IMG/VR virus record: IMGVR_UViG_3300049811_000206 | Coordinates: 1-51,406 of that record | Source of the DNA: a virus | Strand: one strand, 5' to 3' | Length of the DNA: 51,406 bases | In this document: piece after piece, positions 1-51,406 of the stretch | Position numbering within the stretch: the stretch's first letter is position 1 | Layout of the letters: every line of letters starts with the position of its first letter | Translations under genes and position numbers: made by a program | Notes under the pieces: model-generated | What the model was told of the DNA's origin: nothing | Database searches by the model: none | Seen by the model: only the letters and a program-made list of their open reading frames with translations

Positions 1-117
1 AAACCGCTATTACCGTTCCAAGTCAAACCAAGACCTTGACAAATGGCGCATACACGACACTCACTTGGACCGTTCCAAGCCTTCCCGCCAACGTGGCTAC
101 TGGTTTGCAGGTGCGCT
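1..117. repeat. Terminal redundancy, left copy (identical to 51290..51406)
   Basis: Base-for-base comparison shows 1-117 equals 51290-51406. This implies a circularly closed 51,289-bp unit (assembly overlap) or a short direct terminal repeat. Confidence 0.95.
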
Positions 118-596
118 TTTTCGTGAACAATATGCCCACCGGGGCTTCAAAATATGTCGGTTTTGCCCAAGTCATGCTCAACGCTGGCCCCACAGCGGCC
201 CCCTTCAGCCTTGCGGGCGGGGACATTCAAGGGGAATTGGCGAAGTGTCAGCGGTATACCTATGTGATTGGGTCTAGCCCAAGCGTGGGAGCATATAAAT
301 TAGCTGGAGTAGGTCAAGCATTCGGTGCCGCTGCGGGTGGCGCAATGCTTTACTATCCTGTGACAATGCGCGCCCTGTATAACAGCGTTACTGCAAATGC
401 ATCACAATGGTCCGTTTTGGACGCCGGTGGAACAAATCGTGCCATTACAACCCTTACCCCGAACCTATCTTTCAGCACAACAAACGCCCTATATCTAGGT
501 TGGGCTACGGCTGGAAGTATGGTTGCTGGTAATGCGGCTTTGCTGGTTGGAAATAATAACGCAGCGGCAACGATTGTCATTGACGCGGAGTTATAA
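3..596 (+). CDS. Tail-fibre-like receptor-binding protein, C-terminal part (continuation across the junction of the CDS starting at 50827)
   Basis: Position 36 corresponds to 51325, which is in frame with ATG 50827. It contains GELAKCQRYTYV, an E-L-x-x-C-Q-R-Y motif I recognise from phage tail-fibre C-terminal domains. Stop TAA is at 594-596. Confidence 0.75.
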   Translation, partial: TAITVPSQTKTLTNGAYTTLTWTVPSLPANVATGLQVRFFVNNMPTGASKYVGFAQVMLNAGPTAAPFSLAGGDIQGELAKCQRYTYVIGSSPSVGAYKLAGVGQAFGAAAGGAMLYYPVTMRALYNSVTANASQWSVLDAGGTNRAITTLTPNLSFSTTNALYLGWATAGSMVAGNAALLVGNNNAAATIVIDAEL

Positions 597-599
597 GCC

Positions 600-947
600 A
601 TGACCTTGCCTTGCCGCCACATGCAACGCGCTTACCTATGCCAGACCCAAAGCCTGGCAGCTGCCTTTTCCTCGGAAGTGGCTGACTTCAATGAAATGGC
701 TAGGGGCGCGGTTCAATGGTGGTGGGACGGCGAAGACAACACCACTGGCGAAACGTGGCTTGAAGCAAGTGTGGATGCAATCCATTGGGCACCTATCCCA
801 GGCAGCCGCATGGACCTATCAGAAGCCACGAAATCTAACCTCTGGGATCGGCGCAGCATTGGGTTTCGGTATCTTCGCCTTTGCTACACGCCAAACACCA
901 CAACAACCGGAACACTGACGGCGGTGGCCGTGGGGAAAGCACGATGA
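600..947 (+). CDS. Hypothetical protein (tail-fibre region)
   Basis: 115-aa ORF. GGAG lies 9 nt upstream of ATG 600. Its stop overlaps the next start (ATGA at 944-947). Confidence 0.65.
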   Translation: MTLPCRHMQRAYLCQTQSLAAAFSSEVADFNEMARGAVQWWWDGEDNTTGETWLEASVDAIHWAPIPGSRMDLSEATKSNLWDRRSIGFRYLRLCYTPNTTTTGTLTAVAVGKAR

Positions 948-1294
948 CAATGCTGGAAAGCCCTGTTGTTCCGGTGACCAATGCCCCCGGGGAAAAGCTG
1001 GCCGTTGACGCCACGGTTACTTTGGACACTGCCGTGACCACGTATGATTCAATCAAACACCCCATTACCGACACGGAAAGCCCGTTGACCCTTCCGGCAA
1101 ACACCAAGCGGTTTTTGCTTCGGGCCAATACCAAAAAAGTCACCGTTGGTTTTTCTGCCAATGACCCGGACGCCTTCACGCTGAACCCAGGCAGTGTTTT
1201 TGACAGCTGGGACACCAAGCGCTCAAGCCCCCTTACCATTTATTTGACAGCTTCCCAGCCCACGGATACCGTTACCGTAATCCTTGGTTCCTAA
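944..1294 (+). CDS. Hypothetical small beta-rich protein with the shared C-terminal module
   Basis: ATG 944 overlaps the upstream stop. The C-terminus KRFLLRANTKKVTVGFSANDPDAFTLNPGSVFDSW...LTIYLTASQPTDTVTVILGS follows the same pattern as the C-termini of 1407..2135, 2780..3100 and 36214..36579. Confidence 0.65.
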   Translation: MTMLESPVVPVTNAPGEKLAVDATVTLDTAVTTYDSIKHPITDTESPLTLPANTKRFLLRANTKKVTVGFSANDPDAFTLNPGSVFDSWDTKRSSPLTIYLTASQPTDTVTVILGS

Positions 1295-1406
1295 TTTCAG
1301 CCACTTGCCTAATTTGGCCTAAACATTTCGCACCGCCTGCCGACACCCAAGGCATGCGGTGCACCGCTATGTGGCAACCAAAACTTTCACGTGAAGGGAA
1401 CACACC

Positions 1407-2135
1407 ATGGGACTCAACAAAGACAAGCTGGTTTATGATTCGTCTGACGTAGCCAACAGTGACAGCGTTGCGGCTTTCCTGCGCACGGGCGCGGGTGCCT
1501 TGACTTCCACGAACGTGGGCGGCAAGGAAGCCCTTGACGTGAACATGGTCAATGAAATTGACATCCGTGACTTGGCTTATACCCAAGACAGCGTGACCTC
1601 ACACCAAGGTGGAAGCTGGACCGTTGCCGCGACACAATCCGGCAGCTGGACGGTTGCGGCTACCCAAAGCGGCACCTGGACGGTTGAACAGGGTGGGACG
1701 TGGACAGTTACCGCCACGGCAACGGATTTGGACATTCGTGACTTGGTTGCGGCCTCGGATTCCGTCAGCGCCTACACCAAAGACGGCTCGGGCAATGCGA
1801 TCAACAGCACGTCAAACGCCTTGAATACCTATATCACCAACAGCGCCTTGAATGTTAAAGACGCGGCTGAAGCCATTTCCCACGCCCGCGTGCAAGTCAC
1901 AACCACGTCCGGCCTGTTGATTGCGGCCCTGTCCAATCGTCGCCGCATGGTTGTTCAAAACCTCGGCAACAAGCCCGTTTATGTTGGCGCTTCGGGCGTC
2001 ACGTCCAGCGGTGCAACCCAAGGTATCAAAATCAACGTTGGCGCAAGCTTTGAATTCCCCCTTGGCGCTGGCGCGGCCCTTCACGCGGTGTCTGAATCCG
2101 GCACCCAAGACGTTATTGCTTTCCAAGCGGCGTAA
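1407..2135 (+). CDS. Hypothetical structural protein with internal tandem repeats and the shared C-terminal module
   Basis: GAAGGGA RBS precedes ATG 1407. Repeats are GSWTVAATQS/GSWTVAATQS/GTWTVEQG/GTWTVTATA, flanked by two IDIRDL...DSV units. The C-terminus is RRMVVQNLGNKPVYVGASGVTSSGATQGIKINVGASFEFP...ALHAVSESGTQDVIAFQAA. Confidence 0.75.
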   Translation: MGLNKDKLVYDSSDVANSDSVAAFLRTGAGALTSTNVGGKEALDVNMVNEIDIRDLAYTQDSVTSHQGGSWTVAATQSGSWTVAATQSGTWTVEQGGTWTVTATATDLDIRDLVAASDSVSAYTKDGSGNAINSTSNALNTYITNSALNVKDAAEAISHARVQVTTTSGLLIAALSNRRRMVVQNLGNKPVYVGASGVTSSGATQGIKINVGASFEFPLGAGAALHAVSESGTQDVIAFQAA

Positions 2136-2164
2136 TTTGAACCCCCTCGGGGAAAGGAAAAACC

Positions 2165-2416
2165 ATGAACGTTTCATTTATTGCTGTTGTGACCTCGGTT
2201 CTGAATGGCGTTGAATCCAAGCAAAATATCGCTGTGACCCTTCCCAATGACATTGCGGCTTCCCTTGTTTCGGCCATTGGTGTCAATGACACCCAAGCCG
2301 AACAAATCGGAAAGCTGGGTGACGCCATTGTTGAAATGGGGACCAAGCTGGACGCCGAAACAACCTTGACCGCCAAGGATTTCCAATCGTCTGCCGAAGC
2401 CACCTTGGCGGCTTAA
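2165..2416 (+). CDS. Hypothetical protein
   Basis: 83-aa ORF with AAAGGAAA RBS upstream of ATG 2165. Confidence 0.6.
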   Translation: MNVSFIAVVTSVLNGVESKQNIAVTLPNDIAASLVSAIGVNDTQAEQIGKLGDAIVEMGTKLDAETTLTAKDFQSSAEATLAA

Positions 2417-2444
2417 TGCCCTAAGTTTTGCTGTGACCTCCGTG

Positions 2445-2494
2445 CCCCCTTTGTGCTAGGCTTTCCGCAAGCAACACACAAAGGGGGTTTTCCT
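2445..2494 (+). terminator. Hairpin (11-bp stem) plus T-run; the 3' arm contains the SD of the next gene
   Basis: CCCCCTTTGTG (2445-2455) pairs with CACAAAGGGGG (2477-2487), followed by TTTTCCT and ATG 2495. It looks like an intrinsic terminator and would also occlude the AAGGGGG ribosome-binding site. Confidence 0.55.
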
Positions 2495-2779
2495 ATGGTT
2501 CAAGTGACACAAATAGACGCGCGGCGTGCTACGGAATTGGTCAAGTTTTTGGGCCGGGCCAAGATGGAATTGGAAGGGGCTGAAGAAATGCTGGCCGCTG
2601 GCCAAGTGCTGCATTGGTTCGGGGAACACGCCAAGAAAATCCACGCAGACGTGGCCCAACAAGAAGCCGCTGCCGCCGAAGAAATTCAACAAGCGCTGGC
2701 GTTTAAGCGTTCGGCAGGGGAAACCAAGGGGCAATGTGCTAAAGTGGACGTTGAACCCAAGGCAAAAGGCAAAAAATAA
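2495..2779 (+). CDS. Hypothetical helical protein with basic C-terminus
   Basis: ATG 2495 follows AAGGGGG. The ORF track start at 2453 lies inside the hairpin, so I prefer 2495. Confidence 0.6.
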   Translation: MVQVTQIDARRATELVKFLGRAKMELEGAEEMLAAGQVLHWFGEHAKKIHADVAQQEAAAAEEIQQALAFKRSAGETKGQCAKVDVEPKAKGKK

Positions 2780-3100
2780 ATGGCACCCATTACGGAAAAC
2801 CCTGACCGCGCTGACGTGAATGACGGCAGTTTAATAAGTGCCGTTGTCTCAGTAGGCACCACAGCCGTTGAATTGAAGGCTGGGGCAAGCCGAAACCCAA
2901 GGCGGCAAGGCGTCCATGTATATGTTGATTCCAACAATGTGGACATATACACCGGCCCGGCAGGCGTGACCGCCTCGGGCGCGGCCAAGGGGATTCCGTT
3001 GAATGCGGGCGGGGAACGGTGGTTTCCCGTGGGTGACGTAGCCGTGTGGGCAATCACGTCCAGCGGGACAACAAACGTAATTGTTCAGGAATACGTCTAA
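2780..3100 (+). CDS. Hypothetical small beta-rich protein with the shared C-terminal module
   Basis: ATG 2780 directly follows stop TAA 2777-2779. The C-terminus is RRQGVHVYVDSNNVDIYTGPAGVTASGAAKGIPLNAGGERWFPVGDVAVWAITSSGTTNVIVQEYV. Confidence 0.7.
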   Translation: MAPITENPDRADVNDGSLISAVVSVGTTAVELKAGASRNPRRQGVHVYVDSNNVDIYTGPAGVTASGAAKGIPLNAGGERWFPVGDVAVWAITSSGTTNVIVQEYV

Positions 3101-3915
3101 TGTCAGGCGGACCAAGCGTGTGGACAAGCCCCACCGCACGGGGCACATTCTTTTCAAACGGCGTAGGGAAAGCCCTGCCGTTTTCTGCCGAACGAAACGC
3201 CCAACAAGCCATTCAAGAAGCTTTGCTTCCCACGCCTGAAGTAACCACCACGGCGCTGAATGCCACGAAAACTTTGACGGCAAGTAATCGCCTTGTGCAC
3301 TTGTTTCTTGGCACGGCTACCGGCCAAAGCCTGGTGTTCCCCGCTGCCACCACACTGGCACAAGGCTGGTTTTTTGATGTTTGGAACTTGTCCAGCGCGG
3401 CCATTGCGATCAAAGACGCAGGCGGCAACGTGCTTGTCAATCTTCGAGCCAACGGGCGAACCATTGCTTACCTTCGGGACGCCACAACAAGCAATGGTAT
3501 TTGGGCCTTGACCTATACGCTGGACAACGGCAACGCCTTCGGAACGGAATTGCTGATTGCCACGGCTGACGCTGAAACAAGCAACAACAGTCAAACCACG
3601 TGGGCCAATAAAATCACGCTGACAACGCCCGCTTCCTTGGCGCTTGGTGACTACCTCATTAACTTTCAATTCCAATGGCGGGCAGCAAACGCCAATAGGA
3701 ACGCGGACGTGCGCGTGCAATATGACGCGGCTGACCTTGAGAATTGGCAACCATTCATGAACAACGTCAGTGAACGGCAATTGCTTTCCGGGTTCACTCG
3801 CGTGCAAAACATTTCCGGGGCGCATACCTTCACACTTGATTTCCGCGTGGGGCCAGCTTCCGGCACAACGGTTTATATGTCACGCGCTCGCATGTTTGCG
3901 TGGAGGATTCTGTAA
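3100..3915 (+). CDS. Hypothetical tail-fibre-region protein (beta-rich C-terminal domain)
   Basis: ATG 3100 overlaps the upstream TAA (TAATG). 271 aa with Thr/Asn/Ala-rich composition typical of fibre or receptor-binding proteins. Confidence 0.65.
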   Translation: MSGGPSVWTSPTARGTFFSNGVGKALPFSAERNAQQAIQEALLPTPEVTTTALNATKTLTASNRLVHLFLGTATGQSLVFPAATTLAQGWFFDVWNLSSAAIAIKDAGGNVLVNLRANGRTIAYLRDATTSNGIWALTYTLDNGNAFGTELLIATADAETSNNSQTTWANKITLTTPASLALGDYLINFQFQWRAANANRNADVRVQYDAADLENWQPFMNNVSERQLLSGFTRVQNISGAHTFTLDFRVGPASGTTVYMSRARMFAWRIL

Positions 3916-4622
3916 TGGTTACCTATACGTTTTCAAAGCTGTGCGCGTCTGACCGGCTGCAAAAAGAAGTGCTGGAAAGCACAATCACCATTGCCCTTGA
4001 CCATATTGAAACCTGTGACGCCCCCGCCCAAACCCAGCTGGTGTTTAAGGCAGCCCTTTCGGAAGTCGAACAAAACACGCTTGGCCTTATCGTCTTAAAT
4101 CATTCAGGGGAACCGCTTGCCATTGTGGAACCAACCCCGGTTGAAGTGGTTTCACAACCGTCTATTGCCGTGGAATCCCAGCCGCCATTTGCCGAACCCT
4201 TGCACCGCACAAAGCTTGACGCGGTTGCCTTACCCGTGACGATTCAGCCGGGTGAACAGGGTAACATTGATTACCAAATGCCAAGCGAACGCTGGGCTTT
4301 TGGTGGGGGCGGCTTGGTTGTGGGCGCTGAACCGGGCGATTGGATTGAAGCAATGGTGGTTGACACCCTGGGGCTTATTCCTGAAGCCTATCACGCGGCA
4401 CTCTGTGAACCCGTTCCCGGTTGGCCCGTGGTCAACACTTACGTGGTCAAGCAATGGATTTTGGCGGCTGGTGCCGGGGGAAACACCACGTTTGAAATCA
4501 ACACCTATCCTTTGATTGCCAAGGTCACGCCGGGCTTGACCCTGCGCACCATATACCACGCGGCCAATACAGGGGGACCGCGCACCGTATATGCAAACCT
4601 TTCCCTGACAATAAAGCTTTGA
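3915..4622 (+). CDS. Hypothetical protein
   Basis: ATG 3915 overlaps the upstream TAA (TAATG). An alternative in-frame start is at 3900. Confidence 0.65.
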   Translation: MVTYTFSKLCASDRLQKEVLESTITIALDHIETCDAPAQTQLVFKAALSEVEQNTLGLIVLNHSGEPLAIVEPTPVEVVSQPSIAVESQPPFAEPLHRTKLDAVALPVTIQPGEQGNIDYQMPSERWAFGGGGLVVGAEPGDWIEAMVVDTLGLIPEAYHAALCEPVPGWPVVNTYVVKQWILAAGAGGNTTFEINTYPLIAKVTPGLTLRTIYHAANTGGPRTVYANLSLTIKL

Positions 4623-4626
4623 CACC

Positions 4627-5205
4627 ATGCTGTTTTGTTTCACCGCCACCAAGCAACCACTGTCCCGCGCCGTCCGCTGGGGCCTCGGGGAAGATTGCAG
4701 CCATTTCGCCTTGGTATTCGACGAACGCCCGGAAGGCTATGGCCTTGTGCTTCACAGTGACTTGATGGGGGTTCGCCTGTGCTGGTGGAATGAATTTCAG
4801 AAAACCCACCAGCTGGTGCATGTCCTGCGCCCAAAATACAGCCTTTCACTTCAACAGGAAGAATCATTCTATCGGGCAGTTATTTCCCGCTTTTATGGGC
4901 AACCGTATGATTTCCGTGCCTTTGCTTATTGGGCCTATTGCATGGCCCTAAAGAAAATGGCTAATCGTCCGATTCCCCCTGTGAACGCTTGGGGGGAACC
5001 AAACGCTTTCCTGTGCACAGCCCTGGCACAAGCACTTCGTGACCCGGTTTTCCAAATCCTGAAGCTGAACACCCTGCACACGCTGCCCGATTTTGAAATG
5101 GTAAGCCCCCACCAGCTTTTCCTTGCCTTGTGCAAAAGCCCGGTTTTGGAGGTTTGCCAGTGGAAGAATTGCGCACAATCATCCTCGGAAGTGTCGCCAC
5201 CCTAG
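4627..5205 (+). CDS. Putative permuted papain-fold (NlpC/P60-like, YiiX/C92-type) peptidase; candidate cell-wall hydrolase
   Basis: His comes before Cys: GEDCSHFALVF, then YGQPYDF...NAFLCTALAQAL. This matches the permuted NlpC/P60 arrangement. It sits at the head of the lysis cluster. Confidence 0.5.
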   Translation: MLFCFTATKQPLSRAVRWGLGEDCSHFALVFDERPEGYGLVLHSDLMGVRLCWWNEFQKTHQLVHVLRPKYSLSLQQEESFYRAVISRFYGQPYDFRAFAYWAYCMALKKMANRPIPPVNAWGEPNAFLCTALAQALRDPVFQILKLNTLHTLPDFEMVSPHQLFLALCKSPVLEVCQWKNCAQSSSEVSPP

Positions 5206-5468
5206 TCATGGGTGGCATTGCCTTCCTTATCCGCAGCTACTTCCAGCGAATCCAAGAAGATACCCGAGACATTCAAACCACCTTGAAAGAAGAAAGCCGG
5301 GCCGGGGCCAAGGTGGAAGGTGCGCTCGAAATGCTTGCCCGCGAAGTCAAGGCCCAAGGAGAAGCCGCGACCCAGCTTAGGGGTGAAATTAACGCAATGT
5401 GGCGTTTTCTGGAAGGAAGCCATGCACGTGTAACAGACAAAAAAGGGGGATTGCACCATGTGGACTGA
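5160..5468 (+). CDS. Membrane protein with N-terminal TM helix and coiled-coil tail (holin- or i-spanin-like)
   Basis: GTG 5160 is preceded by GGAGG (5148-5152). The TM segment is ILGSVATLVMGGIAFLI, followed by a charged helical region. The ORF track start at 5130 is also GTG. Confidence 0.55.
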   Translation: MEELRTIILGSVATLVMGGIAFLIRSYFQRIQEDTRDIQTTLKEESRAGAKVEGALEMLAREVKAQGEAATQLRGEINAMWRFLEGSHARVTDKKGGLHHVD

Positions 5469-5649
5469 TTTGCTTTTGAAGGCAGCCATTGCCATGGCCA
5501 TGAAACTTTTGACGGAAACCTTCATTGCCCGGGGGATCATTCGCGCCTCTCGCGCCTTGGCAGACAAAACCACCAACACCCTTGACGATGGCATGGTGGA
5601 CGATTTGGCCGAAGCCCTTAGCCAACCTGACTTGAAAAAGAAGGCGTGA
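5458..5649 (+). CDS. Small hydrophobic/amphipathic protein (lysis-cluster accessory, possible holin-like)
   Basis: AAGGGGGA RBS precedes ATG 5458. 63 aa: MWTDLLLKAAIAMAMKLL...TNTLDDGMVDD. Confidence 0.55.
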   Translation: MWTDLLLKAAIAMAMKLLTETFIARGIIRASRALADKTTNTLDDGMVDDLAEALSQPDLKKKA

Positions 5650-5655
5650 CCTGAC

Positions 5656-6669
5656 ATGATGACACCAATACACCCCGCAAAATCCTGTGCGCAGGAAGAC
5701 ACCCCAAGGGCGGGCAGGTGGAAGGGACGAACGGGCCAAGCTTCGGCGGCCCAACGTAGGGGAAGCAACCCCACCCGAACACGCCTGCTTTTGCTTGTTG
5801 GGGTGGGCTTTTTCTTTTCCTGCGGCGTGTTCAAAACCCATGACGCAGGCACAACCACCAGCCCCAAAAAAGAAGACGTTGTTGCCCGGGTTCGCTTGTA
5901 CTCGGAACAGCTGGGAAACCCTTATGGGCACGTGGCCCGCTGTGACAGCGTGACCTTTGTGGGCGTCTATCAAGCGGGCTTGAGAAGGCTTGGCCTTCCA
6001 CCCGTGGTTGACCTGACCTTGCATGACTATACGGTGCAGGCCGATGGCCAAAAGGTTTATGGGACGGGGGAATTGCACCGAAGCGTTGAACCATGCCACG
6101 TGGACGGATTGCCTAGCTCGGAAAATGATAGCCGTTCGGAATGCAGCCAAGACGGTGTGCTTGCCTACCTGCATGAACGCCTTGCCGCTGGTGATACGGC
6201 GGCCATTCTTCGGGCGATCAGGCACGCCAAGGCTGACGATTGGAATTGGTGCCGTGGTGGGGACGTGGCTTATACGCGGACATTGCCGCTTGCCCCTCTC
6301 ATGAATGACATTGAAGCCAAATTGTCCGGCCACCTTCGCTTGGCCCAAGAAGCTGACGCCCTGCCGTCTTTGGATTCATTCCGTGGAAACGTCCTTTTTG
6401 AGTATGTCGCCTTGAAAGCTGCCGTGTTTGGCTACGTGAATGAAGTGGAACGGCAGGCTGTGGCGGGGCTGGTGAAAACAACCCCGTCAAACTTGGCCTA
6501 TAAAGCGTTTTTCCACCGCTTCGGGGACGGAAACCAGGGGGGGAATTTGCGCGAATTCTTGGTGCCATTCTGGCCGTCTGACAGGCTGCCTTCCCGTGAG
6601 CCGGGACAATTCAGCTGGGACGGTGGCCACAACGCCCAATTGTATGCTTGGGCGGCGGGGTGGCTATGA
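5656..6669 (+). CDS. Putative lipoprotein of unknown function in the lysis cluster
   Basis: A lipobox-like LLLLVGVGFFFSCG follows a roughly 40-aa basic leader, so the true start may be internal. The stop overlaps the next start (ATGA 6666-6669). Confidence 0.55.
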   Translation: MMTPIHPAKSCAQEDTPRAGRWKGRTGQASAAQRRGSNPTRTRLLLLVGVGFFFSCGVFKTHDAGTTTSPKKEDVVARVRLYSEQLGNPYGHVARCDSVTFVGVYQAGLRRLGLPPVVDLTLHDYTVQADGQKVYGTGELHRSVEPCHVDGLPSSENDSRSECSQDGVLAYLHERLAAGDTAAILRAIRHAKADDWNWCRGGDVAYTRTLPLAPLMNDIEAKLSGHLRLAQEADALPSLDSFRGNVLFEYVALKAAVFGYVNEVERQAVAGLVKTTPSNLAYKAFFHRFGDGNQGGNLREFLVPFWPSDRLPSREPGQFSWDGGHNAQLYAWAAGWL

Positions 6670-7076
6670 AGGGACAGGTTGCTTGCCGGTGTGGGTGCGG
6701 GGCGGCCAATGTCGCCCCTGGGTTTTTGGCGGCCATTGCCCGAATGGAAGAAATTCTTGGTTTCGAAGTGGTGGCCTTGTCCGTGTGCCGATGCGAAAAA
6801 CACAATCAAGCCGAAGGTGGGGAAGACAAAAGCCACCACCTGGCGACACCCGCGCATGACTGTTGTGCTGTGGACGTGGAAAGCCCTGATACTGACATGG
6901 ATACCAGGCTGAAGATTGCCAAGGCTGCCGAAGTGGCCGGGTTTCGAGGGTTCGGCTATGCCCGGACCTTTTTGCATATCGACATGGGGCGGAAAAGGTT
7001 TTGGTTCTATCCGGGGTTCTTGACCCGCCACCCTGCCCTATGCCCATGGAAAAACCCAGCGGAGACTACCCAATAG
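6666..7076 (+). CDS. Peptidase M15A-family (VanY / L-Ala-D-Glu peptidase-like) endolysin
   Basis: SVCRCEKHNQAEGGEDKSHHL...AVDV...FLHID matches the RC-x-x-HN-x-x-x-GG-x-x-x-S-x-H ... A-x-D ... H-x-D zinc-peptidase pattern of M15 cell-wall peptidases. Confidence 0.8.
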   Translation: MKGQVACRCGCGAANVAPGFLAAIARMEEILGFEVVALSVCRCEKHNQAEGGEDKSHHLATPAHDCCAVDVESPDTDMDTRLKIAKAAEVAGFRGFGYARTFLHIDMGRKRFWFYPGFLTRHPALCPWKNPAETTQ

Positions 7077-7094
7077 CTGGGCACTCCTGAAGGG

Positions 7095-7130
7095 GGCAAG
7101 CCTTTGAAAAAGGGCTTGCCTTTTTCTTTT
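7095..7130 (+). terminator. Rho-independent terminator ending the late/lysis block, at a convergent junction
   Basis: GGCAAGCC (7095-7102) pairs with GGCTTGCC (7113-7120), followed by TTTTTCTTTT. Confidence 0.8.
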
Positions 7131-7233
7131 GGGCTTGGCAATCTTGGTTTGTTCGCGGTTTGAATACTTGCCCGAAAGGGCTGGTGCGATAATCAAGAAC
7201 GATGGAAGCCCCGAGGTTAACCCCTTGGGGCTT

Positions 7234-7398
7234 TTATGTTTTCCCCATGCGCGGCTTTTCTGTATCGTGGCCGGATTCAAACACGTTGCGCCATAAGCGC
7301 GTGGGAAGGTCAAGCCGCGTGGGTTTCCTGCAAAATTTGACAATGGCCATAATGCACAAGGTCACCAGGCCGAAAAGGCACAAGGCTAACGCAGTCAT
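7234..7398 (-). CDS. Small membrane protein (54 aa)
   Basis: ATG 7398 overlaps the TGA of the upstream VRR-NUC gene (ATGA). The TM segment is MTALALCLFGLVTLCIMAIV. Confidence 0.45.
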   Translation of the reverse strand: MTALALCLFGLVTLCIMAIVKFCRKPTRLDLPTRLWRNVFESGHDTEKPRMGKT

Positions 7399-7766
7399 GA
7401 AGCTTGGCCCGTCAAATCTATCCCACATAAAACCCCCTTGCGATTGCGCTTTGCGACCCACGCCCCCAATTCAGCGACAATCAGACAAAAATTTTCAGGA
7501 TACACCACGGCAGCAAATCCCCCCGCCGTGGCTATTTGCCGAAGGTTATGCACTTGCAGCGTGTCAATTTTTGCTTTCGCGTCACGCTTTAATTCCAACG
7601 CCACAAACTGACCGCGAACGCACGCCAAAATGTCAGGCGTGCCACGCAAGCCCACTTGTTGCACCTTCACAGCCCACACCTGCGGCAGCGTGCGAAGCCA
7701 AGCTTGGACCTTTTGCTTGAAAACGGTTTCCGGCTTCACAGGCTTACCTTTTTCTTGTCTGCCCAT
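7395..7766 (-). CDS. VRR-NUC domain nuclease (PD-(D/E)xK)
   Basis: GTPDILACVRGQFVALELKR is the D...E-x-K motif of VRR-NUC proteins. GTG 7739 overlaps the polymerase stop (GTGA) and has AAAGG upstream, so it may be the real start. Confidence 0.8.
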   Translation of the reverse strand: MGRQEKGKPVKPETVFKQKVQAWLRTLPQVWAVKVQQVGLRGTPDILACVRGQFVALELKRDAKAKIDTLQVHNLRQIATAGGFAAVVYPENFCLIVAELGAWVAKRNRKGVLCGIDLTGQAS

Positions 7767-9565
7767 GACGTGGTGGACATGGCCGCGTCAACGTCCATGG
7801 GTAGGAATTTATGGGGGTAGGCTGCGCACATGATCCGTTTTAACTCGGGCAAAATGTCGGTTTCGCTTTCATGGATTTCCAGCAACAAACTGTCATGCAC
7901 TTGCAACAAAAGGCGCGATTTTTTGCGCGTGGAAACAAGGAAATCGTGCACGTTGTTCATGGCGAATTTGGCAATATCGGCCACCCCGCCTTGAATCAAC
8001 GTGTTGGGGGCCTTGTAGCAAAATTCGGGGTTATTGAAATAGTTCACTCGCCCCGCCCAATTCACGATATAGCCGCGATTTTCGGCCACGCTGGTGACGG
8101 CACGAATGAATTTGCTGACCTGTGGAAGGCGCTCAAAGTATTGGTCACGCAAAGCACGGGCTTTTCCCAGCGATATTTTCAAGGCGGTGGCGAGTTTCCC
8201 CGGGCCGCCCCCATACAACAGCATGAAATTGATTGTTTTGGCTTCCTGGCGTTCCACACCCATGGTTTTTCCCGTGGCCGTGTGAACGTCAAGCCCTTCA
8301 AGGATTTGATTGATTACAGACATTTCCCCCGCATAGTCCAGCATAAGCCTATATTCCGCCTGACTGTAATCTAATTCGGCCAGCTGAAACCCGGGGCGGG
8401 CAATGACGGCACGCTTGACGGGAAAAACTTCGTCCGCCGATTCTTCTTTCGGAACGTTTTGCATGTTTGGTTCCGACATGCTCATGCGTCCGGTTTCCGT
8501 CCCGCCTTGCCGAATGTTTGCATGAAGCACGCCGTTTTCGTCTGCATACTCCAAGAAATTGGCGTAATAGGTGAACGCCTTTTTGTGGGCCGCTCTAATT
8601 TGTTGAACCAATTTGGCCACAGGGGTGGAAAAGCCTTCTAGCACTTCGTCGGTGAAAGACGGATTTCCCTTTTCGGTCAGTGGGTATTTTTCCCCCATTT
8701 TCGTGAAGGCTTCTTTAAGCACCTTCGGCCCGTCCACAAATTCCAGCCCTGTGACTGCCTTGAATTCGTGCATGGCGTTGGCTTCCCGGCTTTCCTCATA
8801 AGCCTTGGCCCGTCTGCAATACTCAAGGTCAAGCTGTAATCCAACCTGTTCCATGGCAAAGCATGTTTTGATTAGCTTGCGCTCATTGGCGGCTAGGCCC
8901 GAGGGCCGGGGCACGTTGACCGGCACCATGGCGTCAAGTTTCTTCAATTCTTCCAGCTGTGAAATCCCCACCAGCCTGGTGATTTCCCCGTCTGTGCAAC
9001 CATAGGGGGCAATCACGTCCAAGGGCACCCGATCATAATGGGGCACCTTCTCTTTTTTCTTTTTGCCGGGGAAAAGCTTTGGGGTGAATAGCCCGTGCTC
9101 GGCAATGAAGTCTTCCACTGCCGTGCTTTTTTCCCGCCCAATTTGCTTCGAAAGGGCGTCAAGGCCATATTGAAACATGTCGTTTCGAACAATCCGCCCT
9201 TGGGTTTCGGTATCGTGGACGGTGCCAGCGATTGAAAGCCCTTCCCGGGCCAGCATGGCAAGGTCAAACTTGGCATTGGCCAAAAACCAATAGCTATCGG
9301 GGTTGCTGAAAATTTCTTGTAGCCGGGCCAACCACTCGCGCGGCAACCACCATTCTTCCGGCAGGTCATACCACTGGCCAGCCACGTATTCCTTGGGGTT
9401 GAAATTCAGATAGAAGCTCTCGGTTGCATCGGCAAGGATGACAGAAAAAAGCCTGTCACCCTGGTAGGGGCGCAGGCCAGTGGTTTCCGTGTCCGTGCCA
9501 TACATTCCCGCGTCTTTGAAGCGGGCAAGCACTTGGTCAAACTGATTTCTTTGGATTAGTGACAT
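7736..9565 (-). CDS. Family A DNA polymerase with 3'-5' exonuclease domain
   Basis: Exo motifs are DTETTGL, NAKFDL and YGCTDGE. Pol motif A is DYSQAEYRLM, motif B is RQEAKTINFMLLYG and motif C is LLLQVHDSLLLE. Confidence 0.95.
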   Translation of the reverse strand: MSLIQRNQFDQVLARFKDAGMYGTDTETTGLRPYQGDRLFSVILADATESFYLNFNPKEYVAGQWYDLPEEWWLPREWLARLQEIFSNPDSYWFLANAKFDLAMLAREGLSIAGTVHDTETQGRIVRNDMFQYGLDALSKQIGREKSTAVEDFIAEHGLFTPKLFPGKKKKEKVPHYDRVPLDVIAPYGCTDGEITRLVGISQLEELKKLDAMVPVNVPRPSGLAANERKLIKTCFAMEQVGLQLDLEYCRRAKAYEESREANAMHEFKAVTGLEFVDGPKVLKEAFTKMGEKYPLTEKGNPSFTDEVLEGFSTPVAKLVQQIRAAHKKAFTYYANFLEYADENGVLHANIRQGGTETGRMSMSEPNMQNVPKEESADEVFPVKRAVIARPGFQLAELDYSQAEYRLMLDYAGEMSVINQILEGLDVHTATGKTMGVERQEAKTINFMLLYGGGPGKLATALKISLGKARALRDQYFERLPQVSKFIRAVTSVAENRGYIVNWAGRVNYFNNPEFCYKAPNTLIQGGVADIAKFAMNNVHDFLVSTRKKSRLLLQVHDSLLLEIHESETDILPELKRIMCAAYPHKFLPMDVDAAMSTTSWADKKKVSL

Positions 9566-9722
9566 TTTTACCCATGGCTTCTGTCAGCAAAGTGTCCACA
9601 ACAAGGCTTTCCGTGCATCCGTGCTTTTTGGCTTGTTTCTTGACCCATGACTTCACGGTTGCCTTGACATACACGAAAAGCACGGTGTTACGCTTGGCCG
9701 CTGCTTTTTTCAACACGTCCAT
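9537..9722 (-). CDS. Small ribbon-helix-helix-like protein
   Basis: 61 aa with a strand VLFVYV followed by two helices (ATVKSWVKKQAKKHG, TESLVVDTLLTEAM), which is an Arc/CopG-like pattern. It overlaps both neighbours. Confidence 0.45.
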   Translation of the reverse strand: MDVLKKAAAKRNTVLFVYVKATVKSWVKKQAKKHGCTESLVVDTLLTEAMGKNVTNPKKSV

Positions 9723-10449
9723 TTTTCAAAACCCCTACAGTGAAAGGCGCTGAAGCTGTTTCCTCCGCTACCTGCGAAGCCTTCACAGTTTTCAGCCAAA
9801 GTTTCAAAACACCGTCCCAATAGAACCCACGCGCTTTAGCTTCCCCCGTGCTTTTTCCGCCGTCAACCCAGGGTTTTTCAGTTTGGGCCACCAGCTGAAT
9901 GTTTTCTTCTTTCGACCGTGCAAGCACATGTTCAGCGTCATAATGGGATAGCACAGAAAACATAGTGAGAACATCGAACACCGCACGGTGCGCGAACGGA
10001 TTCAAAAACCCATGTTCAGCTGCAAGGTGGGTTAGTTTTCTGGTTTTCACGTGCGCCGGGAACGGAATATCAAGCTGGGTGTCAATCCAATGCAGGGCAG
10101 GGATTTCCACGCCCCAACGCTTGGCGTAATTTTCAAGCAACGGCTTGTCAAATCCTGTTCCATTGTGGGCAACAACAGCCTGCAAACCTTCGGCCTCAAG
10201 GTGTGCCACAAGGTCATTCAAGGCACATACCGGGGACACGCCCCAATCCTCTAAAACGGGATTGGTCAGGCCCGTCAGGAATTCAATATCAGGCGAAAGC
10301 GTTGGCATGTTTTCGTGCCACACCAGCGTGCTGAAAATGCGAAGCGGGGCCTTGGTTGCCGTGTCCCAAAGCACGCCCCCGATTTCCGTGATTTCCGCAG
10401 TGGTTACGTCAACGCTATTGGTTTCAAAGTCAATTCCGAACAAAAGCAT
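9688..10449 (-). CDS. DEDDh (DnaQ-like) 3'-5' exonuclease with a short C-terminal extension
   Basis: ExoI is GIDFETN, ExoII is AHNGTGFDKPLL and ExoIII is HRAVFDV. The C-terminal GEAKARGFYWDGVLKLWLKTV resembles the AK-x-x-G-A-x-WD-x-x-x-K-x-W module. Confidence 0.85.
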   Translation of the reverse strand: MLLFGIDFETNSVDVTTAEITEIGGVLWDTATKAPLRIFSTLVWHENMPTLSPDIEFLTGLTNPVLEDWGVSPVCALNDLVAHLEAEGLQAVVAHNGTGFDKPLLENYAKRWGVEIPALHWIDTQLDIPFPAHVKTRKLTHLAAEHGFLNPFAHRAVFDVLTMFSVLSHYDAEHVLARSKEENIQLVAQTEKPWVDGGKSTGEAKARGFYWDGVLKLWLKTVKASQVAEETASAPFTVGVLKNGRVEKSSGQA

Positions 10450-10575
10450 TTTGCACCCTTTCAGGAAAGAACAGGTGGCTTGCAGCTGCTACCCAACAAG
10501 CCACCTGCCTAGCAGTAACGGGTTTAGGTTGGTCGGGCCTCATGACCCTAGAACCATGCTGACCCGCTGGCGCTA

Positions 10576-11409
10576 TCAGAATTGCCGCGTTGCGGCAGTT
10601 TCGGGATCAATCGCCGGGCTATTGCCAATTCCACCGGCTTCCGCTTCAAGGTCGGTGTCCATGACGCGCACGGTGGCCGTGCTGATGATTTGATACCAGT
10701 CATGGGCTGCCTTGATTTCCTCGGGCGTGCTTTGCCGCGACATGGCCGCGTCAAACACGTAGAAGGTGCCCTTGTCGTTTTCCTGCTTTTTGCACGAAAG
10801 CGCAAAGACGCGGCTAGCCGTGGGTTGGTTGGCAAGTTTCAGCTTGGTGAAATAGGTCACCAGCTTTTTGCCTGCCGTGTAGCTTGTGCGGCGCATGCTG
10901 ACCAAGTAGGGGAAGGCTTCGCCCGAAGCGATTTGGCTGGGCAACAGGCAATAGAAATTCAACGCCCTGTCACGCCTGACTTTCAACCCGCCCATGACTT
11001 CTTCCATAGGCCAATTTTGGTTGGCCGCCGTCATGGGTTCTTGGCGCACGTATTCCATGCTTCCCGTGTTGTTCTTGTCTTCAAAAATAATCCACGTTTT
11101 AGTGGTTTTGAAAACAATGATTTCCACAGGGGTGTTTTTGTCCCCGATCACCTGACCATTCAGGTTGTCAAGCATGTCACCAATGCGGGCTTTTTCGTCT
11201 GTCACAGCCTGGGAAAGCCCTTGCATTAGCAAAATCTTGGGCAACAAAATATCGTCAGCGCTGATTTCTTCGGCACCCCACGCCGTATTCGGCACCGTGG
11301 GAAGCACATTAGCAGAAGCGGCCACAGGCAAATTTTCTTCCTTCACTTCCACCGCTGGGGCCTCGGGCTTGGGCATTTCCATCTTGATTTGAACACCTTG
11401 ATTTTCCAT
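10576..11409 (-). CDS. Hypothetical protein; possible ssDNA-binding or recombination-associated protein
   Basis: AAAGGAAA RBS. 277 aa. It lies between the exonuclease and recombination-like genes. The C-terminus is acidic and ends in Phe (DTDLEAEAGG...ETAATRQF). The function is a guess. Confidence 0.3.
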   Translation of the reverse strand: MENQGVQIKMEMPKPEAPAVEVKEENLPVAASANVLPTVPNTAWGAEEISADDILLPKILLMQGLSQAVTDEKARIGDMLDNLNGQVIGDKNTPVEIIVFKTTKTWIIFEDKNNTGSMEYVRQEPMTAANQNWPMEEVMGGLKVRRDRALNFYCLLPSQIASGEAFPYLVSMRRTSYTAGKKLVTYFTKLKLANQPTASRVFALSCKKQENDKGTFYVFDAAMSRQSTPEEIKAAHDWYQIISTATVRVMDTDLEAEAGGIGNSPAIDPETAATRQF

Positions 11410-11455
11410 TCACGTTTCCTTTCATTGCTTCACTATTCCAAGCGCACCATGCGCT

Positions 11456-12175
11456 TTAGGCCAAAATCACGCCCTTAACACCCTTGTCCGCCAAGTATTG
11501 GGCGATTCTTTGCACCGCCGTGCGCTGCCATTCCCCGCCGTCAGCTTCATGCAGCGATACCACGGGCAATTCACTTTCCCGCTGGTGTAGGCGCAAAATA
11601 AACGGGCATTCCACTTGTTGGATTTCAGGGAAGGCACGGCGCGGGGCCAGCACAACCGGGTTTTTGATTGCAACCTTGTCTTCCAGCACAGCCCCCACCT
11701 TCCGATTGACGGTTTGCGTAATTCCATCGTCAAGCGAAGTGGTGACCTTCTCGGCTCGGATTGTCCCCAGCGTTGCAAGGATTTTTTCCTTGTCGGTGGT
11801 GTTGGCAAACCGGGCCTGAAGAAACACAAGGAAGTCTTCAATGCTGACCTTTTCGCCAAAGGGGAAAGGCTTGGTGTCATATTGAGCGAAAACCGGACGC
11901 TGCCGCGTTCCTTCATTCCAAAAAATTTCCTCCAAGACATTCACCACGCTGGGGCTTTCCACGTGGATTGAAAAGCGTTCGGCACCTTCGGTTTCCACGC
12001 CGTCAATTTGTTCAGCCAAATAGGTCACAAGGGAATCAAGCGTGTGAAGTTTTAAACCTTGGGCCATGGGGGGCACAATCCGGTCAAGCTTTTGCGTTGC
12101 ATAGGTGCCGCCCAAGACTTCAACGCAGGGTTCCGGGCGCAGGGAAAGGATTCTGTCAATAGCTTCCCGAATCAT
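11456..12175 (-). CDS. Hypothetical protein
   Basis: 239-aa ORF. ATG 12175 overlaps the upstream stop (ATGA). Confidence 0.7.
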   Translation of the reverse strand: MIREAIDRILSLRPEPCVEVLGGTYATQKLDRIVPPMAQGLKLHTLDSLVTYLAEQIDGVETEGAERFSIHVESPSVVNVLEEIFWNEGTRQRPVFAQYDTKPFPFGEKVSIEDFLVFLQARFANTTDKEKILATLGTIRAEKVTTSLDDGITQTVNRKVGAVLEDKVAIKNPVVLAPRRAFPEIQQVECPFILRLHQRESELPVVSLHEADGGEWQRTAVQRIAQYLADKGVKGVILA

Positions 12176-12507
12176 ACTTCCACTTCCTTCATGGCAACCA
12201 CGTTTTCAGAATCGCCACGGCGCTGCACAAGGGTGGTTTCCCCGTCTTTGCCTTCGGTCATGTGGGCAGTGACAAGAAGCGGCTTCACAGGGGCAAGCTT
12301 TGATTCGCATTTGATTGTGGCGCTGCACGTTTCCCGGGCTTCGTCAGCTGCGAAAATAAAGGAAAGCGTGATTTTGCGCTTTGCATCGTGCTTTGTGTTC
12401 ACGTCCTGCATGTTTTTCAGCACGGCTTCCAATTCGCGTTGGAACAATTCCGAAGCGGCCCCGTTGCCAATACTGCCCAAGCTAACTTCCGTCCATTTCG
12501 TCTTCAT
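12172..12507 (-). CDS. Hypothetical protein
   Basis: ATG 12507 is preceded by GAAAGGAAGA. The ORF track start at 12579 has no RBS. Confidence 0.65.
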   Translation of the reverse strand: MKTKWTEVSLGSIGNGAASELFQRELEAVLKNMQDVNTKHDAKRKITLSFIFAADEARETCSATIKCESKLAPVKPLLVTAHMTEGKDGETTLVQRRGDSENVVAMKEVEV

Positions 12508-12559
12508 GATTCTTCCTTTCAAAAGCGTGCGACATTGCACACCGTGTGCAGTGTAACAA

Positions 12560-13003
12560 TCAGCCCTTACGCATGCCAAGCGTTGTCACAAGCTTGGGTT
12601 CGGCGATACCGGGCACGGTGAAATCAGGGTTGCCTTGCTCAAGGGCGGCTTCCATTTCGCGCTTATACCAGCTGTTGAGGGTTTGGCTGTTGACCGTAAT
12701 CAATTCGTCAAAAATACCCCGCTGGCGCAAGTGTCCAAAAAAAGCTTCGCGCTCCGAACCGTCTTTGGGAACGGTGACGGTGAAACGGTTTTGCTTGAAA
12801 AGTGTGCCGTGGCCCGCTACGGCAAACTTGTCCATGTCGTATTCGTCCATGCAGGCAATGACTTTTGACTTCAGACTTTCCACGATTTGGCTTTGGTTTT
12901 TGGCCTCGGCTTCGATGCGTTCCAGCTTCCCTTTTTCTTCCCAAATTTGGGCGCATAGGGTTTGGAAATCGGCAAGCGTAATGCTTTGGGCGGGCGTGTT
13001 CAT
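12560..13003 (-). CDS. Hypothetical protein, Siphovirus Gp157-like by architecture
   Basis: An N-terminal coiled coil is followed by ...FTVTVPKDG...LNSWYKREMEAALEQGNPDFTVPGIAEPKLVTTLGMRKG. This resembles the Gp157 family pattern (a ...G..iPG... tail ending in basic residues). The call is from recall, not a search. Confidence 0.4.
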   Translation of the reverse strand: MNTPAQSITLADFQTLCAQIWEEKGKLERIEAEAKNQSQIVESLKSKVIACMDEYDMDKFAVAGHGTLFKQNRFTVTVPKDGSEREAFFGHLRQRGIFDELITVNSQTLNSWYKREMEAALEQGNPDFTVPGIAEPKLVTTLGMRKG

Positions 13004-13401
13004 GCTTCGTTTCCCCTTTCAAATGTTTCAATGATATTGCCTTTGACCGCAGTGGCCACGGCAACGGCGCGTTTTTTGCTTGAATAGGCGGTGGGCGATT
13101 CCTCGAAAGGCCCCGGGCTTTTAACAATAAACCAGCTGCGTACGTTTTCGTTTCGGCGCACTACAACGCGCGTAGCCATGGCCCGCGATTCCTCGGGAAT
13201 GCTGAACACGTCGGCAATGGCCCACATGATTTCACCATTCTTGGAATGCCCAATTTTCTTCAGACGCCCGCGCTTTGCCATTTCCGCGCAACGCGCGGTG
13301 GCGGCTTGCATTTTTAGTTTGGCGTTGATTTGGGCGCTGGTGTGGGGGCCGCGTTTCGATAGCAAATCTAAAATGCGCTCAGTGTTCGGCTTGGCTTTCA
13401 T
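13000..13401 (-). CDS. Putative winged-helix DNA-binding protein
   Basis: The N-terminal TERILDLLSKRGPHTSAQINAKL...RCAEMAKRGRLKKIG is wHTH-like. Its SD is sequestered in an upstream hairpin. Confidence 0.5.
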   Translation of the reverse strand: MKAKPNTERILDLLSKRGPHTSAQINAKLKMQAATARCAEMAKRGRLKKIGHSKNGEIMWAIADVFSIPEESRAMATRVVVRRNENVRSWFIVKSPGPFEESPTAYSSKKRAVAVATAVKGNIIETFERGNEA

Positions 13402-13405
13402 TTTG

Positions 13406-13431
13406 TTTCCTCAAATTGAGAAGTGAGGAAA
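13406..13431 (-). promoter_or_regulatory. SD-sequestering hairpin in front of 13000..13401
   Basis: The minus strand reads TTTCCTCActtctcaattTGAGGAAAcaaaATG. The 8-bp stem pairs the GAGGAAA ribosome-binding site. A second hairpin (GCTTGCA/TGCAAGC, 13443-13460) lies just upstream. Confidence 0.45.
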
Positions 13432-13461
13432 CCTTACCAAACGCTTGCAGGTATGCAAGCA

Positions 13462-13818
13462 CTATTTCATTTCGTCAATTCTATCCTTCAACGCGCGGTT
13501 TTCAGACAGTAATTTTTTCCGCTCCGCGCTAAGTATGGCAAGCTGGCCTTCATAGGCAAGGGCCAAAAAGGCGACCGTTTGGGCGGGGAACCACAGGTAT
13601 AGGCCATTTCGGATTTCCTCACCCACCTGGGGACTAGCCAAATCGGGAAGGGCGAGGGCGTCAACACCCAGCGTTTGTTTCAGGCGTGTTGCATCCATGG
13701 GCGTGGCAGTCACAAGCTTGGCCCCCAACGTCTTTGCCATGTCCGCAACATGGGCAGGCCAGTGGCGAGATTCCCGGGCATTCATTCCTATCAACGTCCA
13801 CATTTCCGCGCTGTTCAT
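13462..13818 (-). CDS. Hypothetical protein with C-terminal coiled coil
   Basis: 118 aa. GGAG lies 9 nt upstream of ATG 13818. An in-frame TAA sits immediately upstream of the ATG. Confidence 0.65.
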   Translation of the reverse strand: MNSAEMWTLIGMNARESRHWPAHVADMAKTLGAKLVTATPMDATRLKQTLGVDALALPDLASPQVGEEIRNGLYLWFPAQTVAFLALAYEGQLAILSAERKKLLSENRALKDRIDEMK

Positions 13819-13915
13819 TTAGCTTCACTCCAAAGGTGCGTTCCCAGCCTTCACGCCATTTTTCATTGGTAACCTGTAACCTACGGTTTGCCCGTGATTT
13901 CATGCTTTCGCTCAT
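13661..13915 (-). CDS. Possible small protein overlapping 13462..13818 out of frame
   Basis: GGAAGGA RBS lies 6 nt before ATG 13915. The N-terminus MSESMKSRANRRLQVTNEKWREGWERTFG looks protein-like. The Cys/His-rich remainder is encoded in the alternate frame of the next gene. Confidence 0.3.
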   Translation of the reverse strand: MSESMKSRANRRLQVTNEKWREGWERTFGVKLNEQRGNVDVDRNECPGISPLACPCCGHGKDVGGQACDCHAHGCNTPETNAGC

Positions 13916-14008
13916 AAGTGTTCCTTCCAATCACAGCAAGGGCACCACACCATATCATCTTCGAGACAAACAGGCGCACCACAATAAGGGCAAACCCCGG
14001 GCAGCCAA

Positions 14009-14227
14009 TTACTCATTGACGCTAACCCCCAACGTAAGGTGGCCTTGGTCCGTGTATCGCATAAGATTTTGCATCCCGTTTTCAAGGATTGTCAGCTTGA
14101 CCGAAGCCTGCAAAACAGCACACTGTTCAGCATTCAAATCCCACCAAGCGCACTTTTGCCCGATACAGCGGCAATCGTCTGCCCGTTGCGCCGTGACGGA
14201 TAGGATAGGGCAAAAGCGGGTTGTCAT
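14009..14227 (-). CDS. Small Cys-rich hypothetical protein
   Basis: 72 aa. ATG 14227 overlaps the upstream stop. Confidence 0.55.
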   Translation of the reverse strand: MTTRFCPILSVTAQRADDCRCIGQKCAWWDLNAEQCAVLQASVKLTILENGMQNLMRYTDQGHLTLGVSVNE

Positions 14228-14688
14228 TTTTGCACCCTATATTTTGCGCATTCATTCAAAAGCGCTTTGGCTTCCATTTCCCATTTTTCCCACAACGTCC
14301 GGTCACCAGCCTTTGGCGAGGAAATACCGCGCAAGGCGCGTTCCAAAAGATTACTTGCCGCGCGGATCAATTCGGGCTTGGTTGCTTCCTTGGGGGCCTT
14401 GTCAAGCTTACGTGGCAGAAATTCGGTAACGTCCCACACAATGGCCGTTTGCCCGGTCAATGCACATTGCGCCTCACCCACTTCCATGACCACGCCCATA
14501 TCACGCAATTCCGTCAGGCGGGCACATACCGACCCTTTCACAATCGCGTTTGGTATTCCGGCGAATAGTTCACCGGCTGTTTTTGGCCCATGCAGGTATA
14601 GCCTTTCATACACAACAAAGCGGGCCTTGGACAAAAGCCCTTCGTCACGTATGCGGTGATAGGCTTCAATGCTGGTGCGGCGCGTCAT
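14224..14688 (-). CDS. Putative winged-helix (MarR-like) DNA-binding protein
   Basis: ATG 14688 overlaps the upstream TGA (ATGA) and follows AAGGTGG. SIEAYHRI...VVYERLYLHGPKTAGEL...VCARLTELRDMGVVMEVG is wHTH-like. The ORF track start is 14718. Confidence 0.55.
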   Translation of the reverse strand: MTRRTSIEAYHRIRDEGLLSKARFVVYERLYLHGPKTAGELFAGIPNAIVKGSVCARLTELRDMGVVMEVGEAQCALTGQTAIVWDVTEFLPRKLDKAPKEATKPELIRAASNLLERALRGISSPKAGDRTLWEKWEMEAKALLNECAKYRVQK

Positions 14689-14867
14689 TTGTCCACCTTT
14701 TCCGTGTACTCTTTGCATGCTTCAGCCAATGCGCTGAATATTTCTTGCCAATCGTTAGTAATACAGCGCAACCATTTGAAAATCACGTCATGCACTCCGT
14801 TTTGAATCACGCATAGTGTGTGCTTTTCACAGCTGTAGCACGAACGTGTTTTGCATACGCTATTCAT
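14685..14867 (-). CDS. Small Cys-rich hypothetical protein
   Basis: ATG 14867 overlaps the helicase TGA (ATGA). The protein begins MNSVCKTRSCYSCEKHTLC. Confidence 0.55.
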   Translation of the reverse strand: MNSVCKTRSCYSCEKHTLCVIQNGVHDVIFKWLRCITNDWQEIFSALAEACKEYTEKVDK

Positions 14868-17191
14868 ATAATGTTCCCCCACTTCAAAATGCTTTCGGCC
14901 ACGTTTGCTTTGCTTGTTAAGGCTTGCAGCACTTGGGCGTCAATCGTCCCCGGTGTCACAAGGTCAAGACGGGTTACCTTTTCGTGAATTGAACTTCCGC
15001 CACGGTAATTGCGGGCCTCGGCTTGCAGGTCATTTTCAAGCGAAAAATTACGGCTGAAAAAAATGCTGTAGCTGGAAGCCGTCAGGTTGACACCAACGCC
15101 CCCACTGGCCTGATTGGCGATCATGACCCGGCATTTGGGATCATTCTGAAACATGTCAATATTGGCTTGGCGTTCCTTGCCCGTGACTTCCCCGTGCAAT
15201 TGGGTGTAACCCAGCCCCAGCTTTTCACACACCTGGCGAATAACAGCATAATTTGCATGGAAAACGGCCCACACAATCACCTTGTGGTTGGGGGCAATAT
15301 CTTCCAGCAAGTCAGCAAGGGCCGCGATTCGTGGGCAATCGTCAAAAACCACTTCGGTGCCGTCTTCCGCCTTGAGGAATCCGCTGACGATTTGCTGTAA
15401 GCGCAACCCCTTGGTGATTGCCAGCTGTGCGGTGCACACCTTTGATTTTAGGAACGCCACGAAATCTTTTTTCATTTGTTCATAGGCGCGGGCTTGGTCA
15501 GGTGCCATTTCCACTTCAACCGTGTCACGCACCAGCGGGGGCAAATCCAAGCACTCGGATTTCACCACGCGCATGGCTTTGCGATACATTAGCCTACCCA
15601 ATTCGTCACTTGCCCCGGCACGTATGCGCCAATCAGGGAAATAACGTTGCGCGGGCATACCAGCGTTTTTGTCGAAAAAATACTTGGCGCGGAAGGAAAA
15701 GAAATTGTGCCCGAAGGTTTCCCCCTTGTCCAAAATCTTGAATTGCTGGAAGGCGTCCATGGGGCTGTTCAAGATAGGCGTTCCCGACAAAATCCACCGA
15801 TACCGCGTCAGGCTGGCCAGCTGAAAGCATGTTTTTGACCGCTTTGACTGCGGGCTTTTCATGCGTTGGCTTTCGTCAACGGCCATGGCCTCGGGCTGCC
15901 ACTTCTCGAAGGCTTCCACCATGGGCTTCATGGTCAAGGTTTCAAAATTGGTAATGAACACGGCGTTGGGATCGGCGGCAATGACTTTGTTGAACAGGTC
16001 AAGCCGCTTTTTGCCGCTACCCTTGAGCACAAAAACCCGGTCACTTATCTTTGAATTTTTCTGGAATTCACGTGCCCAGTTTTCGCATACCACCACTGGG
16101 CAAATAATTAGAGTGCGCAAAATTCTGGAATGCGCCAAGCATTTCCAGCGAAGCAAATCAATTGCCACCCTTGTCTTTCCCGAATTATGCACCACTAGAC
16201 CATTTGCAACAAAATTGTGGTGCGGTGCCTTACAGCAAATGTCATAGGTCATTTCCACGCCAACACGCTTGATTTCTGTCACGGTACGCCACGAAATAAC
16301 ACCATGCTTAAAATTCGCATATCCTTTGCTGTGCCCGCTTATATGTTCTTTAGCAGTAAGCAGCTGCAAGTTTTCCAGCGCATTATTTCGAGGATTTTTG
16401 TCAATGTGATGTACGTGAAATTTTTTGGGATCAATGTATTTTAGTTTGTTTGGTTTCTTTGTTTCTGCCTGAAACTGCGCCAGTGTAAGCCCATTCAAAT
16501 GGGCTTCAAAAATAGCGCGGTGCTTTTCCAATCTTTTGCAGCGTCGCCCATTGTACGGATGCGGAAATATCCGTGCATACTTGTGATGAATTCCCACTTG
16601 AATATCGGAATAGCGCGGTTTTTCTTTTTTTGCCCCGCTTCCAGTTTTCATGTGCCGGTGTAGGTAATCAAACGCAAGTTTTGTTTCTCCCACACGCAAG
16701 TCACGCAGTGGCTTGAATCCATCTTGGGTTAAGAATAGGTGGTCCGCTGTAGCTCGCAAAGGATTTCCATGATTCGTTGTGGATACGCTGAAAACTTCCT
16801 TTTCCCCGCTTCGCACAACCGCTTCAATTTCATTCAGACAAACATGGTCACCATTAAATGACCTGACATAGGTTTTAATTCCCGTATCCCATGCGTCACG
16901 TGTTCCCATTTCTACGTTGTTAAAATTTCGATATAGCTGTTCCAGCGTAATTTCAAACGCCTTTCCTGCACGATTCACCCTAATCAATGCGTCATGGGTA
17001 AGACACCCGGCTTCAAACAGTAAGGCATATTCTGGCATTTGCTTTGCTACTTCAAATGCTCGCCTCTGATGTTCCCACGGGGGGACTAGGAAGAAATTGG
17101 CAGGGGTATCGGTCACAGGTTTCCTTTCGGCCTCGGGCTTCAGATAGGGGCCGCGTTGCACTTGGTTTCCAAATCGAAATGGGCCACTCAT
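14864..17191 (-). CDS. SNF2-family (DEAD/H-like) helicase interrupted by an intein
   Basis: The exteins read ...LLFEAG + SGKTRVAIDL (Walker A GSGKT after splicing), then AVDESQ (box II), ILSGTP and C-terminal SNF2 motifs (QASGGVGVNLT, QAEARNYR). Residues 63-336 are the intein. Confidence 0.9.
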   Translation of the reverse strand: MSGPFRFGNQVQRGPYLKPEAERKPVTDTPANFFLVPPWEHQRRAFEVAKQMPEYALLFEAGCLTHDALIRVNRAGKAFEITLEQLYRNFNNVEMGTRDAWDTGIKTYVRSFNGDHVCLNEIEAVVRSGEKEVFSVSTTNHGNPLRATADHLFLTQDGFKPLRDLRVGETKLAFDYLHRHMKTGSGAKKEKPRYSDIQVGIHHKYARIFPHPYNGRRCKRLEKHRAIFEAHLNGLTLAQFQAETKKPNKLKYIDPKKFHVHHIDKNPRNNALENLQLLTAKEHISGHSKGYANFKHGVISWRTVTEIKRVGVEMTYDICCKAPHHNFVANGLVVHNSGKTRVAIDLLRWKCLAHSRILRTLIICPVVVCENWAREFQKNSKISDRVFVLKGSGKKRLDLFNKVIAADPNAVFITNFETLTMKPMVEAFEKWQPEAMAVDESQRMKSPQSKRSKTCFQLASLTRYRWILSGTPILNSPMDAFQQFKILDKGETFGHNFFSFRAKYFFDKNAGMPAQRYFPDWRIRAGASDELGRLMYRKAMRVVKSECLDLPPLVRDTVEVEMAPDQARAYEQMKKDFVAFLKSKVCTAQLAITKGLRLQQIVSGFLKAEDGTEVVFDDCPRIAALADLLEDIAPNHKVIVWAVFHANYAVIRQVCEKLGLGYTQLHGEVTGKERQANIDMFQNDPKCRVMIANQASGGVGVNLTASSYSIFFSRNFSLENDLQAEARNYRGGSSIHEKVTRLDLVTPGTIDAQVLQALTSKANVAESILKWGNII
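16184..17005 (-). mobile_element. Intein (274 aa) with an HNH homing-endonuclease domain, inserted in the helicase P-loop
   Basis: Block A is CLTHDALIRV (Cys1 codon at 17003-17005) and block B is ATADHLFLT. The HNH motif is FHVHHIDKNPRNNALENLQLLTAKEH. Block G is HNFVANGLVVHN followed by +1 Ser (Asn codon at 16184-16186). Confidence 0.85.
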
Positions 17192-17397
17192 TTATGCACC
17201 CGCAGGTTGTCAAGCACTTGGTCAAGACGCGCGTGGGCTTCCTGGCGAAGGCTTGTCAATTCGTCCACGTCTGTCAGGGAACGGCTTACAGTGAATTCAA
17301 GAATAGAACCTGTGAAATTGTCCCTGACGCGCACCACGATTTCCCGCTGATAGACTTTGGAAATCGCGGGCCGCTGGCCGCAATCGTGGTAGGTCAT
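17188..17397 (-). CDS. Hypothetical protein
   Basis: 69 aa, with ATGA overlaps at both ends (17394-17397 and 17188-17191). Confidence 0.6.
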   Translation of the reverse strand: MTYHDCGQRPAISKVYQREIVVRVRDNFTGSILEFTVSRSLTDVDELTSLRQEAHARLDQVLDNLRVHK

Positions 17398-17669
17398 GGA
17401 ACCCCCCGCTGGAAGCTTCGGCGCATTTCTTCATGCCCACACCAGCCAATGACCACATGGCCTTCAAGGTTTGGCTTGTGCATGCGCACCATATAGCTTT
17501 CCCGTTCACTCGGCAGGGTTCGCGCCGTTTGGAACACAAAGCCCGGGGATTCAATCGCCTTGAATACCTCAAGGCCATGCACCCCGCGCGGCACGGCAGA
17601 CGTTACTTTTCCCAGCTGGGGGCCTTCCCAGCTGGTGACTTCCACCCAATCCCCCGCCTGATAGCTCAT
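17394..17669 (-). CDS. Hypothetical protein
   Basis: 91 aa. ATGA overlap with the upstream gene at 17666-17669. Confidence 0.6.
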   Translation of the reverse strand: MSYQAGDWVEVTSWEGPQLGKVTSAVPRGVHGLEVFKAIESPGFVFQTARTLPSERESYMVRMHKPNLEGHVVIGWCGHEEMRRSFQRGVP

Positions 17670-18016
17670 TGTTTCACCGCCGGGGCTGCCTCAAGCTTCA
17701 GGAACGGGAAGTTTTTGCGCAAAACGGTTTCAAGCGCGTGGCGCGTGGCGTGCCCCTCGGGCGCACAATTTCGGCAAAAAATGAGCATGGCCGCGCAGGC
17801 GGGTGGAACCGGCACCTTGTTTTCGTCCACAAAGCCGCGCAAGGCCCCAAGGATTGTGTTGACCTCAAGGGCGAAAGCTTGGGCCATGGCCGCTTTCCTT
17901 TCCTCGGGCTTTAGTTCATGCACAGTAGCATTAGGCTTGTCAGTAGTATCCACAGCATTCCCCCAATCAAAAGGCTGGCCCCCAGCGTGAATTTCGGGTT
18001 TAGCGTCATGCGTCAC
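17666..18016 (-). CDS. Hypothetical protein
   Basis: 116-aa ORF in the coupled minus-strand chain. Confidence 0.6.
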   Translation of the reverse strand: MTHDAKPEIHAGGQPFDWGNAVDTTDKPNATVHELKPEERKAAMAQAFALEVNTILGALRGFVDENKVPVPPACAAMLIFCRNCAPEGHATRHALETVLRKNFPFLKLEAAPAVKQ

Positions 18017-18308
18017 CCATAGCCACGGGCGTTAGAATTTTGCGCAATGGTTCAGCGGGTTCCCCGGTCACGTCATTCATGTGGAAGCGGCTGACCGTGA
18101 TTTGAAGCTGTATTTTCCCAGGGGTGACAAGTAGCACCCCCCGTGCCTTGCCGTCCGCCCTGGTATCTTGGGCGTGTTGTATCAAAAGGGGAAGCACCTG
18201 TTGTTCCCATTGCTGGCGCACTTGGCCCCATTGGCTTCCACGCACAACCACATTCACGGAAGGCGGCCCGTGGTTGTCTTCGTCGGTTGGCAAGTATTCC
18301 CTATCCAT
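18006..18308 (-). CDS. Hypothetical protein
   Basis: 100-aa ORF in the coupled minus-strand chain. Confidence 0.6.
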   Translation of the reverse strand: MDREYLPTDEDNHGPPSVNVVVRGSQWGQVRQQWEQQVLPLLIQHAQDTRADGKARGVLLVTPGKIQLQITVSRFHMNDVTGEPAEPLRKILTPVAMGDA

Positions 18309-18507
18309 TCAGCACGTCCATGTTCCAAGTGCTTAATTCTGCCGCCTTGACCTCGAAACGGTCAACGCACATATCAAATCGCCTTCGAAGCGCTTCTACA
18401 GGCACAACCTTGACGCCCTTGCGCTCGGTTGCCTGCAAAATACGGTCAAATTGCACAAGTGCGGCGCGGGCCGCGTCCCGTTCTTTCATGGCCTGTTCCA
18501 GTGTCAC
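18301..18507 (-). CDS. Hypothetical protein
   Basis: 68 aa. GTG 18507 overlaps the upstream TGA. An alternative ATG is at 18489. Confidence 0.55.
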   Translation of the reverse strand: MTLEQAMKERDAARAALVQFDRILQATERKGVKVVPVEALRRRFDMCVDRFEVKAAELSTWNMDVLNG

Positions 18508-18848
18508 GGTGTTCCCCCAATTCCGCCCACTTGGGCTTTTGTGTTGACCATTCGGGCCAAGTCTTTGTTGACTGCTTTGGTTTGCTGCAATTCCGAACGG
18601 CAGTTTGACAAGTCAAGCGTTCGCACGGTGTGCTTCAGCATTACGTCTTCAAACCCGTCTGCCATGGCCCCGGCAATTTCCTGACGCAGGGTTTGCCGCA
18701 GCTGGTAGCTTTCCCGCTGAAAGCCAAGCCACAAAATCCCCCAAGCACAAAGAATCAAGCCAACCCCAGCGGTGGCAGATAGGGCCACAAAGGGGACGAA
18801 ACTGACGCGCACATGCAAGTGCTTTCCCACCCTGGCGGCGCTGAACAT
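18504..18848 (-). CDS. Membrane protein, first gene of the minus-strand early/replication block
   Basis: ATG 18848 is preceded by GGAGGG, 7 nt upstream. The TM segment is FVPFVALSATAGVGLILCAWGILWL. The upstream ATG at 18878 lies inside the 17-bp palindrome and has no RBS. Confidence 0.6.
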   Translation of the reverse strand: MFSAARVGKHLHVRVSFVPFVALSATAGVGLILCAWGILWLGFQRESYQLRQTLRQEIAGAMADGFEDVMLKHTVRTLDLSNCRSELQQTKAVNKDLARMVNTKAQVGGIGGTP

Positions 18849-18864
18849 TCGGCTGCCCTCCGAA

Positions 18865-18881
18865 ATTTTGTTGAACATAAT
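18865..18881. promoter_or_regulatory. 17-bp palindromic element, copy 1 (ATTTTGTTGAACATAAT)
   Basis: It lies in the divergent intergenic region between 18848(-) and 19076(+), 16 nt upstream of ATG 18848. It is identical to copy 4. Confidence 0.65.
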
Positions 18882-19075
18882 GCAACCACAACGCCTAGCA
18901 CAAATGCAAGCAATCCGCAAACCCAAACCCCGGAAAAAGAAAAACACCCGAGGTAATTCAGAGGTTACCAGCCGCCCCTTGACAGCCCCCCACGCATGCG
19001 TGGCATCGTGGCAAACACTAGCGCCACCTATAGGTGAAAAAAATTTGCACACGTTCGTGCGTGGGGATTGCTGAA

Positions 19076-21505
19076 ATGCTTCAAATCCTGGGGATTCGTG
19101 ACTACACGACAGCCGAAGGCGAAGTGAAAAAGCGCGATGCGTTTTTTCAAAACAATTGGCGTGCGCCAAGTGTTGCCGATTTGTTCAAAAACCTTGACGC
19201 CCACCTTGCCAAAATTCCCGAGGATGCACGGTGGAATTTATACTACACGGCAGCCAATTGCGGGGACGGCAAGCGCGAATTCAAGGAACAACACGTTTTC
19301 GCTTTCGACATTGACGGCATTGACGTGAACCGCGCCCGCGACTATGTGTCAATCATTTGCGCCACGCTTGGCGTGAAGCCCGAGGAAACGGGCACCGTGA
19401 TGACCGGCCACGGGCTGCAATTGCTGATTGGCCTGAAAAACCCAATCACTCGCGCCGCCTGGTTTCGTGAGACAAAGCCCCACTATGTTTTGGTGTTGCG
19501 CAAAATCACGGAAGCCTTGAAAGCCCACGGGCTAAAGTGTGACGCTGACGCTTCGGTGTATGACCACAGGCGTCTTTTGCGTCTGCCCGGAACAATCAAT
19601 GATAAGTCATATAAAGGCTTGCCGCGCACGCGGGCCGAATTGCTTCAGGCCAATATCGTCCCCGTTGAATTCGACATTGGGGCCTTGGCAGGGGCACCAG
19701 CGGAAACGCCGGAACACACGGTGCCCGCCGATTTCATGAAGCGTTATCCAAAGGTGGACACCCCTGCCGTGCTCGCAGGGTGCGAATTTCTGAAATGGAC
19801 CAAAGACAACGCGGCCAAGGTCAATGAGCCGCAATGGTATGCAGCCCTTTCGGTTTTGTCGCGTTGCGAAAATGGCCCCGTTCTTTGTCATGACTACTCG
19901 AAAACCCACCCTGGTTATACCGCCCAAGAAACGCAGCTGAAGATTGACCAAGCCCTAAACGCCAGCGGGCCACGCACGTGCAAGGGCATTGGGACCATGT
20001 GGGACGGGTGCAAGGATTGCCCGAATTTCGGCAAGGTCACCAGCCCAATCATGCTTCGCGGCGCGGACTATATCCGCACGGAAAGCACGGGTTTCCGCCA
20101 CGTGACCTTTGGCGAAGGGGGCAAGGTCACCATTGGCAAGCCTTGTTTTGAAGACTTGCTGAAGGCTTTTGAGCGCAAGCACCGATTCGTCACCATGGCC
20201 GCCAGCCGGATTGTTTACACGTGGACCGGGACGCATTACCAAGTCACCCACCGAAACGAAATCGAAGCGTTCGCACAAGAACAGGTCAGCCCGTCGCCTA
20301 CTATGTCCAATCGAAAAGAATTTGCCGACCTTGTGACGTGCTCCAATATCGTTTCGCCGGATTGGTTTGCCGAAAGCACTTGGCGCAAAATGAATTTCCT
20401 TAACGGTTGGCTTGACCTGACCACAATGACTTTCAACCCCCCAAGTGACCGGCTGGGGTTTCGCCATGTTTTGCCCTACAATTATGAACCCACGGCCACG
20501 TGCCCCCATTACCTTTCCCTTATGAACAACGTCACGGGCGGGGACAGTCAGCTACAGTCAATTTTGAACGAATATGCTGGGTATGCCCTTTCCAATGACA
20601 AGATTTGGCTTCAAAAGGCTTTGGTGCTTTTGGGCGAAGGCTCAAACGGCAAATCAACGTGGCTGAACATTCTGAAGGCGCTTGTGGGCGAGGGTAACTA
20701 TTCCAGCCTTGGCTTGAAAGATTTTGAAAGCGAATACTGCCGCCAAATGCTGGACGGCAAGCTTTTCAACGTGGCCGAAGAAATGCCCCGCCAGCGGCTT
20801 GAAACAGCCAATTTCAAAGCGATCAGCACAGGCGGAACCGTCCAAGCCCGCAAGCCTTACCAAGAACCATATAGCTTCACGAACCGGGCCAAAATGCTAT
20901 TTGCCTGCAACACCCTGCCCGAAACTCAAGACACCAGCGGGGGGTTTTTCCGCCGTTTCCTGATTGTGCCGTTCAACCAAGAATTCAGCGAAGCACGCGG
21001 CAACCTTGACCCGTTCATTGAAGACAAGGTGCTTGAGGAATTGCCCGGTGTGCTCAACACCGTGCTTTCGGCCTACCGTGCCTTGATTCTGAAAAAGCGT
21101 TTCACGGAATCGGAATTGACGAAAGAAGCCCTTTCCAGCTACCAAGACGCCCAAGACACGGTGCTTTCCTGGTGGAATGAATACGTGAGCGTGAACACCA
21201 ACGGCGGAATGGAAACCCAGGCCAGCCGAATCGGTGACATGTATGATTCCTATGTGCGAATCACCAAGGCCAACGGCCAAGCCCCGGTGAACAACAAATG
21301 GTTTGGCCGCCAGCTTAGTTCATTGCTTCCAAACTATCGGCGTCATTACTCCGAAATGTGGGACAAGCAAATGCGCATGAAAATCAGAATCCTGAAAGGC
21401 GTGACTTTCGTGGATGCGGCAGCCCTTGCCTCGGGTGCGCGTCCGGCTTTCAAGCTGGAAGAATGCACGCCCCTGCCCGAAATGTCCCTTGCCATTCCCA
21501 TGTAA
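19076..21505 (+). CDS. Bifunctional AEP primase-polymerase / D5-P4-family SF3 helicase
   Basis: AEP motifs are FAFDIDGID, GHGLQLLIGL and LLRLPGTIN. The helicase has Walker A LLGEGSNGKST, and NRAKMLFACNTLPETQDTSGGFFRRFLIVPF is typical of the D5/P4 primase C-terminal domain. An in-frame GTG at 19034 is possible. Confidence 0.9.
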   Translation: MLQILGIRDYTTAEGEVKKRDAFFQNNWRAPSVADLFKNLDAHLAKIPEDARWNLYYTAANCGDGKREFKEQHVFAFDIDGIDVNRARDYVSIICATLGVKPEETGTVMTGHGLQLLIGLKNPITRAAWFRETKPHYVLVLRKITEALKAHGLKCDADASVYDHRRLLRLPGTINDKSYKGLPRTRAELLQANIVPVEFDIGALAGAPAETPEHTVPADFMKRYPKVDTPAVLAGCEFLKWTKDNAAKVNEPQWYAALSVLSRCENGPVLCHDYSKTHPGYTAQETQLKIDQALNASGPRTCKGIGTMWDGCKDCPNFGKVTSPIMLRGADYIRTESTGFRHVTFGEGGKVTIGKPCFEDLLKAFERKHRFVTMAASRIVYTWTGTHYQVTHRNEIEAFAQEQVSPSPTMSNRKEFADLVTCSNIVSPDWFAESTWRKMNFLNGWLDLTTMTFNPPSDRLGFRHVLPYNYEPTATCPHYLSLMNNVTGGDSQLQSILNEYAGYALSNDKIWLQKALVLLGEGSNGKSTWLNILKALVGEGNYSSLGLKDFESEYCRQMLDGKLFNVAEEMPRQRLETANFKAISTGGTVQARKPYQEPYSFTNRAKMLFACNTLPETQDTSGGFFRRFLIVPFNQEFSEARGNLDPFIEDKVLEELPGVLNTVLSAYRALILKKRFTESELTKEALSSYQDAQDTVLSWWNEYVSVNTNGGMETQASRIGDMYDSYVRITKANGQAPVNNKWFGRQLSSLLPNYRRHYSEMWDKQMRMKIRILKGVTFVDAAALASGARPAFKLEECTPLPEMSLAIPM

Positions 21506-21512
21506 GATACTC

Positions 21513-21548
21513 GCCCTTGGCGTGCCCCACGCACCAAGGGCTTGTTTC
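21513..21548 (+). terminator. Terminator-like hairpin after the primase gene
   Basis: GCCCTTGGCGTG pairs with CACG(CA)CCAAGGGC (12 bp with a 2-nt bulge), followed by TTGTTTCC. Confidence 0.55.
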
Positions 21549-21603
21549 CCCGCCCCGGGCTGATTGTTGGCGCTATTGGCCCGGGGCCACCTAAAGCACA
21601 AAA

Positions 21604-21629
21604 AGCCCCCTGGTATTTCCCAGGGGGCT
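21604..21629 (-). terminator. Rho-independent terminator for the minus-strand operon ending at 21645
   Basis: AGCCCCCTGG (21604-21613) pairs with CCAGGGGGCT (21620-21629). Read on the minus strand, it is followed by TTTTTGTG. Confidence 0.75.
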
Positions 21630-21644
21630 TGTCTTATCCCGTGG

Positions 21645-21926
21645 CTATTCAGCGGGGCACGCTTCTGACCACGGGCATGGCAAATGCGTATAATTCAGCG
21701 CGTAATCTGTTTTGATGGCAAGCCACGCGGCAAATTCCATGTCCTCGCGCGTCTTCCCTACGTGCTGCAAAATTTCGTCATGGACCAAGGAACGCAGCCG
21801 GTGGGCATTCATATAGGGAACATGGTCCCCGGCAAAGGCAAGGCCCCGTGTTTCGTCAATCACCTTGGTCAGGCCGATATATTCGCGCAACAGGTGTTTC
21901 GGGACATGTTTGGTGAAATCCTTCAT
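21645..21926 (-). CDS. Hypothetical protein
   Basis: 93-aa ORF followed by a terminator. Confidence 0.6.
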   Translation of the reverse strand: MKDFTKHVPKHLLREYIGLTKVIDETRGLAFAGDHVPYMNAHRLRSLVHDEILQHVGKTREDMEFAAWLAIKTDYALNYTHLPCPWSEACPAE

Positions 21927-21953
21927 GGTGTGCCCCCTTCGCGTTTTATGTGG

Positions 21954-22778
21954 TTACTCGGCAGTATTCAGCAATTCGGCGGTGATTGGGTACTGAAAAC
22001 CAAGGGCGGGGCTTTCCGTGTAGTCAAAAAGCCCGGTGGTTGACCCGCTGGTGTTCGTGCAATTGGCCCCCATGCGGCGCGATTGGTAGTTAAAGGTTGC
22101 CGGTTGTGCGCGGCCCGTGGCCTGAATAATGTGGCCGTTGTCCGATATTTCGAACATGTTAGCCCACACGCCGTTGACAATCCCCACCTTGCACGTGCCT
22201 GCACAGGCTGGAAGGCTGCAAAACATATAGGCATTCGGGAAGTGACCGGCCACGCGGGAAAACTGCATGCGCCTGTCCCCACTGGCAACGAAGTAATCAG
22301 AGTTTGCGGGGTTGACCCAAACAAGGCTTCCAATTTCAGCCCCCAAGGCGTCCAAAACGCGGAAGGTGGGGAAACCTTCGCCCGGGGTTCCAGCGGCCCC
22401 GGCAGCCCCGTTTTGCCCGTCCTGGCCGTCAACCCCTGACTGCCCCACCAACCCGTTACACACAACCGTCACTTGGCGGTTTATGTCCTCGCCTTCGGTG
22501 AAAACGGGCTTGCCTTGGGCGTCTGTTTCTTGGGCCACGTCTGTCCACGTGGTGAACGCCTGGCCACCAGCGGGGCAGGTTTCACCCATGGGGACCGGGG
22601 CCGATTGGATGACTGCCGGGGCACCGGCTTGGCCCACGGTTGTGGTTTCAATGGTTTGGGTTTCCACCTTGGCCTTGGCTTCCGGTTGGTTCATGAGCGC
22701 TTGGGCGTCAGTGGCTTGGGGTTGCTGGCCGCAGGCTACAAGCGTGGTCAATGTAAGGATAGCCGTGAAAGTCTTCAT
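21954..22778 (-). CDS. Lipoprotein with a short collagen-like Gly-X-Y tract
   Basis: The signal plus lipobox is MKTFTAILTLTTLVAC. The G-X-Y run is GLVGQSGVDGQDGQNGAAGAAGTPGEG. The C-terminal domain is Cys-containing. Confidence 0.75.
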   Translation of the reverse strand: MKTFTAILTLTTLVACGQQPQATDAQALMNQPEAKAKVETQTIETTTVGQAGAPAVIQSAPVPMGETCPAGGQAFTTWTDVAQETDAQGKPVFTEGEDINRQVTVVCNGLVGQSGVDGQDGQNGAAGAAGTPGEGFPTFRVLDALGAEIGSLVWVNPANSDYFVASGDRRMQFSRVAGHFPNAYMFCSLPACAGTCKVGIVNGVWANMFEISDNGHIIQATGRAQPATFNYQSRRMGANCTNTSGSTTGLFDYTESPALGFQYPITAELLNTAE

Positions 22779-22837
22779 AAGGTGCCCCCTTGTGTAAGGT
22801 TTCCTCTATTGGCCCCCTTTGGTTCGGGGGCCGGGGG

Positions 22838-23065
22838 CTAGTTCTTTTCCACTCGGAAGTCACGCCCGTTGTCAAAGGCGGTGATTTTGTCAAAGGGAAT
22901 CCATTCGTCATTCAGCGTGTTCACGCCCTTGTCTTTGTGGACGCTGCGGCAGCGCACGCGGCCAAATGCGCCTTCACAATACAGGGTGTAAAAGTCATGG
23001 GCTTGGCGGCCATTCCAGTGGATCAATTCAAGCGCCATGTGGTCAGTTTTCAGTGTAGCCTTCAT
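22838..23065 (-). CDS. Hypothetical protein
   Basis: ATG 23065 is preceded by GAAGGGGG. The ORF track start at 23101 is less well supported. Confidence 0.55.
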   Translation of the reverse strand: MKATLKTDHMALELIHWNGRQAHDFYTLYCEGAFGRVRCRSVHKDKGVNTLNDEWIPFDKITAFDNGRDFRVEKN

Positions 23066-23130
23066 GCGTGCCCCCTTCGTTTGAATCGCGTTTGGGACCA
23101 TCCCGCCCGCCTTATAAATATCCTTTCGGT

Positions 23131-23147
23131 ATTTTGTTGAACAAAAT
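23131..23147. promoter_or_regulatory. 17-bp palindromic element, copy 2 (perfect: ATTTTGTTGAACAAAAT)
   Basis: Perfect 8+1+8 palindrome, upstream of the 23065(-) gene. Confidence 0.65.
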
Positions 23148-23153
23148 GAGTAG

Positions 23154-23180
23154 CACCTAAAACACTAATAGTTTTAGGTG
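23154..23180. other. 10-bp-stem hairpin between palindrome copies 2 and 3
   Basis: CACCTAAAAC (23154-23163) pairs with GTTTTAGGTG (23171-23180), with a 7-nt loop. It may terminate the 24848-to-23307 operon. Confidence 0.5.
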
Positions 23181-23195
23181 GGTGCGCTTGTAATT

Positions 23196-23212
23196 ATTTT
23201 GTTGAACAGAAT
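23196..23212. promoter_or_regulatory. 17-bp palindromic element, copy 3 (ATTTTGTTGAACAGAAT)
   Basis: One mismatch to the perfect palindrome; 65 bp centre-to-centre from copy 2. Confidence 0.6.
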
Positions 23213-23306
23213 TCAGCGGGAAGCACTTGCCAATCCCTTAGCCCGATATTCCACCAGCGCACCTTCATTTTGACTTGCTGGGTTTCCGCAACAAAGAAGC
23301 GCTTCC

Positions 23307-23558
23307 TTACTTCAATGGCCACGCCCGTGTTGTTTCGGTGCTTGTAGAGCATGGGGGCTTCCTATCAGGGGCGCGGCCCACGGGCCTAGGCGGCAGGACA
23401 TACCAACCCGAATGCCCGATGCCTACCCCTATCCTATAGACCACGCGGCATGACCGGCAGGTGCGTTGAAAGACACCTAGGGACCGTGGCGCGTGCATGC
23501 GGAAACCACACCTGGGGCAGGGGAACGGCAAGCTTTGCTTGGCTCTAAATAGCGTCAT
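23307..23558 (-). CDS. Putative zinc-ribbon protein
   Basis: CPRCG...CRSC. ATG 23558 overlaps the upstream stop (ATGA). Confidence 0.5.
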   Translation of the reverse strand: MTLFRAKQSLPFPCPRCGFRMHAPRSLGVFQRTCRSCRVVYRIGVGIGHSGWYVLPPRPVGRAPDRKPPCSTSTETTRAWPLK

Positions 23559-23923
23559 TCGTCCAAGTTACTCCAATTGGGAAGCACTTCCTTGACCTTC
23601 AAAATAAGCTTTGTGGCTTCCACCTGCCATTGCTCACAACGGCGCTCAAGACGAGCCAATTCTTCGGCCATGTATTCATTTTGTTCCACGAGCCGTTCCA
23701 GCATACGCCTATTTTCACGTGGCCATTTTTCCCTACGGAACGCAGCCCGAAGCACGTTTCTTTGCACTCGCCATTTCTCAGCCTTAATGTTGGTAACGGA
23801 ATCAGGGATAGTAGCAAGGCGCGTATCGTCCGAATATAATTCATACCTGCAATTCGATGCGGAATGGCGCCAATGTGCTGTGGCAACCATGATTGCAGCA
23901 AATGGATTTATTTTGGTTGGCAT
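23555..23923 (-). CDS. Hypothetical protein with C-terminal coiled coil
   Basis: 122-aa ORF. Confidence 0.6.
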   Translation of the reverse strand: MPTKINPFAAIMVATAHWRHSASNCRYELYSDDTRLATIPDSVTNIKAEKWRVQRNVLRAAFRREKWPRENRRMLERLVEQNEYMAEELARLERRCEQWQVEATKLILKVKEVLPNWSNLDE

Positions 23924-23937
23924 ACCTAAACCTCATT

Positions 23938-24234
23938 TTATGGGCGTTGTTCTAAGCTTTTTTCCCATTCAGGAATAAACGCAAAGTGCGTGCTACCTGT
24001 GGCATACACCCACCCCGCACTTGAAAGCGTTGGCTCGTCTTCGCACCACACCCACCTACCAAATGAATCACGAACCAAAAACCTAGCCCACACCGGGGCG
24101 CTTTCCCACGCTGGTTTTTGCATGAGGGGTGCGGCGTCTTCCCATCGGCACCAATCACCAAAAGCATGTGGGCGCATTTCAATCCATTGTTCATTTGGAA
24201 GAAACTGAGCATACATTTTAAAACGCGCAATCAT
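23938..24234 (-). CDS. Hypothetical Trp-rich protein
   Basis: ATG 24234 overlaps the upstream TGA (ATGA). The ORF track start is 24255. Confidence 0.55.
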   Translation of the reverse strand: MIARFKMYAQFLPNEQWIEMRPHAFGDWCRWEDAAPLMQKPAWESAPVWARFLVRDSFGRWVWCEDEPTLSSAGWVYATGSTHFAFIPEWEKSLEQRP

Positions 24235-24443
24235 GCTTCGGGTTCCAATTCCCATGCCCGCAGGCGGTCACCAGCGGTGATTTCCCGAATGATTTTTTGG
24301 CGCAGGTCAATGGAGCGCTGCACGGCACTTTCACCCTTGGCGTTTGGCACGTGGTTTGAATCACTTTGGGCCAGCACTGCCGTGCGCAATGCCAGGGCGT
24401 TTTGGATTGCCACCAAGTCTTCACGGGATAGGTTTACTTGCAT
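24231..24443 (-). CDS. Hypothetical protein
   Basis: ATG 24443 is preceded by AGGGGGA. The ORF track start at 24458 is TTG. Confidence 0.55.
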   Translation of the reverse strand: MQVNLSREDLVAIQNALALRTAVLAQSDSNHVPNAKGESAVQRSIDLRQKIIREITAGDRLRAWELEPEA

Positions 24444-24451
24444 ACGTCCCC

Positions 24452-24664
24452 CTAGCAATCAAACACGAAATGCCTGTGCGTCTTGGGATTGTCAGCGCAG
24501 GCAACAGGTGCGCATTCTTCCCGCGTGGAAAGTGACCAACCGTTTTCCGTGCCACACGGGCGCATGCTGTTCACCTTGGCAACAAAGGCGGGCAATTCCT
24601 CGTCTGTGGCGTCCGAACACACCCACAACCCAAGCATTTGTTCCCCCAGGATTTCAATTTGCAT
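24452..24664 (-). CDS. Hypothetical protein
   Basis: ATG 24664 is preceded by GGGAAGGAAA. The ORF track start at 24682 is GTG. Confidence 0.55.
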   Translation of the reverse strand: MQIEILGEQMLGLWVCSDATDEELPAFVAKVNSMRPCGTENGWSLSTREECAPVACADNPKTHRHFVFDC

Positions 24665-24848
24665 TTCGTTTTTCCTTCCCACTCAAAAAGGATTTCAGCA
24701 TTTTCAATGCGTCCCACGCATTCACAGCGCAAAACATGACGATTAGCCCCAGCGCAAGGCTTCCCCACAGGAAAGACCACACAAGCCAAACAAGCCGCGC
24801 AATGCTCAAGTCAGTACACACAAGCGCCCCCGATATTTTGTTGAACAT
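24654..24848 (-). CDS. Small membrane protein, first gene of a minus-strand operon
   Basis: The TM segment is LVWLVWSFLWGSLALGLIVMFCAV. GTG 24821 follows GGGGG and is probably the true start. ATG 24848 lies inside palindrome copy 4. Confidence 0.5.
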   Translation of the reverse strand: MFNKISGALVCTDLSIARLVWLVWSFLWGSLALGLIVMFCAVNAWDALKMLKSFLSGKEKRNAN

Positions 24849-24851
24849 AAT
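24835..24851. promoter_or_regulatory. 17-bp palindromic element, copy 4 (ATTTTGTTGAACATAAT)
   Basis: Identical to copy 1. It lies 13 nt upstream of GTG 24821 on the minus strand. A TTGACA hexamer sits about 33 nt further upstream on that strand. Confidence 0.65.
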
Positions 24852-25027
24852 TCACGCCACGCTAAAGCATATTTGCCTAGAAGGTGTCAACCAAATTTTT
24901 GTAGTCAGTGTGGCGCTTGGATTCGAGGGGCAAAATATAGTCCGCCCCATGACTATAATATAGCCCGCTGGGACTATAGCCGGGGCGGGGTGTTTCAGGA
25001 ATGAACATGGTTGGAAAGTGGAACAGG

Positions 25028-25481
25028 GGGCCGGGGTTGGGTGCTACCCAATTTCAGCCCTGGCATTTAACTGCGCACCAGCGCCCCCAGCCCCTACCAA
25101 GGGAAACCAAAGCCTAACGTTTGTCGGGGCGGGAACACAATCCAATAATAGACAAAAAAAGAAGCTATTAATGGATAGTGGGCCGGGGTTCGAAGGATAC
25201 CAGCGGGGGGAAGTTTTGGGCTGGAATTTGGACGATTTTGGGGCCGGGGATCGGGGGAAAAACCAGCGCTGGGGGAAACACGGGGTTTTCTAAGTGCTTG
25301 ATTTGTAAGGAATGGCGTGTTTTGTGGCGTCGATTTTGGGTTTGAAAGGTAAGGGAAACCAGTGGGTTGAGCGAAAAAAGCTAACGTCGGTGTGCATTTT
25401 TTGTGCATGACTGGTATTAGTTAGCTGTTAAGGGGAATAAACGAACAAAATGGGCTTGGTAGCAAGGAAATTGGGCCGGGG
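25028..25481. repeat. Four dispersed copies of GGGCCGGGG in the non-coding hub
   Basis: Copies are at 25028-25036, 25180-25188, 25241-25249 and 25473-25481, all in the same orientation. Each is followed by (T/A)(T/C). Confidence 0.7.
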
Positions 25482-25513
25482 ACAAGGCCATTTTGTAACC
25501 CGTTGATTTTGTT

Positions 25514-25849
25514 CATTCCATCATTCCATGAACTTCCATCATTTTTTTGCTTCATGGAATGGAACTAACCAGCCGTTTTTTGGCTCTTTTTCGGGTTTTC
25601 CTTCCATCATTCCATGAAAGAGGGGGTATAGGTAACATTTTGAAACGCTGGTTTTTAGAGCGTGGTCCCACTGTATAAATATTGAACAACAACCACGATA
25701 AAATGCACCCTAAAACTACCCCTTATAGAGAATACATGGAATGTCGGAAGATGGCCCTTTTTGGAGGTTGTTTTGGTAATGATATTCGACACCTTCCAAC
25801 ATTCCATCATTTTGAGTTTTCATGGAAGGTTCTTGGAAGTTTCATGGAA
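25514..25849. repeat. Iteron-like array of TTCCAT(C/G)A in both orientations
   Basis: Exact plus-orientation copies start at 25516, 25524, 25534, 25602, 25610 and 25802. Exact inverted copies (TCATGGAA) start at 25552, 25820 and 25842. One-mismatch copies lie near 25557, 25734, 25794 and 25831. Confidence 0.8.
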
Positions 25850-25858
25850 GCACTTGCA

Positions 25859-25875
25859 TTTTTGTTGAACGTAAT
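25859..25875. promoter_or_regulatory. 17-bp palindromic element, copy 5 (TTTTTGTTGAACGTAAT)
   Basis: It lies 26 nt upstream of ATG 25902, the first gene of the plus-strand late block. TTGCAT sits immediately upstream. Confidence 0.55.
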
Positions 25876-25901
25876 GTTAGCTACTTTCGAGGGGGAAAAA
25901 T

Positions 25902-26219
25902 ATGAAACCGGAAACAATCGCCTTGCTGGCGGAATTCGAAAAATTCGTGTCCGCCGATCCGCGCCTTAAAGCGCTGTGGGCTGCCCTGCCCCAAGAAGCT
26001 GGGATAGCCCTGGGGAAAGCTGTGGAATACATGCCCCAGCTGAAACCGTCTTATTTCCATCAATGGTATTGCAAGCACGAATCCGACCGCTCGGGGCTTA
26101 CCCAGCGCCAAAGCTATCAGCTGTTTCAGCTGGGCTTGATGTTCCTTGACCAAGTGAGCCGGGGACGCTATTACGTGCCGCCGTTCGTGGCCGAAGGGGC
26201 TGCCAATGGGCAAGGATGA
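25902..26219 (+). CDS. Hypothetical protein
   Basis: GAGGGGGAAAAAT lies immediately upstream of ATG 25902. 105 aa. Confidence 0.65.
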   Translation: MKPETIALLAEFEKFVSADPRLKALWAALPQEAGIALGKAVEYMPQLKPSYFHQWYCKHESDRSGLTQRQSYQLFQLGLMFLDQVSRGRYYVPPFVAEGAANGQG

Positions 26220-26403
26220 TAAGCGGCCCGGAAGGAAACCCCTAAACCCTGGTGACCCCCTGGTGCACAAGGGGTTTCGTTTGCCGCGCACCTTGGTGCT
26301 TAGGCTTTCCAAGATGGCCTTGGACCACAAGCGTTCCGAAAGCGAATTTCTTAGGGAATTGCTTGAGGAAACCTTGAACAGGATTGAATCCAATGAAGGT
26401 TGA
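26206..26403 (+). CDS. Ribbon-helix-helix (CopG/MetJ-like) DNA-binding protein
   Basis: GAAGGGG RBS. GFRLPRTLVLRLSKMALDHKRSESEFLRELLEETL has a strand-helix-helix pattern. Confidence 0.65.
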   Translation: MGKDDKRPGRKPLNPGDPLVHKGFRLPRTLVLRLSKMALDHKRSESEFLRELLEETLNRIESNEG

Positions 26404-26620
26404 CGCGGTGAACATTGTGGTGGCGCTTGAGGATATGAAGGCGCACGCCCGAAAGCTTACATTCGCAGCCGCGCGGGCGATTTCCAAAGGTGAACACGGC
26501 GCTGCCGAATTCTTGGAACATGAAGCCAACGGGGTGGATTGGTGCATGCGGCGCTTGCGCCTCGCCATGGCAAAACCCCCCGCTGGGAAAGGTGCCCCAT
26601 GCCCGACAAATCGGAAATAA
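26393..26620 (+). CDS. Hypothetical protein
   Basis: ATG 26393 overlaps the end of the RHH gene. The ORF track start is 26384. Confidence 0.5.
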   Translation: MKVDAVNIVVALEDMKAHARKLTFAAARAISKGEHGAAEFLEHEANGVDWCMRRLRLAMAKPPAGKGAPCPTNRK

Positions 26621-26769
26621 ACAAAACGTGCCTCACCACATACGCCACACTTGTGGCGGTTGGGATCATGCTATTGATAGGCAGGTGCGGCGTAAGCCCC
26701 TGGTGGTTGCTTTCCATTCCGTTTTTCGTGTCGCACTTGGCCTTGGTTCTTGGTCGTTTTCGTGATTGA
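26599..26769 (+). CDS. Small two-TM membrane protein
   Basis: GGGAAAGG RBS precedes ATG 26599. TM segments are TTYATLVAVGIMLLIG and WWLLSIPFFVSHLALVLG. Confidence 0.5.
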   Translation: MPDKSEINKTCLTTYATLVAVGIMLLIGRCGVSPWWLLSIPFFVSHLALVLGRFRD

Positions 26770-26770
26770 T

Positions 26771-26968
26771 TTGGGCACATGTGCCCAAGTTATTTTCCCA
26801 ATGCAATCGGCATATTGTAATTTTCGCCTTGGAAGTTTGGGCACATTTTGGTCTAGTTTGGGCACAAATTGGGCACAAATTTCGGTGCTTTTTTCGTGGA
26901 AACGTTGACGGATTCCTACAAGGGTGCGATATTAAAGATATAACAAACGTTGGGCACACTTGGGCACA
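26771..26968. repeat. Array of seven TTGGGCACA boxes directly upstream of terS
   Basis: A perfect 18-bp palindrome TTGGGCACATGTGCCCAA lies at 26771-26788. Direct copies are at 26837, 26858, 26869, 26950 and 26960. The last copy ends 4 nt before ATG 26973. Confidence 0.85.
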
Positions 26969-26972
26969 TAAA

Positions 26973-27638
26973 ATGGAAAGTCAAGGAAATCAAGAGCTTA
27001 CAGTAAGGGGACAAAAGAAGTGGGATAAGCTGCGCGAAGAATGGCTTGCCAGCAATATGGACCCTTACGAATTCATGCGTGCCAAAAATATCAACATTAG
27101 GTTGGGCGGCGTTCGTCGCGTATTGGCCGAATGGATGAGTGTGTGCCCGGAAGACAAAAAGCCCCGGTTGCATCGTCCGGCCATGACGTGCTTCTACGAT
27201 CAGGTAATGGATTCCATAAAGAAGGAACAGGAAGGGAAGTTACCCAGCACGGCAGACTTGTGGAATTTATATCTTAGGTGGCGTCAGCAACAAAGTGGGC
27301 AGGATTACACCACAGCCGACAAGATTAGGATGCACCTGCACATTCTACTTGAAAAAGGTTTGACGGACGAAGGCACAAGCTACACCCCTACCGAATTGGC
27401 ACGCCTGGCGAACGTGGCGGAATCCATTCAAAGGATTCAACGCCTGGCGCTCGGCTTGACCACTGAAAACGTTGGAATGGAAACGCCACAAACCCACGTT
27501 GAAAAGGACGTTACCCCCGAGGAAAGCCCCCAAGCACAGGAAGCACGCATGCCGGTGTTCGTGGTGGAAATGTCGCGCGGCGGCAAGTTTGTCCGCTCAC
27601 GCCCGACCATGCAGCTGGCCCAAGCGGTAAGTGGTTAG
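26973..27638 (+). CDS. terS: Putative terminase small subunit
   Basis: It lies immediately upstream of terL. 221 aa with a helical N-terminus (KKWDKLREEWLASNMDPYEFMRAKNI) and an acidic/flexible C-terminus. The upstream part of the 26766 ORF is occupied by the repeat array and is unlikely to be coding. Confidence 0.55.
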   Translation: MESQGNQELTVRGQKKWDKLREEWLASNMDPYEFMRAKNINIRLGGVRRVLAEWMSVCPEDKKPRLHRPAMTCFYDQVMDSIKKEQEGKLPSTADLWNLYLRWRQQQSGQDYTTADKIRMHLHILLEKGLTDEGTSYTPTELARLANVAESIQRIQRLALGLTTENVGMETPQTHVEKDVTPEESPQAQEARMPVFVVEMSRGGKFVRSRPTMQLAQAVSG

Positions 27639-27667
27639 CGTTCAATAAACTACTGTTAATTGAACGC
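27638..27667 (+). other. Hairpin at the terS stop (9-bp stem)
   Basis: GCGTTCAAT (27638-27646) pairs with ATTGAACGC (27659-27667), with a 12-nt loop, followed by CTAGTTTT. Confidence 0.5.
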
Positions 27668-27673
27668 CTAGTT

Positions 27674-27714
27674 TTCAAAAACTTTTAACAAGTTTTATAA
27701 ATAGTTATTAGAAT
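27674..27714 (+). promoter_or_regulatory. AT-rich sigma70-like promoter candidates upstream of terL
   Basis: Two candidates are TTCAAA-N16-TATAAA (27674/27696) and TTAACA-N18-TAGAAT (27685/27709). This is the most AT-rich intergenic stretch I noticed by eye in the late block. Confidence 0.4.
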
Positions 27715-27732
27715 GCTTATCAGGGGGGTTTT

Positions 27733-29166
27733 TTGAACGGGGACGCAAAAGCACAAACGTCCCCCCCACCCCCCGCTGGGATTGTCCTGCGCCTTCCCCC
27801 CTTACATCCCCGTCAGGAAATTTTTGGGTTTTGGAATGAGGACAACCCCGAAGCGCAATGCTTGGTTGCCCCTTGTGGGACCAAGGCGGGGAAAAGTTTT
27901 GGTTCCAGCTGGTGGCTTGTCAAAGAAGCCATGGCAACGGCAAACCTGTATTGCGTTTGGTTGTCGCCCACATACCTGAAGGCAAAAATTGGTTACCGCT
28001 ATATGAAAAGCCTGTGCCATATCCCAGGCTACGTTTCATTTGTCGATAGCCGCATGGAAATCCATTTTGCCAATCGGTCATTCATTAAATTTCTGCATGG
28101 CCAAGACGCCGAAGTGACGGTGGAAGGGGAAGCGGTTGACCGCTTTGTTGTGGACGAAGCGGGGAAACAGACGGCACAGCTGTGGCATTCGCTGCTTACC
28201 ACAATCACCCAGACGCGCGGGCGAGGAATCATTACAGGAACCCCCCGTGGGTTCACTTGGTATTATGACCTGTTTCGTAAGGCAAAGGCGGGTGACCCGT
28301 TCTTTGTGTGGGCGCAATTCAGCACAGAGGATAGCCCTTTCATTGCCAAGGAAGCCATTGCCCAAGCCAAGCGCCTATTACCCAAGCCTCTGTATGACCA
28401 ATATTACCGGGCCATGTTCGTCAGCCTGTCCACGGTGTTCGGTGACCTTTCGGGAATTTGGAATGACCTACCCGTTGAAAATCAACGCCTTTGGTTTCAC
28501 CCGGACCCAGAAACCCGTTCCTTGGACACTTGCACGGGTGTAGATATAGCCAAGCAAAACGATTTCACGGTGTTTTCCACGGTCAACAGCAACGGGGAAA
28601 CCGTGGGCTTTTGCCGCTTCAAGGGCGGAAGCTACACGGAACAGGCACGAAAGCTTGCGAAATACTTGGAAGCCTTCAAGGAAGGTGACCGAAGCGTGCG
28701 ATATGACGCCACTGGCGTGGGTGTCGGCTTCGGGGACATGCTTGGTGAAATGGACCTGGACGCAAACGTGCGTGGGGTTACTTTCACCAACGCCAGCAAA
28801 TCCGAAATGGTTGTGAAGACAACCTTGGCTATTGAACAGGGCCGCTGGAAATGTCCGCGCCTTGAAGCTGTGGAACATGAGTTTTCAGCCCTCGAATTGC
28901 ACGTGACGCAATCCGGGCTTCATGCTTACCGCGCCCCCGAGGGTGACCACGATGACACGGTTATGTCATTCATGCTTTCAGTGTCCGGGGCGTTGGAATC
29001 CGCTGGTGCGGCGGACGCGGAAAGATTGCTAGAGGAAACGCTTGCGGGTGGGGGCCAGAAACGTGATACCCTTTCAAACTATGCTGCCCTTGCGTATGAC
29101 GATGACTTGACGCCACCCGAAGACGGGGACGCTGATTTTCTTGACGAAGATATGGGGGAATTATAA
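27733..29166 (+). CDS. terL: Terminase large subunit
   Basis: Walker A is CGTKAGKS and Walker B is RFVVDEAG. Nuclease-domain acidic motifs are TGVDIAKQNDFTVFS and GDHDDTVMSF. The TTG start at 27733 follows AGGGGGG. Confidence 0.9.
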   Translation: MNGDAKAQTSPPPPAGIVLRLPPLHPRQEIFGFWNEDNPEAQCLVAPCGTKAGKSFGSSWWLVKEAMATANLYCVWLSPTYLKAKIGYRYMKSLCHIPGYVSFVDSRMEIHFANRSFIKFLHGQDAEVTVEGEAVDRFVVDEAGKQTAQLWHSLLTTITQTRGRGIITGTPRGFTWYYDLFRKAKAGDPFFVWAQFSTEDSPFIAKEAIAQAKRLLPKPLYDQYYRAMFVSLSTVFGDLSGIWNDLPVENQRLWFHPDPETRSLDTCTGVDIAKQNDFTVFSTVNSNGETVGFCRFKGGSYTEQARKLAKYLEAFKEGDRSVRYDATGVGVGFGDMLGEMDLDANVRGVTFTNASKSEMVVKTTLAIEQGRWKCPRLEAVEHEFSALELHVTQSGLHAYRAPEGDHDDTVMSFMLSVSGALESAGAADAERLLEETLAGGGQKRDTLSNYAALAYDDDLTPPEDGDADFLDEDMGEL

Positions 29167-31428
29167 ATGGGCCTTTTCAACCGCACAAAGCCCCAGCACA
29201 CCGAACCCGAAGCCAAAGAAGTGGAACGCATGGACGATGCAACGGGGGCTTCTGACGTGTCCGTGCGCATTGAAGCGGCCATGAAAAAAAGCCTGACTTA
29301 CGCCAATTATGAAGCCTGGGACGTAGGCAATGAAAACGGCGGAATGTTCGGGCAGGAATTCGATATTAAAACCACGGCTGGCCGGATCAAGGCGCTATAC
29401 ACGCGCGAACCGTGGATATACACAACCGCGTCTTTGATTGCGCGAACGCTGGCCGGTGTGCCTATGAAGGTGTATCGCACGGGCACAGAGGATTGGGTGA
29501 AAGATCACCCGTTGCAAAAGCTGATTGTCTCGGGCAATCGGATGCAAGATGGAATGAGCCGTGTTTGGGCTGGAAACTTGGACCTTGTGCTTGGCGGCAA
29601 TTGCTTCCTTGTGCTTGACGCTGGTTTCCGCGAAGTGGTGCACACGCCTGTTGAGTATTGCAGCCTGAACATGCCCGAAACGCCGAACACTGCGCCAAGC
29701 CTTACGGTGTGGAATCCCCAGCAAGGGAAAGCCAAAGCCACGGTTGACGTGCAGCATTACATTCACCTTAAATTGCCAAACCCGTTCAATCCCTATTGGG
29801 GCCTGTCCCCGTTCGCGGCTGCCGCGCGGCCCATACTTCTTGACCGCTACAAGAATGAATTCGAAATGGCGTTTTATTTGCGCGGGTGCACGAATTCCGG
29901 CGTGATTGAAACCACCGAAGATTTGTCACGCACGCGCATGGAACGCTTAATGCGCACGTTTGAAAATGCGTTCACGGGAAAGGCTAATTGGTGGCGTACG
30001 CTGTTCCTGCCGAAGGGTGCAAAGTGGGTGAATTCTTCTCTGTCCATGTCGGACATGGAACACTTGGAAGGCTTGAAAGAAAATCGCCGAACCATTTTGG
30101 CGGTGCTTGGTATCCCGCCCGCTATGGTCGGTTTCGTGGAAGATGTGAACCGCTCCAATAGTGAGGAACAGACGAAGACGTTTTGGGAAAACACAATCAA
30201 ACCCACCGCCTGGTTTTGGTGCGCTGGGTGGAACAACAGCTATCTGTTCAAAAACGTGTATGGCGGCCAATACGAAGTGCGCCCCGATTTCAGCGACGTG
30301 GAAGCCTTACAAGGCAGCGTGATTACCAAGGGCGAACAATCCAAGGCAATGGCCCCCTATTTCTTCATTGACGAAATCCGCTCCAAGGTTTGGAAGGAAG
30401 CCCCGTTGCCCAATGGTGCCGGGCAAAAGATTGCGTCAACCTCGCCAGCGGCCAGCGGAAGCGGCAACCTTTCCCTTGCGGCCCCGCAAGATGCACCCCC
30501 TGGGGAAGCGCCGCCCACGTCAGAGATGCAGACGGTTTCGGACGAAGTGCAGGCGGAAGCCGTGCGCGTGCAGGAAGTGGCCACAACAAAGGCCACGGCA
30601 ATCAATAGCCAAAACAGACTTGAAGACAAGCTTGGCAATGACTTTGAAAAAGGGTTCAACGCCTACTTGGACAAGCTTCTTTCCCAAGCGGAAAAGGCTT
30701 TGAAGGAACACCGGGACGTTACCAAATACCTCAAGGCGTTTGTTAGTGAGCGCAAGGTGTTTTATTGGGATCAAGTGAAGTCCACACTTGAACGCGCCAT
30801 GGATCGGGGCTTTAGCATGTCAAACGGCCAAACCAAGCGCATGCAGTCAGGCGTTCGGATCAAGGCCAGCGTGTCCACGGCGTTCACGGAAGCCGACCGG
30901 CAGGCCATTGACGTGTTGCGTGAGAAGACACGGGACGAACAACGCAAGGTATTGGCCAAGCGCGGATTGTCCGTGTTCGAAGGCTTTGACGAAAAGCACA
31001 CCGAACAAATCATGCAGGTGATTGAAAATGGGTTGGCCTCGGGCCTCGCACAATCGGAAATCGCCAGCCGGTTGAAGTCAGACTTTGGCGAAGCCTACCC
31101 GAATCAAAGCCGCACGATTGTGCGCACCGAAACCTTGTCAGCTGTTAGCGTTGGAATGAAGTGGCACCAGGATGTTCTTGGCGAAGTATTCACCAAGGTC
31201 CAAAAGCAATGGTTGTCCCAGGATGACGAACACGTGCGCCCGGATCATAAGGAATTCGATTCCCTTGGCGTGGTGGCTGATGACTACCAGTATGCTGAAG
31301 GATTGCCCTACCCCCGCGCCTATGGTGCGGCCCCGGAACAGGCTATCAATTGCCGTTGCACCCTAATCAACGTCATTCCTGATGACAGCGCAAGCCGGGC
31401 TGATGTTATACTTGATACAGAAATTTAA
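29167..31428 (+). CDS. Portal protein fused to a Mu F-like (SPP1 gp7-type) minor head protein domain
   Basis: The N-terminal roughly 400 aa are portal-like (YTREPWIYTTASLIARTLAGVPMKVYR...). The C-terminus has RTIVRTETLSAV...WLSQDDEHVRPDHKEFDSLG...INCRCTL, the MuF-domain signature. Confidence 0.85.
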   Translation: MGLFNRTKPQHTEPEAKEVERMDDATGASDVSVRIEAAMKKSLTYANYEAWDVGNENGGMFGQEFDIKTTAGRIKALYTREPWIYTTASLIARTLAGVPMKVYRTGTEDWVKDHPLQKLIVSGNRMQDGMSRVWAGNLDLVLGGNCFLVLDAGFREVVHTPVEYCSLNMPETPNTAPSLTVWNPQQGKAKATVDVQHYIHLKLPNPFNPYWGLSPFAAAARPILLDRYKNEFEMAFYLRGCTNSGVIETTEDLSRTRMERLMRTFENAFTGKANWWRTLFLPKGAKWVNSSLSMSDMEHLEGLKENRRTILAVLGIPPAMVGFVEDVNRSNSEEQTKTFWENTIKPTAWFWCAGWNNSYLFKNVYGGQYEVRPDFSDVEALQGSVITKGEQSKAMAPYFFIDEIRSKVWKEAPLPNGAGQKIASTSPAASGSGNLSLAAPQDAPPGEAPPTSEMQTVSDEVQAEAVRVQEVATTKATAINSQNRLEDKLGNDFEKGFNAYLDKLLSQAEKALKEHRDVTKYLKAFVSERKVFYWDQVKSTLERAMDRGFSMSNGQTKRMQSGVRIKASVSTAFTEADRQAIDVLREKTRDEQRKVLAKRGLSVFEGFDEKHTEQIMQVIENGLASGLAQSEIASRLKSDFGEAYPNQSRTIVRTETLSAVSVGMKWHQDVLGEVFTKVQKQWLSQDDEHVRPDHKEFDSLGVVADDYQYAEGLPYPRAYGAAPEQAINCRCTLINVIPDDSASRADVILDTEI

Positions 31429-31445
31429 ATATCGCGGGGGCAATC

Positions 31446-32612
31446 ATGGGAATGCGTATTAGTGAAAGCGAAGCGCTGCGCGTTGGAAAGCGCTTTGATG
31501 CGGTTGGGCAAATTGTAAGCGTGAAAGCTATGGGCAACCAAAAGGGGTATGACCCTGAAGCCCCCCTGGTGATTCGCGGGATTGCCAACAAGAACATGGT
31601 TGACCGTTACGGGGAAGTCTGTAGCCCGGTTGGGTGCGATACCCGAAACTTTATGCTGAACCCCGTGCTTCTCTATAATCATAGTTACGGGTGCCCCATT
31701 GGCCGCGTGACAATGATTCAGCCCGAGGACGACGGTGTGCACTTTGAAGCCGTGATTGGTGACCCAAGCAAGGCCCCTCTGACGCAGGCACAACAGGAAG
31801 TGCGCAGCCTGGTGGCTCAAGGAATCCTGAAAGCCGTTTCCATTGGCTTCATTCCGAACAAAATCAAGCAACCCGTCTTCAGCACAAACGGCGAATTGTC
31901 GGAACCGGCTGTGATTGAACAATGGGAATTGCTGGAATTGTCCGTTGTGGCCGTTCCTTGCAACCCTGAAAGCATTTTCGATTTGAAAAACATGGGCTTG
32001 AATCCGCAGCTTTTGATTGACTTGGCCAAAAAGCTGGGGAATGCTACCATGGAAAATACAACGCAAAAACAGGACACTGGCGCTTGCAAATCTGTGGAAC
32101 AAATTGCCGAAGAATTGGCCCAAGGCAGCATGACCGTGCAGACGTTGATTTTCAGCAAAGACAAATTCAGCGCGGAAACAGCGAAAGCATGGGCAGAAAA
32201 GCACGGATTCAAGAACAGTGACGTGGACGCGGAACCCGCTGATAGCATTAGATTGCGTCAGCGTGACCCGGAAGAATTTGACCAAGAAACTTTTCGCACA
32301 ATCGAATTAACAACGGGTGTTCAGGCGGTTGTGGGGAAACTGAAAAACGCAAAACAGGAAGGGGCCGCCATGGAAGAATTGTTGAAGCAAGTTTTGGAAA
32401 TGCTGACGGGGCTGGTGGAAACGGTCAACACCTTGAAAGCCAAAGTGGACGAAATGACCAAGCCCGAGGACAAACCTGCGGACAATCCCCCCGAAGGCGA
32501 ACCCAAGGAAGACGAAGAAATGAAGGCGCTGAAAGCTGAAGTGGCTTCCCTCAAGGCGCAAATGGAAAAGGTCGGAAAAGTGCTTGAAGTTTTGGTTCAA
32601 AAGCAGTGTTAA
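31446..32612 (+). CDS. HK97-family prohead protease (S78-like) fused to a coiled-coil scaffold-like C-terminal region
   Basis: Protease-like sequence is IRGIANKNMVDRYGEV...NPVLLYNHSYGCPIGRV...AVSIGF. The C-terminal 100 aa are a charged coiled coil (EELLKQVLEMLTGLVETVNTLKAKVDEM...MKALKAEVASLKAQMEKV). Confidence 0.8.
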   Translation: MGMRISESEALRVGKRFDAVGQIVSVKAMGNQKGYDPEAPLVIRGIANKNMVDRYGEVCSPVGCDTRNFMLNPVLLYNHSYGCPIGRVTMIQPEDDGVHFEAVIGDPSKAPLTQAQQEVRSLVAQGILKAVSIGFIPNKIKQPVFSTNGELSEPAVIEQWELLELSVVAVPCNPESIFDLKNMGLNPQLLIDLAKKLGNATMENTTQKQDTGACKSVEQIAEELAQGSMTVQTLIFSKDKFSAETAKAWAEKHGFKNSDVDAEPADSIRLRQRDPEEFDQETFRTIELTTGVQAVVGKLKNAKQEGAAMEELLKQVLEMLTGLVETVNTLKAKVDEMTKPEDKPADNPPEGEPKEDEEMKALKAEVASLKAQMEKVGKVLEVLVQKQC

Positions 32613-32673
32613 GCGCTGCTTTGGTCTAATGGCGGGCCATAGCGCCCAAACACCCTTTTGAAAGGAATGTGCT

Positions 32674-34011
32674 ATGTCGATTGAAAAAGTTTATGACCAG
32701 CTGACCGGCAATCAAGCCCCCGCAGTGATTGGCAAGCCCGTGTTCGAAAAGGACATGGAAATGCTCCGCGCTTGCGGCGTCAAATCCATGGCCGATTTCC
32801 TTGGCCACCGCGAAAGCGGCAATGAAGCCGTCAAGGCGCTGCCGATCAATTTCGGAAGCAAAGCGCACACGTCCATGTTGTCCCACGAAACCCGCATGCG
32901 TTTGTTCCAATTCAAGCAATTGTTCAACGCTGCCGAAATCCAAGCGCAAATCATGACGCGCAGCCTTCAGCCCTCGGTTGAAGCGCTGATGGCCACCCCG
33001 ATTTGGAAGCACCACTTGGAACCCATGTGCAAGGCTTTCAACATTACTGATTTTTCGTCTTGGATTCCCACGGTGAACGCCCGCTTCTATTTCGAAGAAT
33101 TCGAAATTCCGTTCGTGCTCGCCAATGAATTCGACCAACAGCCGATGGATTCTGCCACGGTTCACGTCCCTGGCGTCCTCGGATTGCTGGAAGGCAAAGA
33201 AGAATCCGACAACGCTACGTTTGACGAACAAAGCAACACGTCTTCGGGCTTTGACGTGACCGCACGCGGCAACGTTGTGCACACGAAAATCACGGAAGAC
33301 TTGCAGCTTGATTCGGCCCCCGCGATCATTGAAAAACTGCGCAAAGAAGTGGTTGCCGGTATCGCCCGCAGCTATGAACGCGCCATTTTGAACGGCGACA
33401 CCACGGGCACCCCGCGCGGCGCTTCCCACATGGACAGCGACATTGCCGCCGTGTCCAAGCATTTCAGCAAGGCGTTCAAGGGCATGCGCAAACTGGCGTT
33501 CGACAACAGCGCCAACGGTTCGGTGTATGACCACTTGGGCGACACGGCCAGCAAGGAAATGTTCCGCCAAATGCTGAAGCGCATGGGCAAAATGGGCGTT
33601 GACAAGGCTGACCTTCGCTGGGTTTTGCCGGTCACCGTGTCCACTGACGTTGTGACTGGTGCCATTCCTGAATTGTTCACGGCGTATGCGTTCGGCGGCT
33701 TGGCTTCCAACGTCACCGGCAAATTGCCCCCGATTTTCGGCGTGCAAGGTATCGAAAGCCAATACGCGCGTGAAGACTTGAACGCCACTGGCGTTTATGC
33801 TTCCGGCAGCACGCTGACCAACGTGATTTGCTTCAAGCGCTCGCGCTTTGCCAATTACGTCCGCCAAGCCATTCGCGTTTGGGCCGCTCCGTCACTGCCG
33901 TCCAGTGACATGATGCTCATGACGGCGAAAATGCGTCACGCCTTCGCGGGCAACCCGCAATCGGACAAAGAAAAGTCTGTTGTCATGGCGATCAACGTGG
34001 CCACCGTCTAA
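32674..34011 (+). CDS. Major capsid protein (HK97 fold)
   Basis: GAAAGGAA RBS. It follows the protease/scaffold gene. KLRKEVVAGIARSYERAILNGDTTGTP matches the Phage_capsid pattern (...ailnGdG...). Confidence 0.85.
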   Translation: MSIEKVYDQLTGNQAPAVIGKPVFEKDMEMLRACGVKSMADFLGHRESGNEAVKALPINFGSKAHTSMLSHETRMRLFQFKQLFNAAEIQAQIMTRSLQPSVEALMATPIWKHHLEPMCKAFNITDFSSWIPTVNARFYFEEFEIPFVLANEFDQQPMDSATVHVPGVLGLLEGKEESDNATFDEQSNTSSGFDVTARGNVVHTKITEDLQLDSAPAIIEKLRKEVVAGIARSYERAILNGDTTGTPRGASHMDSDIAAVSKHFSKAFKGMRKLAFDNSANGSVYDHLGDTASKEMFRQMLKRMGKMGVDKADLRWVLPVTVSTDVVTGAIPELFTAYAFGGLASNVTGKLPPIFGVQGIESQYAREDLNATGVYASGSTLTNVICFKRSRFANYVRQAIRVWAAPSLPSSDMMLMTAKMRHAFAGNPQSDKEKSVVMAINVATV

Positions 34012-34031
34012 AGCGGTTGCTGCTTGACTAG

Positions 34032-34078
34032 GCGGCCCCTGTTCCCTGCAAAACGGGGCAGGGGCCGCAACATTTTGG
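34032..34078 (+). terminator. Strong hairpin after the capsid gene
   Basis: GCGGCCCCTG (34032-34041) pairs with CAGGGGCCGC (34059-34068), followed by AACATTTTGGGG. Confidence 0.6.
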
Positions 34079-34085
34079 GGTGTGT

Positions 34086-34406
34086 ATGAAAGTATTTTTG
34101 CTTGAAGTATTCGGTGCAAGCTACCCGTTGCGAATCACGCAGCTGGGAAGCTGCCAACCGCTCGCAAACGGCACACGCCTGCGCGTGTCCGAAGGGCTTA
34201 TGAATGCCCTCACCAATGGGCCTTTCGCGGCCCACCTGCGCATGATTGAATCCGGTGTATCCAACACTGACCTTGCAAACGGCGCGTGGGAATTGGTGAA
34301 TAGTCCAGCCGCCCAACCGGCTGCAACCGACCTTGAAAACGTGGCACAAAACATGAGCATGGCCGGAAAGCCCGGAAGGCGACAAAAAACCAAACACCTG
34401 GGGTAA
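34086..34406 (+). CDS. Hypothetical protein (between capsid and connector genes)
   Basis: 106-aa ORF starting at ATG 34086. Confidence 0.5.
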   Translation: MKVFLLEVFGASYPLRITQLGSCQPLANGTRLRVSEGLMNALTNGPFAAHLRMIESGVSNTDLANGAWELVNSPAAQPAATDLENVAQNMSMAGKPGRRQKTKHLG

Positions 34407-34409
34407 CCA

Positions 34410-35021
34410 ATGTCAGCAATTATTTCATTGAATGAAGCGAAAGCGTGGCTTGGCATTGACGCCGGGAACACGTCCCAGGACAGCAATTTGCAAATCATGA
34501 TTGACGCTGTGGATGCGGTAATCAAAGACTACACGGAAGCCGAATTCAGCCCGCAAGCCGTCAACGGGGAAATCATGGACGGAACCCGAAGTGACACGCT
34601 TGTGCCGCGTAACAGCCCAATCATTTCCGTGCAGCAAATCACCACGGACGTGGCTTGGGGGTTGGGTGGAAACGTGCTTGACCCTTCTGAATATTTTGTT
34701 GCCGATGACAAGGCGGCTATTTTGCTGCGCTGGCGCACCACTCCGAAGGGAAGGGGCACCGTGCTTGTCAATTACACGTGGGGTTATGCGTCTGTTCCCG
34801 GGCCGGTGAAACAAGCCGCGCTTTTGTCGGTTGAAGCCATGTATCACAGGAAGGCACGCAAAAGCATTGGGGTGTCCTCGCGCAGCAAGGAAGGCGAAAG
34901 CGAAAGCTTTCCGACCGCGTGGAACATGGAAAACGGATTGCCCAAGGAAGCCATGGCGTTGCTTGTCCCATATCGAAGCCTTGAATTCCCTGTGACCAAC
35001 ACGGCGCAAAGGAACGTTTAA
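34410..35021 (+). CDS. Head-tail connector (gp6-like) protein
   Basis: MSAIISLNEAKAWLGID...LQIMIDAVDAVIKDYT and GYASVPGPVKQAALLSVEAMYHRK match the gp6-like connector pattern. Confidence 0.75.
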   Translation: MSAIISLNEAKAWLGIDAGNTSQDSNLQIMIDAVDAVIKDYTEAEFSPQAVNGEIMDGTRSDTLVPRNSPIISVQQITTDVAWGLGGNVLDPSEYFVADDKAAILLRWRTTPKGRGTVLVNYTWGYASVPGPVKQAALLSVEAMYHRKARKSIGVSSRSKEGESESFPTAWNMENGLPKEAMALLVPYRSLEFPVTNTAQRNV

Positions 35022-35024
35022 CGC

Positions 35025-35738
35025 ATGGCCACAATCATGGAAATGCGCGAATTGAAGGGCTACTTGGATGGCTTGCGTCAGGCTTCCCAGCGGGGGGCTG
35101 TGGTGGGCCTGATGGAAGCCGTCAATTTTGGGTTGGCGGAAGCCAAGAAAAACGCGCGTTCCAATTTCACAGGCCGCTGGGGTTACCGCAAAACAGGGGC
35201 GCTTTTGAATTCCATTTTTGCGGGTTTCGATATGGAAAACCCGGCAAACCTCGAAGGCGTCATTGGTGTGCGGGCCAACAAGGGCCGCAATACTGAAGAC
35301 GGGGAAACCAAACCCTACGGGCGCATTCAAGAATACGGTGGCGAAATCAAGCCCGTGAAGGCCAAGTGGCTGTGGCAACCGCTTTGGGATCGGCGGCCAA
35401 GCTTCCTTCGCTTCATTTCCCCCCGTCAATTCATTGCGCAAATGCGTTCCTATCCGCAGCAATTCGCAATTATTCCGACCCATGACGGTATGGGGCGCGT
35501 AGCCGTTTGGCAGGGTTCCACCAAAGCCGTCAAGCTGGGGGACAAACAGCGCACTTTCGCAGCCGCGCGGGAACGGGCACAGGCCAAGCGTGAAAATATC
35601 TATCCATTGTTCCTGTTGCGTAAGCGCACAGTAATCCCACCCAGGCCATACGTCACCCCTGCGGCTCAGGAAGCCGGGCGGCGCATGCCGGGCATGATTT
35701 TGAAACGTATTCTTGAACAGCAAGGGAAACAGCGATGA
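35025..35738 (+). CDS. HK97 gp10-like head-tail joining protein
   Basis: ...KTGALLNSIF...YGRIQEYGGEI..., plus its position after the connector gene. Confidence 0.65.
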   Translation: MATIMEMRELKGYLDGLRQASQRGAVVGLMEAVNFGLAEAKKNARSNFTGRWGYRKTGALLNSIFAGFDMENPANLEGVIGVRANKGRNTEDGETKPYGRIQEYGGEIKPVKAKWLWQPLWDRRPSFLRFISPRQFIAQMRSYPQQFAIIPTHDGMGRVAVWQGSTKAVKLGDKQRTFAAARERAQAKRENIYPLFLLRKRTVIPPRPYVTPAAQEAGRRMPGMILKRILEQQGKQR

Positions 35739-36202
35739 CTTACGCAAGCACGCGCACCCAAATCCTGTATGCGCTCCGTGACCGCCTGGCGTTGGTGAAA
35801 ACAAGCAACGGTTGGCCGGTGACGGTCAATAGTATTTTCGTGGACGAAATCCCAATGGGGCTTGACTTGGAACCCCACCAGCTTCCCGCGTTGATTGTCA
35901 TGGATGACAACGACATGTTCCGGCACGAACACCAAGCGCTTGATTGCGCTTGGAAAATTGAGATACAGTTAGTTCTTGAAAAATGCCCTGACAGCACGGT
36001 GCACGAATTGGCCCGGAATATTCTGAAGGCAATCTTTGCCGGGACGCCCACCGGGGAAACAAATGGCGGTTTCCGTTTCCACCCTGCCGTTACGTGGGTT
36101 GAATTGCAGGCGATGCACAGTGATTTGCACATGATAGAAGCTAACAGGATGGCAAGCATTGATTTGGTGATACACTATAGAACAAAACCATGGAATTTGT
36201 GA
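35735..36202 (+). CDS. Probable neck / tail-completion protein
   Basis: ATGA overlap at 35735-35738. 155 aa. Its position between the gp10-like and tail tube genes supports the call. MTYASTRTQILYALRDRLA...LPALIVMDD is reminiscent of DUF3168-type proteins. Confidence 0.55.
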   Translation: MTYASTRTQILYALRDRLALVKTSNGWPVTVNSIFVDEIPMGLDLEPHQLPALIVMDDNDMFRHEHQALDCAWKIEIQLVLEKCPDSTVHELARNILKAIFAGTPTGETNGGFRFHPAVTWVELQAMHSDLHMIEANRMASIDLVIHYRTKPWNL

Positions 36203-36213
36203 GGGGGTAGGAA

Positions 36214-36579
36214 ATGAAATTTGTCTTGGCACTATTGCTTGGAACCATGTGCGCGTCAAATATTGCATTGGCGCAATACAACATGCGCGTGGGCAAGCAA
36301 TCCTTCGCCCACGCTACCGTGGGAACAACCGCCCAATTAGCCATTGCCTCGGGATCGGTTGGAAACGGTCCCCTTCACTTTTCCGTCTGCCACGATGCGG
36401 CTTCAGCGTCCACCTTCTTGGCTGTTGGTTTGGCGGCTGACCCATTGACGGATGGCCAACGCCTGGCACCAGGCCAATGCTATGCGTGCGTTTATTGTTC
36501 CGAAAAAGTGCTGAAAGCGTTGCGCGTTGTTGGCCAAGCGGCTGGCACGGGCTACAGCGTCAACCAACAATTGCCGTAA
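36214..36579 (+). CDS. Secreted small protein with the shared C-terminal module
   Basis: GAGGGGG RBS. The Sec-type signal is MKFVLALLLGTMCASNIALA/QY. The C-terminus is LHFSVCHDAASASTFLAVGLAADPLTDGQRLAPGQCYACVY...ALRVVGQAAGTGYSVNQQ. Confidence 0.65.
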   Translation: MKFVLALLLGTMCASNIALAQYNMRVGKQSFAHATVGTTAQLAIASGSVGNGPLHFSVCHDAASASTFLAVGLAADPLTDGQRLAPGQCYACVYCSEKVLKALRVVGQAAGTGYSVNQQLP

Positions 36580-36604
36580 CAACCGGCACACGAAAGGAAG
36601 CACC

Positions 36605-38197
36605 ATGAAATTCCGCTCCAAGGTCAATTTCGCGCAAGTGTATGCCGGGGACAAGCAAGGCTTCAACCTGGGCCTTGATTCCAGCATTTTCCTGCGCAAG
36701 GAAACAACACCCCGCACATTCAACGCCCCGCGCGTTGGAACGCAAGGAAAAAGCGTTTCTGGCGCTACGCCAAGCACCGATATTTCGGCGGGAACAGACA
36801 ACGCTTTGAAGGTTGCCGTGCATGGCGAAACCCCGCTGACGGTCACCTTGACGGTTGCCGGATTGAACACGGGTGCTTTGATTGCTGCCGCCCTTGAAAC
36901 TGCGATCAATGCGGCGCTGTTGGCCGCTGGAAGTGACAACCGGGTTTGGTGTCAGTTTGCCGCTGGCAAGTATGAAGTTTATGACCAATCCACGGGCGCG
37001 GCGTCTGCCGTTGCGATCACAGACGCGGACACCAACAACGTGGCCGATGCGCTGAAGCTAGGCACTCTGAACGGCGGAACCGAAACCGCTGGCACCGATG
37101 ACCAAGACTTTTTGCTTATCACCACGGGCGGGCCGAAGTTTGAACAGCCCATTGAAACCAACGCCCACCGCTCGGGCCGCTTCCATTCTGGAATCATCAA
37201 AAAGAAAATGATGGCCGAATACGACATGGAAACCTATGTCAACATGTTCGGCAGCGCGGGCGCTTCCTTGGACAACGCCGTGCGCTTGTTGTTCGAAAAT
37301 GCTTTCGGCAATGAAGCCGTCAACGCTGGCGTTTCGATTGACTACACCCAAGGGTTGCCAAGCTTCTATTTCAGCCTGGCGCGTGTTTCCACGATTTTCG
37401 GGGAATATTATACCGGCTGTTACGCCAAGGAATTGGGTTTCACCTTCCCGGGCGATGGCCCCGCTACCGTCAAGCATTCCGGCAAGGCGGCCAAGGCGCT
37501 TATCGCGGGCCTTGCGCAAACGTCTGCCGCGTCAAATGCTTCCGCCGTGGTCACCCTGGTGGCTGGCGAAGAAAACCGCTACACGGTTGGCGCACCTGTC
37601 ATGCTGGTGGACACCGATGGCCGAACCGTTTTGGCGGGTGTTGATGGCAGCCTGACCGTTGCAAGCATTGACGAATTGGCCCACACGTTGACCCTTTCGG
37701 GTGTTGTCACCTGCGGAACGGGCGCTTTCGTGACGCCGTGGCATCCTGGTGCGGTGCAACAAACGGGACGTGACAATGTTTTCACGGACCTTGTTGGTAG
37801 CATTAAACTGCGCCAAGGCGGGGCTTCGCTTGACGTGACGAACATTGGCCTGACCTGCACCAATGACACCGTGGACCTTGACAACATTTATGGCGCGGAC
37901 GCCAACAAGGGCGGCGTGTATGGCAACCGGGCCACGCATACCCTTTCGGTGACCTTCAACCTGTCCAATGAAAACTTCGCGGAAATCGTCTTGGCGCGGA
38001 AGTTTGCCGGGTTGTCCCCTGAAATCATCCTCGGGGATGCGGCTGGCCGTCACCTGCGCATTCGTGCCCCGAAGTGGCTGCCTGCGGTTCCTGCCGTTGA
38101 AGTGCCGGAAAATGGCGTCACTCCTGTCACGCTTGAGGGTATCTTGTATGAAAGCGCCCCTGGACAGCGTGACCCGATTGAAATTTCATTCCGTTAA
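36605..38197 (+). CDS. Major tail (tube) protein, large form
   Basis: AAAGGAAG RBS. It lies immediately before the chaperone/frameshift pair and the tape measure, and is followed by a strong terminator. 530 aa. Confidence 0.7.
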   Translation: MKFRSKVNFAQVYAGDKQGFNLGLDSSIFLRKETTPRTFNAPRVGTQGKSVSGATPSTDISAGTDNALKVAVHGETPLTVTLTVAGLNTGALIAAALETAINAALLAAGSDNRVWCQFAAGKYEVYDQSTGAASAVAITDADTNNVADALKLGTLNGGTETAGTDDQDFLLITTGGPKFEQPIETNAHRSGRFHSGIIKKKMMAEYDMETYVNMFGSAGASLDNAVRLLFENAFGNEAVNAGVSIDYTQGLPSFYFSLARVSTIFGEYYTGCYAKELGFTFPGDGPATVKHSGKAAKALIAGLAQTSAASNASAVVTLVAGEENRYTVGAPVMLVDTDGRTVLAGVDGSLTVASIDELAHTLTLSGVVTCGTGAFVTPWHPGAVQQTGRDNVFTDLVGSIKLRQGGASLDVTNIGLTCTNDTVDLDNIYGADANKGGVYGNRATHTLSVTFNLSNENFAEIVLARKFAGLSPEIILGDAAGRHLRIRAPKWLPAVPAVEVPENGVTPVTLEGILYESAPGQRDPIEISFR

Positions 38198-38221
38198 TAG
38201 TTCAGCCTGTTCATGACTTTT

Positions 38222-38256
38222 GGCCCCCTTGGTATTCCCAGGGGGGCCTTTTTTTG
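38222..38256 (+). terminator. Rho-independent terminator after the tail tube gene
   Basis: GGCCCCCTTGG pairs with CCAGGGGGGCC, followed by TTTTTTT (38249-38255). Confidence 0.8.
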
Positions 38257-38273
38257 TTACTGTTGAACAAAAT
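38257..38273. promoter_or_regulatory. 17-bp palindromic element, copy 6 (TTACTGTTGAACAAAAT)
   Basis: It directly abuts the terminator T-run and lies 22 nt upstream of ATG 38296. Confidence 0.55.
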
Positions 38274-38295
38274 TCAACCCAAGGGGGCTTGCGCT

Positions 38296-38772
38296 ATGGC
38301 TATCATGAATGTTGTGGAACGTCCGTTGAACGCGGTGCAAATTGTTTCCCGAATTGACGATGCGATTGACCACGCTTCCAGCGATTGGGAAAAGTATGAC
38401 GAAACCCTTGACATGGCGCACCTGAAGCTTGTTTCGGGGAAACACCCGACCGTGTTTCTGTGCAATTTTGAATTGTCTGCAAAGGATAGGGCCAGCGTGC
38501 AAAACGCCATGCTTACCGGAACGGACGAAGACGGAAAACCCAAGGTTGGCCTCGGAAGCTGGCAACTTTCCGTTACGCGAATGGTGCTTAAAGATATTCA
38601 AAACCCGGACTATGTGCCGGAAGCAAGCCGCCTTGTGTATAAAATGGACGGCAACCGCCACGCTGATGACCGGACGCTGAACCAATTGAGCCGCCTGGGT
38701 ATCGTCCAAGAAGTCTTCAACCATTACATTCGGCACACCGAAAAAGCGCATATCCGCGAAGCAAAAAACTGA
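38296..38772 (+). CDS. Tail assembly chaperone (gpG-like)
   Basis: AAGGGGG RBS. It lies between the tail tube and tape measure genes and ends at slippery AAAAAAC followed by TGA. Confidence 0.8.
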   Translation: MAIMNVVERPLNAVQIVSRIDDAIDHASSDWEKYDETLDMAHLKLVSGKHPTVFLCNFELSAKDRASVQNAMLTGTDEDGKPKVGLGSWQLSVTRMVLKDIQNPDYVPEASRLVYKMDGNRHADDRTLNQLSRLGIVQEVFNHYIRHTEKAHIREAKN

Positions 38773-39173
38773 TATGCGCCTTGGTTGACTTGCAGCACGC
38801 AAGCCCAAAGGCGCGGAAGACATTCACGTGCCAAGGTTGCCCCGTTCGTGCCTCGCGCAAGTGCGACACGCCGGGGTTTTCCCATTTGAAAAACCCGCTG
38901 GGGATTGACGCGGCCAGCTTGAAATATTCGTTTTGTGCCGCAAAGGCGGGCTGGTATCCCGAAATAATTGACGTATTCGAACAATGCCGGGTTGCCTACC
39001 TGACCGGCATTCTACCGCAATCCGGTGGGTTAGATGACCAACCGGCACTTTTTGCTATGGTATTCCCGGCTTTTGTCGATAGGTTTAGGGCTAGAACATA
39101 CGCTAGAATATGGGAAGACGTTTCAGACTATTCCCAACAAATCCTAAACGCGATTTTCGGGAAAAAGAAGTGA
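38296..39173 (+). CDS. Tail assembly chaperone -1 frameshift product (gpGT-like)
   Basis: The -1 frame is open from the slippery heptamer (38763-38769) to 39173. After the slip, reading continues at 38769 as LICALVDLQHASPK. Confidence 0.7.
38763..38769 (+). promoter_or_regulatory. -1 programmed frameshift slippery heptamer A_AAA_AAC
   Basis: The zero frame reads GCA AAA AAC TGA. The X_XXY_YYZ pattern sits immediately before the stop, and the downstream ORF is in the -1 frame. Confidence 0.75.
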
Positions 39174-39183
39174 GGGGTTGCAC

Positions 39184-42100
39184 ATGGCCGTGCGCACAGA
39201 CGCCGAATTTTTGACCAAGCTGACTGCCAAAGATAGCCTTTCCCCCGCCCTAAGCAGTGTCACGTCATTGGCTGACAACACGCTGAAGTCATTGGATCGG
39301 CTTGGCCTGTCAATCATTACCCTGAACCAAGCATGGGAATTGGGCAAAAAGGCTGTTGAAGCCTTGATTGGCCCGATTGAAACCGTGCTTGACGCCTATG
39401 CCGAAGCCGAAAAAGCCAATGCCCGCTTGGCCAACAGCCTGCGCCTTCAGGGGCAATACACCAAGGAAGCCATGCAAGGCTTCACGGCGTTCGCCCGCGA
39501 AATGCAGCGCACCACGATGGCCGAAGATGACCAAGTGCTGGGCATGCTGGCCACGGCCAAGGCCATGGGCGTGACGGACGAAATGGCCAAGAAAATGGTG
39601 CAAACCGCGATTGACTTGGCGGGTGCCATGGGCACAGACGTGCAATCAGCATTTGCCGACATTCAAGGAACACTTGCCGGGATGGCTCGGGGCGTGTCCA
39701 AGGTTGTTCCTGAATTGCGGCTTTTGACCCAAGAAGAATTGCGGGCGGGTAAGGGTGTGGACATGCTGGCCGAACGCTTGGCCGGATCGGGCGAACGCGC
39801 AACAAAAACCATGATTGGAATGGCTGCCCAAACCCGCAACGCTTGGGCAGACGTTTTGGAAGAATTGGGTGGCCTACTTCGGGACGCCTTCCGCCTTCCC
39901 GGCAGTGACGCCAGCGGTGTGGTGGGAATGCTAGGCGATATTCGGGACGCCATTGAATCCTTGCGCGAACCGGCTAAGGCCATGCGGATTGAAATGCAAG
40001 CCTTCTTTGGGGGCATGCGCGAAGGTTTGGCAAGCGTGGATTGGAAGGGCTTGGCCGATTCCATGAAGGTGGCAGCCGTTGCCGCTGGTGTTTTGCTTCT
40101 CGCCATGCAGGGAAGCCTTGCCCTCGGGGCGGTTGTCTATTTCGGTGACCTGGCGCTGACGGTAGGAAAGGCAGCCCTGGCGTATGGCAAGCTGGCCTTG
40201 TCTGCCTCGTTTGCTGCCTTAAAGGTTGGCCTTGTGGCCGCTGGTATCATGACCACGGTTGTGGGCATTGACCTTTTTGTGCGCAACCTGTCTCGCTTGG
40301 ATCAGCTTTTCACTCTGTTTTTCACCCACGTCATTGGTGGCCTAACTGTCATTGCGCAGGCGTTCACGAAATTGCTTGGCATGGACAAGCTGACGGCTTC
40401 CCTCGAAAAGGGAATGGAACAGCTGGCAATCAAGGCGGAAGCGGCCAAAGATGGCATGGATTGGGGCATTGCCGGGAAGGCAATGGAACAGCTTAAAACC
40501 TTCATGGACGGGTTCCAAAAGGGTGCGGACGGGACAGCCGACAGCCTGAAAAAGGCAGCGGACGCGGCTGAAAAATATGGAAACGTTGCCGGTAGCGCAT
40601 TGCGCGGGCTTCGTCCCCTTACCGAAGAAAACCGCAAACAGCTTGATGACATAATCAAGAAGACGGAAGACTTGCAGCTGAAGGCCCAAATGCGTGGGTT
40701 GTCTGAAGCGCAAGCGGCACAAGTGGAATTGCGTGCCATGCTTGACAAGGCTGATGCGCTTGAAAAAGCGATCAAGCTTCAAAAGGCAATGACACCCGCG
40801 ATTCTGGCGCAAATTGACGCCTACCGCGAAGCTGCAAAATCGGACGCAAGCGCACGCATGTTTGATGCACAGAAAAAAGCGCTTCAAGAAGTTACGGAAA
40901 TGGTCAGGAAGTATCAATTTTCGATGGCTTCCGCCTTCTCGGATTTGACGGGTATTGGTGGGGAAGTCACTGGCATTTGGGAAGCGCAAAGCAAGGCAAT
41001 GGACGAAATTGCCGAAAAGCGCAACGCCATGAAGGAAGCCGGAACCATGACGCCTGAAGCTGAACAAAAGCTTCAGGGCGCTGAATCGGACGTGCGCAAT
41101 AAGGCGATTCTTGGATATTTGAAGGCTGGTGCATCTTACATTGGGGCGGCTATTTCCAAGGGAGCGGAAGCCATTGCAGGTGTTATGTCGGGAAAATATC
41201 TTGACTATCTTTCAAGCATAATTGAAACGATTGCCAACCTTCCCGACACGTTAATGAAAGCGTTTGATAGGCTTGACGTGGCTATTGGAAGCTTGATTGA
41301 AAAGCTTCCTGGCATGCTTGACAATTTCTTGACAAAGCTTCCAAGCCTTATTGACAAAATTGTTGCCGCAATTCCACGCTTGGTTCAGGGCATTCTTGAC
41401 GCCATACCGAAGCTGGTGGATGGCTTGGTGAAAGCTATTCCGAAGCTGGTGGATGCGCTATTGAAGGCTATGCCCGCAATCACTAAAAGCATGTCGGAAC
41501 AAATCCCGAAAATTATGGGAATGCTGTTAGATCAGCTACCCAAGATTTTCAATAAGCTGCCGGAAATCATACAGCCCTTGATTGACATGATTCCAAAAAT
41601 GTTTGAACAGCTTATGGCCAAGCTGCCCGAAATTATTGAAAGTCTTTTGGGCGCACTTGGGAAAATCATTGGAAGCATTATTCGAATTATTCCTACGTTG
41701 ATTGTCACTCTTTTTCAGCGTTTGCCTGACATTATTGAAAAATTCATTTCCGGTTTCATTGGCGCAATCGGGGAAATTGTTGCGGCCATTATTGACGCCT
41801 TCATTGTGAAGGGTGGCATTTTCAAAATTGTGGGCGCGTTCATTATGATGATTCCTCGCATTGTGTGGGCAATCGTTAATGGCGTGGCAATCGGAATCAA
41901 AAAGTTTTTCCAAGCTTTCAGCTTCAAGGGAACAAAATTTATTGAGGGCGCAAAGCAAATACCGAAGGATTTTGAAAAGGCTGCGAGTAAGCTTGGCAAG
42001 GCGATTGTTCGAGATACCAGTCAGCTATTTAAAGTGTCTGAATTGACGCAAGCGGTGCGCGGCACTGACCTAGCTGACCGCATTCGGGATTCAATCAACG

Positions 42101-43014
42101 GGGCTGTTGAAGGCTTCACAATCAAAATTCAAGGTGTTTGGCAGGCTATCATGGACCTGTTCAAAAAAGCGTGGTTGTGGGTTCGTGACGAAATTTTTGC
42201 CCCAATAGGTCGGTGGCTGCGAAGCGCTTGGCAATTTGTGTTGGATTTCTTCTACAGCTTTGCCGCGCTAATCAAATCAGCGTGGGAAGACATTCTTAAT
42301 TTTTTCAGAAATTTTCGACAGGTAATCAATGACGGATGGCAAGGCGTCAAAGACTTTTTCAGCGGGTTAGCAAACGCCTTTTATGACCTCGGAAATCAGC
42401 TTTGGCTTGGCCTGCGCAATGGTATGGTTTCCGGGCTTATGGCTGTATTTGAAGGGCTAATGAAACCCCTGCGGGATTTGTGGAACACAATGACAAATTG
42501 GAAGCTTCCAAGCTTTCCAACATTTTCATGGCCAAAATTTCCAAAATTCACATGGCCCGAAATTCCTGCCCCGGGATGGCTAAAAGATATCGGTGGCGGC
42601 GGGGGCGGTGGAGGAAAAGCCTGGTATGACCCTAGTGGGTGGTCACTTGCCAGTGGTGGCATGGTGGAATCCCTGACCCGTTACCTGGAACAGGGTGGGA
42701 TGACTTACGCGGCTGATGGGTATTTCAAGCCGAAGGGCACGGACACGGTGCCAGCCATGTTAACCCCTGGCGAGTTTGTTGTAAGCAGGCAGCCCGCGCA
42801 AGCAAACGCTGGTTTGTTGGCCGCTATTAACGGTTCGCGTGGCCCATTGCAAACGGGCGGTGGAAGCTTGGTGCTTAACGTAACAATAAACGCAAAAACA
42901 AATTTGACGCCCGATCAGGTGCGCACGGAAGTGGTGCCGGTGATTGAGCGGGCGCTAAAACGCAAATCACTTGACGGCGGCTTTGTGCTGGCGAGTAGCG
43001 GGGTGCGGGCATGA
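39184..43014 (+). CDS. Tape measure protein
   Basis: 1276 aa, with GAGGGG 6 nt before ATG 39184. It is helical and Ala/Leu/Lys-rich, with 11-residue (I/L)P-x-(I/L) repeats and a G7 tract. The C-terminus TVPAMLTPGEFVVSRQPAQANAGLLAAINGSRG is typical of TMPs. Confidence 0.9.
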   Translation: MAVRTDAEFLTKLTAKDSLSPALSSVTSLADNTLKSLDRLGLSIITLNQAWELGKKAVEALIGPIETVLDAYAEAEKANARLANSLRLQGQYTKEAMQGFTAFAREMQRTTMAEDDQVLGMLATAKAMGVTDEMAKKMVQTAIDLAGAMGTDVQSAFADIQGTLAGMARGVSKVVPELRLLTQEELRAGKGVDMLAERLAGSGERATKTMIGMAAQTRNAWADVLEELGGLLRDAFRLPGSDASGVVGMLGDIRDAIESLREPAKAMRIEMQAFFGGMREGLASVDWKGLADSMKVAAVAAGVLLLAMQGSLALGAVVYFGDLALTVGKAALAYGKLALSASFAALKVGLVAAGIMTTVVGIDLFVRNLSRLDQLFTLFFTHVIGGLTVIAQAFTKLLGMDKLTASLEKGMEQLAIKAEAAKDGMDWGIAGKAMEQLKTFMDGFQKGADGTADSLKKAADAAEKYGNVAGSALRGLRPLTEENRKQLDDIIKKTEDLQLKAQMRGLSEAQAAQVELRAMLDKADALEKAIKLQKAMTPAILAQIDAYREAAKSDASARMFDAQKKALQEVTEMVRKYQFSMASAFSDLTGIGGEVTGIWEAQSKAMDEIAEKRNAMKEAGTMTPEAEQKLQGAESDVRNKAILGYLKAGASYIGAAISKGAEAIAGVMSGKYLDYLSSIIETIANLPDTLMKAFDRLDVAIGSLIEKLPGMLDNFLTKLPSLIDKIVAAIPRLVQGILDAIPKLVDGLVKAIPKLVDALLKAMPAITKSMSEQIPKIMGMLLDQLPKIFNKLPEIIQPLIDMIPKMFEQLMAKLPEIIESLLGALGKIIGSIIRIIPTLIVTLFQRLPDIIEKFISGFIGAIGEIVAAIIDAFIVKGGIFKIVGAFIMMIPRIVWAIVNGVAIGIKKFFQAFSFKGTKFIEGAKQIPKDFEKAASKLGKAIVRDTSQLFKVSELTQAVRGTDLADRIRDSINGAVEGFTIKIQGVWQAIMDLFKKAWLWVRDEIFAPIGRWLRSAWQFVLDFFYSFAALIKSAWEDILNFFRNFRQVINDGWQGVKDFFSGLANAFYDLGNQLWLGLRNGMVSGLMAVFEGLMKPLRDLWNTMTNWKLPSFPTFSWPKFPKFTWPEIPAPGWLKDIGGGGGGGGKAWYDPSGWSLASGGMVESLTRYLEQGGMTYAADGYFKPKGTDTVPAMLTPGEFVVSRQPAQANAGLLAAINGSRGPLQTGGGSLVLNVTINAKTNLTPDQVRTEVVPVIERALKRKSLDGGFVLASSGVRA

Positions 43015-44723
43015 TTACAGGCTACCTTGAGCGGCCCTATTTGGCCGATTCCTATTTGTCCGGGTTCAATGACGGCGTGTTGACCGGGGCGCAAGTGCGC
43101 ATGGTTGTGGATCGGCAGGCGGCCACGCACATGCAAGTCATGCTTCAGGTGCTTGACAAGCTGAACGCGCTTCATGTCCAGCTGAACCAAGTGGTGAATG
43201 CTGACGGTCATACCTTGGGCCAAGTCACCCAGCAAGTGGATGCGACCAACCGAACCCCCACGCAAGTGCTGATGCGCGTTGTGGACAAGTATGTGCAGCT
43301 TCGGGCACAAGCCGACATGGTGCTTGAAGCTGTTGGCATGCCGGTCAAGGCCCAAGTGCAACAGGTTGTTGATAAGCTGGGGACGATGGAAGCCCAAGTG
43401 CTTTCAATCGTCATGAAAACCACCAGCGTGGGCACGCAAGTCAACATGCAAACAGACGGCCAGCGGGTGGCCGGGATGCAACAGAAAATTAGCCCATTGT
43501 TCCAACACTTGCAGCCAAATTACCTTCAATATGCTTACCTGACCACGCCCTACTTGGCCGCTGAAATGCACGCCTTGCAAGGTGTTCAGGTTGCAATGAA
43601 TTCAACCGTGAATCGGGAAACTTTCGCGCAAGTCAATCAGGTCATTTTGCGCGACGTGATTCCCCACATGCAAGCCAACATGGTTGTGTTCAAGGAAATA
43701 CCGCTTGCCTCGCAAGTGGCCATGCGCATTTTGGACCGTCCGGTTGACACCCCCATGCAGGTCAATCAACAAATTGCGGACCACTTGGTGCGCTCCAAAT
43801 CGCAAGTGCTGATGCAAATTGTGGATCATGAGAAGCCCTTGCGCATGCAAGTGCTTATGGTGAAAGCTGCCGACACGCAAGCCCAAGTCACCATGGTCAT
43901 ATACAACACCACGCAATTGCGCATGCTGCGCCAATTCCCCTCGCGCGGGACGCCAGCCTTGGGTGGAACCAATTGGGTTTCCGATCCACCCCCGCCCGCT
44001 GGTGACTTCTCACCCAACAACCTGAACACGGACGTGATTGAACAGTGTTGGCGAACGCCTGACGGTGTGACTGCCCTGGCGTCTTTGATTTGTGACACGG
44101 GCTTGCCGCAAGGGGCCTTTGTGGACACGGCGGCTATTCTTGGCCACAACCTGACGCGAAGCGCCACGGTCACGTTACAGGGAAGCGCTGTTTCAGACTT
44201 TTCCACGGTTGGATTTTCCACCGTGCTGAACAGCGAAGAATTGAATACCTATTACATTTCCCCGGACCTTCCCACGGCTGGGTTTAGGTATTGGCGCTTC
44301 CTTATCGAAGACCCGACCAACCCGGACGGATACCTGAAAATTGGAACAATTATTTTCGGTGCTTCGGAAATCTTCAGCACGTTGGAAAGTTTCACCAACC
44401 CAATCGTGCAGGGGCAAAAGCATTTCAAAGACGTGGTGGAAACCGAAGGCTTCACGAATGTCAGCAATGACCGGGCACTTAGGCGCTACCTGCAATTGAA
44501 TTTCCAAGCGTTGCTTCGAAACAACGGCAATTTCAGGAAGCTTGAGGAAACCTATATGCAGGCGCGGACGGGCTTGAAAGTGCTTTATATCCCAACGCCC
44601 ACCTATCCTTCCCGGTTTGCTATCTTCGGAAAATTGACAAGCATGCCCGAGACAACCCACACCAGCAACGGCGTCAATGAAGAATACATTGATTTGAAGC
44701 TGGACATTGACGAAAGCCTGTAA
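43011..44723 (+). CDS. Distal-tail-position protein with an N-terminal Q-V repeat domain
   Basis: ATGA overlap with the TMP. Residues about 25-300 are roughly 17 degenerate 14-15-aa repeats. The C-terminal roughly 270 aa are beta-rich (GFRYWRFLIEDPTNPDGYLKIGTIIFG). Confidence 0.6.
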   Translation: MITGYLERPYLADSYLSGFNDGVLTGAQVRMVVDRQAATHMQVMLQVLDKLNALHVQLNQVVNADGHTLGQVTQQVDATNRTPTQVLMRVVDKYVQLRAQADMVLEAVGMPVKAQVQQVVDKLGTMEAQVLSIVMKTTSVGTQVNMQTDGQRVAGMQQKISPLFQHLQPNYLQYAYLTTPYLAAEMHALQGVQVAMNSTVNRETFAQVNQVILRDVIPHMQANMVVFKEIPLASQVAMRILDRPVDTPMQVNQQIADHLVRSKSQVLMQIVDHEKPLRMQVLMVKAADTQAQVTMVIYNTTQLRMLRQFPSRGTPALGGTNWVSDPPPPAGDFSPNNLNTDVIEQCWRTPDGVTALASLICDTGLPQGAFVDTAAILGHNLTRSATVTLQGSAVSDFSTVGFSTVLNSEELNTYYISPDLPTAGFRYWRFLIEDPTNPDGYLKIGTIIFGASEIFSTLESFTNPIVQGQKHFKDVVETEGFTNVSNDRALRRYLQLNFQALLRNNGNFRKLEETYMQARTGLKVLYIPTPTYPSRFAIFGKLTSMPETTHTSNGVNEEYIDLKLDIDESL

Positions 44724-44727
44724 CCCT

Positions 44728-46401
44728 ATGGCAACAAGCGATAGAAGGCCATATCTGACAGCGCCCGCACTCACGCAGGCGCTTTTGGATCAATGCCAAG
44801 ACAATCTTGAAGGAAAGCTGGAAATGGTGGCAGACATTGAAACCCCCCTTGGGGTTTTGCACGTCAGCGACCGCAACAAATATGTGGGTGGCACCTTCTA
44901 TAAGGCAGCAACCAAATTTCCCGCCGTCAAACGAACCCTTGGTGATTGGCTTTCGCCCGAATTGGAGTTTTCAACCCTAACCATTCAAGTCAGCAATGTG
45001 GACGGCAGCCTAAACCGATACTTACCGGCTGGGGCTGATTTTGGTGGGTGGATTGGGCGGGCTGTGGAAGTAAGGCTTGGTTTACGTGACGTTGCCGCAA
45101 GTTACACCACAATATTCAAGGGCTTTGTCACAGAAGTGGGCGGCTTCAGCCGCGATATTGGAAGCATTACGTTAATAGCTCGGGATCGGTTTGACAAGCT
45201 GAATTCAGACTTCCCCACTAGCGTTTTCACAAGTGACGCATACCCCGATATTGACCCTAACTTGATTGGCGTGGTTGTCCCCGTGGTGTATGGGGATTGG
45301 ACGGTTGCCGTCAACAGCGACATGGCCAGCGTTCCAGCCTACCCCGTCAATTCCAAAAACCCTGGTGTTATTGCGGGTTCCAACAACCTTTTGCTTCATA
45401 TTTCCGAAAACGCTTTGCTTGACTTTGACCCGGCAAACGTGTGGTTGCGCCGTGGCAGTGATTTCACCCAGGTGCCAAACGCCAGTGTTGTGAATGTGGC
45501 GGTGGACAAGCGCACATTCGAAATTGCCCAAGGGGGCGGTTACACGTGGTCAGACGGGGATACCTTCTTTGTGCGCGTGAAGGGCAAAGATTTGGGGGCC
45601 TATTCTGGCAACCCTGTGTCAATCGCCAAGGATATGCTTGCCACCTATGGGGGCCTGTTGGCGGGGGATTTCAACCCCAATTGGGACACCCTGCGGGATA
45701 AGGCCACCCCTGCCCCGGACGCGATTGCAAGCATGAAAGCCCGTGTTTGGCTACAAGAACCCCAAAAGCTGATGGCTTACGTGGCTAGTTTGCTGGAACA
45801 GGTCCGGCTTGAACCCTTCCTTTCGCGTGACCTGACCCTGAAGCTGAACAGCATGCACTTTTCGGATTTTGTGGCCTCACCCAGCCACATGGTGCGCAAT
45901 TGGGACGTGCAGCGCGGAAGCTTTAAGCCCGTTCTTGATGACCGAAACCAGTGGAATAGGGCGAGGGGGGAATATTGCTTTGACCCGCTATCAAATGGCA
46001 ACCTGAACCAAACGCCCGTATTCCGCAACCAGGCAGCAATTACCCAAGCCGGGAAGGCCATTAGCAAAAAAGTGGTGTTCCCCAACCTTTATGAATCGGC
46101 TACAGTGGAACAACAGCTTGCAGAAATGCTAAAATTGGCCAGTAGCTACGCAGAATTTTGCGAAATGAATTTGACCAATCGCGCAATGCTTCGGGACGTT
46201 GGTGACTTTGTGAAACTGAATGTTCAAATCGGATCAACGCAATTTGTGGACGTACCTGCAATGGTGCGTGAATTGTCTTATGACCCGAAGGGAATGTTGC
46301 CCGTGCGTGTTTGGTCCATGCAAATGGTGCCCTTCTCGGGCTGGGCACCCGGCTATGCTGGCATTGTGGGCGGTAGCACCGCCGTAATCACTCAAGAGTA
46401 A
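44728..46401 (+). CDS. Tail tip / hub protein (Tal-position)
   Basis: 557 aa, following the distal tail gene. The N-terminus ...ELEFSTLTIQVSNVDGSLNRYL...GRAVEVRLGL... resembles hub proteins of GTA-like and siphovirus tails. This is from recall only. Confidence 0.55.
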   Translation: MATSDRRPYLTAPALTQALLDQCQDNLEGKLEMVADIETPLGVLHVSDRNKYVGGTFYKAATKFPAVKRTLGDWLSPELEFSTLTIQVSNVDGSLNRYLPAGADFGGWIGRAVEVRLGLRDVAASYTTIFKGFVTEVGGFSRDIGSITLIARDRFDKLNSDFPTSVFTSDAYPDIDPNLIGVVVPVVYGDWTVAVNSDMASVPAYPVNSKNPGVIAGSNNLLLHISENALLDFDPANVWLRRGSDFTQVPNASVVNVAVDKRTFEIAQGGGYTWSDGDTFFVRVKGKDLGAYSGNPVSIAKDMLATYGGLLAGDFNPNWDTLRDKATPAPDAIASMKARVWLQEPQKLMAYVASLLEQVRLEPFLSRDLTLKLNSMHFSDFVASPSHMVRNWDVQRGSFKPVLDDRNQWNRARGEYCFDPLSNGNLNQTPVFRNQAAITQAGKAISKKVVFPNLYESATVEQQLAEMLKLASSYAEFCEMNLTNRAMLRDVGDFVKLNVQIGSTQFVDVPAMVRELSYDPKGMLPVRVWSMQMVPFSGWAPGYAGIVGGSTAVITQE

Positions 46402-46417
46402 TTGAAAGGGGAAATTC

Positions 46418-47083
46418 ATGGCGGTCAACCTGACTATCAGCAAAACGGTCACAGGCTCACAAGTCAATGACACCTTGGCGGGTGGTTCCAGCGGCTTGGA
46501 TTTGGGCAGCGTGGTGAACGGGAAATATTGCCCGATCATTTCGCAATCAAGCAACACCGGGTGGCAACAGCTTTATATCCGGCATGACGCGACAATTAAC
46601 GAAATCGACAACGTGAAAACGTTTATTGCGCAATTCAGCGGCACATACGGCGGCGCAGTGTCGGCAGCGGCAGACTTCGCCACGTTGAAGGCCAAAGGTA
46701 ACGCGGACGCCGAAACCACAGCCAACAACAATGACGGCTTGGCCTCGGGCCTTCGCATGGAACACGGCGCTGACTTGGCGGGTGCCTTGGGCGCTTCGGC
46801 GTTCCTTCCCTCGCGTGCACAGGTCAAAATTTATGGCAACAACAACACGGACGGCATTGACTTGGCTTCCGCGTTCGCCGTTCATGAAGACGCCATGACG
46901 TATTGGAACGGTTCCAGTGAAGTGGTTGCAACCACGCCAGTGGCGGGGAAAATTGGAAAATCCACGGACGCCGTGCTTGGCAACCGGGCCAATTTGAAGC
47001 TTCGCTTCTACCTTGAACAGGCCGCCCCGGACGGCGGAATTTTGCAATTTGATTGGGTTACGGCGTATAGTTTCACCGCGTAA
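46418..47083 (+). CDS. Hypothetical tail protein
   Basis: GAAAGGGGA RBS. 221 aa. Confidence 0.65.
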   Translation: MAVNLTISKTVTGSQVNDTLAGGSSGLDLGSVVNGKYCPIISQSSNTGWQQLYIRHDATINEIDNVKTFIAQFSGTYGGAVSAAADFATLKAKGNADAETTANNNDGLASGLRMEHGADLAGALGASAFLPSRAQVKIYGNNNTDGIDLASAFAVHEDAMTYWNGSSEVVATTPVAGKIGKSTDAVLGNRANLKLRFYLEQAAPDGGILQFDWVTAYSFTA

Positions 47084-47155
47084 TTCAATGGCTTCAAAGC
47101 CCTGTCACGTGGCCTTCGGGCGCGTGACGGGGCAGTGTGCTAAAAGGGGTTTGGA

Positions 47156-47569
47156 ATGAACGCAGGGTTAGAACCACTTTATAGACTTCGCTGGCGCTTT
47201 GATTATGCCGACCGGGCCAGCAAGTGCGGAATGTGGTGCTATGCGTCAAACCGCCCCGAGGAAATGGCATGTTTTCAAAACACCACTGGTTTGGTTCGCG
47301 CGTGTGTTCAGGCGGAAAACCTGAAGACATGGGAAACCGAAGACGTGGTGGAATGTGACGGGCATGACTTTGTTGAATTCCGTTGGGTGACTGCCGTTTC
47401 CATGAATCCGCTCATGCTTCAAGGAAGTTTCACCAGCCCCGGCACCATTGTGGGCCTCGAATTGATTACCCGGGCCAAGCGTGCAACAGCACTTGTGAAT
47501 GGAAAACTGCTAGTGCGTGAGCGCACGGCGGAAGAAATGTTGAACAATTTAGACCAATATCGGAAGTAA
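47156..47569 (+). CDS. Hypothetical protein
   Basis: AAAAGGGG RBS. 137 aa. Confidence 0.6.
   Translation: MNAGLEPLYRLRWRFDYADRASKCGMWCYASNRPEEMACFQNTTGLVRACVQAENLKTWETEDVVECDGHDFVEFRWVTAVSMNPLMLQGSFTSPGTIVGLELITRAKRATALVNGKLLVRERTAEEMLNNLDQYRK
47534..47550. promoter_or_regulatory. Degenerate copy 7 of the palindromic element (GAAATGTTGAACAATTT)
   Basis: The core TGTTGAACAA is conserved. It lies inside the 3' end of 47156..47569, 30 nt upstream of ATG 47580. Confidence 0.35.
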
Positions 47570-47579
47570 GGGGGAAGAC

Positions 47580-50270
47580 ATGCCCACCACGTCAACTATT
47601 CTTGGCCGCATGCTGTTGGATCACCCTGACCTTGGGTTTGACGGCGGTGTGACACTTGAACAGAAAATCAAAACACTCTACACGCGGCTTTCGGACAGCA
47701 TGCCAAGCCGCTTTTTCACAGCGGTGTCTTTGGCCAACGGTGCCAGCGTTGACTTTGAACACGGATTTCACGCTGACTTTGCCGAAATGGGCTTTCGCCT
47801 GTATTTGTGGGACAACGGCACGGGCGAATTGACCCGCGTGAATCCCACCACGGGCTGGACGATTGCCGCCACGGCTGGGTTCCTCACCACAAAAACCACG
47901 GTGACCAACAACACCGGAAGCGCCAAAACATTCGCGCTGTGGTTGTTCCATTGGCCGCTGGTGGAAAAACTTGATGACCTGACGGACGTGGACCTTGTCA
48001 CCACAAGCCCCGAAGACGGCCAAGCCCTGGTGTATAGCGCAGCCCTTGCCAAGTGGCTGCCTGGTGCTTCCGGGGATTCCAGTTTCAAAATCCAAGGCGT
48101 GGTTGACCCGAACGCTACCATTAAGGGCGGGTTCCTTATGCTGCCGGACGGGCGTGAATTGGCCACGTATGACGGCGCGGGAAGTGCTTCAACGGATTTT
48201 GGCAAAGACATTACGGTTGACCTTGACGCCGTGCTTGGTGCCAGCCCTGCCAACAACACCACGTATTACCTCTATATTGACCTCGCCACGCTTGGCGCGG
48301 CGGTGACTTGCACCGACAACGGGCGGAAATTGTACGCCGTTCAATATTCCAATTTCTACCTATCCACCACAGCCCCGGACGCCATGAATCGAAGCCGTTA
48401 CATTGCACGCGGGTTTATCCGCAGCGCCACCACGGGAACCGTGTGGTCAGGTAGCGGGGCCGCGTTTGGCACCTTGGCCTTCCTTAAAGGGGAACAGCCC
48501 CCGGTGGCAGTTTCCCCCCTGGTATTTTCCCAATCCCAAACCCTGGTTTCCAGCGTGGGCACCAGCGGCCAAATCCGTCAGGGTCACAACCTTTCCCAAA
48601 AGAGTTTCCCGGCAGCGGCTTGGAACGCGGCTAACCTGTCCGTGTTCCCGCTGGCGCAAAACGGGACGTCCCTGTTTGGTGGGCGTGACCTGACGCTTTA
48701 CAACGGCGCAGCGGGTGCGGTTGGTATCTTGGGTGATGCAAATAGCGCGATTTCTCTGAACGGAACGAACCAATATTTAGGAACTACCGATGCATTTTTT
48801 GATCCGGGTAACCAAAATTTCACGGTTGGCGGGTGGTTCTATTCTGCCGATTGGATACTTGGAACAGGGTATGGAATTTTAGGACAAGGCAACACAACTT
48901 CAGACCGTAGCTTTGCGCTATACATGACGGTTACTGGAACATTTGCTCTGTATTGTTCATCGTCAGGAACATCTTGGGAGCTATCAGTAACGGATATCGC
49001 GCACGGTATCGCAGACAATACCCCCGGCTGGCACCATATTGCTTTGCGCTACAAGGCAAGCACCAACACCTTTAACCTATTCCTTGACGGTAAAATAATC
49101 GGAAGCGCAAGCCTTAGTGGTGCGCTCCATGCTGCGTCTAGCAATTCGTTTAGTGTGGGCGCGGTGGATAACGCTGCATTCTTCACAGGCCGCGTAGATG
49201 AATTTTTCATGGCCGTGGGTGTGGACCTTGGTGACCATGACATAGCGAAAATTTGCGCCACGCGCCTTGACCACAACAAAGCCTTACCAAGTGGCCGCCA
49301 AGGCTGGACGCTGAACCACTATGCCGCTGGCGTGGCCCCTGTCACACCGCTGCTTAATGCGGTGCTTGACCAATCCGATAGCAATAGCGTCTTCCTTGAC
49401 CTGTCCCAAGCCGATCCAACCGACCGTGTGGACATTCAGTTGCAAGACACGGGCGCAGCGGGTGCGGTAAGCGTTCCGGTTCAGACGGCTGAATTCACGT
49501 TCTCAGCCACGGGACAATTGACCGCAGCGGGAACAGGCTTCCCCACCAACCTTGTGGAAGACGTTCGCAGTTTGCAAGGCTGGCAGAAGACTTCAAACGG
49601 CTGGGAACCAATCGACCTCGTGGGCATGGTTTGGGTGACGGCTACGGGGGCCAAATACCTGCAAGGAAACATTGACGCGCTTGTGCCTTCCGCCACCAAC
49701 CCGGTGCGCGTGATTGTGGCCAGCACGGCTTCAGCGCAAGCGGTTGGTGTGGCCACGGCAACGCAAGCGGGTTTGTTGGTTGCGGGTGCTATTCCCGGAC
49801 GCCTTGACGGTGTGGCACCTGCCGCGAATATTGTTGGCGAAACGGTATTCGACTCAGGCATCTCAAGCATTGATGTATATGCCGCGCTTGGTAATTGGAC
49901 AGCATCAAATGATATTTCCGTGTCTCTATCACCCGGTGTTTGGAAAATTGATTATGGGTTCGGTATTCAGTGGGTGGCTGGTGTTGGTTCTGCATTGCTT
50001 GCTATAAAACTTGGTTGCGTGGATGCTTCGAATACTGAGCTTGACTTGAGTTATAATATTGCTGGTTATGGTCTCACTAATCCGGACGCACAGATTCGAA
50101 ACAATGGTTCTTTTATTCTGAATACGGCTACAGCCAAAGTCATTAGGGTAGCTGGGTATGCAGGTGTAGCATCCGGATCGGTTTCGACACCCCCATCCCT
50201 TCGCATACGAAATGATGGAGCGACTTTTAACTGGGGCAAAGGCTTCATTCTAGCAACACGGATTGCCTAA
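47580..50270 (+). CDS. Central tail fibre / host-specificity protein with a LamG (concanavalin A-like lectin) domain
   Basis: AAGGGGGAAG RBS. 896 aa. ISLNGTNQYLGT...FTVGGWFY...HIALRY...NLFLDGKIIGS...FSVGA...FTGRVDEFFM is the Laminin_G_3 pattern. Confidence 0.75.
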   Translation: MPTTSTILGRMLLDHPDLGFDGGVTLEQKIKTLYTRLSDSMPSRFFTAVSLANGASVDFEHGFHADFAEMGFRLYLWDNGTGELTRVNPTTGWTIAATAGFLTTKTTVTNNTGSAKTFALWLFHWPLVEKLDDLTDVDLVTTSPEDGQALVYSAALAKWLPGASGDSSFKIQGVVDPNATIKGGFLMLPDGRELATYDGAGSASTDFGKDITVDLDAVLGASPANNTTYYLYIDLATLGAAVTCTDNGRKLYAVQYSNFYLSTTAPDAMNRSRYIARGFIRSATTGTVWSGSGAAFGTLAFLKGEQPPVAVSPLVFSQSQTLVSSVGTSGQIRQGHNLSQKSFPAAAWNAANLSVFPLAQNGTSLFGGRDLTLYNGAAGAVGILGDANSAISLNGTNQYLGTTDAFFDPGNQNFTVGGWFYSADWILGTGYGILGQGNTTSDRSFALYMTVTGTFALYCSSSGTSWELSVTDIAHGIADNTPGWHHIALRYKASTNTFNLFLDGKIIGSASLSGALHAASSNSFSVGAVDNAAFFTGRVDEFFMAVGVDLGDHDIAKICATRLDHNKALPSGRQGWTLNHYAAGVAPVTPLLNAVLDQSDSNSVFLDLSQADPTDRVDIQLQDTGAAGAVSVPVQTAEFTFSATGQLTAAGTGFPTNLVEDVRSLQGWQKTSNGWEPIDLVGMVWVTATGAKYLQGNIDALVPSATNPVRVIVASTASAQAVGVATATQAGLLVAGAIPGRLDGVAPAANIVGETVFDSGISSIDVYAALGNWTASNDISVSLSPGVWKIDYGFGIQWVAGVGSALLAIKLGCVDASNTELDLSYNIAGYGLTNPDAQIRNNGSFILNTATAKVIRVAGYAGVASGSVSTPPSLRIRNDGATFNWGKGFILATRIA

Positions 50271-50286
50271 CATGAAAGGATTTGAA

Positions 50287-50811
50287 ATGAACAAAAAGAT
50301 TATCGGAATACTTTGCGCGGTAGGCTTGGGCCTTTCCGCTTACGCTTTCAGCGTGTCAAACATTGTGCAGTCAATCACGTACAACCCAAACGTGAAGGGT
50401 TTTATTGCGCTCATGAAAGGTGATTCCTCGAAAGTGATTGAGGAAAAGCCGAAGCAATACGTTGCTGGTCAAACCTATAATGGTGTGGCCCTTACAATTA
50501 GCGGCACCAATATTTCTCAGGGAAGGTCGGTTTTTGTTCCGTATAGAACAGTAGATGGAGTTTGGCGGCTTCGTTTTTCTATCAACTTAGGAATTTCACC
50601 AGGAGTCACTTCGCTATCGGTAACTGTTAACGGTGTATCGGGATATGCAAATGGCCAAATGTTCAGCGTTCTAGGTATTGGCACCGCACCCTATAGTGGA
50701 TCGGGCAATTTCACTTCAGGCGCTTTTCAAGCGTATTTCGCAACCAGTTCCACAACTATGCTTGCTTCCGGTGATGTTGAATTAACCGCGAAACCCACAT
50801 GGGCCGACTAA
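50287..50811 (+). CDS. Signal-peptide protein in the fibre region
   Basis: AAAGGA RBS, then ATG 50287. The signal is MNKKIIGILCAVGLGLSAYA/FS. The region looks AT-richer than the genome by eye. Confidence 0.65.
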   Translation: MNKKIIGILCAVGLGLSAYAFSVSNIVQSITYNPNVKGFIALMKGDSSKVIEEKPKQYVAGQTYNGVALTISGTNISQGRSVFVPYRTVDGVWRLRFSINLGISPGVTSLSVTVNGVSGYANGQMFSVLGIGTAPYSGSGNFTSGAFQAYFATSSTTMLASGDVELTAKPTWAD

Positions 50812-50826
50812 TTAAAGGAAACAAAA

Positions 50827-51406
50827 ATGAAAAAGTTTTTTCTGCTTTTCTTCATTTCCACGCTGGCCTTTGGGCAGCAAGCACCGCGCCAATCGTTTGG
50901 GGCGCAGAATTATATCATCAATGGTGGAATGGATTTTTCTCAGCGCATTGGTGTAGGAACACCTGCTAACCTAACAACGTCTTTTGTTTATTATCTTGAT
51001 AGATGGTTCGTCCGATACGGCAATACCTTCACGGGCACGCCAACGGTTACCCAATCGGCGTACTCTGGTAATCCCAATGTGCGTTATCAAATGCTTTTGT
51101 TTGGTAATGCATCGGGGGCCACAAGTTTTTACGACTTGGGGCAGAGAATTGAAAGCGCCAACGCTGTTCAGCTTGTCGGAAAAGCAATCACGATAAGCGC
51201 AAGGGTATACAATCAAGACGCCACAGGCACTTCCGTAGGACTTTATTTAGGCTATCCAATTACCGGCACGGATAACTGGACGGGTGGCGAAACCGCTATT
51301 ACCGTTCCAAGTCAAACCAAGACCTTGACAAATGGCGCATACACGACACTCACTTGGACCGTTCCAAGCCTTCCCGCCAACGTGGCTACTGGTTTGCAGG
51401 TGCGCT
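50827..51406 (+). CDS. Tail-fibre-like receptor-binding protein with an N-terminal signal peptide (N-terminal part; continues at 118..596)
   Basis: AAGGAAAC RBS. The signal is MKKFFLLFFISTLAFGQQ, followed by NYIINGGMDFSQR (an N-x-x-F-x-x-x-QR fibre motif). The frame is open to the window end and continuous across the junction, giving about 352 aa in total. Confidence 0.75.
   Translation, partial: MKKFFLLFFISTLAFGQQAPRQSFGAQNYIINGGMDFSQRIGVGTPANLTTSFVYYLDRWFVRYGNTFTGTPTVTQSAYSGNPNVRYQMLLFGNASGATSFYDLGQRIESANAVQLVGKAITISARVYNQDATGTSVGLYLGYPITGTDNWTGGETAITVPSQTKTLTNGAYTTLTWTVPSLPANVATGLQVR
51290..51406. repeat. Terminal redundancy, right copy (identical to 1..117)
   Basis: Same 117 bases as the window start. 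The reading frame of the CDS starting at 50827 runs through it into 118..596. Confidence 0.95.

What the first reader, a model, noticed from the sequence alone, without database searches (positions are those of the whole stretch)
16184..17005. HNH-endonuclease intein splitting the Walker A P-loop of the SNF2-family helicase
The 14864..17191 (-) product reads ...YALLFEAG|CLTHDALIRV...APHHNFVANGLVVHN|SGKTRVAIDL. Removing residues 63-336 (274 aa) joins FEAG to SGKT and recreates a G-x-GKT P-loop. Downstream follow AVDESQ (box II) and SNF2 C-terminal motifs.

The insert has the canonical class-1 intein blocks:
- Cys1 (CLTHDALI);
- T-x-x-H (ATADHLFLT);
- terminal His-Asn followed by +1 Ser.

Between these blocks lies an HNH nuclease motif (FHVHHIDKNPRNNALENLQLLTAKEH), rather than the more usual LAGLIDADG module. 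By eye this stretch is clearly more AT-rich than the flanking helicase sequence, which suggests a recent invasion.
Basis: partly seen in the sequence, partly recalled or inferred. Interest (0 to 1): 0.75.

Follow-up and report, generated by a model that had tools for sequence, protein, structure and literature searches.

The report
HNH intein in phage helicase P-loop
A phage helicase gene is interrupted, exactly inside its ATP-binding loop, by a self-splicing protein element (intein) that carries its own HNH DNA-cutting domain; it looks real and intact, but it is one more member of a large, already known kind of mobile element.

Summary
ORF 14864..17191(-) encodes a 775-aa SNF2-family helicase. 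Residues 63-336 (window 16184..17005) are an in-frame 274-aa insert between Gly62 and Ser337 of the Walker A motif (FEAG|SGKT). The insert passes the curated cut-offs of Pfam Intein_splicing and HNH_3 and of TIGR intein_Nterm and intein_Cterm. It matches solved mini-inteins by sequence and by predicted fold. It keeps every class-1 splicing residue and every conserved HNH residue.

The closest helicase relative (72% identical) lacks the insert and reads FEAG-AGKT. Its DNA aligns to the window in two pieces that break at the intein borders. The same intein family sits at G|xGK[ST] in SNF2, RecD, UvrD, DnaB, RadA and terminase proteins: 165 of 184 members examined. About 1,400 clusters match the family profile.

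The AT-richness is real: GC3 is 0.41, against 0.60 for the extein and 0.61±0.05 for other genes. "Recent invasion" is only weakly supported. AT-richness is a family trait, and the nearest intein relative is only 51% identical.

Verdict: a genuine, probably active HNH homing intein, and a new member of a known kind. Splicing and homing were not tested.

The parts
14864..17191 (-). Precursor gene: SNF2-family helicase (775 aa) interrupted by an intein.
   Evidence: Pfam SNF2-rel_dom 5.6e-28, Helicase_C 1.3e-10, Intein_splicing and HNH_3. It is identical to the JGI-called protein P0001.
17006..17191 (-). N-extein (aa 1-62), ending ...YALLFEAG. This is the first half of Walker A, with Gly at position -1.
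   Evidence: The intein-free allele L001 aligns to window 17123..17006 and stops at the border.
16184..17005 (-). Class-1 intein, 274 aa (precursor aa 63-336): Cys1 ... His-Asn.
   Evidence: Intein_splicing scores 45.1 bits (cut-off 35.8), TIGR01445 30.7 (24.5) and TIGR01443 19.4 (15.6). Ssp DnaB mini-intein 1mi8 matches at 8.8e-10 with the single sequence and 5e-22 with the profile. The AF2 model has pLDDT 91 and Foldseek TM 0.77-0.87, normalised to the mini-intein targets, to the top-ranked mini-inteins.
16727..17005 (-). N-terminal splicing region (intein aa 1-93). Block A holds Cys1 (CLTHDALI). Block B holds T86-x-x-H89 (ATADH).
   Evidence: TIGR01445 matches intein aa 1-93 to model positions 1-83 of 83. 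C1, T86 and H89 are invariant in 35 family members.
16331..16432 (-). HNH (beta-beta-alpha-metal) endonuclease core, intein aa 192-225 (KFHVHHID...NLQLLTAKEHISGH). It lies within a larger inserted domain, roughly aa 110-235.
   Evidence: Pfam HNH_3 8.3e-9, 35.4 bits (cut-off 24.8), on aa 193-221. H199, H200, N212, L213, H221 and H225 are invariant. The model shows strand 196-200, strand 213-217 and helix 218-225.
16184..16297 (-). C-terminal splicing region (intein aa 237-274). Block F (TYDICC...HHNFVANG) holds Asp255. Block G (LVVHN) holds His273-Asn274.
   Evidence: Matches the Ssp DnaB intein at aa 234-273 and TIGR01443. D255, H273 and N274 are invariant.
14864..16183 (-). C-extein (aa 337-775 plus stop). 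It starts with +1 Ser in SGKT, the second half of Walker A, followed by motif II AVDESQ and Helicase_C.
   Evidence: L001 aligns to window 16180..14936, starting at the border.

Best explanation
The 822-nt segment 16184..17005(-) is a canonical class-1 intein with an embedded HNH homing endonuclease. It is inserted in frame between the Gly and the x of the G-x-G-K-T Walker A motif of a tailed phage's SNF2-family replication/recombination helicase.

Inferred mechanism, from the standard class-1 intein pathway:
1. The 775-aa precursor cannot form a P-loop.
2. Cys63 (intein Cys1) makes an N-S acyl shift, assisted by block-B Thr/His.
3. The +1 Ser337 attacks the thioester.
4. Asn336 cyclises, assisted by His335 and block-F Asp.
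5. An O-N shift joins Gly62 to Ser337. This gives a 501-aa helicase with an intact FEAGSGKT P-loop and a free 274-aa intein.

The free intein (or the precursor) would use its HNH domain to cut intein-less alleles at or near the P-loop-coding DNA during co-infection. Recombinational repair would then copy the intein in (homing).

Shown here: domain identity, exact boundaries, conservation of all catalytic residues, the existence of an empty-site allele, and the family's sporadic, multi-host distribution at one P-loop position. Inferred: splicing activity, nuclease activity, target site and time of acquisition.
For: - Boundaries and junction.
- Curated profile hits: Intein_splicing, HNH_3, TIGR01445 and TIGR01443, all above cut-off. 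TIGR01445 starts at intein residue 1. TIGR01443 ends at the +1 residue when the full precursor is scanned.
- Sequence match to solved inteins: 8.8e-10 with the single sequence, 5e-22 with the family profile.
- Predicted fold: pLDDT 91.2. All 50 matches listed are Hint-fold domains; 48 are inteins, the best of them Ssp/Npu DnaB and Mtu RecA mini-inteins with TM up to 0.87.
- All splicing residues (C1, T86, H89, D255, H273, N274) and all HNH residues (H199, H200, N212, H221, H225) are invariant across 35 homologous inteins, the window copy included.
- Intein-free orthologues: P0007 is 72% identical in the extein, P0014 63% and P0016 62%. More than 1,700 phage SNF2 helicases align in one piece across the junction.
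- The DNA of empty-site allele L001 aligns to the window in two HSPs that end at 17006 and begin at 16180. The intein spans 16184-17005.
- After in-silico splicing the SNF2-rel_dom score rises from 98.3 to 102.7 bits.
- Mobility signature: the same intein family sits at the same P-loop position in SNF2, RecD, UvrD, DnaB, Rad51/RadA, TerL and other NTPases. Of 184 members, 165 are at G|xGK[ST]. HNH-less mini versions occupy the same site.
- GC3 is 0.405 in the intein and 0.601 in the extein.
Against: - No experiment: splicing, cleavage and homing are all inferred.
- HNH_3 covers only the 29-residue core, and no solved HNH structure was matched directly.
- The family NJ tree is star-like. The nearest intein is 51% identical, so no donor and no recent transfer event can be named.
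- Gain in this lineage cannot be told apart from loss in the closest relatives.
Confidence: 0.9

Rival explanations
1. The intein still splices, but its HNH domain is no longer an active homing nuclease. The element would then be a fixed, vertically inherited passenger late in the homing cycle.
For: Intein and extein have diverged to a similar degree among intein-bearing orthologues: 34-51% against 40-54% identity. SNF2-orthologue inteins mostly cluster together in the tree, which fits long residence. HNH-less mini-inteins at the same site show that the nuclease does decay in this lineage.
Against: All six HNH core residues are invariant, and the window copy keeps them. The full 274-aa length is retained. 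The closest extein relatives lack the intein. The family occurs in many unrelated P-loop genes, which requires active or recently active mobility.
Confidence: 0.25
2. The intein acts as a conditional switch. P-loop disruption keeps the helicase off until splicing is triggered, for example by redox state through Cys1 and the conserved block-F Cys258, or by DNA. On this reading it is retained because it benefits the phage, not only because it is selfish.
For: The P-loop position guarantees an inactive precursor. Conditional splicing is documented for other P-loop inteins: Msm DnaBi1 and Pho RadA, as described in PMC6195587. Cys258 is at least 90% conserved in the family.
Against: Nothing in the sequence tests this. 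The sporadic distribution, with the closest relatives intein-free, and the retained HNH domain argue for selfish persistence.
Confidence: 0.1
3. The insert is a non-splicing insertion domain, or a degenerate intein or bacterial intein-like (BIL) domain. Either the helicase tolerates it or it has made the helicase a pseudogene.
For: None specific. Activity is untested.
Against: The insert splits Walker A, which an ATPase cannot tolerate. All splicing residues and the +1 nucleophile are intact. The extein is under evident conservation, 72% identical to the intein-free orthologue with all motifs present. Intein-free orthologues exclude a conserved structural insertion.
Confidence: 0.03

Closest known systems
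P-loop (Walker A) inteins of ATPases: Pho RadA, Msm DnaBi1 (DnaB site b), MCM site a, RFC-S site a, mycobacteriophage TerL1-a/b (PMC4760082, PMC5050341, PMC6195587)
   Same: The intein is inserted in the ATP-binding loop of a nucleic-acid-handling P-loop NTPase, so the precursor is necessarily inactive. A P-loop residue serves as the +1 nucleophile.
   Different: The 'classic' site described is between the invariant Lys and the Ser/Thr (GK|T). Here, and in 165 of 184 relatives, the site is two residues upstream, G|xGK[ST], and the variable x position becomes Ser/Cys/Thr. Msm DnaBi1 is a class-3 mini-intein; this one is class 1 with a nuclease.
SNF2/HepA helicase inteins: 15 in bacteria in Novikova 2016, 2 mycobacteriophage 'HEL related to HepA', and the Deinococcus radiodurans Snf2 intein
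   Same: Same host protein superfamily. Phage examples are already recorded.
   Different: The D. radiodurans Snf2 intein is class 3 (title of Brace et al. 2010, cited in PMC7765530). I could not check the insertion sites of those inteins, because the paper is not held.
In-frame HNH inteins (Dalgaard et al. 1997; actinobacteriophage survey, bioRxiv 10.1101/2025.01.02.630785)
   Same: A Hint splicing domain with an in-frame HNH nuclease in place of LAGLIDADG, found mainly in phages.
   Different: That survey calls the non-canonical architectures rare: 63 of 784 inteins carry one of four non-canonical nuclease types, of which in-frame HNH is one. Here the profile finds about 1,376 50%-identity clusters at E<=1e-30 in metagenomes.
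Ssp DnaB / Npu DnaB mini-inteins (PDB 1mi8, 4o1r)
   Same: These are the best sequence and fold matches for the splicing domain. Blocks B, F and G align residue by residue.
   Different: They are engineered or natural mini-inteins in DnaB, at a different insertion site and without a nuclease domain.

Membership tests
Intein (class 1) | In-frame insertion in a conserved host protein; homologues without it exist and align across the junction. | tested here: met
   P0007, P0014, P0016 and others lack it. Empty-site DNA allele L001 breaks at the borders. 1,724 phage records cover at least 80% of the spliced query in one place, and the best ones align across the junction in a single piece.
Intein (class 1) | Hint-fold splicing domain with blocks A, B, F and G. 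| tested here: met
   PF14890 scores 45.1 bits against a cut-off of 35.8; TIGR01445 and TIGR01443 are above cut-off. PDB intein hits at 5e-22. AF2 model plus Foldseek gives TM 0.77-0.87 to the top-ranked mini-inteins.
Intein (class 1) | N-terminal nucleophile (Cys/Ser at position 1). | tested here: met
   Cys63 of the precursor. Position 1 is Cys in all 178 family members whose N-terminus was matched.
Intein (class 1) | Block B TxxH. | tested here: met
   T86-A-D-H89; both residues are invariant in 35 sequences.
Intein (class 1) | Block F Asp (not the class-3 Cys at F:4) and block G penultimate His plus terminal Asn. | tested here: met
   D255, H273 and N274 are invariant. 182 of 184 members end in HN.
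Intein (class 1) | +1 Ser/Thr/Cys in the C-extein. | tested here: met
   Ser337. Across the family the +1 residue is S 132, C 47, T 5.
Intein (class 1) | The protein actually splices. | not testable with these tools
   Needs expression followed by western blot or mass spectrometry.
HNH homing endonuclease (Pfam HNH_3 type) | HNH/beta-beta-alpha-metal core motif with conserved His, Asn and His. | tested here: met
   PF13392 scores 35.4 bits against a cut-off of 24.8. H199, H200, N212, H221 and H225 are invariant. The model shows a beta-beta-alpha element at 196-225.
HNH homing endonuclease (Pfam HNH_3 type) | Site-specific cleavage of the intein-less allele and homing. | not testable with these tools
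   Only indirect evidence: sporadic distribution, the same site in unrelated genes, and mini-intein derivatives.
SNF2-family helicase (host protein) | SNF2 N-terminal ATPase lobe with motifs I and II, plus Helicase_C. | tested here: met
   PF00176 2.5e-29 and PF00271 6.8e-11 on the spliced protein. GSGKT and DESQ are present.
Class 3 intein (as in the Dra Snf2 and Msm DnaBi1 inteins) | No position-1 nucleophile, and a Trp-Cys-Thr triad with a block-F Cys nucleophile. | tested here: not met
   Cys1 is present and block F position 4 is Asp255.

The most novel reading that the evidence does not exclude
The window's intein belongs to a very large, essentially undescribed clade of HNH inteins: about 1,400 50%-identity clusters. 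Its nuclease appears to target DNA encoding the generic G-x-G-K-[ST] motif itself. That would let one element jump ectopically between unrelated P-loop NTPase genes (SNF2, RecD, UvrD, DnaB, RadA, TerL, SMC, AAA_5), always at G|xGK[ST]. This position is two residues upstream of the 'classic' GK|T P-loop site. If the nuclease really reads the P-loop-coding sequence, the clade would be a natural example of motif-directed rather than gene-directed homing.
Probability: 0.3. Interest if true: 0.55.

Novelty: new member of a known kind. Interest (0 to 1): 0.3.

Why it matters
For this genome it corrects the annotation. The phage helicase is a 501-aa protein made by protein splicing, and the contig carries a selfish homing element. 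More broadly, the copy is a well-preserved representative of an abundant HNH-intein clade with a fixed G|xGK[ST] insertion point across many ATPase families. That clade is useful for studying ectopic intein transfer between genes. It could also be a source of new Cys1/Ser+1 inteins and HNH nucleases for protein engineering. It does not change current understanding of inteins.

Tried and rejected
- Near-identical DNA in INPHARED phages: none. tblastn of the intein against phages: none. No cultured relative can therefore be named.
- The word-indexed protein search with the intein alone returned only 3 hits. The exhaustive profile search was needed.
- Other inteins in the phage's large proteins (PolA, D5-like primase, TerL, portal, tape measure): no Intein_splicing hits.
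- A co-conversion tract or elevated identity next to the site: 69 of 90 nt are identical around the empty site, against 70.6% gene-wide. This is too weak to interpret.
- Donor identification from the NJ tree: the tree is star-like with long branches and gives no donor.
- tRNA and Rfam scans of the window: nothing.
- The paper on the D. radiodurans Snf2 intein is not held.
- Rejected explanations: a conserved non-splicing insertion, a BIL domain, and a class-3 intein (see the rival explanations and membership tests).

Full report
**Observation**

The ORF 14864..17191(-) is real and encodes 775 aa. Translating it and locating the quoted strings puts the insert at precursor residues 63-336, which is window 16184..17005, 274 aa. 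The insert begins CLTHDALI and ends LVVHN, and SGKT follows. Deleting it yields a 501-aa protein reading ...YALLFEAG-SGKTRVAIDL.... A stop-free frame of 274 codons with this base composition has a chance probability of about 2e-8.

**What the insert is**

Pfam finds four domains on the precursor:
- SNF2-rel_dom, 5.6e-28
- Helicase_C, 1.3e-10
- Intein_splicing PF14890, 45.1 bits on the insert alone (gathering cut-off 35.8)
- HNH_3 PF13392, 35.4 bits (cut-off 24.8)

NCBIfam adds two hits above cut-off. TIGR01445 intein_Nterm matches insert residues 1-93 to model positions 1-83 of 83, so the model starts exactly at Cys1. TIGR01443 intein_Cterm ends on the +1 residue when the full precursor is scanned.

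Against PDB sequences the insert hits the Ssp DnaB mini-intein 1mi8 at 8.8e-10, through block B (ATADHLFLTQDGF) and blocks F/G (YDICCKAPHHNFVANGLVVH). A profile of 35 homologous inteins raises this to 5e-22 and brings in Mtu RecA, DnaX, NrdJ-1, DnaE, RadA, PolII and GyrA inteins.

An AlphaFold2 model built on that alignment has mean pLDDT 91.2. All 50 Foldseek matches listed in the PDB are Hint-fold domains, 48 of them inteins. TM-scores normalised to the target reach 0.87 for the best mini-inteins. The model shows a strand-strand-helix element at residues 196-225, as expected for a beta-beta-alpha-metal HNH core.

**Catalytic residues**

In the 35-sequence intein alignment the invariant columns are almost entirely the residues that define a class-1 intein and an HNH nuclease:
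- Cys1
- Thr86 and His89 (block B TxxH)
- Asp255 (block F)
- His273 and Asn274 (block G)
- His199, His200, Asn212, Leu213, His221 and His225 (HNH)

The window copy keeps all of them. Block F position 4 is Asp and a position-1 Cys is present, so this is class 1, not class 3.

**It is an insertion, not a conserved domain**

A search of 5.8 billion proteins found two groups of orthologues. One group, 744-779 aa, carries the insert. The other, about 440-540 aa, lacks it.

The closest extein relatives all lack it: P0007 (72% identity), P0014 (63%) and P0016 (62%). They read G[A/T]GKT at the site. Intein-bearing orthologues are only 40-54% identical in the extein and 34-51% in the intein.

The in-silico spliced protein aligns without a gap through the junction to P0007: FEAGSGKT against FEAGAGKT. 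It also covers at least 80% of its length in one place on 1,724 phage genome records. After splicing the SNF2-rel_dom score rises from 98.3 to 102.7 bits.

At the DNA level, the contig that encodes P0007 (L001) aligns to the window in two HSPs. One ends at window 17006 and the other starts at 16180. The break is therefore at the intein borders, to within a codon. This is an empty-site allele.

**Family and mobility**

All 48 intein-bearing hits of the first search share the same junction: -1 Gly (Ala in one), Cys1 ... His-Asn, then +1 Ser/Cys/Thr followed by GK[ST]. This holds although the host proteins are SNF2, RecD-like, DnaB, UvrD, RadD-like and other SF2 helicases and a large terminase.

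An exhaustive profile search of 1.84 billion cluster representatives gave 1,376 proteins at E<=1e-30. Among 184 full-length members, 165 sit at G|xGK[ST] and 12 more at |xGxGK[ST]. Position 1 is Cys in all 178 whose N-terminus was matched. 182 end in His-Asn.

Pfam on a random 66 of them shows the following hosts: ResIII/Helicase_C, SNF2, DEAD, UvrD, RecD, Rad51/RadA, DnaB, AAA_5, SMC and terminase.

Mini-intein derivatives of 152-203 aa, without HNH, occupy the same site in several of the SNF2 helicases found. Together these features match the signature of a homing element going through gain, decay and loss:
- sporadic distribution
- one insertion point in unrelated genes
- nuclease-less derivatives

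In an NJ tree the window's intein groups loosely with those of the SNF2 orthologues, on a long branch.

**Composition**

The intein has GC 43.6%, the exteins 51-53% and the window 53.1%. Only 0.3% of 822-nt windows reach a GC content as low.

The deficit lies at third codon positions. GC3 is 0.405 in the intein, 0.601 in the extein and 0.606+-0.045 in 19 other ORFs. GC1 is equal in intein and extein. So the difference is one of codon usage, not amino-acid content.

The same holds for the 51%-identical intein of the related phage L002 (GC3 0.40 against 0.55). Across all six members for which I fetched DNA, intein GC3 is at or below extein GC3. Copies in AT-rich hosts have GC3 of 0.21-0.30.

AT-richness is therefore a trait of the family, and the window copy looks partly ameliorated. 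"Foreign origin" is supported. "Recent invasion" is not demonstrated.

**Context**

The window is a complete tailed-phage genome. It has an exact 117-nt terminal direct repeat, 1-117 = 51290-51406. Its genes include:
- family-A DNA polymerase (7736-9565, -)
- an exonuclease
- a D5-like primase/helicase (19034-21505, +)
- TerL (27733-29166)
- portal-MuF fusion (29167-31428)
- prohead protease / major head protein region (31446-32612)
- adaptor proteins
- a 1,278-aa tape measure (39178-43014)

The SNF2 gene lies in the replication module, as it does in the related intein-bearing phage L002. No other intein was detected in the large proteins. There are no tRNAs and no Rfam matches.

**Mechanism (inferred)**

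The precursor cannot bind ATP, because Walker A is split between Gly62 and Ser337. The standard class-1 pathway would proceed in four steps:
1. Cys63 makes an N-S acyl shift.
2. Ser337 performs transesterification.
3. Asn336 cyclises.
4. An O-N shift restores FEAGSGKT.

The released HNH intein would cleave intein-less alleles in co-infecting phages, and repair would copy it in. None of these steps was tested experimentally.

**Comparison with what is known**

- Inteins in P-loops are called "classic", with about 70% of inteins in ATP-binding proteins (PMC5050341; PMC4760082).
- SNF2/HepA helicases are among the top 15 bacterial intein hosts. Two mycobacteriophage HepA-like helicase inteins are recorded.
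- In-frame HNH inteins have been known since Dalgaard et al. 1997. A 2025 actinobacteriophage survey counts them among its rare non-canonical types.
- The differences here are the exact position, G|xGK[ST] rather than GK|[ST], and the size of the HNH clade. Neither is conceptually new.

**Verdict**

This is a correct and well-read finding of an ordinary kind: a new member of a known class of mobile element. Interest is low to moderate.

Noticed in passing
window 1-117 and 51290-51406: An exact 117-nt direct repeat at the two ends of the contig. The window is a complete (circularly closed or terminally redundant) phage genome of 51,289 unique nt.
   Followed up: partly
window ~25000-26200: A second strongly AT-rich stretch (GC about 0.44) between the replication and packaging modules. 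It has only short, unconvincing ORFs and no Pfam or Rfam match. It could be a regulatory or origin region, or another foreign insert.
   Followed up: partly
window ~40850-42600 and ~49750-51400: Two more low-GC stretches (0.43-0.46). The first lies inside the tape-measure gene 39178-43014. The second covers the end of the 896-aa Laminin_G_3 tail-fibre-like gene and the 3' end of the genome.
   Followed up: no
P0017, P0019, P0070, P0107, P0122 (proteins): Mini-intein versions of the same intein (152-203 aa, HNH lost) sit at the identical G|SGKT site. Four of the five hosts are SNF2 helicases. This is the decay stage of the homing cycle.
   Followed up: partly
P0124 (2,788 aa): One metagenomic protein carries about five separate intein copies related to this family, at least three with an HNH-containing C-terminal half. 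Their C-terminal junctions do not fall at P-loops: HN|SGTH, HN|SGMT, HN|SYGF, HN|SHAV.
   Followed up: partly
Family alignment A1, intein residue 258 (window 16232-16234, -): A non-catalytic Cys in block F (YDIC-C258) is at least 90% conserved across the family. It is a candidate partner for a Cys1 disulfide (redox trap), by analogy with other inteins. Distances in the model could not be read.
   Followed up: no
L002 (related phage, 51.8-kb contig), gene 10001-12253: A phage with a similar replication-module layout (D5-like primase ... SNF2 ... PolA) carries a 276-aa intein at the same site with +1 Cys instead of Ser. Neighbouring genes hit Pam3_Gp34 and DUF7307.
   Followed up: partly

Follow-up and report, generated by a model that had tools for sequence, protein, structure and literature searches.

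The operators of ribbon-helix-helix (RHH) repressors such as P22 Arc, Mnt, CopG, and AmrZ are dyad-symmetric and of odd length, about 17–21 bp, and at the C1 operators of P1 and the conserved 17-bp inverted repeats of phiC31 one repressor acts at many sites scattered near promoters and terminators. In mycobacteriophage L5 and the cluster A phages, the immunity repressor recognizes one short site that is repeated genome-wide, both within promoters and in the short spaces between genes of early and late operons, and these operators and stoperators act on both initiation and elongation of transcription (PMC9283540). PxpR, a GntR-type repressor of Corynebacterium glutamicum, has the operator AGATTGTTCAACAATCT, an 8+1+8 palindrome whose mutation derepresses the promoter (PMC13274462). 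The element analyzed here is a 17-bp palindrome, ATTTTGTT-G/C-AACAAAAT, that lies ahead of several gene blocks in an uncultured phage, represented by a stretch of 51,406 nucleotides (the window), and in a few close relatives of this phage. We consider it reasonably probable that this palindrome, with the consensus a-T-T-t-T-G-T-T-(G/C)-A-A-C-A-a-A-A-t, is the operator of one two-fold-symmetric, sequence-specific DNA-binding protein.

The enrichment implied by the original prediction was borne out against shuffled controls. Across the whole window, the exact 10-mer TTGTTGAACA is present in five copies compared with 0.23 expected (it had been counted four times; the extra copy, at 15987, is inside the helicase gene), the 17-mer with no more than 3 mismatches gives 13 strand-matches compared with 0.47 expected, and TTTGTTGAAC, with 7 copies, is the commonest 10-mer in the whole genome. 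Palindromes as such are not enriched, the perfect palindromes with 8-nt arms numbering 6 versus 5.95 expected. With a weight matrix, six sites (18865, 23131, 23196, 24835, 25859, and 38257) score 24–30 bits, and everything else scores 15.6 bits or less. Every copy named in the original prediction is in place, but the one at 47534–47550 (GAAATGTTGAACAATTT), which had been taken for a degenerate copy, is at chance level; it scores less than 8 bits, shares only the 9-bp core, and lies inside the 3' end of the ORF 47156–47569, 29 nt before the next start codon. The core, TGTTSAACA, is expected to occur 0.78 times by chance, and the intragenic core matches at 47538 and at 15988 (within 15984–16000 in the helicase gene, 9.3 bits) may therefore be noise, as may the weak 17-mer match at 8597–8613 in the polymerase gene (15.6 bits). 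In the curated gene map, intergenic sequence makes up 7.3% of the genome and holds five of the six strong sites (binomial P ∼1e-5 from this fraction). Such over-representation, together with a promoter-proximal, intergenic placement, is as expected for an operator bound by a dimer.

Copy 1 (18865–18881, ATTTTGTTGAACATAAT, 30.0 bits) lies 16 nt from the ATG of 18504–18848, the first minus-strand early gene, only 4 nt separate it from the ribosome-binding site, and a promoter-like TTGACA of the primase is found about 115 bp to its right. Copy 4 (24835–24851), identical to copy 1 and also scoring 30.0 bits, has a GGGGG 3 nt away and, at a distance of 13 nt, the GTG with which the minus-strand small membrane-protein gene 24654–24821 starts. 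It aligns with copy B of the relative L356, and a noncoding block of about 60 nt that is conserved in the alignment with L356 contains a minus-strand TTGACA (24885–24890) that is the putative −35 of a promoter reading leftwards through copy 4, for which no convincing −10 was found. The identical pseudo-starts (MFNKIS) that had been described at these two copies do exist and share the reading frame of the genes downstream, without a ribosome-binding site. Copies 2 (23131–23147, a perfect 8+1+8 palindrome, 29.5 bits) and 3 (23196–23212, ATTTTGTTGAACAGAAT, 28.4 bits) form a pair, 65 bp apart from center to center. Copy 2 is 65 nt upstream of the minus-strand ATG at 23065; copy 3, classed as genic, overlaps the end of the minus-strand ORF 23194–23352, taking in its last codons and its stop, and the next start is 130 nt away, so that it is not at an operon head. 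Between the two is a 10-bp minus-strand stem-loop (23154–23180), which is not a canonical terminator because it is without a proper T-run and which was not flagged by the terminator scan; a weak promoter-like TTACAA-17-TATTAG, read by eye on the minus strand, overlaps it. Copy 5 (25859–25875, TTTTTGTTGAACGTAAT, 26.8 bits) is 26 nt upstream of 25902, the first gene of the plus-strand block, and copy 6 (38257–38273, TTACTGTTGAACAAAAT, 24.2 bits) is 22 nt before the ATG at 38296 and 8 nt past a strong plus-strand intrinsic terminator (38222–38248, an 11-bp stem and then T7) at the end of the gene 36527–38197. The gap of 47 nt from this terminator to the start codon, in which copy 6 sits, does not accommodate a separate promoter.

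Thus, the description of the good copies as intergenic and 13–65 nt upstream of a start codon stands for five of them and fails for copy 3, and the claim that the motif marks the head of nearly every transcription unit is an overstatement: besides the position of copy 3 at the 3' end of a gene, no copy is present in the gaps of at least 90 nt at 1295–1406, 7077–7201, 10450–10575, 13916–14008, 14719–14863, 26621–26765, and 27639–27732, or in the 68-nt gap after the capsid gene (34012–34079), where a G+C-rich stem-loop, read as a terminator, leaves a post-terminator unit that has no copy.

The symmetry of the motif was assessed from 14 sites in five phage fragments. All 28 half-sites keep the inner GTT (GTT/AAC) and 27 keep T5, there are 0–3 mismatches per arm, and at the center 10 sites have G and 4 have C. 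Orthologous sites differ at the center, with C in L355 and G in the window and in L356, and the combination of an invariant GTT with a G or C center that differs between orthologues is what a symmetric dimer predicts. The half-sites are independently degenerate about the dyad, as in an operator bound by a dimer. It should be noted that in the window the plus strand has G in all seven core matches, ahead of plus- and minus-strand genes alike; for the six strong copies, the probability of this by chance is ∼0.03, an observation that counts against the operator model. However, a replication- or packaging-polar signal was rejected as a general property, the center being C in L355, L356-A, and L002-370.

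The original prediction had proposed that the motif be sought in related phages, and it is present in the only four close relatives that were found, L001, L002, L355, and L356. In L001, whose primase is 70% identical, there is one perfect copy (684–700) in the orthologous spot and with the same 16-nt geometry as copy 1. L355 has one copy (323–339) and L356 has three, placed before orthologous genes, and the L355 copy and one of those in L356 (2640–2656) are ahead of the orthologous gene and are orthologues of copy 5; in both phages, as in the window, TTGC(T/A)(A/T) and TGTTAG flank the motif, although the surroundings diverge, and the clustered iterons upstream differ among the three. L002, with a primase that is 52% identical, has three copies and none of the small early genes of the window. 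Conservation at orthologous regulatory positions in L001, L355, and L356 is a property expected of an operator bound by a dimer, and the flanking cargo genes are nonhomologous between motif-bearing phages. More distant relatives, of which more than 100 were fetched, do not carry the motif. Exact-pattern scans of IMG/VR with a 15-mer and with two spaced cores gave only single chance matches, tandem repeats in unrelated low-GC contigs, and giant-virus contigs, and no relatives closer than these turned up in protein-anchored searches of IMG/VR, JGI metagenomes, and GTDB genomes.

The relationship of the motif to promoter-like sequences is variable. It is within the spacer at copy 5 and in L355 and L356-C, directly abuts GCTTGAC in L002-370, L002-10, and L356-B, and is 13–16 nt from a start codon at copies 1 and 4 and in L001 and L356-A, so that its register relative to TTGAC/TTGC hexamers varies; such variable placement is typical of operators. 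At copy 5, a putative plus-strand late promoter (25854–25883) consists of a −35 TTGCAT (25854–25859), an 18-nt spacer occupied by the palindrome, and TGT followed by a −10 TAGCTA (25878–25883). These hexamers, like the others near the sites, are weak and were read by eye, and the consensus scan detected no sigma-70-type promoter at any site, which is a point against the operator model. A further difficulty for it is copy 6, at which the motif either is itself the promoter or acts on read-through.

Nevertheless, the strict dyad, the conservation at orthologous positions, and the lack of support for an RNA hairpin make a dimeric DNA-binding regulator the best reading of the motif, and an operator, probably that of a repressor, accounts for the data better than does either a core promoter or an element acting in RNA. 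The earlier suggestion of a dimeric regulator is partly supported: the sequences show that the site recurs, is symmetric, lies mostly between genes, and is conserved, whereas the binding of a protein, its identity, and the direction of regulation we infer. In the operator model, a dimer or dimer of dimers would govern transcription from the heads of at least five gene blocks, comprising early replication, two small-gene, packaging/head, and tail chaperone/tape-measure blocks, with repression as the most likely mode. At the late promoter, the operator would fill the spacer between the −35-like TTGCAT and a TGn-TAG −10-like element, and the bound protein would exclude RNA polymerase; in other units, the operator lies a few bases ahead of the ribosome-binding site and could form a roadblock. 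Two pairs of operators, with a spacing of about six helical turns (65 bp in the window and 62 bp in L356), bracket a promoter-like sequence, an arrangement that suggests cooperative binding or looping.

A phage-encoded factor appears more likely than a host-encoded one, and the best single candidate, on inference only, is the RHH protein encoded on the plus strand at 26206–26403, the second gene behind copy 5 and thus in an operon behind one of the operators. Its assignment as RHH in the original prediction is substantiated by a match to Pfam RHH_1 (E 8e-4, just below the cut-off), by matches to Arc-like and CopG-like families in PHROGs, and by an AlphaFold model whose matches in the PDB are almost all RHH proteins, with target-normalized TM-scores of 0.68–0.78 versus the Arc, CopG, and AmrZ chains; this structure was modeled from a single sequence because the homologue search with the protein returned only itself. 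The orthologues in L355 and L356 are 63–67% identical and keep the strand segment HKGFRLP, and in both phages the gene adjoins the operator in the same arrangement as in the window. An RHH gene behind an operator-bearing promoter is the arrangement of autoregulated operators of the Arc/Mnt/CopG type. In the more distant L111 and L112, an RHH gene is at the same place and no comparable dispersed palindrome is found at the late promoter, and comparison of the RHH gene with nearby palindromes in these two phages revealed no clear pattern of regulator-operator covariation. That the RHH protein and the motif are found together is correlative evidence, confounded by phylogeny.

Other proteins that had been proposed as binders fare less well. 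The minus-strand product of 14224–14688, from a large phage family, is an alternative candidate whose predicted winged helix was recovered via the family profile only, through a match to the MarR-like PDB entry 1ku9 (E 0.006); TrmB, HTH_20, and Penicillinase_R are matched by members of the family, and a single-sequence structure model of 14224–14718 is unusable (pLDDT 37). The minus-strand 13000–13401, also predicted to be a winged-helix protein, is a weaker alternative, possible from faint matches (E 0.08–0.3) and from a sequence pattern seen by eye, and the RHH assignment of 9537–9722 found no family support.

The principal rival explanation is that the motif is bound by a host regulator, for example a GntR/FadR-type winged-helix dimer, so that the phage units are tied to a host signal. 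The operator of PxpR, a host-type GntR repressor, has an identical core and an identical 8+1+8 layout, TTGTT(G/C)AACAA conforms to the GntR/FadR-type form T-n-GT-n(1-3)-AC-n-A, and no cognate GntR-family regulator is found among the phage proteins, none of which matches Pfam GntR, even at E values up to 5 for the candidates. The presence of the motif in L002, which shares no small early genes with the window, counts against a phage-encoded binder and is equally compatible with a host factor, and the more distant relatives from which the motif is missing presumably infect other hosts. However, the sites are unusually uniform, with few mismatches and an invariant core, which is more typical of a dedicated phage factor, and the phage encodes several small DNA-binding proteins without an assigned target; we therefore regard a host regulator as unlikely, although worth keeping in view. 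The host itself is poorly marked: the genome has no tRNA genes and no HIP1 sites, the MAG labels of related contigs are inconsistent, and the closest cultured phages are only 26–30% identical in the large terminase. A core promoter, possibly bidirectional, would account for the copies at unit heads 13–65 nt from start codons, for copy 6, where no other promoter fits between terminator and gene, and for the lack of canonical promoters near the sites in the consensus scan; the arms would provide −10-like hexamers (nATTnT, and CAAAAT on the other strand), both with A at position 2 and T at position 6, for recognition by the RNA polymerase of the host, possibly together with a specificity factor encoded by the phage. 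Yet a −10 in the gene-proximal arm would put the transcription start downstream of the well spaced ribosome-binding sites at copies 1 and 4 and in L001 and L356-A, and this model was rejected on account of that conflict. Strict two-fold symmetry with a free G/C center is unexpected for a directional promoter, the relatives place the motif at different registers relative to the conserved hexamers, copy 3 is at the 3' end of a gene, and the ORF profile scans detected no RNA polymerase or sigma gene in the phage. The element is symmetric and does not have a −35 and −10 16–18 bp apart in a fixed, directional register, as in a sigma-70-type promoter; −35 or −10 assignments in both orientations and an extended −10 were tried and did not fit every site, and neither a Bacteroidetes-type TAnnTTTG nor leaderless starts at the MFNKIS ATG fitted all of them. 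A core promoter is accordingly quite improbable.

Instead of serving transcription, the copies could be sites in the DNA that function in its replication, partition, or packaging. The alpha protein of P4 recognizes TGTTCACC repeats similar to the half-site TGTTCAAC, the six copies in the window have one strand polarity in common, and the C-terminal segment 681–740 of the primase is 68% (L001) and 47% (L002) identical compared with 20–38% in motif-free relatives. However, this difference in identity tracks the overall phylogeny, the polarity is not kept in the relatives, and the copies, rather than forming the clustered arrays, with ParAB or initiator logic, of an iteron origin or a parS-type centromere, are single or paired and dispersed at gene starts. 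Scans of the ORFs with Pfam and PHROGs found no ParA or ParB gene, and a lineage-specific iteron cluster that differs from the palindrome (25512–25850, in a 1-kb noncoding gap) is more likely to be the origin or pac site, so that this role for the palindrome is very unlikely. Action as RNA, in the form of a 5'-UTR hairpin, a translational-repressor site, or a site of RNA processing near the ribosome-binding site, might be considered from the several copies that are 3–13 nt upstream of a ribosome-binding site and therefore are probably transcribed. The predicted folds of the copies are weak, at −1.4 to −3.8 kcal/mol with z-scores of −0.5 to +1.4 relative to shuffles, and the sequence variants break the dyad through mismatches without compensating changes; a hairpin or translational operator was rejected on these grounds. 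The copies have no stable stem, U-tract, or compensatory changes of the kind found in an intrinsic terminator or structured RNA, Rfam contains no match for the motif, the loop base would differ between plus- and minus-strand transcripts, and some copies are upstream of −35-like hexamers. An RNA hairpin is not supported, and we give an RNA-level role hardly any credence.

For the operator of a phage regulator, the gene content of this apparently integrase-less phage of about 51.3 kb raises the question of what is controlled. No integrase, CI-like or L5-like repressor, or partition gene was found when the ORFs were scanned with Pfam and PHROGs, and there is therefore no obvious need for a genome-wide repressor. 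A bolder version of the operator model, which we consider improbable, is that in this apparently virulent phage one RHH repressor, encoded at the head of the packaging operon, silences the whole genome through a palindrome before every module, structural and tail genes included, with some in-phase pairs acting by looping. Were this true, the system would be a palindromic counterpart of the L5 stoperators and would imply either a nonintegrative state, of the carrier or pseudolysogenic type, or one switch that sets timing globally; on this improbable version, the conserved operator-promoter cassettes might also be recombination joints for swaps of cargo genes between relatives. Most likely, the motif represents a familiar type of phage control element, here in a phage lineage that is new. 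Should the operator interpretation be correct, the regulatory wiring of a lineage without cultured relatives would come down entirely to six short sites and one small protein, and the palindrome provides a sequence tag for spotting members of the clade in metagenomes.

In comparison with the known systems, the presence of a small RHH protein gene (26206–26403) right behind an operator-bearing promoter is like the organization of P22 Arc, Mnt, CopG, and AmrZ, with binding only predicted here, but Arc, Mnt, and CopG control one or two promoters, whereas the motif of the window is associated with five or six units across the genome. P1 and phiC31 are temperate and have known repressor genes, whereas the phage of the window shows no lysogeny module. 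The literature search for the motif yielded only the PxpR paper; the PxpR operator has the same 8+1+8 architecture and the same 11-bp core, TTGTT(C/G)AACAA (PMC13274462), but its outer arms are AGA/TCT as opposed to ATT/AAT in the window motif, and it is a single site in a bacterial metabolic operon, whereas the phage has no detectable GntR-family protein. The L5 sites are asymmetric 13-mers that are bound by a monomer and whose orientation follows transcription, and they number more than 20 in a temperate phage with an immunity repressor. The window, in contrast, has six copies of a strict palindrome with a free G/C center that flips between orthologues, and scans of its ORFs with Pfam and PHROGs found no evident immunity repressor or integrase. 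Copies 3 and 6, which are at a gene end and after a terminator, respectively, might correspond to the L5-type intergenic sites within operons. The present motif is like the L5 stoperators in being one short site repeated across a phage genome, and current ideas are unchallenged by it, since repeated operators for a phage regulator are well known.

All copies of the 17-bp palindrome (8+1+8 layout, core TGTT(G/C)AACA) that were listed in the original prediction are present in the window, and the observation itself is real and robust. The exact 10-mer TTGTTGAACA, previously counted four times, occurs five times (0.23 expected), the additional copy being at 15987 within the helicase gene; the 17-mer with up to 3 mismatches gives 13 strand-matches (0.47 expected), and an unbiased count returns TTTGTTGAAC as the commonest 10-mer genome-wide, in agreement with the claimed enrichment above background. 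Perfect palindromes in general occur about as often as expected (6 found, 5.95 expected); it is the recurrence of one particular palindrome that is exceptional. With a weight matrix trained on the six good copies (18865, 23131, 23196, 24835, 25859, and 38257), these score 24–30 bits and the best of all remaining positions reaches 15.6 bits, a gap that sharply bounds the family at six members. The core of 9 bp is expected 0.78 times by chance, and therefore the copy proposed at 47534, which lies inside ORF 47156..47569 and has only this core in common with the motif, may be noise, as may the matches at 15988 and, weakly and also within a gene, at 8597. Half-sites number 15, with 5.8 expected, but 6 of the 15 derive from full sites, and outside these there is no clear enrichment.

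The window, 51,406 bases long, is a whole phage contig. Its bases 1–117 recur exactly at 51290–51406, a sign that the assembly is circular or terminally redundant; the unit genome is 51,289 bp (53% G+C), and an ORF probably spans the contig junction. The main genes were named by Pfam. A minus-strand replication block encodes a family-A DNA polymerase (7736..9565), an exonuclease, Pam3 gp33-like and gp34-like proteins, and an SNF2 helicase with an intein and an HNH domain (14864..17191); a D5/P4-type primase-helicase (19061..21505) is on the plus strand, small genes form two short minus-strand blocks, and a long plus-strand block with the large terminase, portal, protease, capsid, and tail genes extends across the joined contig ends as far as an M15 endolysin. 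Genes for an integrase, CI-type repressor, ParAB, sigma factor, RNA polymerase, or tRNAs were not detected in the window. Cultured phages gave no DNA-level match to it, the large terminases of Tunturiibacter, Thermus, and Halorubrum phages reach no more than 26–30% identity to its own, and related contigs carry MAG labels that disagree with one another. The helicase has 775 residues versus 481–485 in three relatives (L002, L109, and L110) and carries an intein splicing domain (residues 116–336) and an HNH endonuclease (residues 255–283); it is therefore an intein-invaded helicase. The minus-strand product of 12172–12579 matches PHROG 997, annotated as “replication terminator” (E 1e-20), with no Pfam or PDB sequence match. 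Across the window, the G+C-rich 6-bp palindromes GCGCGC, CCGCGG, GCCGGC, GGGCCC, ACGCGT, CGGCCG, GGCGCC, and ACCGGT are nearly absent (0–1 each versus 10–27 expected), GTAC is depleted five-fold (13 versus 67), and CATG is enriched, a pattern suggestive of strong restriction avoidance and of a host that has many restriction systems.

On a gene map built from the ORF list and checked by codon-usage score, intergenic DNA makes up 7.3% of the genome and holds five of the six strong sites (binomial P about 1e-5). These five, at 18865, 23131, 24835, 25859, and 38257, lie 16, 65, 13, 26, and 22 nt, respectively, from the next start codon, within the 13–65 nt predicted. The view that all six good copies are intergenic and close upstream of a start codon holds for the same five; the copy at 23196 spans the stop codon and last codons of ORF 23194..23352. 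That the motif heads nearly every transcription unit is too strong a statement, because several sizeable gaps have no copy, and neither does the 68-nt gap after the capsid gene (34012–34079), where a G+C-rich stem-loop is read as a putative terminator.

The primase-helicase has hundreds of homologues, only two of them close: those of L001 (5.4-kb contig, 70% identical) and L002 (8.4-kb contig, 52% identical). In L001 a perfect copy occupies the orthologous position, preceding the ATG start of the divergent gene by 16 nt as it does in the window, and L002 has three copies. The first gene behind the 25859 copy has three homologues, and the motif precedes the gene in both for which DNA is readable (L355, 323–339; L356, 2640–2656); L356 carries two more, spaced by 62 bp, that head the divergent operon. 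The proposed search of related phage genomes was thus productive in four contigs. The motif is absent from more than 100 more distant relatives (by primase, at most 48% identical; by terminase, at most 56%), and scanning IMG/VR for the pattern returned nothing beyond chance matches and unrelated tandem repeats. Over 14 sites in five phage fragments, the half-site counts out of 28 are A17 T25 T27 T22 T27 G28 T28 T28, and the centre is G in 10 sites and C in 4. G is on the plus strand in all six strong window sites and in 7/7 exact core matches, but a strand-polar signal is ruled out as a property of the element by C-centred copies in relatives; orthologous sites differ here, with C in L355 and G in the window and L356. 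In L112, which is more distantly related, a different dispersed palindrome, AGTGCTTGCA-N3-5-TGCAAGCACT, stands at 5378–5409 and 5700–5731 before two early units, with a half-site beside the primase gene (9895–9904); it may be a lineage-specific counterpart. Three repeated cassettes (ctgtcaat…CCTTTGTTCAACAAAAActcaattg) with the same core, at 9283–9790 of the unrelated viral contig L120 (39% G+C), are probably an independent regulatory repeat.

The arms of the motif degenerate independently, with substitutions that leave mismatches and show no compensation; the predicted RNA folds of the copies are no better than those of shuffled sequence (−1.4 to −3.8 kcal/mol, z −0.5 to +1.4), and Rfam gives no match; and the register relative to promoter-like hexamers is not fixed. 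These properties point to a two-fold symmetric DNA site that a protein binds; an RNA element is the most improbable of the readings. We regard the motif, with moderate confidence, as the predicted operator of a symmetric phage-encoded DNA-binding regulator. The earlier proposal of a dimeric regulator remains the best available interpretation and is partly supported, through symmetry, conservation, and the disfavored RNA role, although some of its details were overstated. Within the operator reading, repression is the likeliest, though putative, mode, its overall chances falling somewhat short of even. A host factor could bind the operator instead, an unlikely alternative with which the presence of the motif in L002, which has none of the small early genes of the window, is compatible.

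Putative promoter placements around the motif depend on hexamers that are weak and were picked by eye, none being flagged by a consensus promoter scan. In the late-operon orthologues of all three phages, the palindrome is framed by TTGC(T/A)(A/T) and TGT-TAG while the surroundings diverge, so that it would fill the 17–18-nt spacer of a putative −35/extended −10 promoter. GCTTGAC directly follows the palindrome at two copies in L002 (L002-370 and L002-10) and one in L356 (L356-B), with a TAA-type hexamer 17 nt further on in two of the three, whereas the copies at 18865, 24835, L001, and L356-A are 3–5 nt from a ribosome-binding site and 13–16 nt from the start codon. L356-B and L356-A, the pair 62 bp apart, flank TTGACT-17-TAAACA, and the window copies at 23196 and 23131 (65 bp apart) flank a weak TTACAA-17-TATTAG together with a stem-loop; cooperative binding on one face would require just such a spacing, of about six helical turns. 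That the motif is itself a core promoter is most plausible at 38257, which is confined to the 47 nt from a strong terminator (38222–38248) to the following ATG, too short a stretch for a further promoter. However, a directional signal is not expected to be strictly symmetric, the register differs between sites, and a −10 element in the arm nearer the gene would put the transcription start beyond the ribosome-binding site in four cases where that site is well placed, making this reading quite improbable. P4 alpha reportedly binds TGTTCACC repeats, and the primase C-terminal domain was therefore considered as a binder. This domain is somewhat better conserved in the motif-bearing relatives, but its conservation tracks overall phylogeny and dispersed copies at gene starts do not resemble an origin, so that a replication or partition site is very unlikely.

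Among the proposed binders, the product of 26206..26403, the second gene behind the 25859 copy, is supported as a ribbon-helix-helix (RHH) protein by Pfam RHH_1 (E 8e-4, just under the cut-off), Arc-like and CopG-like PHROGs families, and a single-sequence AlphaFold model (pLDDT >90 over both helices) whose PDB neighbors are almost all RHH proteins (Arc, CopG, AmrZ, MatP, and antitoxins). Its strand segment HKGFRLP is kept in the L355 and L356 orthologues, and the clustered iterons just upstream differ among the window, L355, and L356. If this protein binds either the palindrome or the iterons, the invariant palindrome would be the better match, a correlative argument confounded by relatedness. 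L111 and L112 also have an RHH gene in this position but no dispersed palindrome of a comparable kind. Within the operator reading the RHH protein is the leading but tentative candidate. The winged-helix assignment of 14224..14688, whose start at 14688 agrees with its homologues, is supported through its large phage family (PHROG 1123, 2,021 representative clusters), the profile of which matches the MarR-like structure 1ku9 (E 0.006) and members of which match winged-helix Pfam families; 13000..13401 gives faint winged-helix signals only, and the RHH assignment of 9537..9722 found no family support.

The iterons occupy a non-coding gap of about 1 kb between divergent operons (24822–25901), with >10 TTCCATGAA/TTCATGGAA-type units at 25512–25850 and several GGGCCGGGG units at 25021–25258 and 25473. 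Relatives have different iterons at the same place (L109, 10131–10221; L110, 10350–10602; L111, 12403–12602; L112, 12835–13146; L356, 2290–2600), and the gap is probably a replication origin or packaging site. It also contains separated motif half-sites as an inverted pair 54 nt apart (25440–25451, AACGAACAAAAT; 25506–25517, ATTTTGTTCATT). A non-coding block of about 60 nt at 24871–24930 (…GGTGTCAACCAAATTTTTGTAGTCAGTGT…), with TTGACA on the minus strand, is conserved at about 1215–1265 of L356 despite unrelated flanking genes; it may serve as a promoter, or a non-coding transcript may begin there. The small-terminase-like ORF 26766..27638 has a perfect 18-bp palindrome, TTGGGCACATGTGCCCAA (26771–26788), right at its beginning, and the 94-nt gap immediately ahead of the large terminase gene (27639–27732) is strikingly A+T-rich for this genome of 53% G+C.

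The closest published site is the operator AGATTGTTCAACAATCT of PxpR, a GntR-type repressor of Corynebacterium glutamicum, for which repression was shown by mutation (PMC13274462); both its 8+1+8 layout and its 11-bp core coincide with those of the phage motif. The phage itself encodes no detectable member of the GntR family. At the level of the system, the nearest analogue is the repressor of mycobacteriophage L5, whose operators and “stoperators” are scattered over early and late operons (PMC9283540), but the L5 sites are asymmetric, monomer-bound, and orientation-dependent and the phage is temperate, none of which holds here. The RHH repressors Arc, Mnt, and CopG of phages and plasmids share with 26206..26403 the layout of a gene behind an operator, which here would be autoregulatory, but control one or two promoters. 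From these comparisons, the element is best filed under the well-known phage regulator-operator regulons, and it would represent such a regulon in a lineage without cultured representatives.

Follow-up and report, generated by a model that had tools for sequence, protein, structure and literature searches.

A gene-free, iteron-bearing hub between divergent operons as the most likely replication origin, of an already known kind, in a 51-kb tailed phage

The window, meaning the whole 51,406-nt stretch of DNA analysed here, begins and ends with the same 117 bases; judging by these identical ends, the genome is probably complete, with a length of about 51,289 bp (~51.3 kb). It belongs to a tailed phage with its own DNA polymerase and structural genes. 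A leftward block at 7.4-18.5 kb carries, on the minus strand, the genes for a family-A DNA polymerase (7736-9565), an exonuclease, a Pam3-gp34-like protein and an intein-bearing SNF2 helicase. Beyond it lie a primase-helicase gene on the plus strand (19034-21505) and a second block of small leftward genes on the minus strand (21645-24848). Further to the right, all on the plus strand, are gp105 (25902-26219), the gene of an RHH protein (26206-26403), a 221-aa gene without assigned function (26973-27638) that is directly preceded by a sevenfold TTGGGCACA array (26770-26972), and then TerL, portal and structural genes. These rightward genes reach the end of the record and resume on the plus strand at 36-7076. 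No tRNAs were found in the genome.

Between the divergent operons, from 24852 to 25901, we found a stretch of about 1 kb with no credible gene, hereafter the hub. It makes up 2.0% of the ~51,289 bp, the same 2% share given in an earlier note on this DNA. The first gene to its right is gp105, the second encodes the RHH protein and TerL lies 1.9 kb downstream. Using a hexamer coding measure trained on the long ORFs of the same genome, the hub ORFs of at least 40 aa score 0 or less, against 0.3-0.9 for the flanking genes, with one exception. This is a 43-aa ORF on the minus strand (24877-25008), the sole well-scoring ORF of the hub, which overlaps a DNA block (block A) conserved in the relative L161; the homologous block of L161 has a stop in frame, and block A is therefore not conserved as protein. 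None of the hub ORFs matched Pfam or PHROG, and no homologue of the three largest, concatenated, was found among 5.8 billion proteins. Coding scores, Pfam/PHROG and protein search thus agree with the earlier view that no convincing CDS exists between 24848 (minus strand) and 25902 (plus strand), with the left edge of the non-coding stretch depending on whether a leftward ORF at 24654-24848 is real (its ATG falls inside a palindrome copy described below, and its coding score is only 0.085). Comparison with relatives, labelled here L160 to L170, indicates that the hub is a conserved feature of the phage group and not a peculiarity of one genome.

The hub is bounded by copies of a 17-bp palindrome, ATTTTGTTGAACATAAT, with the core TTTGTTNAACAAA (its sequence is also written TTTTGTTGAACAAAA). 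Allowing up to three mismatches, this palindrome occurs at five sites, 18865, 23131, 23196, 24835 and 25859, compared with 0.16 matches on average in shuffles. Copy 4 (ATTTTGTTGAACATAAT, 24835-24851) forms the left boundary and has homologous copies at the left hub edge of L161 (1116 and 1178). Copy 5 (TTTTTGTTGAACGTAAT, 25859-25875, two mismatches) forms the right boundary, 27 nt upstream of the gp105 start codon, and has a counterpart at the same position in L160, L161 and L170; both copies lie where the earlier note had drawn the limits of the hub. All five sites are intergenic or at gene starts, namely upstream of the primase gene (18865), in the early operon (23131 and 23196, which flank a perfect 10-bp hairpin) and at the hub edges. 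The palindrome is seen again at corresponding places in L160-L163 and also in L170, a distant relative, and was not found in L164 or L166-L169. Judging from these positions, it is probably an operator or promoter element that heads transcription units, and with palindromes so placed here and in relatives a role of the hub as a regulatory switch is plausible. A terminator was discarded as an explanation, the palindrome being too AT-rich and its loop too short. The RHH protein was likewise rejected as the palindrome binder, given that L169 and L170 share a near-identical RHH beta-strand (VIIGFRG) and the palindrome is present in L170 only; with this adjacent candidate having failed, no cognate DNA-binding protein was identified for the palindrome. 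The product of gp105 gave a confident, all-helical AF2 model (pLDDT 87) and was set aside as a DNA-binding candidate, showing no structural neighbours at E below 3 and no recognisable DNA-binding fold. A sigma-70 scan of the hub and of L161 returned sites no more often than in shuffles. The word TTGACA is too common in the genome to be informative.

The left 60% of the hub (24852-25500) contains two blocks conserved in L161. Block A (24868-24917, GGTGTCAACCAAATTTTTGTAGTCAGTGT...) is 80% identical over 50 nt to L161 1211-1260 and includes a TTGACA on the minus strand (24890-24885), followed by no consensus -10; it represents a candidate leftward promoter or binding site. An inverted repeat, CACAATCCAATAATAG/CTATTAATGGATAGTG, with an A-rich loop (25136-25178) is a candidate protein-binding site, and ATTAATGGAT words are kept in L161 (1340-1385) as a 14-bp palindrome plus a direct copy. 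The fourfold occurrence of GGGCCGGGG reported earlier is reproduced on the plus strand at 25028, 25180, 25241 and 25473 (25028-25481); genome-wide the word has seven copies, all on the plus strand, against 1.5 expected. The accompanying G-run-rich tract (25099-25500) has a GC skew of +0.27, and GGGCCGG-type words are present in the L161 hub too. The G-run asymmetry of this left part is the strongest in the genome, with a G4Hunter score of 1.30 over 100 nt (next-best 0.90) and of 0.69 over 400 nt (next-best 0.38). The left part presumably holds the leftward promoter. Neither Rfam, Pfam/PHROG nor homologue searches gave a protein or RNA-family signal in it; Rfam had no match at gathering thresholds in the whole genome and only two chance-level matches in the hub (E about 1). 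The idea that the left half is a decayed copy of the extra hub ORF of L161 was abandoned after TBLASTN and TBLASTX showed no similarity.

The right 40% of the hub is occupied by iterons of the type TTCCATSA around an AT-rich core. Exact copies of this octamer number 17 in the genome (4.2 expected), and nine of the 17 fall in 25516-25849, a 334-bp segment where about 0.1 exact copies are expected by chance. With one mismatch allowed, 12 of 146 genome-wide matches lie inside 361 bp, in agreement with the nine or more copies of TTCCAT(C/G)A counted in the earlier note. Cluster I (25516-25559) has copies at 25516, 25524 and 25534 on the plus strand and at 25552 on the minus strand, and cluster II (25602-25617) is a tandem doublet on the plus strand, TTCCATCATTCCATGA. 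To the right of the core, cluster III (25794-25849) consists of copies that converge on each other, at 25794 (plus, one mismatch), 25802 (plus), 25820 (minus), 25831 (minus, one mismatch) and 25842 (minus); its end is 10 bp away from the palindrome and ~50 bp away from the first late gene. Both orientations are therefore represented around the core, and the genome has only one such region. The core itself (25618-25793, ~175 bp) is unique AT-rich sequence and a putative DNA-unwinding element; it holds CCCCTTATAGAG, a degenerate iteron at 25734 (minus strand) and TGTATAAATATTGAACAACAAC, the AT-rich patch noticed earlier, which starts at 25672. Of all 200-bp windows in the 51-kb genome, the one with the lowest duplex stability has its start at 25674, between the iteron clusters. 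The core aligns with the cores of L160 and L161, and it has the words TATAYA, ACACAC and CCCC..CTATAG in common with those of L164 and L166-L170. A phage RNA polymerase was considered as the reason for the CTATAG-like words and rejected, given that such an enzyme was sought among the large genes and none encodes one.

A search with the primase-helicase returned 345 homologues at E <= 1e-20, many of them on 45-55-kb contigs; eight were fetched. Homologues of the protein bear the JGI annotation 'P4 family phage/plasmid primase-like'. The same succession of iterons, AT-rich core and iterons is found in six relatives whose primase-helicases are 43-48% identical to that of this phage (L164, L166, L167, L168, L169 and L170), which bears out the conservation proposed as a check in the earlier note; the L164 module is also seen in L165. 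In all six the module sits in the first gene-free stretch and lies 0-700 bp past the primase-helicase stop codon. The array starts within about 20 nt of this stop codon in L166, L167 and L170, and is separated from it by a 67-aa gene in L164, an HNH gene in L168 and about 400 bp in L169. The relatives' iterons stand in both orientations on both sides of the core, tandem doublets included, and consist of lineage-specific 7-9-nt words: GGTTCCAGSAAT, TAGACAGGT, GGTTACAG, CCTGTTCA, GGGACAGC and GGTTAACY (the L164 word is given as GGTTCCAG). Several of the words look related when read as reverse complements, with SATGGAA here, SCTGGAAC in L164 and CTGTAAC in L167. Duplex stability was compared within seven loci of 3-22 kb, those of the six primase relatives and of L161; the least stable 100-bp window of the locus is inside the module in five of the seven, and in the other two the module ranks in the top 1-4%. 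The module is always upstream of late/packaging genes too, so that its position alone would also fit a transcriptional or packaging role.

In L169 and L170, gene-free hubs of 1.0 kb and 0.65 kb, respectively, lie between the primase gene and homologues of gp105, RHH, TerL and portal, and on this comparison the right-flank arrangement of the present genome is ancestral. The leftward gene block between primase and hub is special to the lineage of this genome and L162. The gp105 protein has three relatives at 55-70% identity, two of them with DNA (L160 and L161, its closest relatives), and this DNA aligns with the module while the repeats differ: L161 has TTGACCA/TGGTCATCA, with nine TGACCA cores in both orientations, and L160 has TTGTCC plus TGACCA. 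The L161 hub (~1.6 kb) shows the same order of elements as this genome, with edge palindromes, block A, the ATTAATGGAT-type inverted repeat and G-rich GGGCCGG words on its left side and, on its right side, a repeat field around the conserved core (TATACACCACTACAC...CCCCTATAGG) and a palindrome ~40 nt before the gp105 homologue. An array that keeps its layout and changes its word bears what appears to be the mark of a specificity determinant. On the sequences compared, the two repeat families behave differently, TTCCATSA being replaced in relatives, whereas GGGCCGGGG and the palindrome are kept. Other searches for close relatives were unproductive: BLASTN in distant mode of 24000-27000 against GenBank phages gave nothing, the relatives picked up with TerL in IMG/VR and the JGI metagenomes were all at 52-57% identity, a TerL scan of GTDB genomes and a primase scan of IMG/VR gave no relative, exact-pattern IMG/VR scans for the iteron doublet and the palindrome gave single chance matches only, and scans for the conserved gp105 codon pattern and for block A gave nothing.

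The protein encoded at 19034-21505 comprises an AEP primase domain, D5_N, an SF3 ATPase and a C-terminal winged helix, according to Pfam and PHROG matches and an AF2 model with a pLDDT of 89.5. The region of about aa 716-785 is modelled as a helix-strand-helix-helix-hairpin unit with a pLDDT of about 90. The only PDB match of the protein by sequence is PriRep5 of SaPI5 (PDB 7OLA, E 7e-18), and Foldseek matches include ASFV PrimPol, poxvirus E5/D5 (MPXV E5) and SaPI5 PriRep5. Those 7OLA chains with a built C-terminal domain give TMt values of 0.70-0.75 over 400-426 columns, with an identity to PriRep5 of only 17-18%. Across 52 homologues, conservation is lowest in the winged helix, with a mean identity of 25% compared with 43-50% for the other domains, the pattern to be expected of a specificity determinant. 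The iteron differs from lineage to lineage; the sample contains no pair that matches in both iteron and winged helix, all pairs being different, and none of the contigs carries a close primase relative together with its hub, which limits the comparison of winged-helix and iteron co-variation. SaPI Reps read 5-6-nt iterons via a C-terminal winged helix, and SaPI origins contain 6-12 iterons immediately downstream of rep, divided by an AT-rich region, with at least two iterons on each side in opposite directions (PMC9371898). The module agrees with this account in all but its distance from the gene, and we propose the primase-helicase as the trans-acting initiator and predicted iteron binder.

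The cumulative GC skew, suggested earlier as a check, reaches its minimum at 24877, near the left hub edge, and its maximum at 50681, half a genome apart. The plus-strand genes in the left half (n=12, primase included) have a lower coding-strand skew than the right plus-strand genes or the left minus-strand genes (p about 0.04), both at all codon positions and at third positions. This pattern is weakly consistent with forks leaving the hub both ways. The GC-skew minimum coincides with the gene strand switch, and the test meant to separate the two is marginal (p about 0.04). The skew difference could also reflect early versus late genes.

Taken together, the gene-free 1-kb stretch most likely holds a replication origin of a known kind, that of phage P4 and the SaPI islands. 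The earlier note had proposed an origin and/or the main regulatory switch for the entire hub. The origin is supported by iterons, melting, relatives, protein and skew for the right part only, and the origin module is best read as these ~350 bp (about 25516-25849); of the switch, we can say that it is plausible. We consider it likely that the hub is composite, with the origin in its right part, operator/promoter elements in the bounding palindromes and a spacer in its left part. The identity of the iteron binder and the start of replication at this place are inferred from sequence, structure prediction and comparative anatomy. In the proposed mechanism, twelve 8-bp iterons in three clusters and both orientations would flank the easiest-melting core and be bound by the C-terminal winged helix of the primase-helicase, as in P4 alpha and SaPI Rep/PriRep. 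Hexamers of the enzyme would self-load to either side of the core and open it, the AEP domain would prime and then hand over to the family-A DNA polymerase (7736-9565), and replication would proceed bidirectionally from the hub. The bounding palindromes would stand at the start of the two divergent operons, the leftward (early) one and the rightward (gp105-RHH-terminase-structural) one, and the left part (24852-25500) would serve as a spacer with the leftward control region and the G-run-rich tract. The primase-helicase gene of this phage is followed only by terminator hairpins, and ~4 kb with seven or eight leftward genes separate it from the module; because of this gap, the argument from adjacency of initiator and origin rests on the relatives.

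The region could instead be purely regulatory, with TTCCATSA as operator or activator sites of a lineage-specific transcription factor acting in an early/late switch and the AT-rich core as a promoter region. Immunity regions of lambdoid phages also differ in their operators. In every case the module has early genes on one side and the late operon on the other, cluster III reaches to 10 bp from the palindrome and about 50 bp from the first late gene, an RHH protein is encoded two genes downstream, and TATA-like words are common to the cores. We nevertheless regard this explanation as unlikely, since the repeats of L166, L167 and L170 start no more than about 20 nt from the primase stop and the late genes that follow vary, and since the origin pattern of this helicase family is one of 10-12 short sites that face both ways and surround the least stable DNA (PMC9371898). 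Furthermore, the RHH beta-strand is identical here and in L160/L161 although their repeats differ, gp105 lacks a recognisable DNA-binding fold and the region has no excess of sigma-70-like promoters. Short repeats that differ between lineages and stand in both orientations would fit terminase recognition sites as well; the module could then be a packaging site (pac or cos) upstream of terminase, with repeats that, comparable to the R sites in lambda cosB, would be bound by the small terminase subunit, and TerL is 1.9 kb away. This is highly improbable considering that in the relatives TerL is anywhere from about 0.9 to 3.8 kb away, behind as many as 11 intervening genes, against 0-700 bp for the primase stop, that the identical 117-bp assembly ends are elsewhere, at position 1, and that the sevenfold TTGGGCACA array, nearer the terminase genes, is the better candidate for a pac site.

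The left 650 bp (24852-25500) might instead encode one or more ncRNAs, such as a G-rich regulatory or primer RNA ending at a hairpin at 25571-25595. This stretch is gene-free yet partly conserved with L161, its G-run asymmetry is unequalled in the genome, and terminator-like hairpins with T-runs occur on the plus strand at 25313-25342 and 25571-25595, one of them at the aligned place in L161; the hairpin at 25136-25178 is part of a minus-strand fold with z = -2.9. Sliding fold z-scores are otherwise mostly between -2.5 and +2, terminator-like sites are no commoner than in shuffles, and Rfam gives no match even at E up to 5, so that such RNAs seem quite unlikely and the structured ncRNA entertained in the earlier note finds no backing in Rfam matches or in these unremarkable fold scores; two left-part sequences can be aligned, too few for covariation. 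Public reads yielded only scraps of DNA from two metagenomes (one of them a 151-nt contig with 1 mismatch) and no RNA runs. It is very unlikely, in our estimation, that the G-rich left half is transcribed towards the iterons, yielding an R-loop/G-quadruplex RNA at the origin edge or a small regulatory RNA like the P4 CI RNA. If true, a G-rich RNA would couple origin firing or immunity to transcription, and an RNA layer would be added to an origin class described in SaPI as needing only Rep/PriRep to bind and melt.

The origin reading of the right part places it among systems that are well known. The likeness to SaPI comprises an AEP primase joined in one protein to an SF3 helicase and a C-terminal winged helix, an AT-rich centre bracketed by short iterons that face both ways (6-12 copies in SaPI, 12 here), lineage-specific iteron sequences and, in the relatives of this phage, a module immediately 3' of the helicase gene. 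The differences are that we are dealing with a tailed phage of 51 kb, which has a polymerase and structural genes of its own and is no satellite, that its iterons are 8 nt long versus 5-6 nt, and that its origin would lie ~4 kb away from the primase gene, within a hub of divergent promoters. The ori/crr of P4 and its alpha primase-helicase were reportedly worked out by Ziegelin, Lanka, Calendar and co-workers in the 1990s. P4 alpha, a multifunctional primase-helicase, uses its C-terminal winged helix to bind octamer iterons, TGTTCACC, in both orientations; the present phage resembles it in its octamer iterons in both orientations and in a primase-helicase with a C-terminal winged helix, and the iteron array of L168 contains TGTTCACC. 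P4 needs two separated iteron regions, ori and crr, whereas a single iteron region is present here, and the primase domain of P4 alpha differs in type from the AEP domain of the present model. A lambda-type ori also has repeated initiator sites beside an easily melted AT-rich segment: the O protein binds iterons next to an AT-rich region, with a specificity that co-evolves with the initiator. The lambda ori is located inside the initiator gene, has ~19-bp sites in one orientation and uses the helicase loader P with host DnaB, in contrast to the helicase of this phage, which is phage-encoded and presumably self-loading. An origin of this sort is of an already known kind, would not surprise a specialist and is no new kind of system.

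For an uncultured group of 45-55-kb phages, these results place the likely origin, which is of use for annotation, and they provide a simple rule for finding origins in relatives, namely to look a short way past the primase-helicase gene for iteron doublets that face both ways and surround the least stable DNA. The fragment 25480-25880 together with the gene at 19034-21505 makes a candidate minimal replicon. Eight lineages with eight iterons and a hypervariable winged helix constitute a natural series on the evolution of origin specificity in self-loading SF3 helicases.

Both window ends share an identical stretch of 117 bp (positions 1-117 and 51290-51406). Whether a terminal repeat or a circular-assembly overlap, this duplication implies a complete genome of ~51,289 bp.

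The 17-bp palindrome that bounds the gene-free hub (24852-25901) occurs in two exact copies, at 18865-18881 and 24835-24851, and each of them contains the ATG of an ORF on the minus strand. The encoded products, of ~124 aa (18504-18878) and 64 aa (24654-24848), both begin with MFNKIS and carry a hydrophobic segment. Little or no leader may precede these ORFs; alternatively, the N-terminus that they share may simply result from the presence of the palindrome. Gene starts throughout the genome are preceded by ribosome-binding sites with G-runs (AAGGGGG, GAAAGG) and not by AGGAGG, and a near copy of the ribosome-binding region (TTCGAGGGGCAAAATATAG) of gp105, the first rightward gene after the hub, is found in the left hub part at 24922-24940. 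Two further palindromes, 65 bp apart, lie between two genes of the early operon (23131-23212) and enclose a perfect 10-bp hairpin (CACCTAAAAC / GTTTTAGGTG, 23156-23182). A palindrome pair is also present at the left hub edge of the related phage contig L161, with a spacing of 62 bp.

The word GGGCCGGGG is found on the plus strand in all seven of its genome copies, four in the hub (25028, 25180, 25241 and 25473) and the others at 5299, 8903 and 22828, and also in non-coding DNA of L161 and of a second relative, L162. This orientation bias could be Chi-like, or could reflect a protein or RNA motif.

The equivalent hub harbors mobile or extra genes in L161 and in another relative, L168. The L168 hub holds an HNH endonuclease gene (10200-10583) between the primase-helicase gene and the iterons, and that of L161 a minus-strand ORF of 124 aa (1580-1953) for which no family match was found. 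In the related contig L164, five AACTTGnC-type repeats with an 11-bp period lie immediately 3' of the primase-helicase stop codon (9554-9616), separate from a GTTCCAG iteron module located 400 bp beyond them. Within the window, the minus-strand gene for an SNF2-family helicase (14864-17191) is interrupted by an intein that includes an HNH endonuclease (Pfam families Intein_splicing, HNH_3); the insert coincides with a low-GC stretch at 16-17 kb and is absent from the SNF2 genes of relatives, which encode ~480 aa.

A second gene-free repeat array, with seven copies of TTGGGCACA, among them a perfect 18-bp palindrome (TTGGGCACATGTGCCCAA), spans 26770-26972, directly upstream of an unassigned gene of 221 aa (26973-27638). 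A homologue of this gene follows the putative origin module in L168, and another heads the rightward operon in L001. The array could be a pac site or a region that controls a late promoter.

Follow-up and report, generated by a model that had tools for sequence, protein, structure and literature searches.

Nine exact copies of the octamer TTCCAT(C/G)A lie within positions 25516-25849, a non-coding stretch of the genome of an uncultured phage, and the block that contains them is well supported, as judged from its sequence, as an array of putative protein-binding sites of the iteron type. The reading is well supported since the sites occur far beyond chance, are arranged with two-fold symmetry, and have counterparts, built on a different motif, at the corresponding place in the only two relatives that cover the region. 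The DNA analysed, referred to here as the window, is the full 51,406 nucleotides of IMG/VR record IMGVR_UViG_3300049811_000206. The predicted role of the array is that of the core of a bidirectional replication origin of the SaPI/P4 type, a prediction to which about an even chance is given. The initial annotation of this DNA had offered origin iterons, a centromere-like element, or an array bound by a regulator as interpretations. Origin iterons are favoured among these since the phage encodes a primase-helicase of the PriRep5/P4-alpha type with a winged helix, no other block of the genome is as AT-rich, and the turn of the GC skew adjoins it. Regulator binding is a less probable alternative, and the centromere-like function is unsupported, as none of the roughly 40 proteins scanned matched a partition-ATPase family.

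Genomic setting

The window is a complete circular phage assembly in which the first 117 bases are repeated at the end. A blastn search with positions 24000-28000 against 50,697 phage records gave no match, and the closest match of the TerL protein in any isolated phage is 26% identical. Leftward genes occupy 7.7-24.85 kb and include those for a family A DNA polymerase, an exonuclease and an SNF2 helicase that is split by an intein. Amid these leftward genes, the primase-helicase gene (19034-21505) lies on the plus strand. The intein of the SNF2-family helicase gene (14864-17191, minus strand) contains an HNH endonuclease domain (Pfam Intein_splicing, HNH_3) and accounts for a low-GC patch near 16.3 kb. 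The rightward genes start at 25902 and encode, in order, a 105-amino acid protein, a ribbon-helix-helix (RHH) protein, two small proteins, TerS (26973), TerL (27733) and the portal protein. The gap between the leftward and rightward gene blocks measures 1050 bp and has the array in its right third, and the nearest leftward gene starts 670 bp from the array. No credible open reading frame, tRNA or Rfam match (E <= 1) was found in the interval 25516-25849. The first rightward gene serves as the anchor for comparisons with other phages:

25902..26219, plus strand: first rightward gene, encoding a 105-amino acid all-helical protein (gp105) of unknown function; anchors synteny with the relatives

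The gp105 family is very small, with four homologues among 5.8 billion proteins and five members after a profile search of the same set, and scans of viral, metagenome and genome contigs with the gp105 profile gave no match. The C-terminal half of the protein is invariant within the family and the N-terminal half is variable.

Repeats of the array

The copies of the motif in the interval are as follows:

25516, 25524, 25534, 25602, 25610 and 25802, plus strand: exact copies of TTCCAT(C/G)A
25552, 25820 and 25842, minus strand: exact copies of TTCCAT(C/G)A
25734, minus strand: one-mismatch copy, TTCCATGT
25794, plus strand: one-mismatch copy, TTCCAACA
25831, minus strand: one-mismatch copy, TTCCAAGA
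25557, minus strand: weak copy with two mismatches, TTCCATTC
25742, minus strand: weak copy with two mismatches, TTCCGACA

All nine exact copies had been placed at these coordinates and on these strands in the initial annotation, and its naive expectations of about 3 copies per genome and about 0.02 per interval are arithmetically correct. Its count of at least four one-mismatch copies in the interval was too high, as there are exactly three (25734, 25794 and 25831). Across the whole window TTCCATSA occurs 17 times versus 4.21 +/- 2.09 copies expected from dinucleotide-preserving shuffles. The maximum in a shuffled sequence was 11 copies, and none of the 100 shuffles reached 17 or more. Nine of the 17 genomic copies fall within 336 bp. 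The sixth position of the motif also accepts A, and with this relaxation (TTCCAWSA) 11 of the 26 copies in the genome are inside the block. An unbiased search for locally repeated 6-mers likewise placed the block at the top rank in the genome, with 11 of the 62 copies of TTCCAT located here. The motif extends beyond 8 bp, as the nine exact copies yield the longer form C-(A/C)-TTCCAT-(C/G)-A-(A/T).

Some short repeats of the array adjoin one another with a period of 8 bp, both as direct and as inverted copies (TTCCATCATTCCATGA), and there is a facing pair, TTCCATCA-N10-TCATGGAA, at 25534-25559, an arrangement that the initial annotation had noted. Two tandem doublets that had been reported as the same sequence are both present, but they are not identical since the doublet at 25600 reads CCTTCCATCATTCCATGAA and matches the doublet at 25514 at 18 of 19 positions. 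The exact 19-mer CATTCCATCATTCCATGAA was found in IMG/VR in two contigs, each with a single doublet in unrelated sequence, and these were dismissed as chance matches.

A second copy of the 25516-25849 array was not found elsewhere in the window. The only other non-coding site array in the window, designated array B, is at 26771-26968, and the remaining local k-mer clusters are confined to 40.7-41.9 kb within a long open reading frame.

Symmetry and base composition

The TTCCAWSA sites make up 14 sites in 334 bp when they are counted together with two weak copies (25557 and 25742), which were included only for their tandem register at mirrored positions and are not callable alone. The sites are divided into two clusters that flank a core free of copies:

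25516..25617: left site cluster with 7 sites, including the tandem doublets and the facing pair; 25516 (plus), 25524 (plus) and 25534 (plus) point toward the core, 25552 (minus) and 25557 (minus) point away from it, and 25602 (plus) and 25610 (plus) point toward it
25618..25733: copy-free core of 116 bp, 38.8% GC, in which all seven mirror-pair midpoints lie
25661..25697: central dyad CGTGGT-N25-ACCACG, with its midpoint at 25679, about which the array is symmetric
25667-25691: AT-rich loop of the dyad, 32% GC, containing TGTATAAAT
25734..25849: right site cluster with 7 sites, the mirror image of the left cluster; 25734 (minus) and 25742 (minus) point toward the core, 25794 (plus) and 25802 (plus) point away from it, and 25820 (minus), 25831 (minus) and 25842 (minus) point toward it

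Read from left to right, the orientations of the sites give the string >>><<>><<>><<<, which is its own reverse complement, with seven sites on each side of the core. The two members are opposite in orientation in all seven mirror pairs, and the midpoints of the pairs (25675.5-25682.5) lie within 7 bp of each other. Randomly oriented sites would produce a string of this kind with a probability of (1/2)^7, about 0.008. A site with two or fewer mismatches has a chance of about 0.012 per position and strand, and when the two weak sites are omitted there are five mirror pairs in which both sites are strong, plus two strong sites that are mirrored only by a weak copy. The innermost copies on both sides point at the core.

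The GC content of the block is 39.2% versus 53.1% for the genome, which makes it the lowest-GC stretch of 334 bp in the genome, and the twelve lowest-GC windows of that length all start at 25486-25586. The GC content of the core itself (39%) is only moderately low, and its AT content does not exceed that of the clusters that flank it. Folding z-scores for the core were weak and inconsistent (-1.7, -2.5 and +0.2 for the plus strand), and a structured RNA is therefore unsupported. A terminator-like hairpin followed by a T-run (AGCCGTTTTTTGGCT CTTTTT) is present on the plus strand at 25571-25595, in a gap inside the left cluster, and is not conserved in either of the two relatives described below.

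The array in related phages

Two rare relatives, L014 (JGI 3300042874) and L015 (SRR30303836), whose homologues are 59% and 60% identical to gp105, respectively, are the only ones that cover the array region. Their contigs are 1.4-3.1 kb long and do not include the primase-helicase gene. The TTCCAT array is absent from both. L014 has instead ten copies of GGTCAWSA, all of them within 325 bp (2286-2610), versus 0.41 expected in the contig. In L015, six of seven copies of GGWCAWSA are in the first 301 bases (about 300 bp), versus 0.20 expected. Sites at distances from the start codon of about -350 (minus), -305 (plus), -175 (minus), -115 (plus) and -95 (plus) are shared by all three phages. The copy-free core is 112-113 bp in L014 and L015 versus 116 bp in the window, and the inner copies face the core in all three. 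Equivalents of the core dyad occur at the same place, AGTGGTGT-N12-ACACCACT in L014 and GTGT-N12-ACAC in L015. Conservation in related phages had been suggested as a check on the array, and the outcome differs between its two aspects: the 8-mer itself is not conserved, but the architecture of the array at the syntenic position is.

The three phages share a site of the form NNN-CAWSA, in which one half is constant and the other is a variable triplet, TTC in the window and GGT or GGA in the relatives. This combination of a constant half with a swapped triplet points to a fast-evolving binder that is probably phage-encoded, with the architecture of its sites kept. L014 and L015 are 82% identical across the region, and yet their adjacent copies differ in the same way (GTTGACC to CTTGTCC), a pattern that indicates what appears to be concerted change under selection.

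Traces of more than one site type are visible in both relatives. Within positions 14-301 of L015, the four distal sites read GGACAAGA or GGACAACA and the proximal sites read GGTCAWGA, so that two site types occur together; L015 may be a recombinant or an intermediate in a shift of specificity. Positions 2385-2403 of L014 read TGGTCATCATTCCATCATTC, which places that phage's own motif, followed by a single TTCCATCA, at the slot occupied by TTCCATCATTCCATGA in the window. This segment may be a relic of the motif change or of recombination between specificity types.

Other candidates for comparison were less useful. Phages related through TerL at 52-57% identity (L001-L011 and L018-L025, from IMG/VR and JGI metagenomes) have a different synteny without the gp105/RHH gene pair or the array, and they were rejected as an informative comparison as their local repeats sit in coding sequence. 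DnaA boxes were likewise rejected as a conserved feature, since L014 has two perfect ones and the intergenic region of the window has none. The two perfect boxes of L014 (TTATCCACA) are inverted and are accompanied by two one-mismatch copies at 2028-2057, about 230 bp left of the array, in a segment with an extra open reading frame that is absent from the window.

Candidate binding proteins

Two phage proteins deserve consideration as binders of the array:

19034..21505, plus strand: primase-helicase, 823 amino acids, D5/SF3 family (Pfam DUF5906, D5_N and VapE-like)
26206..26403, plus strand: RHH protein, 65 amino acids, PHROG Arc/CopG-like

The primase-helicase matches the PHROG DNA primase family (1.7e-75), and searched as a single sequence it has one match among solved structures, PriRep5 of SaPI5 (PDB 7OLA, 6.8e-18). 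A profile of its family (30 members) matches PriRep5 over residues 384-766, including the C-terminal domain, with E = 2e-40. The C-terminal domain is a winged helix of the RFX type at about residues 690-800. A profile restricted to this domain matches RFX5 (1.8e-6), the C-terminal domain of PriRep5 (7.4e-4) and RFX1 (1.9e-3), and it matches the origin-binding domain of P4 alpha (1KA8) with E = 0.024, which is weak when taken alone. These assignments come from profile searches, which were used in place of a discarded single-sequence model of the C-terminus (pLDDT 41). From the end of the gene (21505) to the first site of the array (25516) is a distance of 4 kb; nothing iteron-like was found beside the primase-helicase gene, which is followed only by terminator-like hairpins. 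The primase-helicase is proposed as the probable binder of the array, for which it appears to be a better candidate than the RHH protein.

The RHH protein, whose match to Pfam RHH_1 (8.4e-4) is just below the cut-off, had been named as a possible binder, a proposal that is now disfavoured. Its DNA-reading beta-strand, VHKGFRLP, is identical in the window, L014 and L015, whose motifs are TTCCAWSA, GGTCAWSA and GGACAWSA, and the protein is thus unlikely to bind the array. This result also bears on the proposal that the array has a centromere-like partition function, or some other architectural one, and is bound by the RHH protein or by a ParB/ParR-type protein. The omega protein of pSM19035 and ParG of TP228 are RHH proteins with arrays of contiguous 7-8-bp units in direct and inverted orientation, and the array resembles these in its contiguous repeats of 8-bp period (TTCCATCATTCCATGA) and in the presence of an RHH gene 360 bp downstream. 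The resemblance ends with the match between protein and site, which fails in that the RHH protein adjoining the array is unchanged where the motif changes. In addition, no match to a ParA/ParM/TubZ-type partition ATPase or to an integrase family was obtained among the roughly 40 proteins scanned, a set short of every small open reading frame, and the gene content is that of a lytic phage. A partition or architectural role is accordingly very improbable.

The other protein encoded next to the array, gp105, was set aside as a binder, as its confident structural model (pLDDT 87) has no fold match in the PDB at E <= 0.001.

Comparison with known replication origins

The Rep proteins of SaPIs bind iterons of 5-6 nucleotides through a winged helix and load themselves (PMC9371898). 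In SaPI origins the 6-12 iterons are divided equally between the two flanks of an AT-rich centre; each flank has at least two, and those on opposite flanks point in opposite directions (PMC9371898). The phage described here shares with SaPIs an SF3 helicase of the initiator type with a C-terminal winged helix, which as in PriRep5 is fused to a primase. More than six short repeats occur beyond chance in a non-coding stretch, and they are split into two oppositely oriented sets about an AT-rich centre, although the core does not surpass the clusters in AT-richness. Variation of the repeat sequence between related elements is a further point of likeness. The sites here differ in length (8-11 bp versus 5-6 bp) and in their number and arrangement, there being 14 in a strict 3-2-2 / 2-2-3 mirror, and they are carried not by a satellite but by a 51-kb virus that encodes a family A DNA polymerase of its own. 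The array is also 4 kb from the helicase gene, whereas the SaPI origin is immediately 3' of rep. Adjacency to rep does not define the wider class of origins, however, since it is not known as a feature of P4.

In P4, the alpha protein binds octamer 'type I' repeats that occur in both orientations, at sites that do not adjoin the alpha gene. P4 alpha and ORF904 of pRN1 have the same helicase-plus-winged-helix layout, and in P4 alpha, as in the protein described here, primase, SF3 helicase and winged helix are combined in one polypeptide (PMC2777425). The P4 system differs in having a primase domain of the DnaG type and in needing a second distant site (crr), while the window has no second copy of the array.

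An origin has also been predicted for the lytic Enterococcus phage Abitsa (Efquatrovirus), which has a PriRep5-like self-loading helicase (PMC13517437). For Abitsa the prediction comprises seven iterons of 10 bp that surround an AT-rich region, in the place to which GC skew and gene direction point (PMC13517437). The chain of inference is the same as that followed here and likewise yields a prediction, but Abitsa belongs to an unrelated phage lineage and has fewer repeats.

GC skew and the proposed origin

The cumulative G-C curve has its maximum at 50.7 kb and declines from about there, across position 1, until it reaches its minimum at 24.9 kb; half of the 51.3-kb circle separates the two extremes. 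The minimum is situated about 0.8 kb to the left of the centre of the array, at the edge of a G-rich block, and coincides with the switch in gene orientation; the G-rich block contributes a shift of its own to the curve. Gene direction alone does not account for the skew, since the second switch in gene orientation is at 7.7 kb and not at 50.7 kb, and the plus-strand genes between 0 and 7.7 kb have a slightly negative skew. This suggests that part of the skew is independent of the coding strand, as would be expected for bidirectional replication from near 25 kb.

The G-rich block, which lies left of the array at 25028-25481, has runs of G3-G5 and contains four of the seven genomic copies of GGGCCGGGG, all on the plus strand (25028, 25180, 25241 and 25473). 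L014 has four copies of the GGTTCGGGG type at the equivalent place, and this repeat is conserved, unlike the motif of the array. It could bind a conserved factor or form a G-quadruplex or R-loop beside the putative origin. A second conserved element of the large intergenic region is a block containing ATTAATGGAT, at 25136-25185 in the window and 1340-1385 in L014. ATTAATGGAT occurs twice in L014, once as the palindrome ATCCATTAATGGAT.

If the array is an origin, the winged-helix C-terminal domain of the primase-helicase would read the 8-11-bp sites, and the mirror-image sites (3-2-2 / 2-2-3) would position two helicase assemblies so that they face the 116-bp AT-rich core. The central dyad with its 32%-GC loop (25661-25697) would then melt, the helicase would load itself at the core, and synthesis would be initiated bidirectionally by the primase domain. 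Replicon specificity would be set by the triplet with which the site begins (TTC, or GGT or GGA in the relatives), and the CAWSA half would be common to the lineage. More speculatively, occupancy of the origin may also affect the promoter of the packaging/late operon.

The putative promoter region of the rightward operon

It is possible, if somewhat doubtful, that the array is not an origin and serves instead as an operator array for a phage-specific factor that switches or throttles the rightward packaging/late operon. Dimers or oligomers of a phage protein would repress or activate the downstream promoter, and possibly a promoter within the core as well. Models for such a system include the early-late switch of phi29 controlled by p4 and multi-site repressor arrays. 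The location of the array fits this role, with leftward replication/early genes on one side of it and the rightward gp105-RHH-TerS-TerL operon on the other. A gap of 4 bp separates the end of the last copy (25849) from a -35-like TTGCAT (25854-25859), beyond which come a conserved palindrome and, at 25902, the start codon. Symmetric pairs of sites would suit dimeric regulators, and the re-specification of the motif among relatives is compatible with divergence of the repressor/operator immunity type too. Other observations are harder to reconcile with an operator. Fourteen sites over 334 bp, centred about 220 bp upstream of the gene, far exceed the known operators of single promoters, and the array is not placed between close divergent promoters, the leftward gene start being 670 bp off. 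A scan for sigma-70 promoters and terminators called no sigma-70-type promoter in the block, and promoter-like and terminator matches in the region were no commoner than in shuffles. The TGTATAAAT of the core resembles a -10 element, but this element is not kept in L014 and L015, which have TTTATACA. Finally, the only recognisable regulator encoded nearby is the RHH protein with its invariant DNA-reading strand, and gp105 has no match to a DNA-binding fold. Were the regulator reading true, the array would be an unusually large symmetric operator.

The palindrome next to the array appears to be an element of its own:

25858..25875: palindrome ATTTTTGTTGAACGTAAT, abutting the array, 27 bp before the first rightward gene; a separate conserved element of the operator/promoter type, with further matches at 18867, 23133, 23198, 24837 and 38262 (minus strand)

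The palindrome ATTTTGTTSAACAWAAT, 17-18 bp in length, is found in the window at 18864-18881, 23130-23147, 23195-23212, 24834-24851, 25858-25875 and, on the minus strand, at about 38255-38274. It is located beside the starts of operons, including that of the primase-helicase gene, and at both edges of the large intergenic region. The palindrome also occurs in L014, L015 and the distant relative L016, and 23 bases (TTTTGTTCAACAAAAAGCTTGAC) are identical between L016 and L014. One strand of it reads GTTCAACA, which is one base from the motif of the L014 array. Probably the palindrome serves a conserved regulator, which may be the invariant RHH protein, as an operator, or else it forms part of the promoters of this lineage. 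Judged from the sequences, the RHH protein seems better matched to this invariant palindrome than to the array.

Array B and DNA packaging

Another potential function for the array of TTCCAT(C/G)A repeats is that of a pac site, in which TerS would bind two sets of short repeats that flank the region to be cut, comparable to the hexamer sets found at pac of P1 or to pacL and pacR of SPP1. The array does consist of two repeat sets with a central region between them, it heads the operon in which TerS (26973) and TerL (27733) are encoded, and the circular assembly with its 117-bp overlap is compatible with headful packaging. Between the array and terS, however, are 1.1 kb and four genes, and array B, which is directly upstream of the terS start codon, is a better candidate for pac. 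A pac function for the TTCCAT(C/G)A array is thus quite improbable.

All seven copies of TTGGGCACA in the genome lie within array B (26771-26968). They consist of an abutting inverted pair at 26771/26780 followed by copies at 26837, 26858, 26869, 26950 and 26960, and a promoter-like sequence, TTGACG-N19-TATTAA, is located between copies. Array B ends 5 bp before the TerS start codon (26973), where no ribosome-binding site is visible. It is a candidate pac or TerS-binding site, or alternatively an operator. A short stretch of L015 that is homologous to array B has a different, GC-rich repeat (GGCGC).

Implications for phage replication

The array belongs to an already known class of elements, and the phage lineage that carries it is new and has no cultured relative. 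Replication origins are unknown for nearly all uncultured phages, and in this case sequence alone yields a testable candidate origin along with a testable pairing of initiator and sites. If the origin reading is true, the 334-bp block and the primase-helicase would be the minimal pair in which to look for replicon function.

A combination of the origin and promoter functions is unlikely but would have broader consequences. The same initiator-DNA complex would both fire the origin and gate the abutting packaging/late promoter, and the variable triplet would define mutually exclusive groups of replicon specificity among co-infecting relatives, with L015 as a recombinant or intermediate. Expression of the late genes would in that case be tied to replication.

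The comparison of the three phages suggests that the specificity of the sites is rewritten, with the CAWSA half held constant, the three-base half swapped in concert and the architecture fixed. These phages may be a convenient natural setting in which to study how winged-helix initiators co-evolve with the sites that they recognise.
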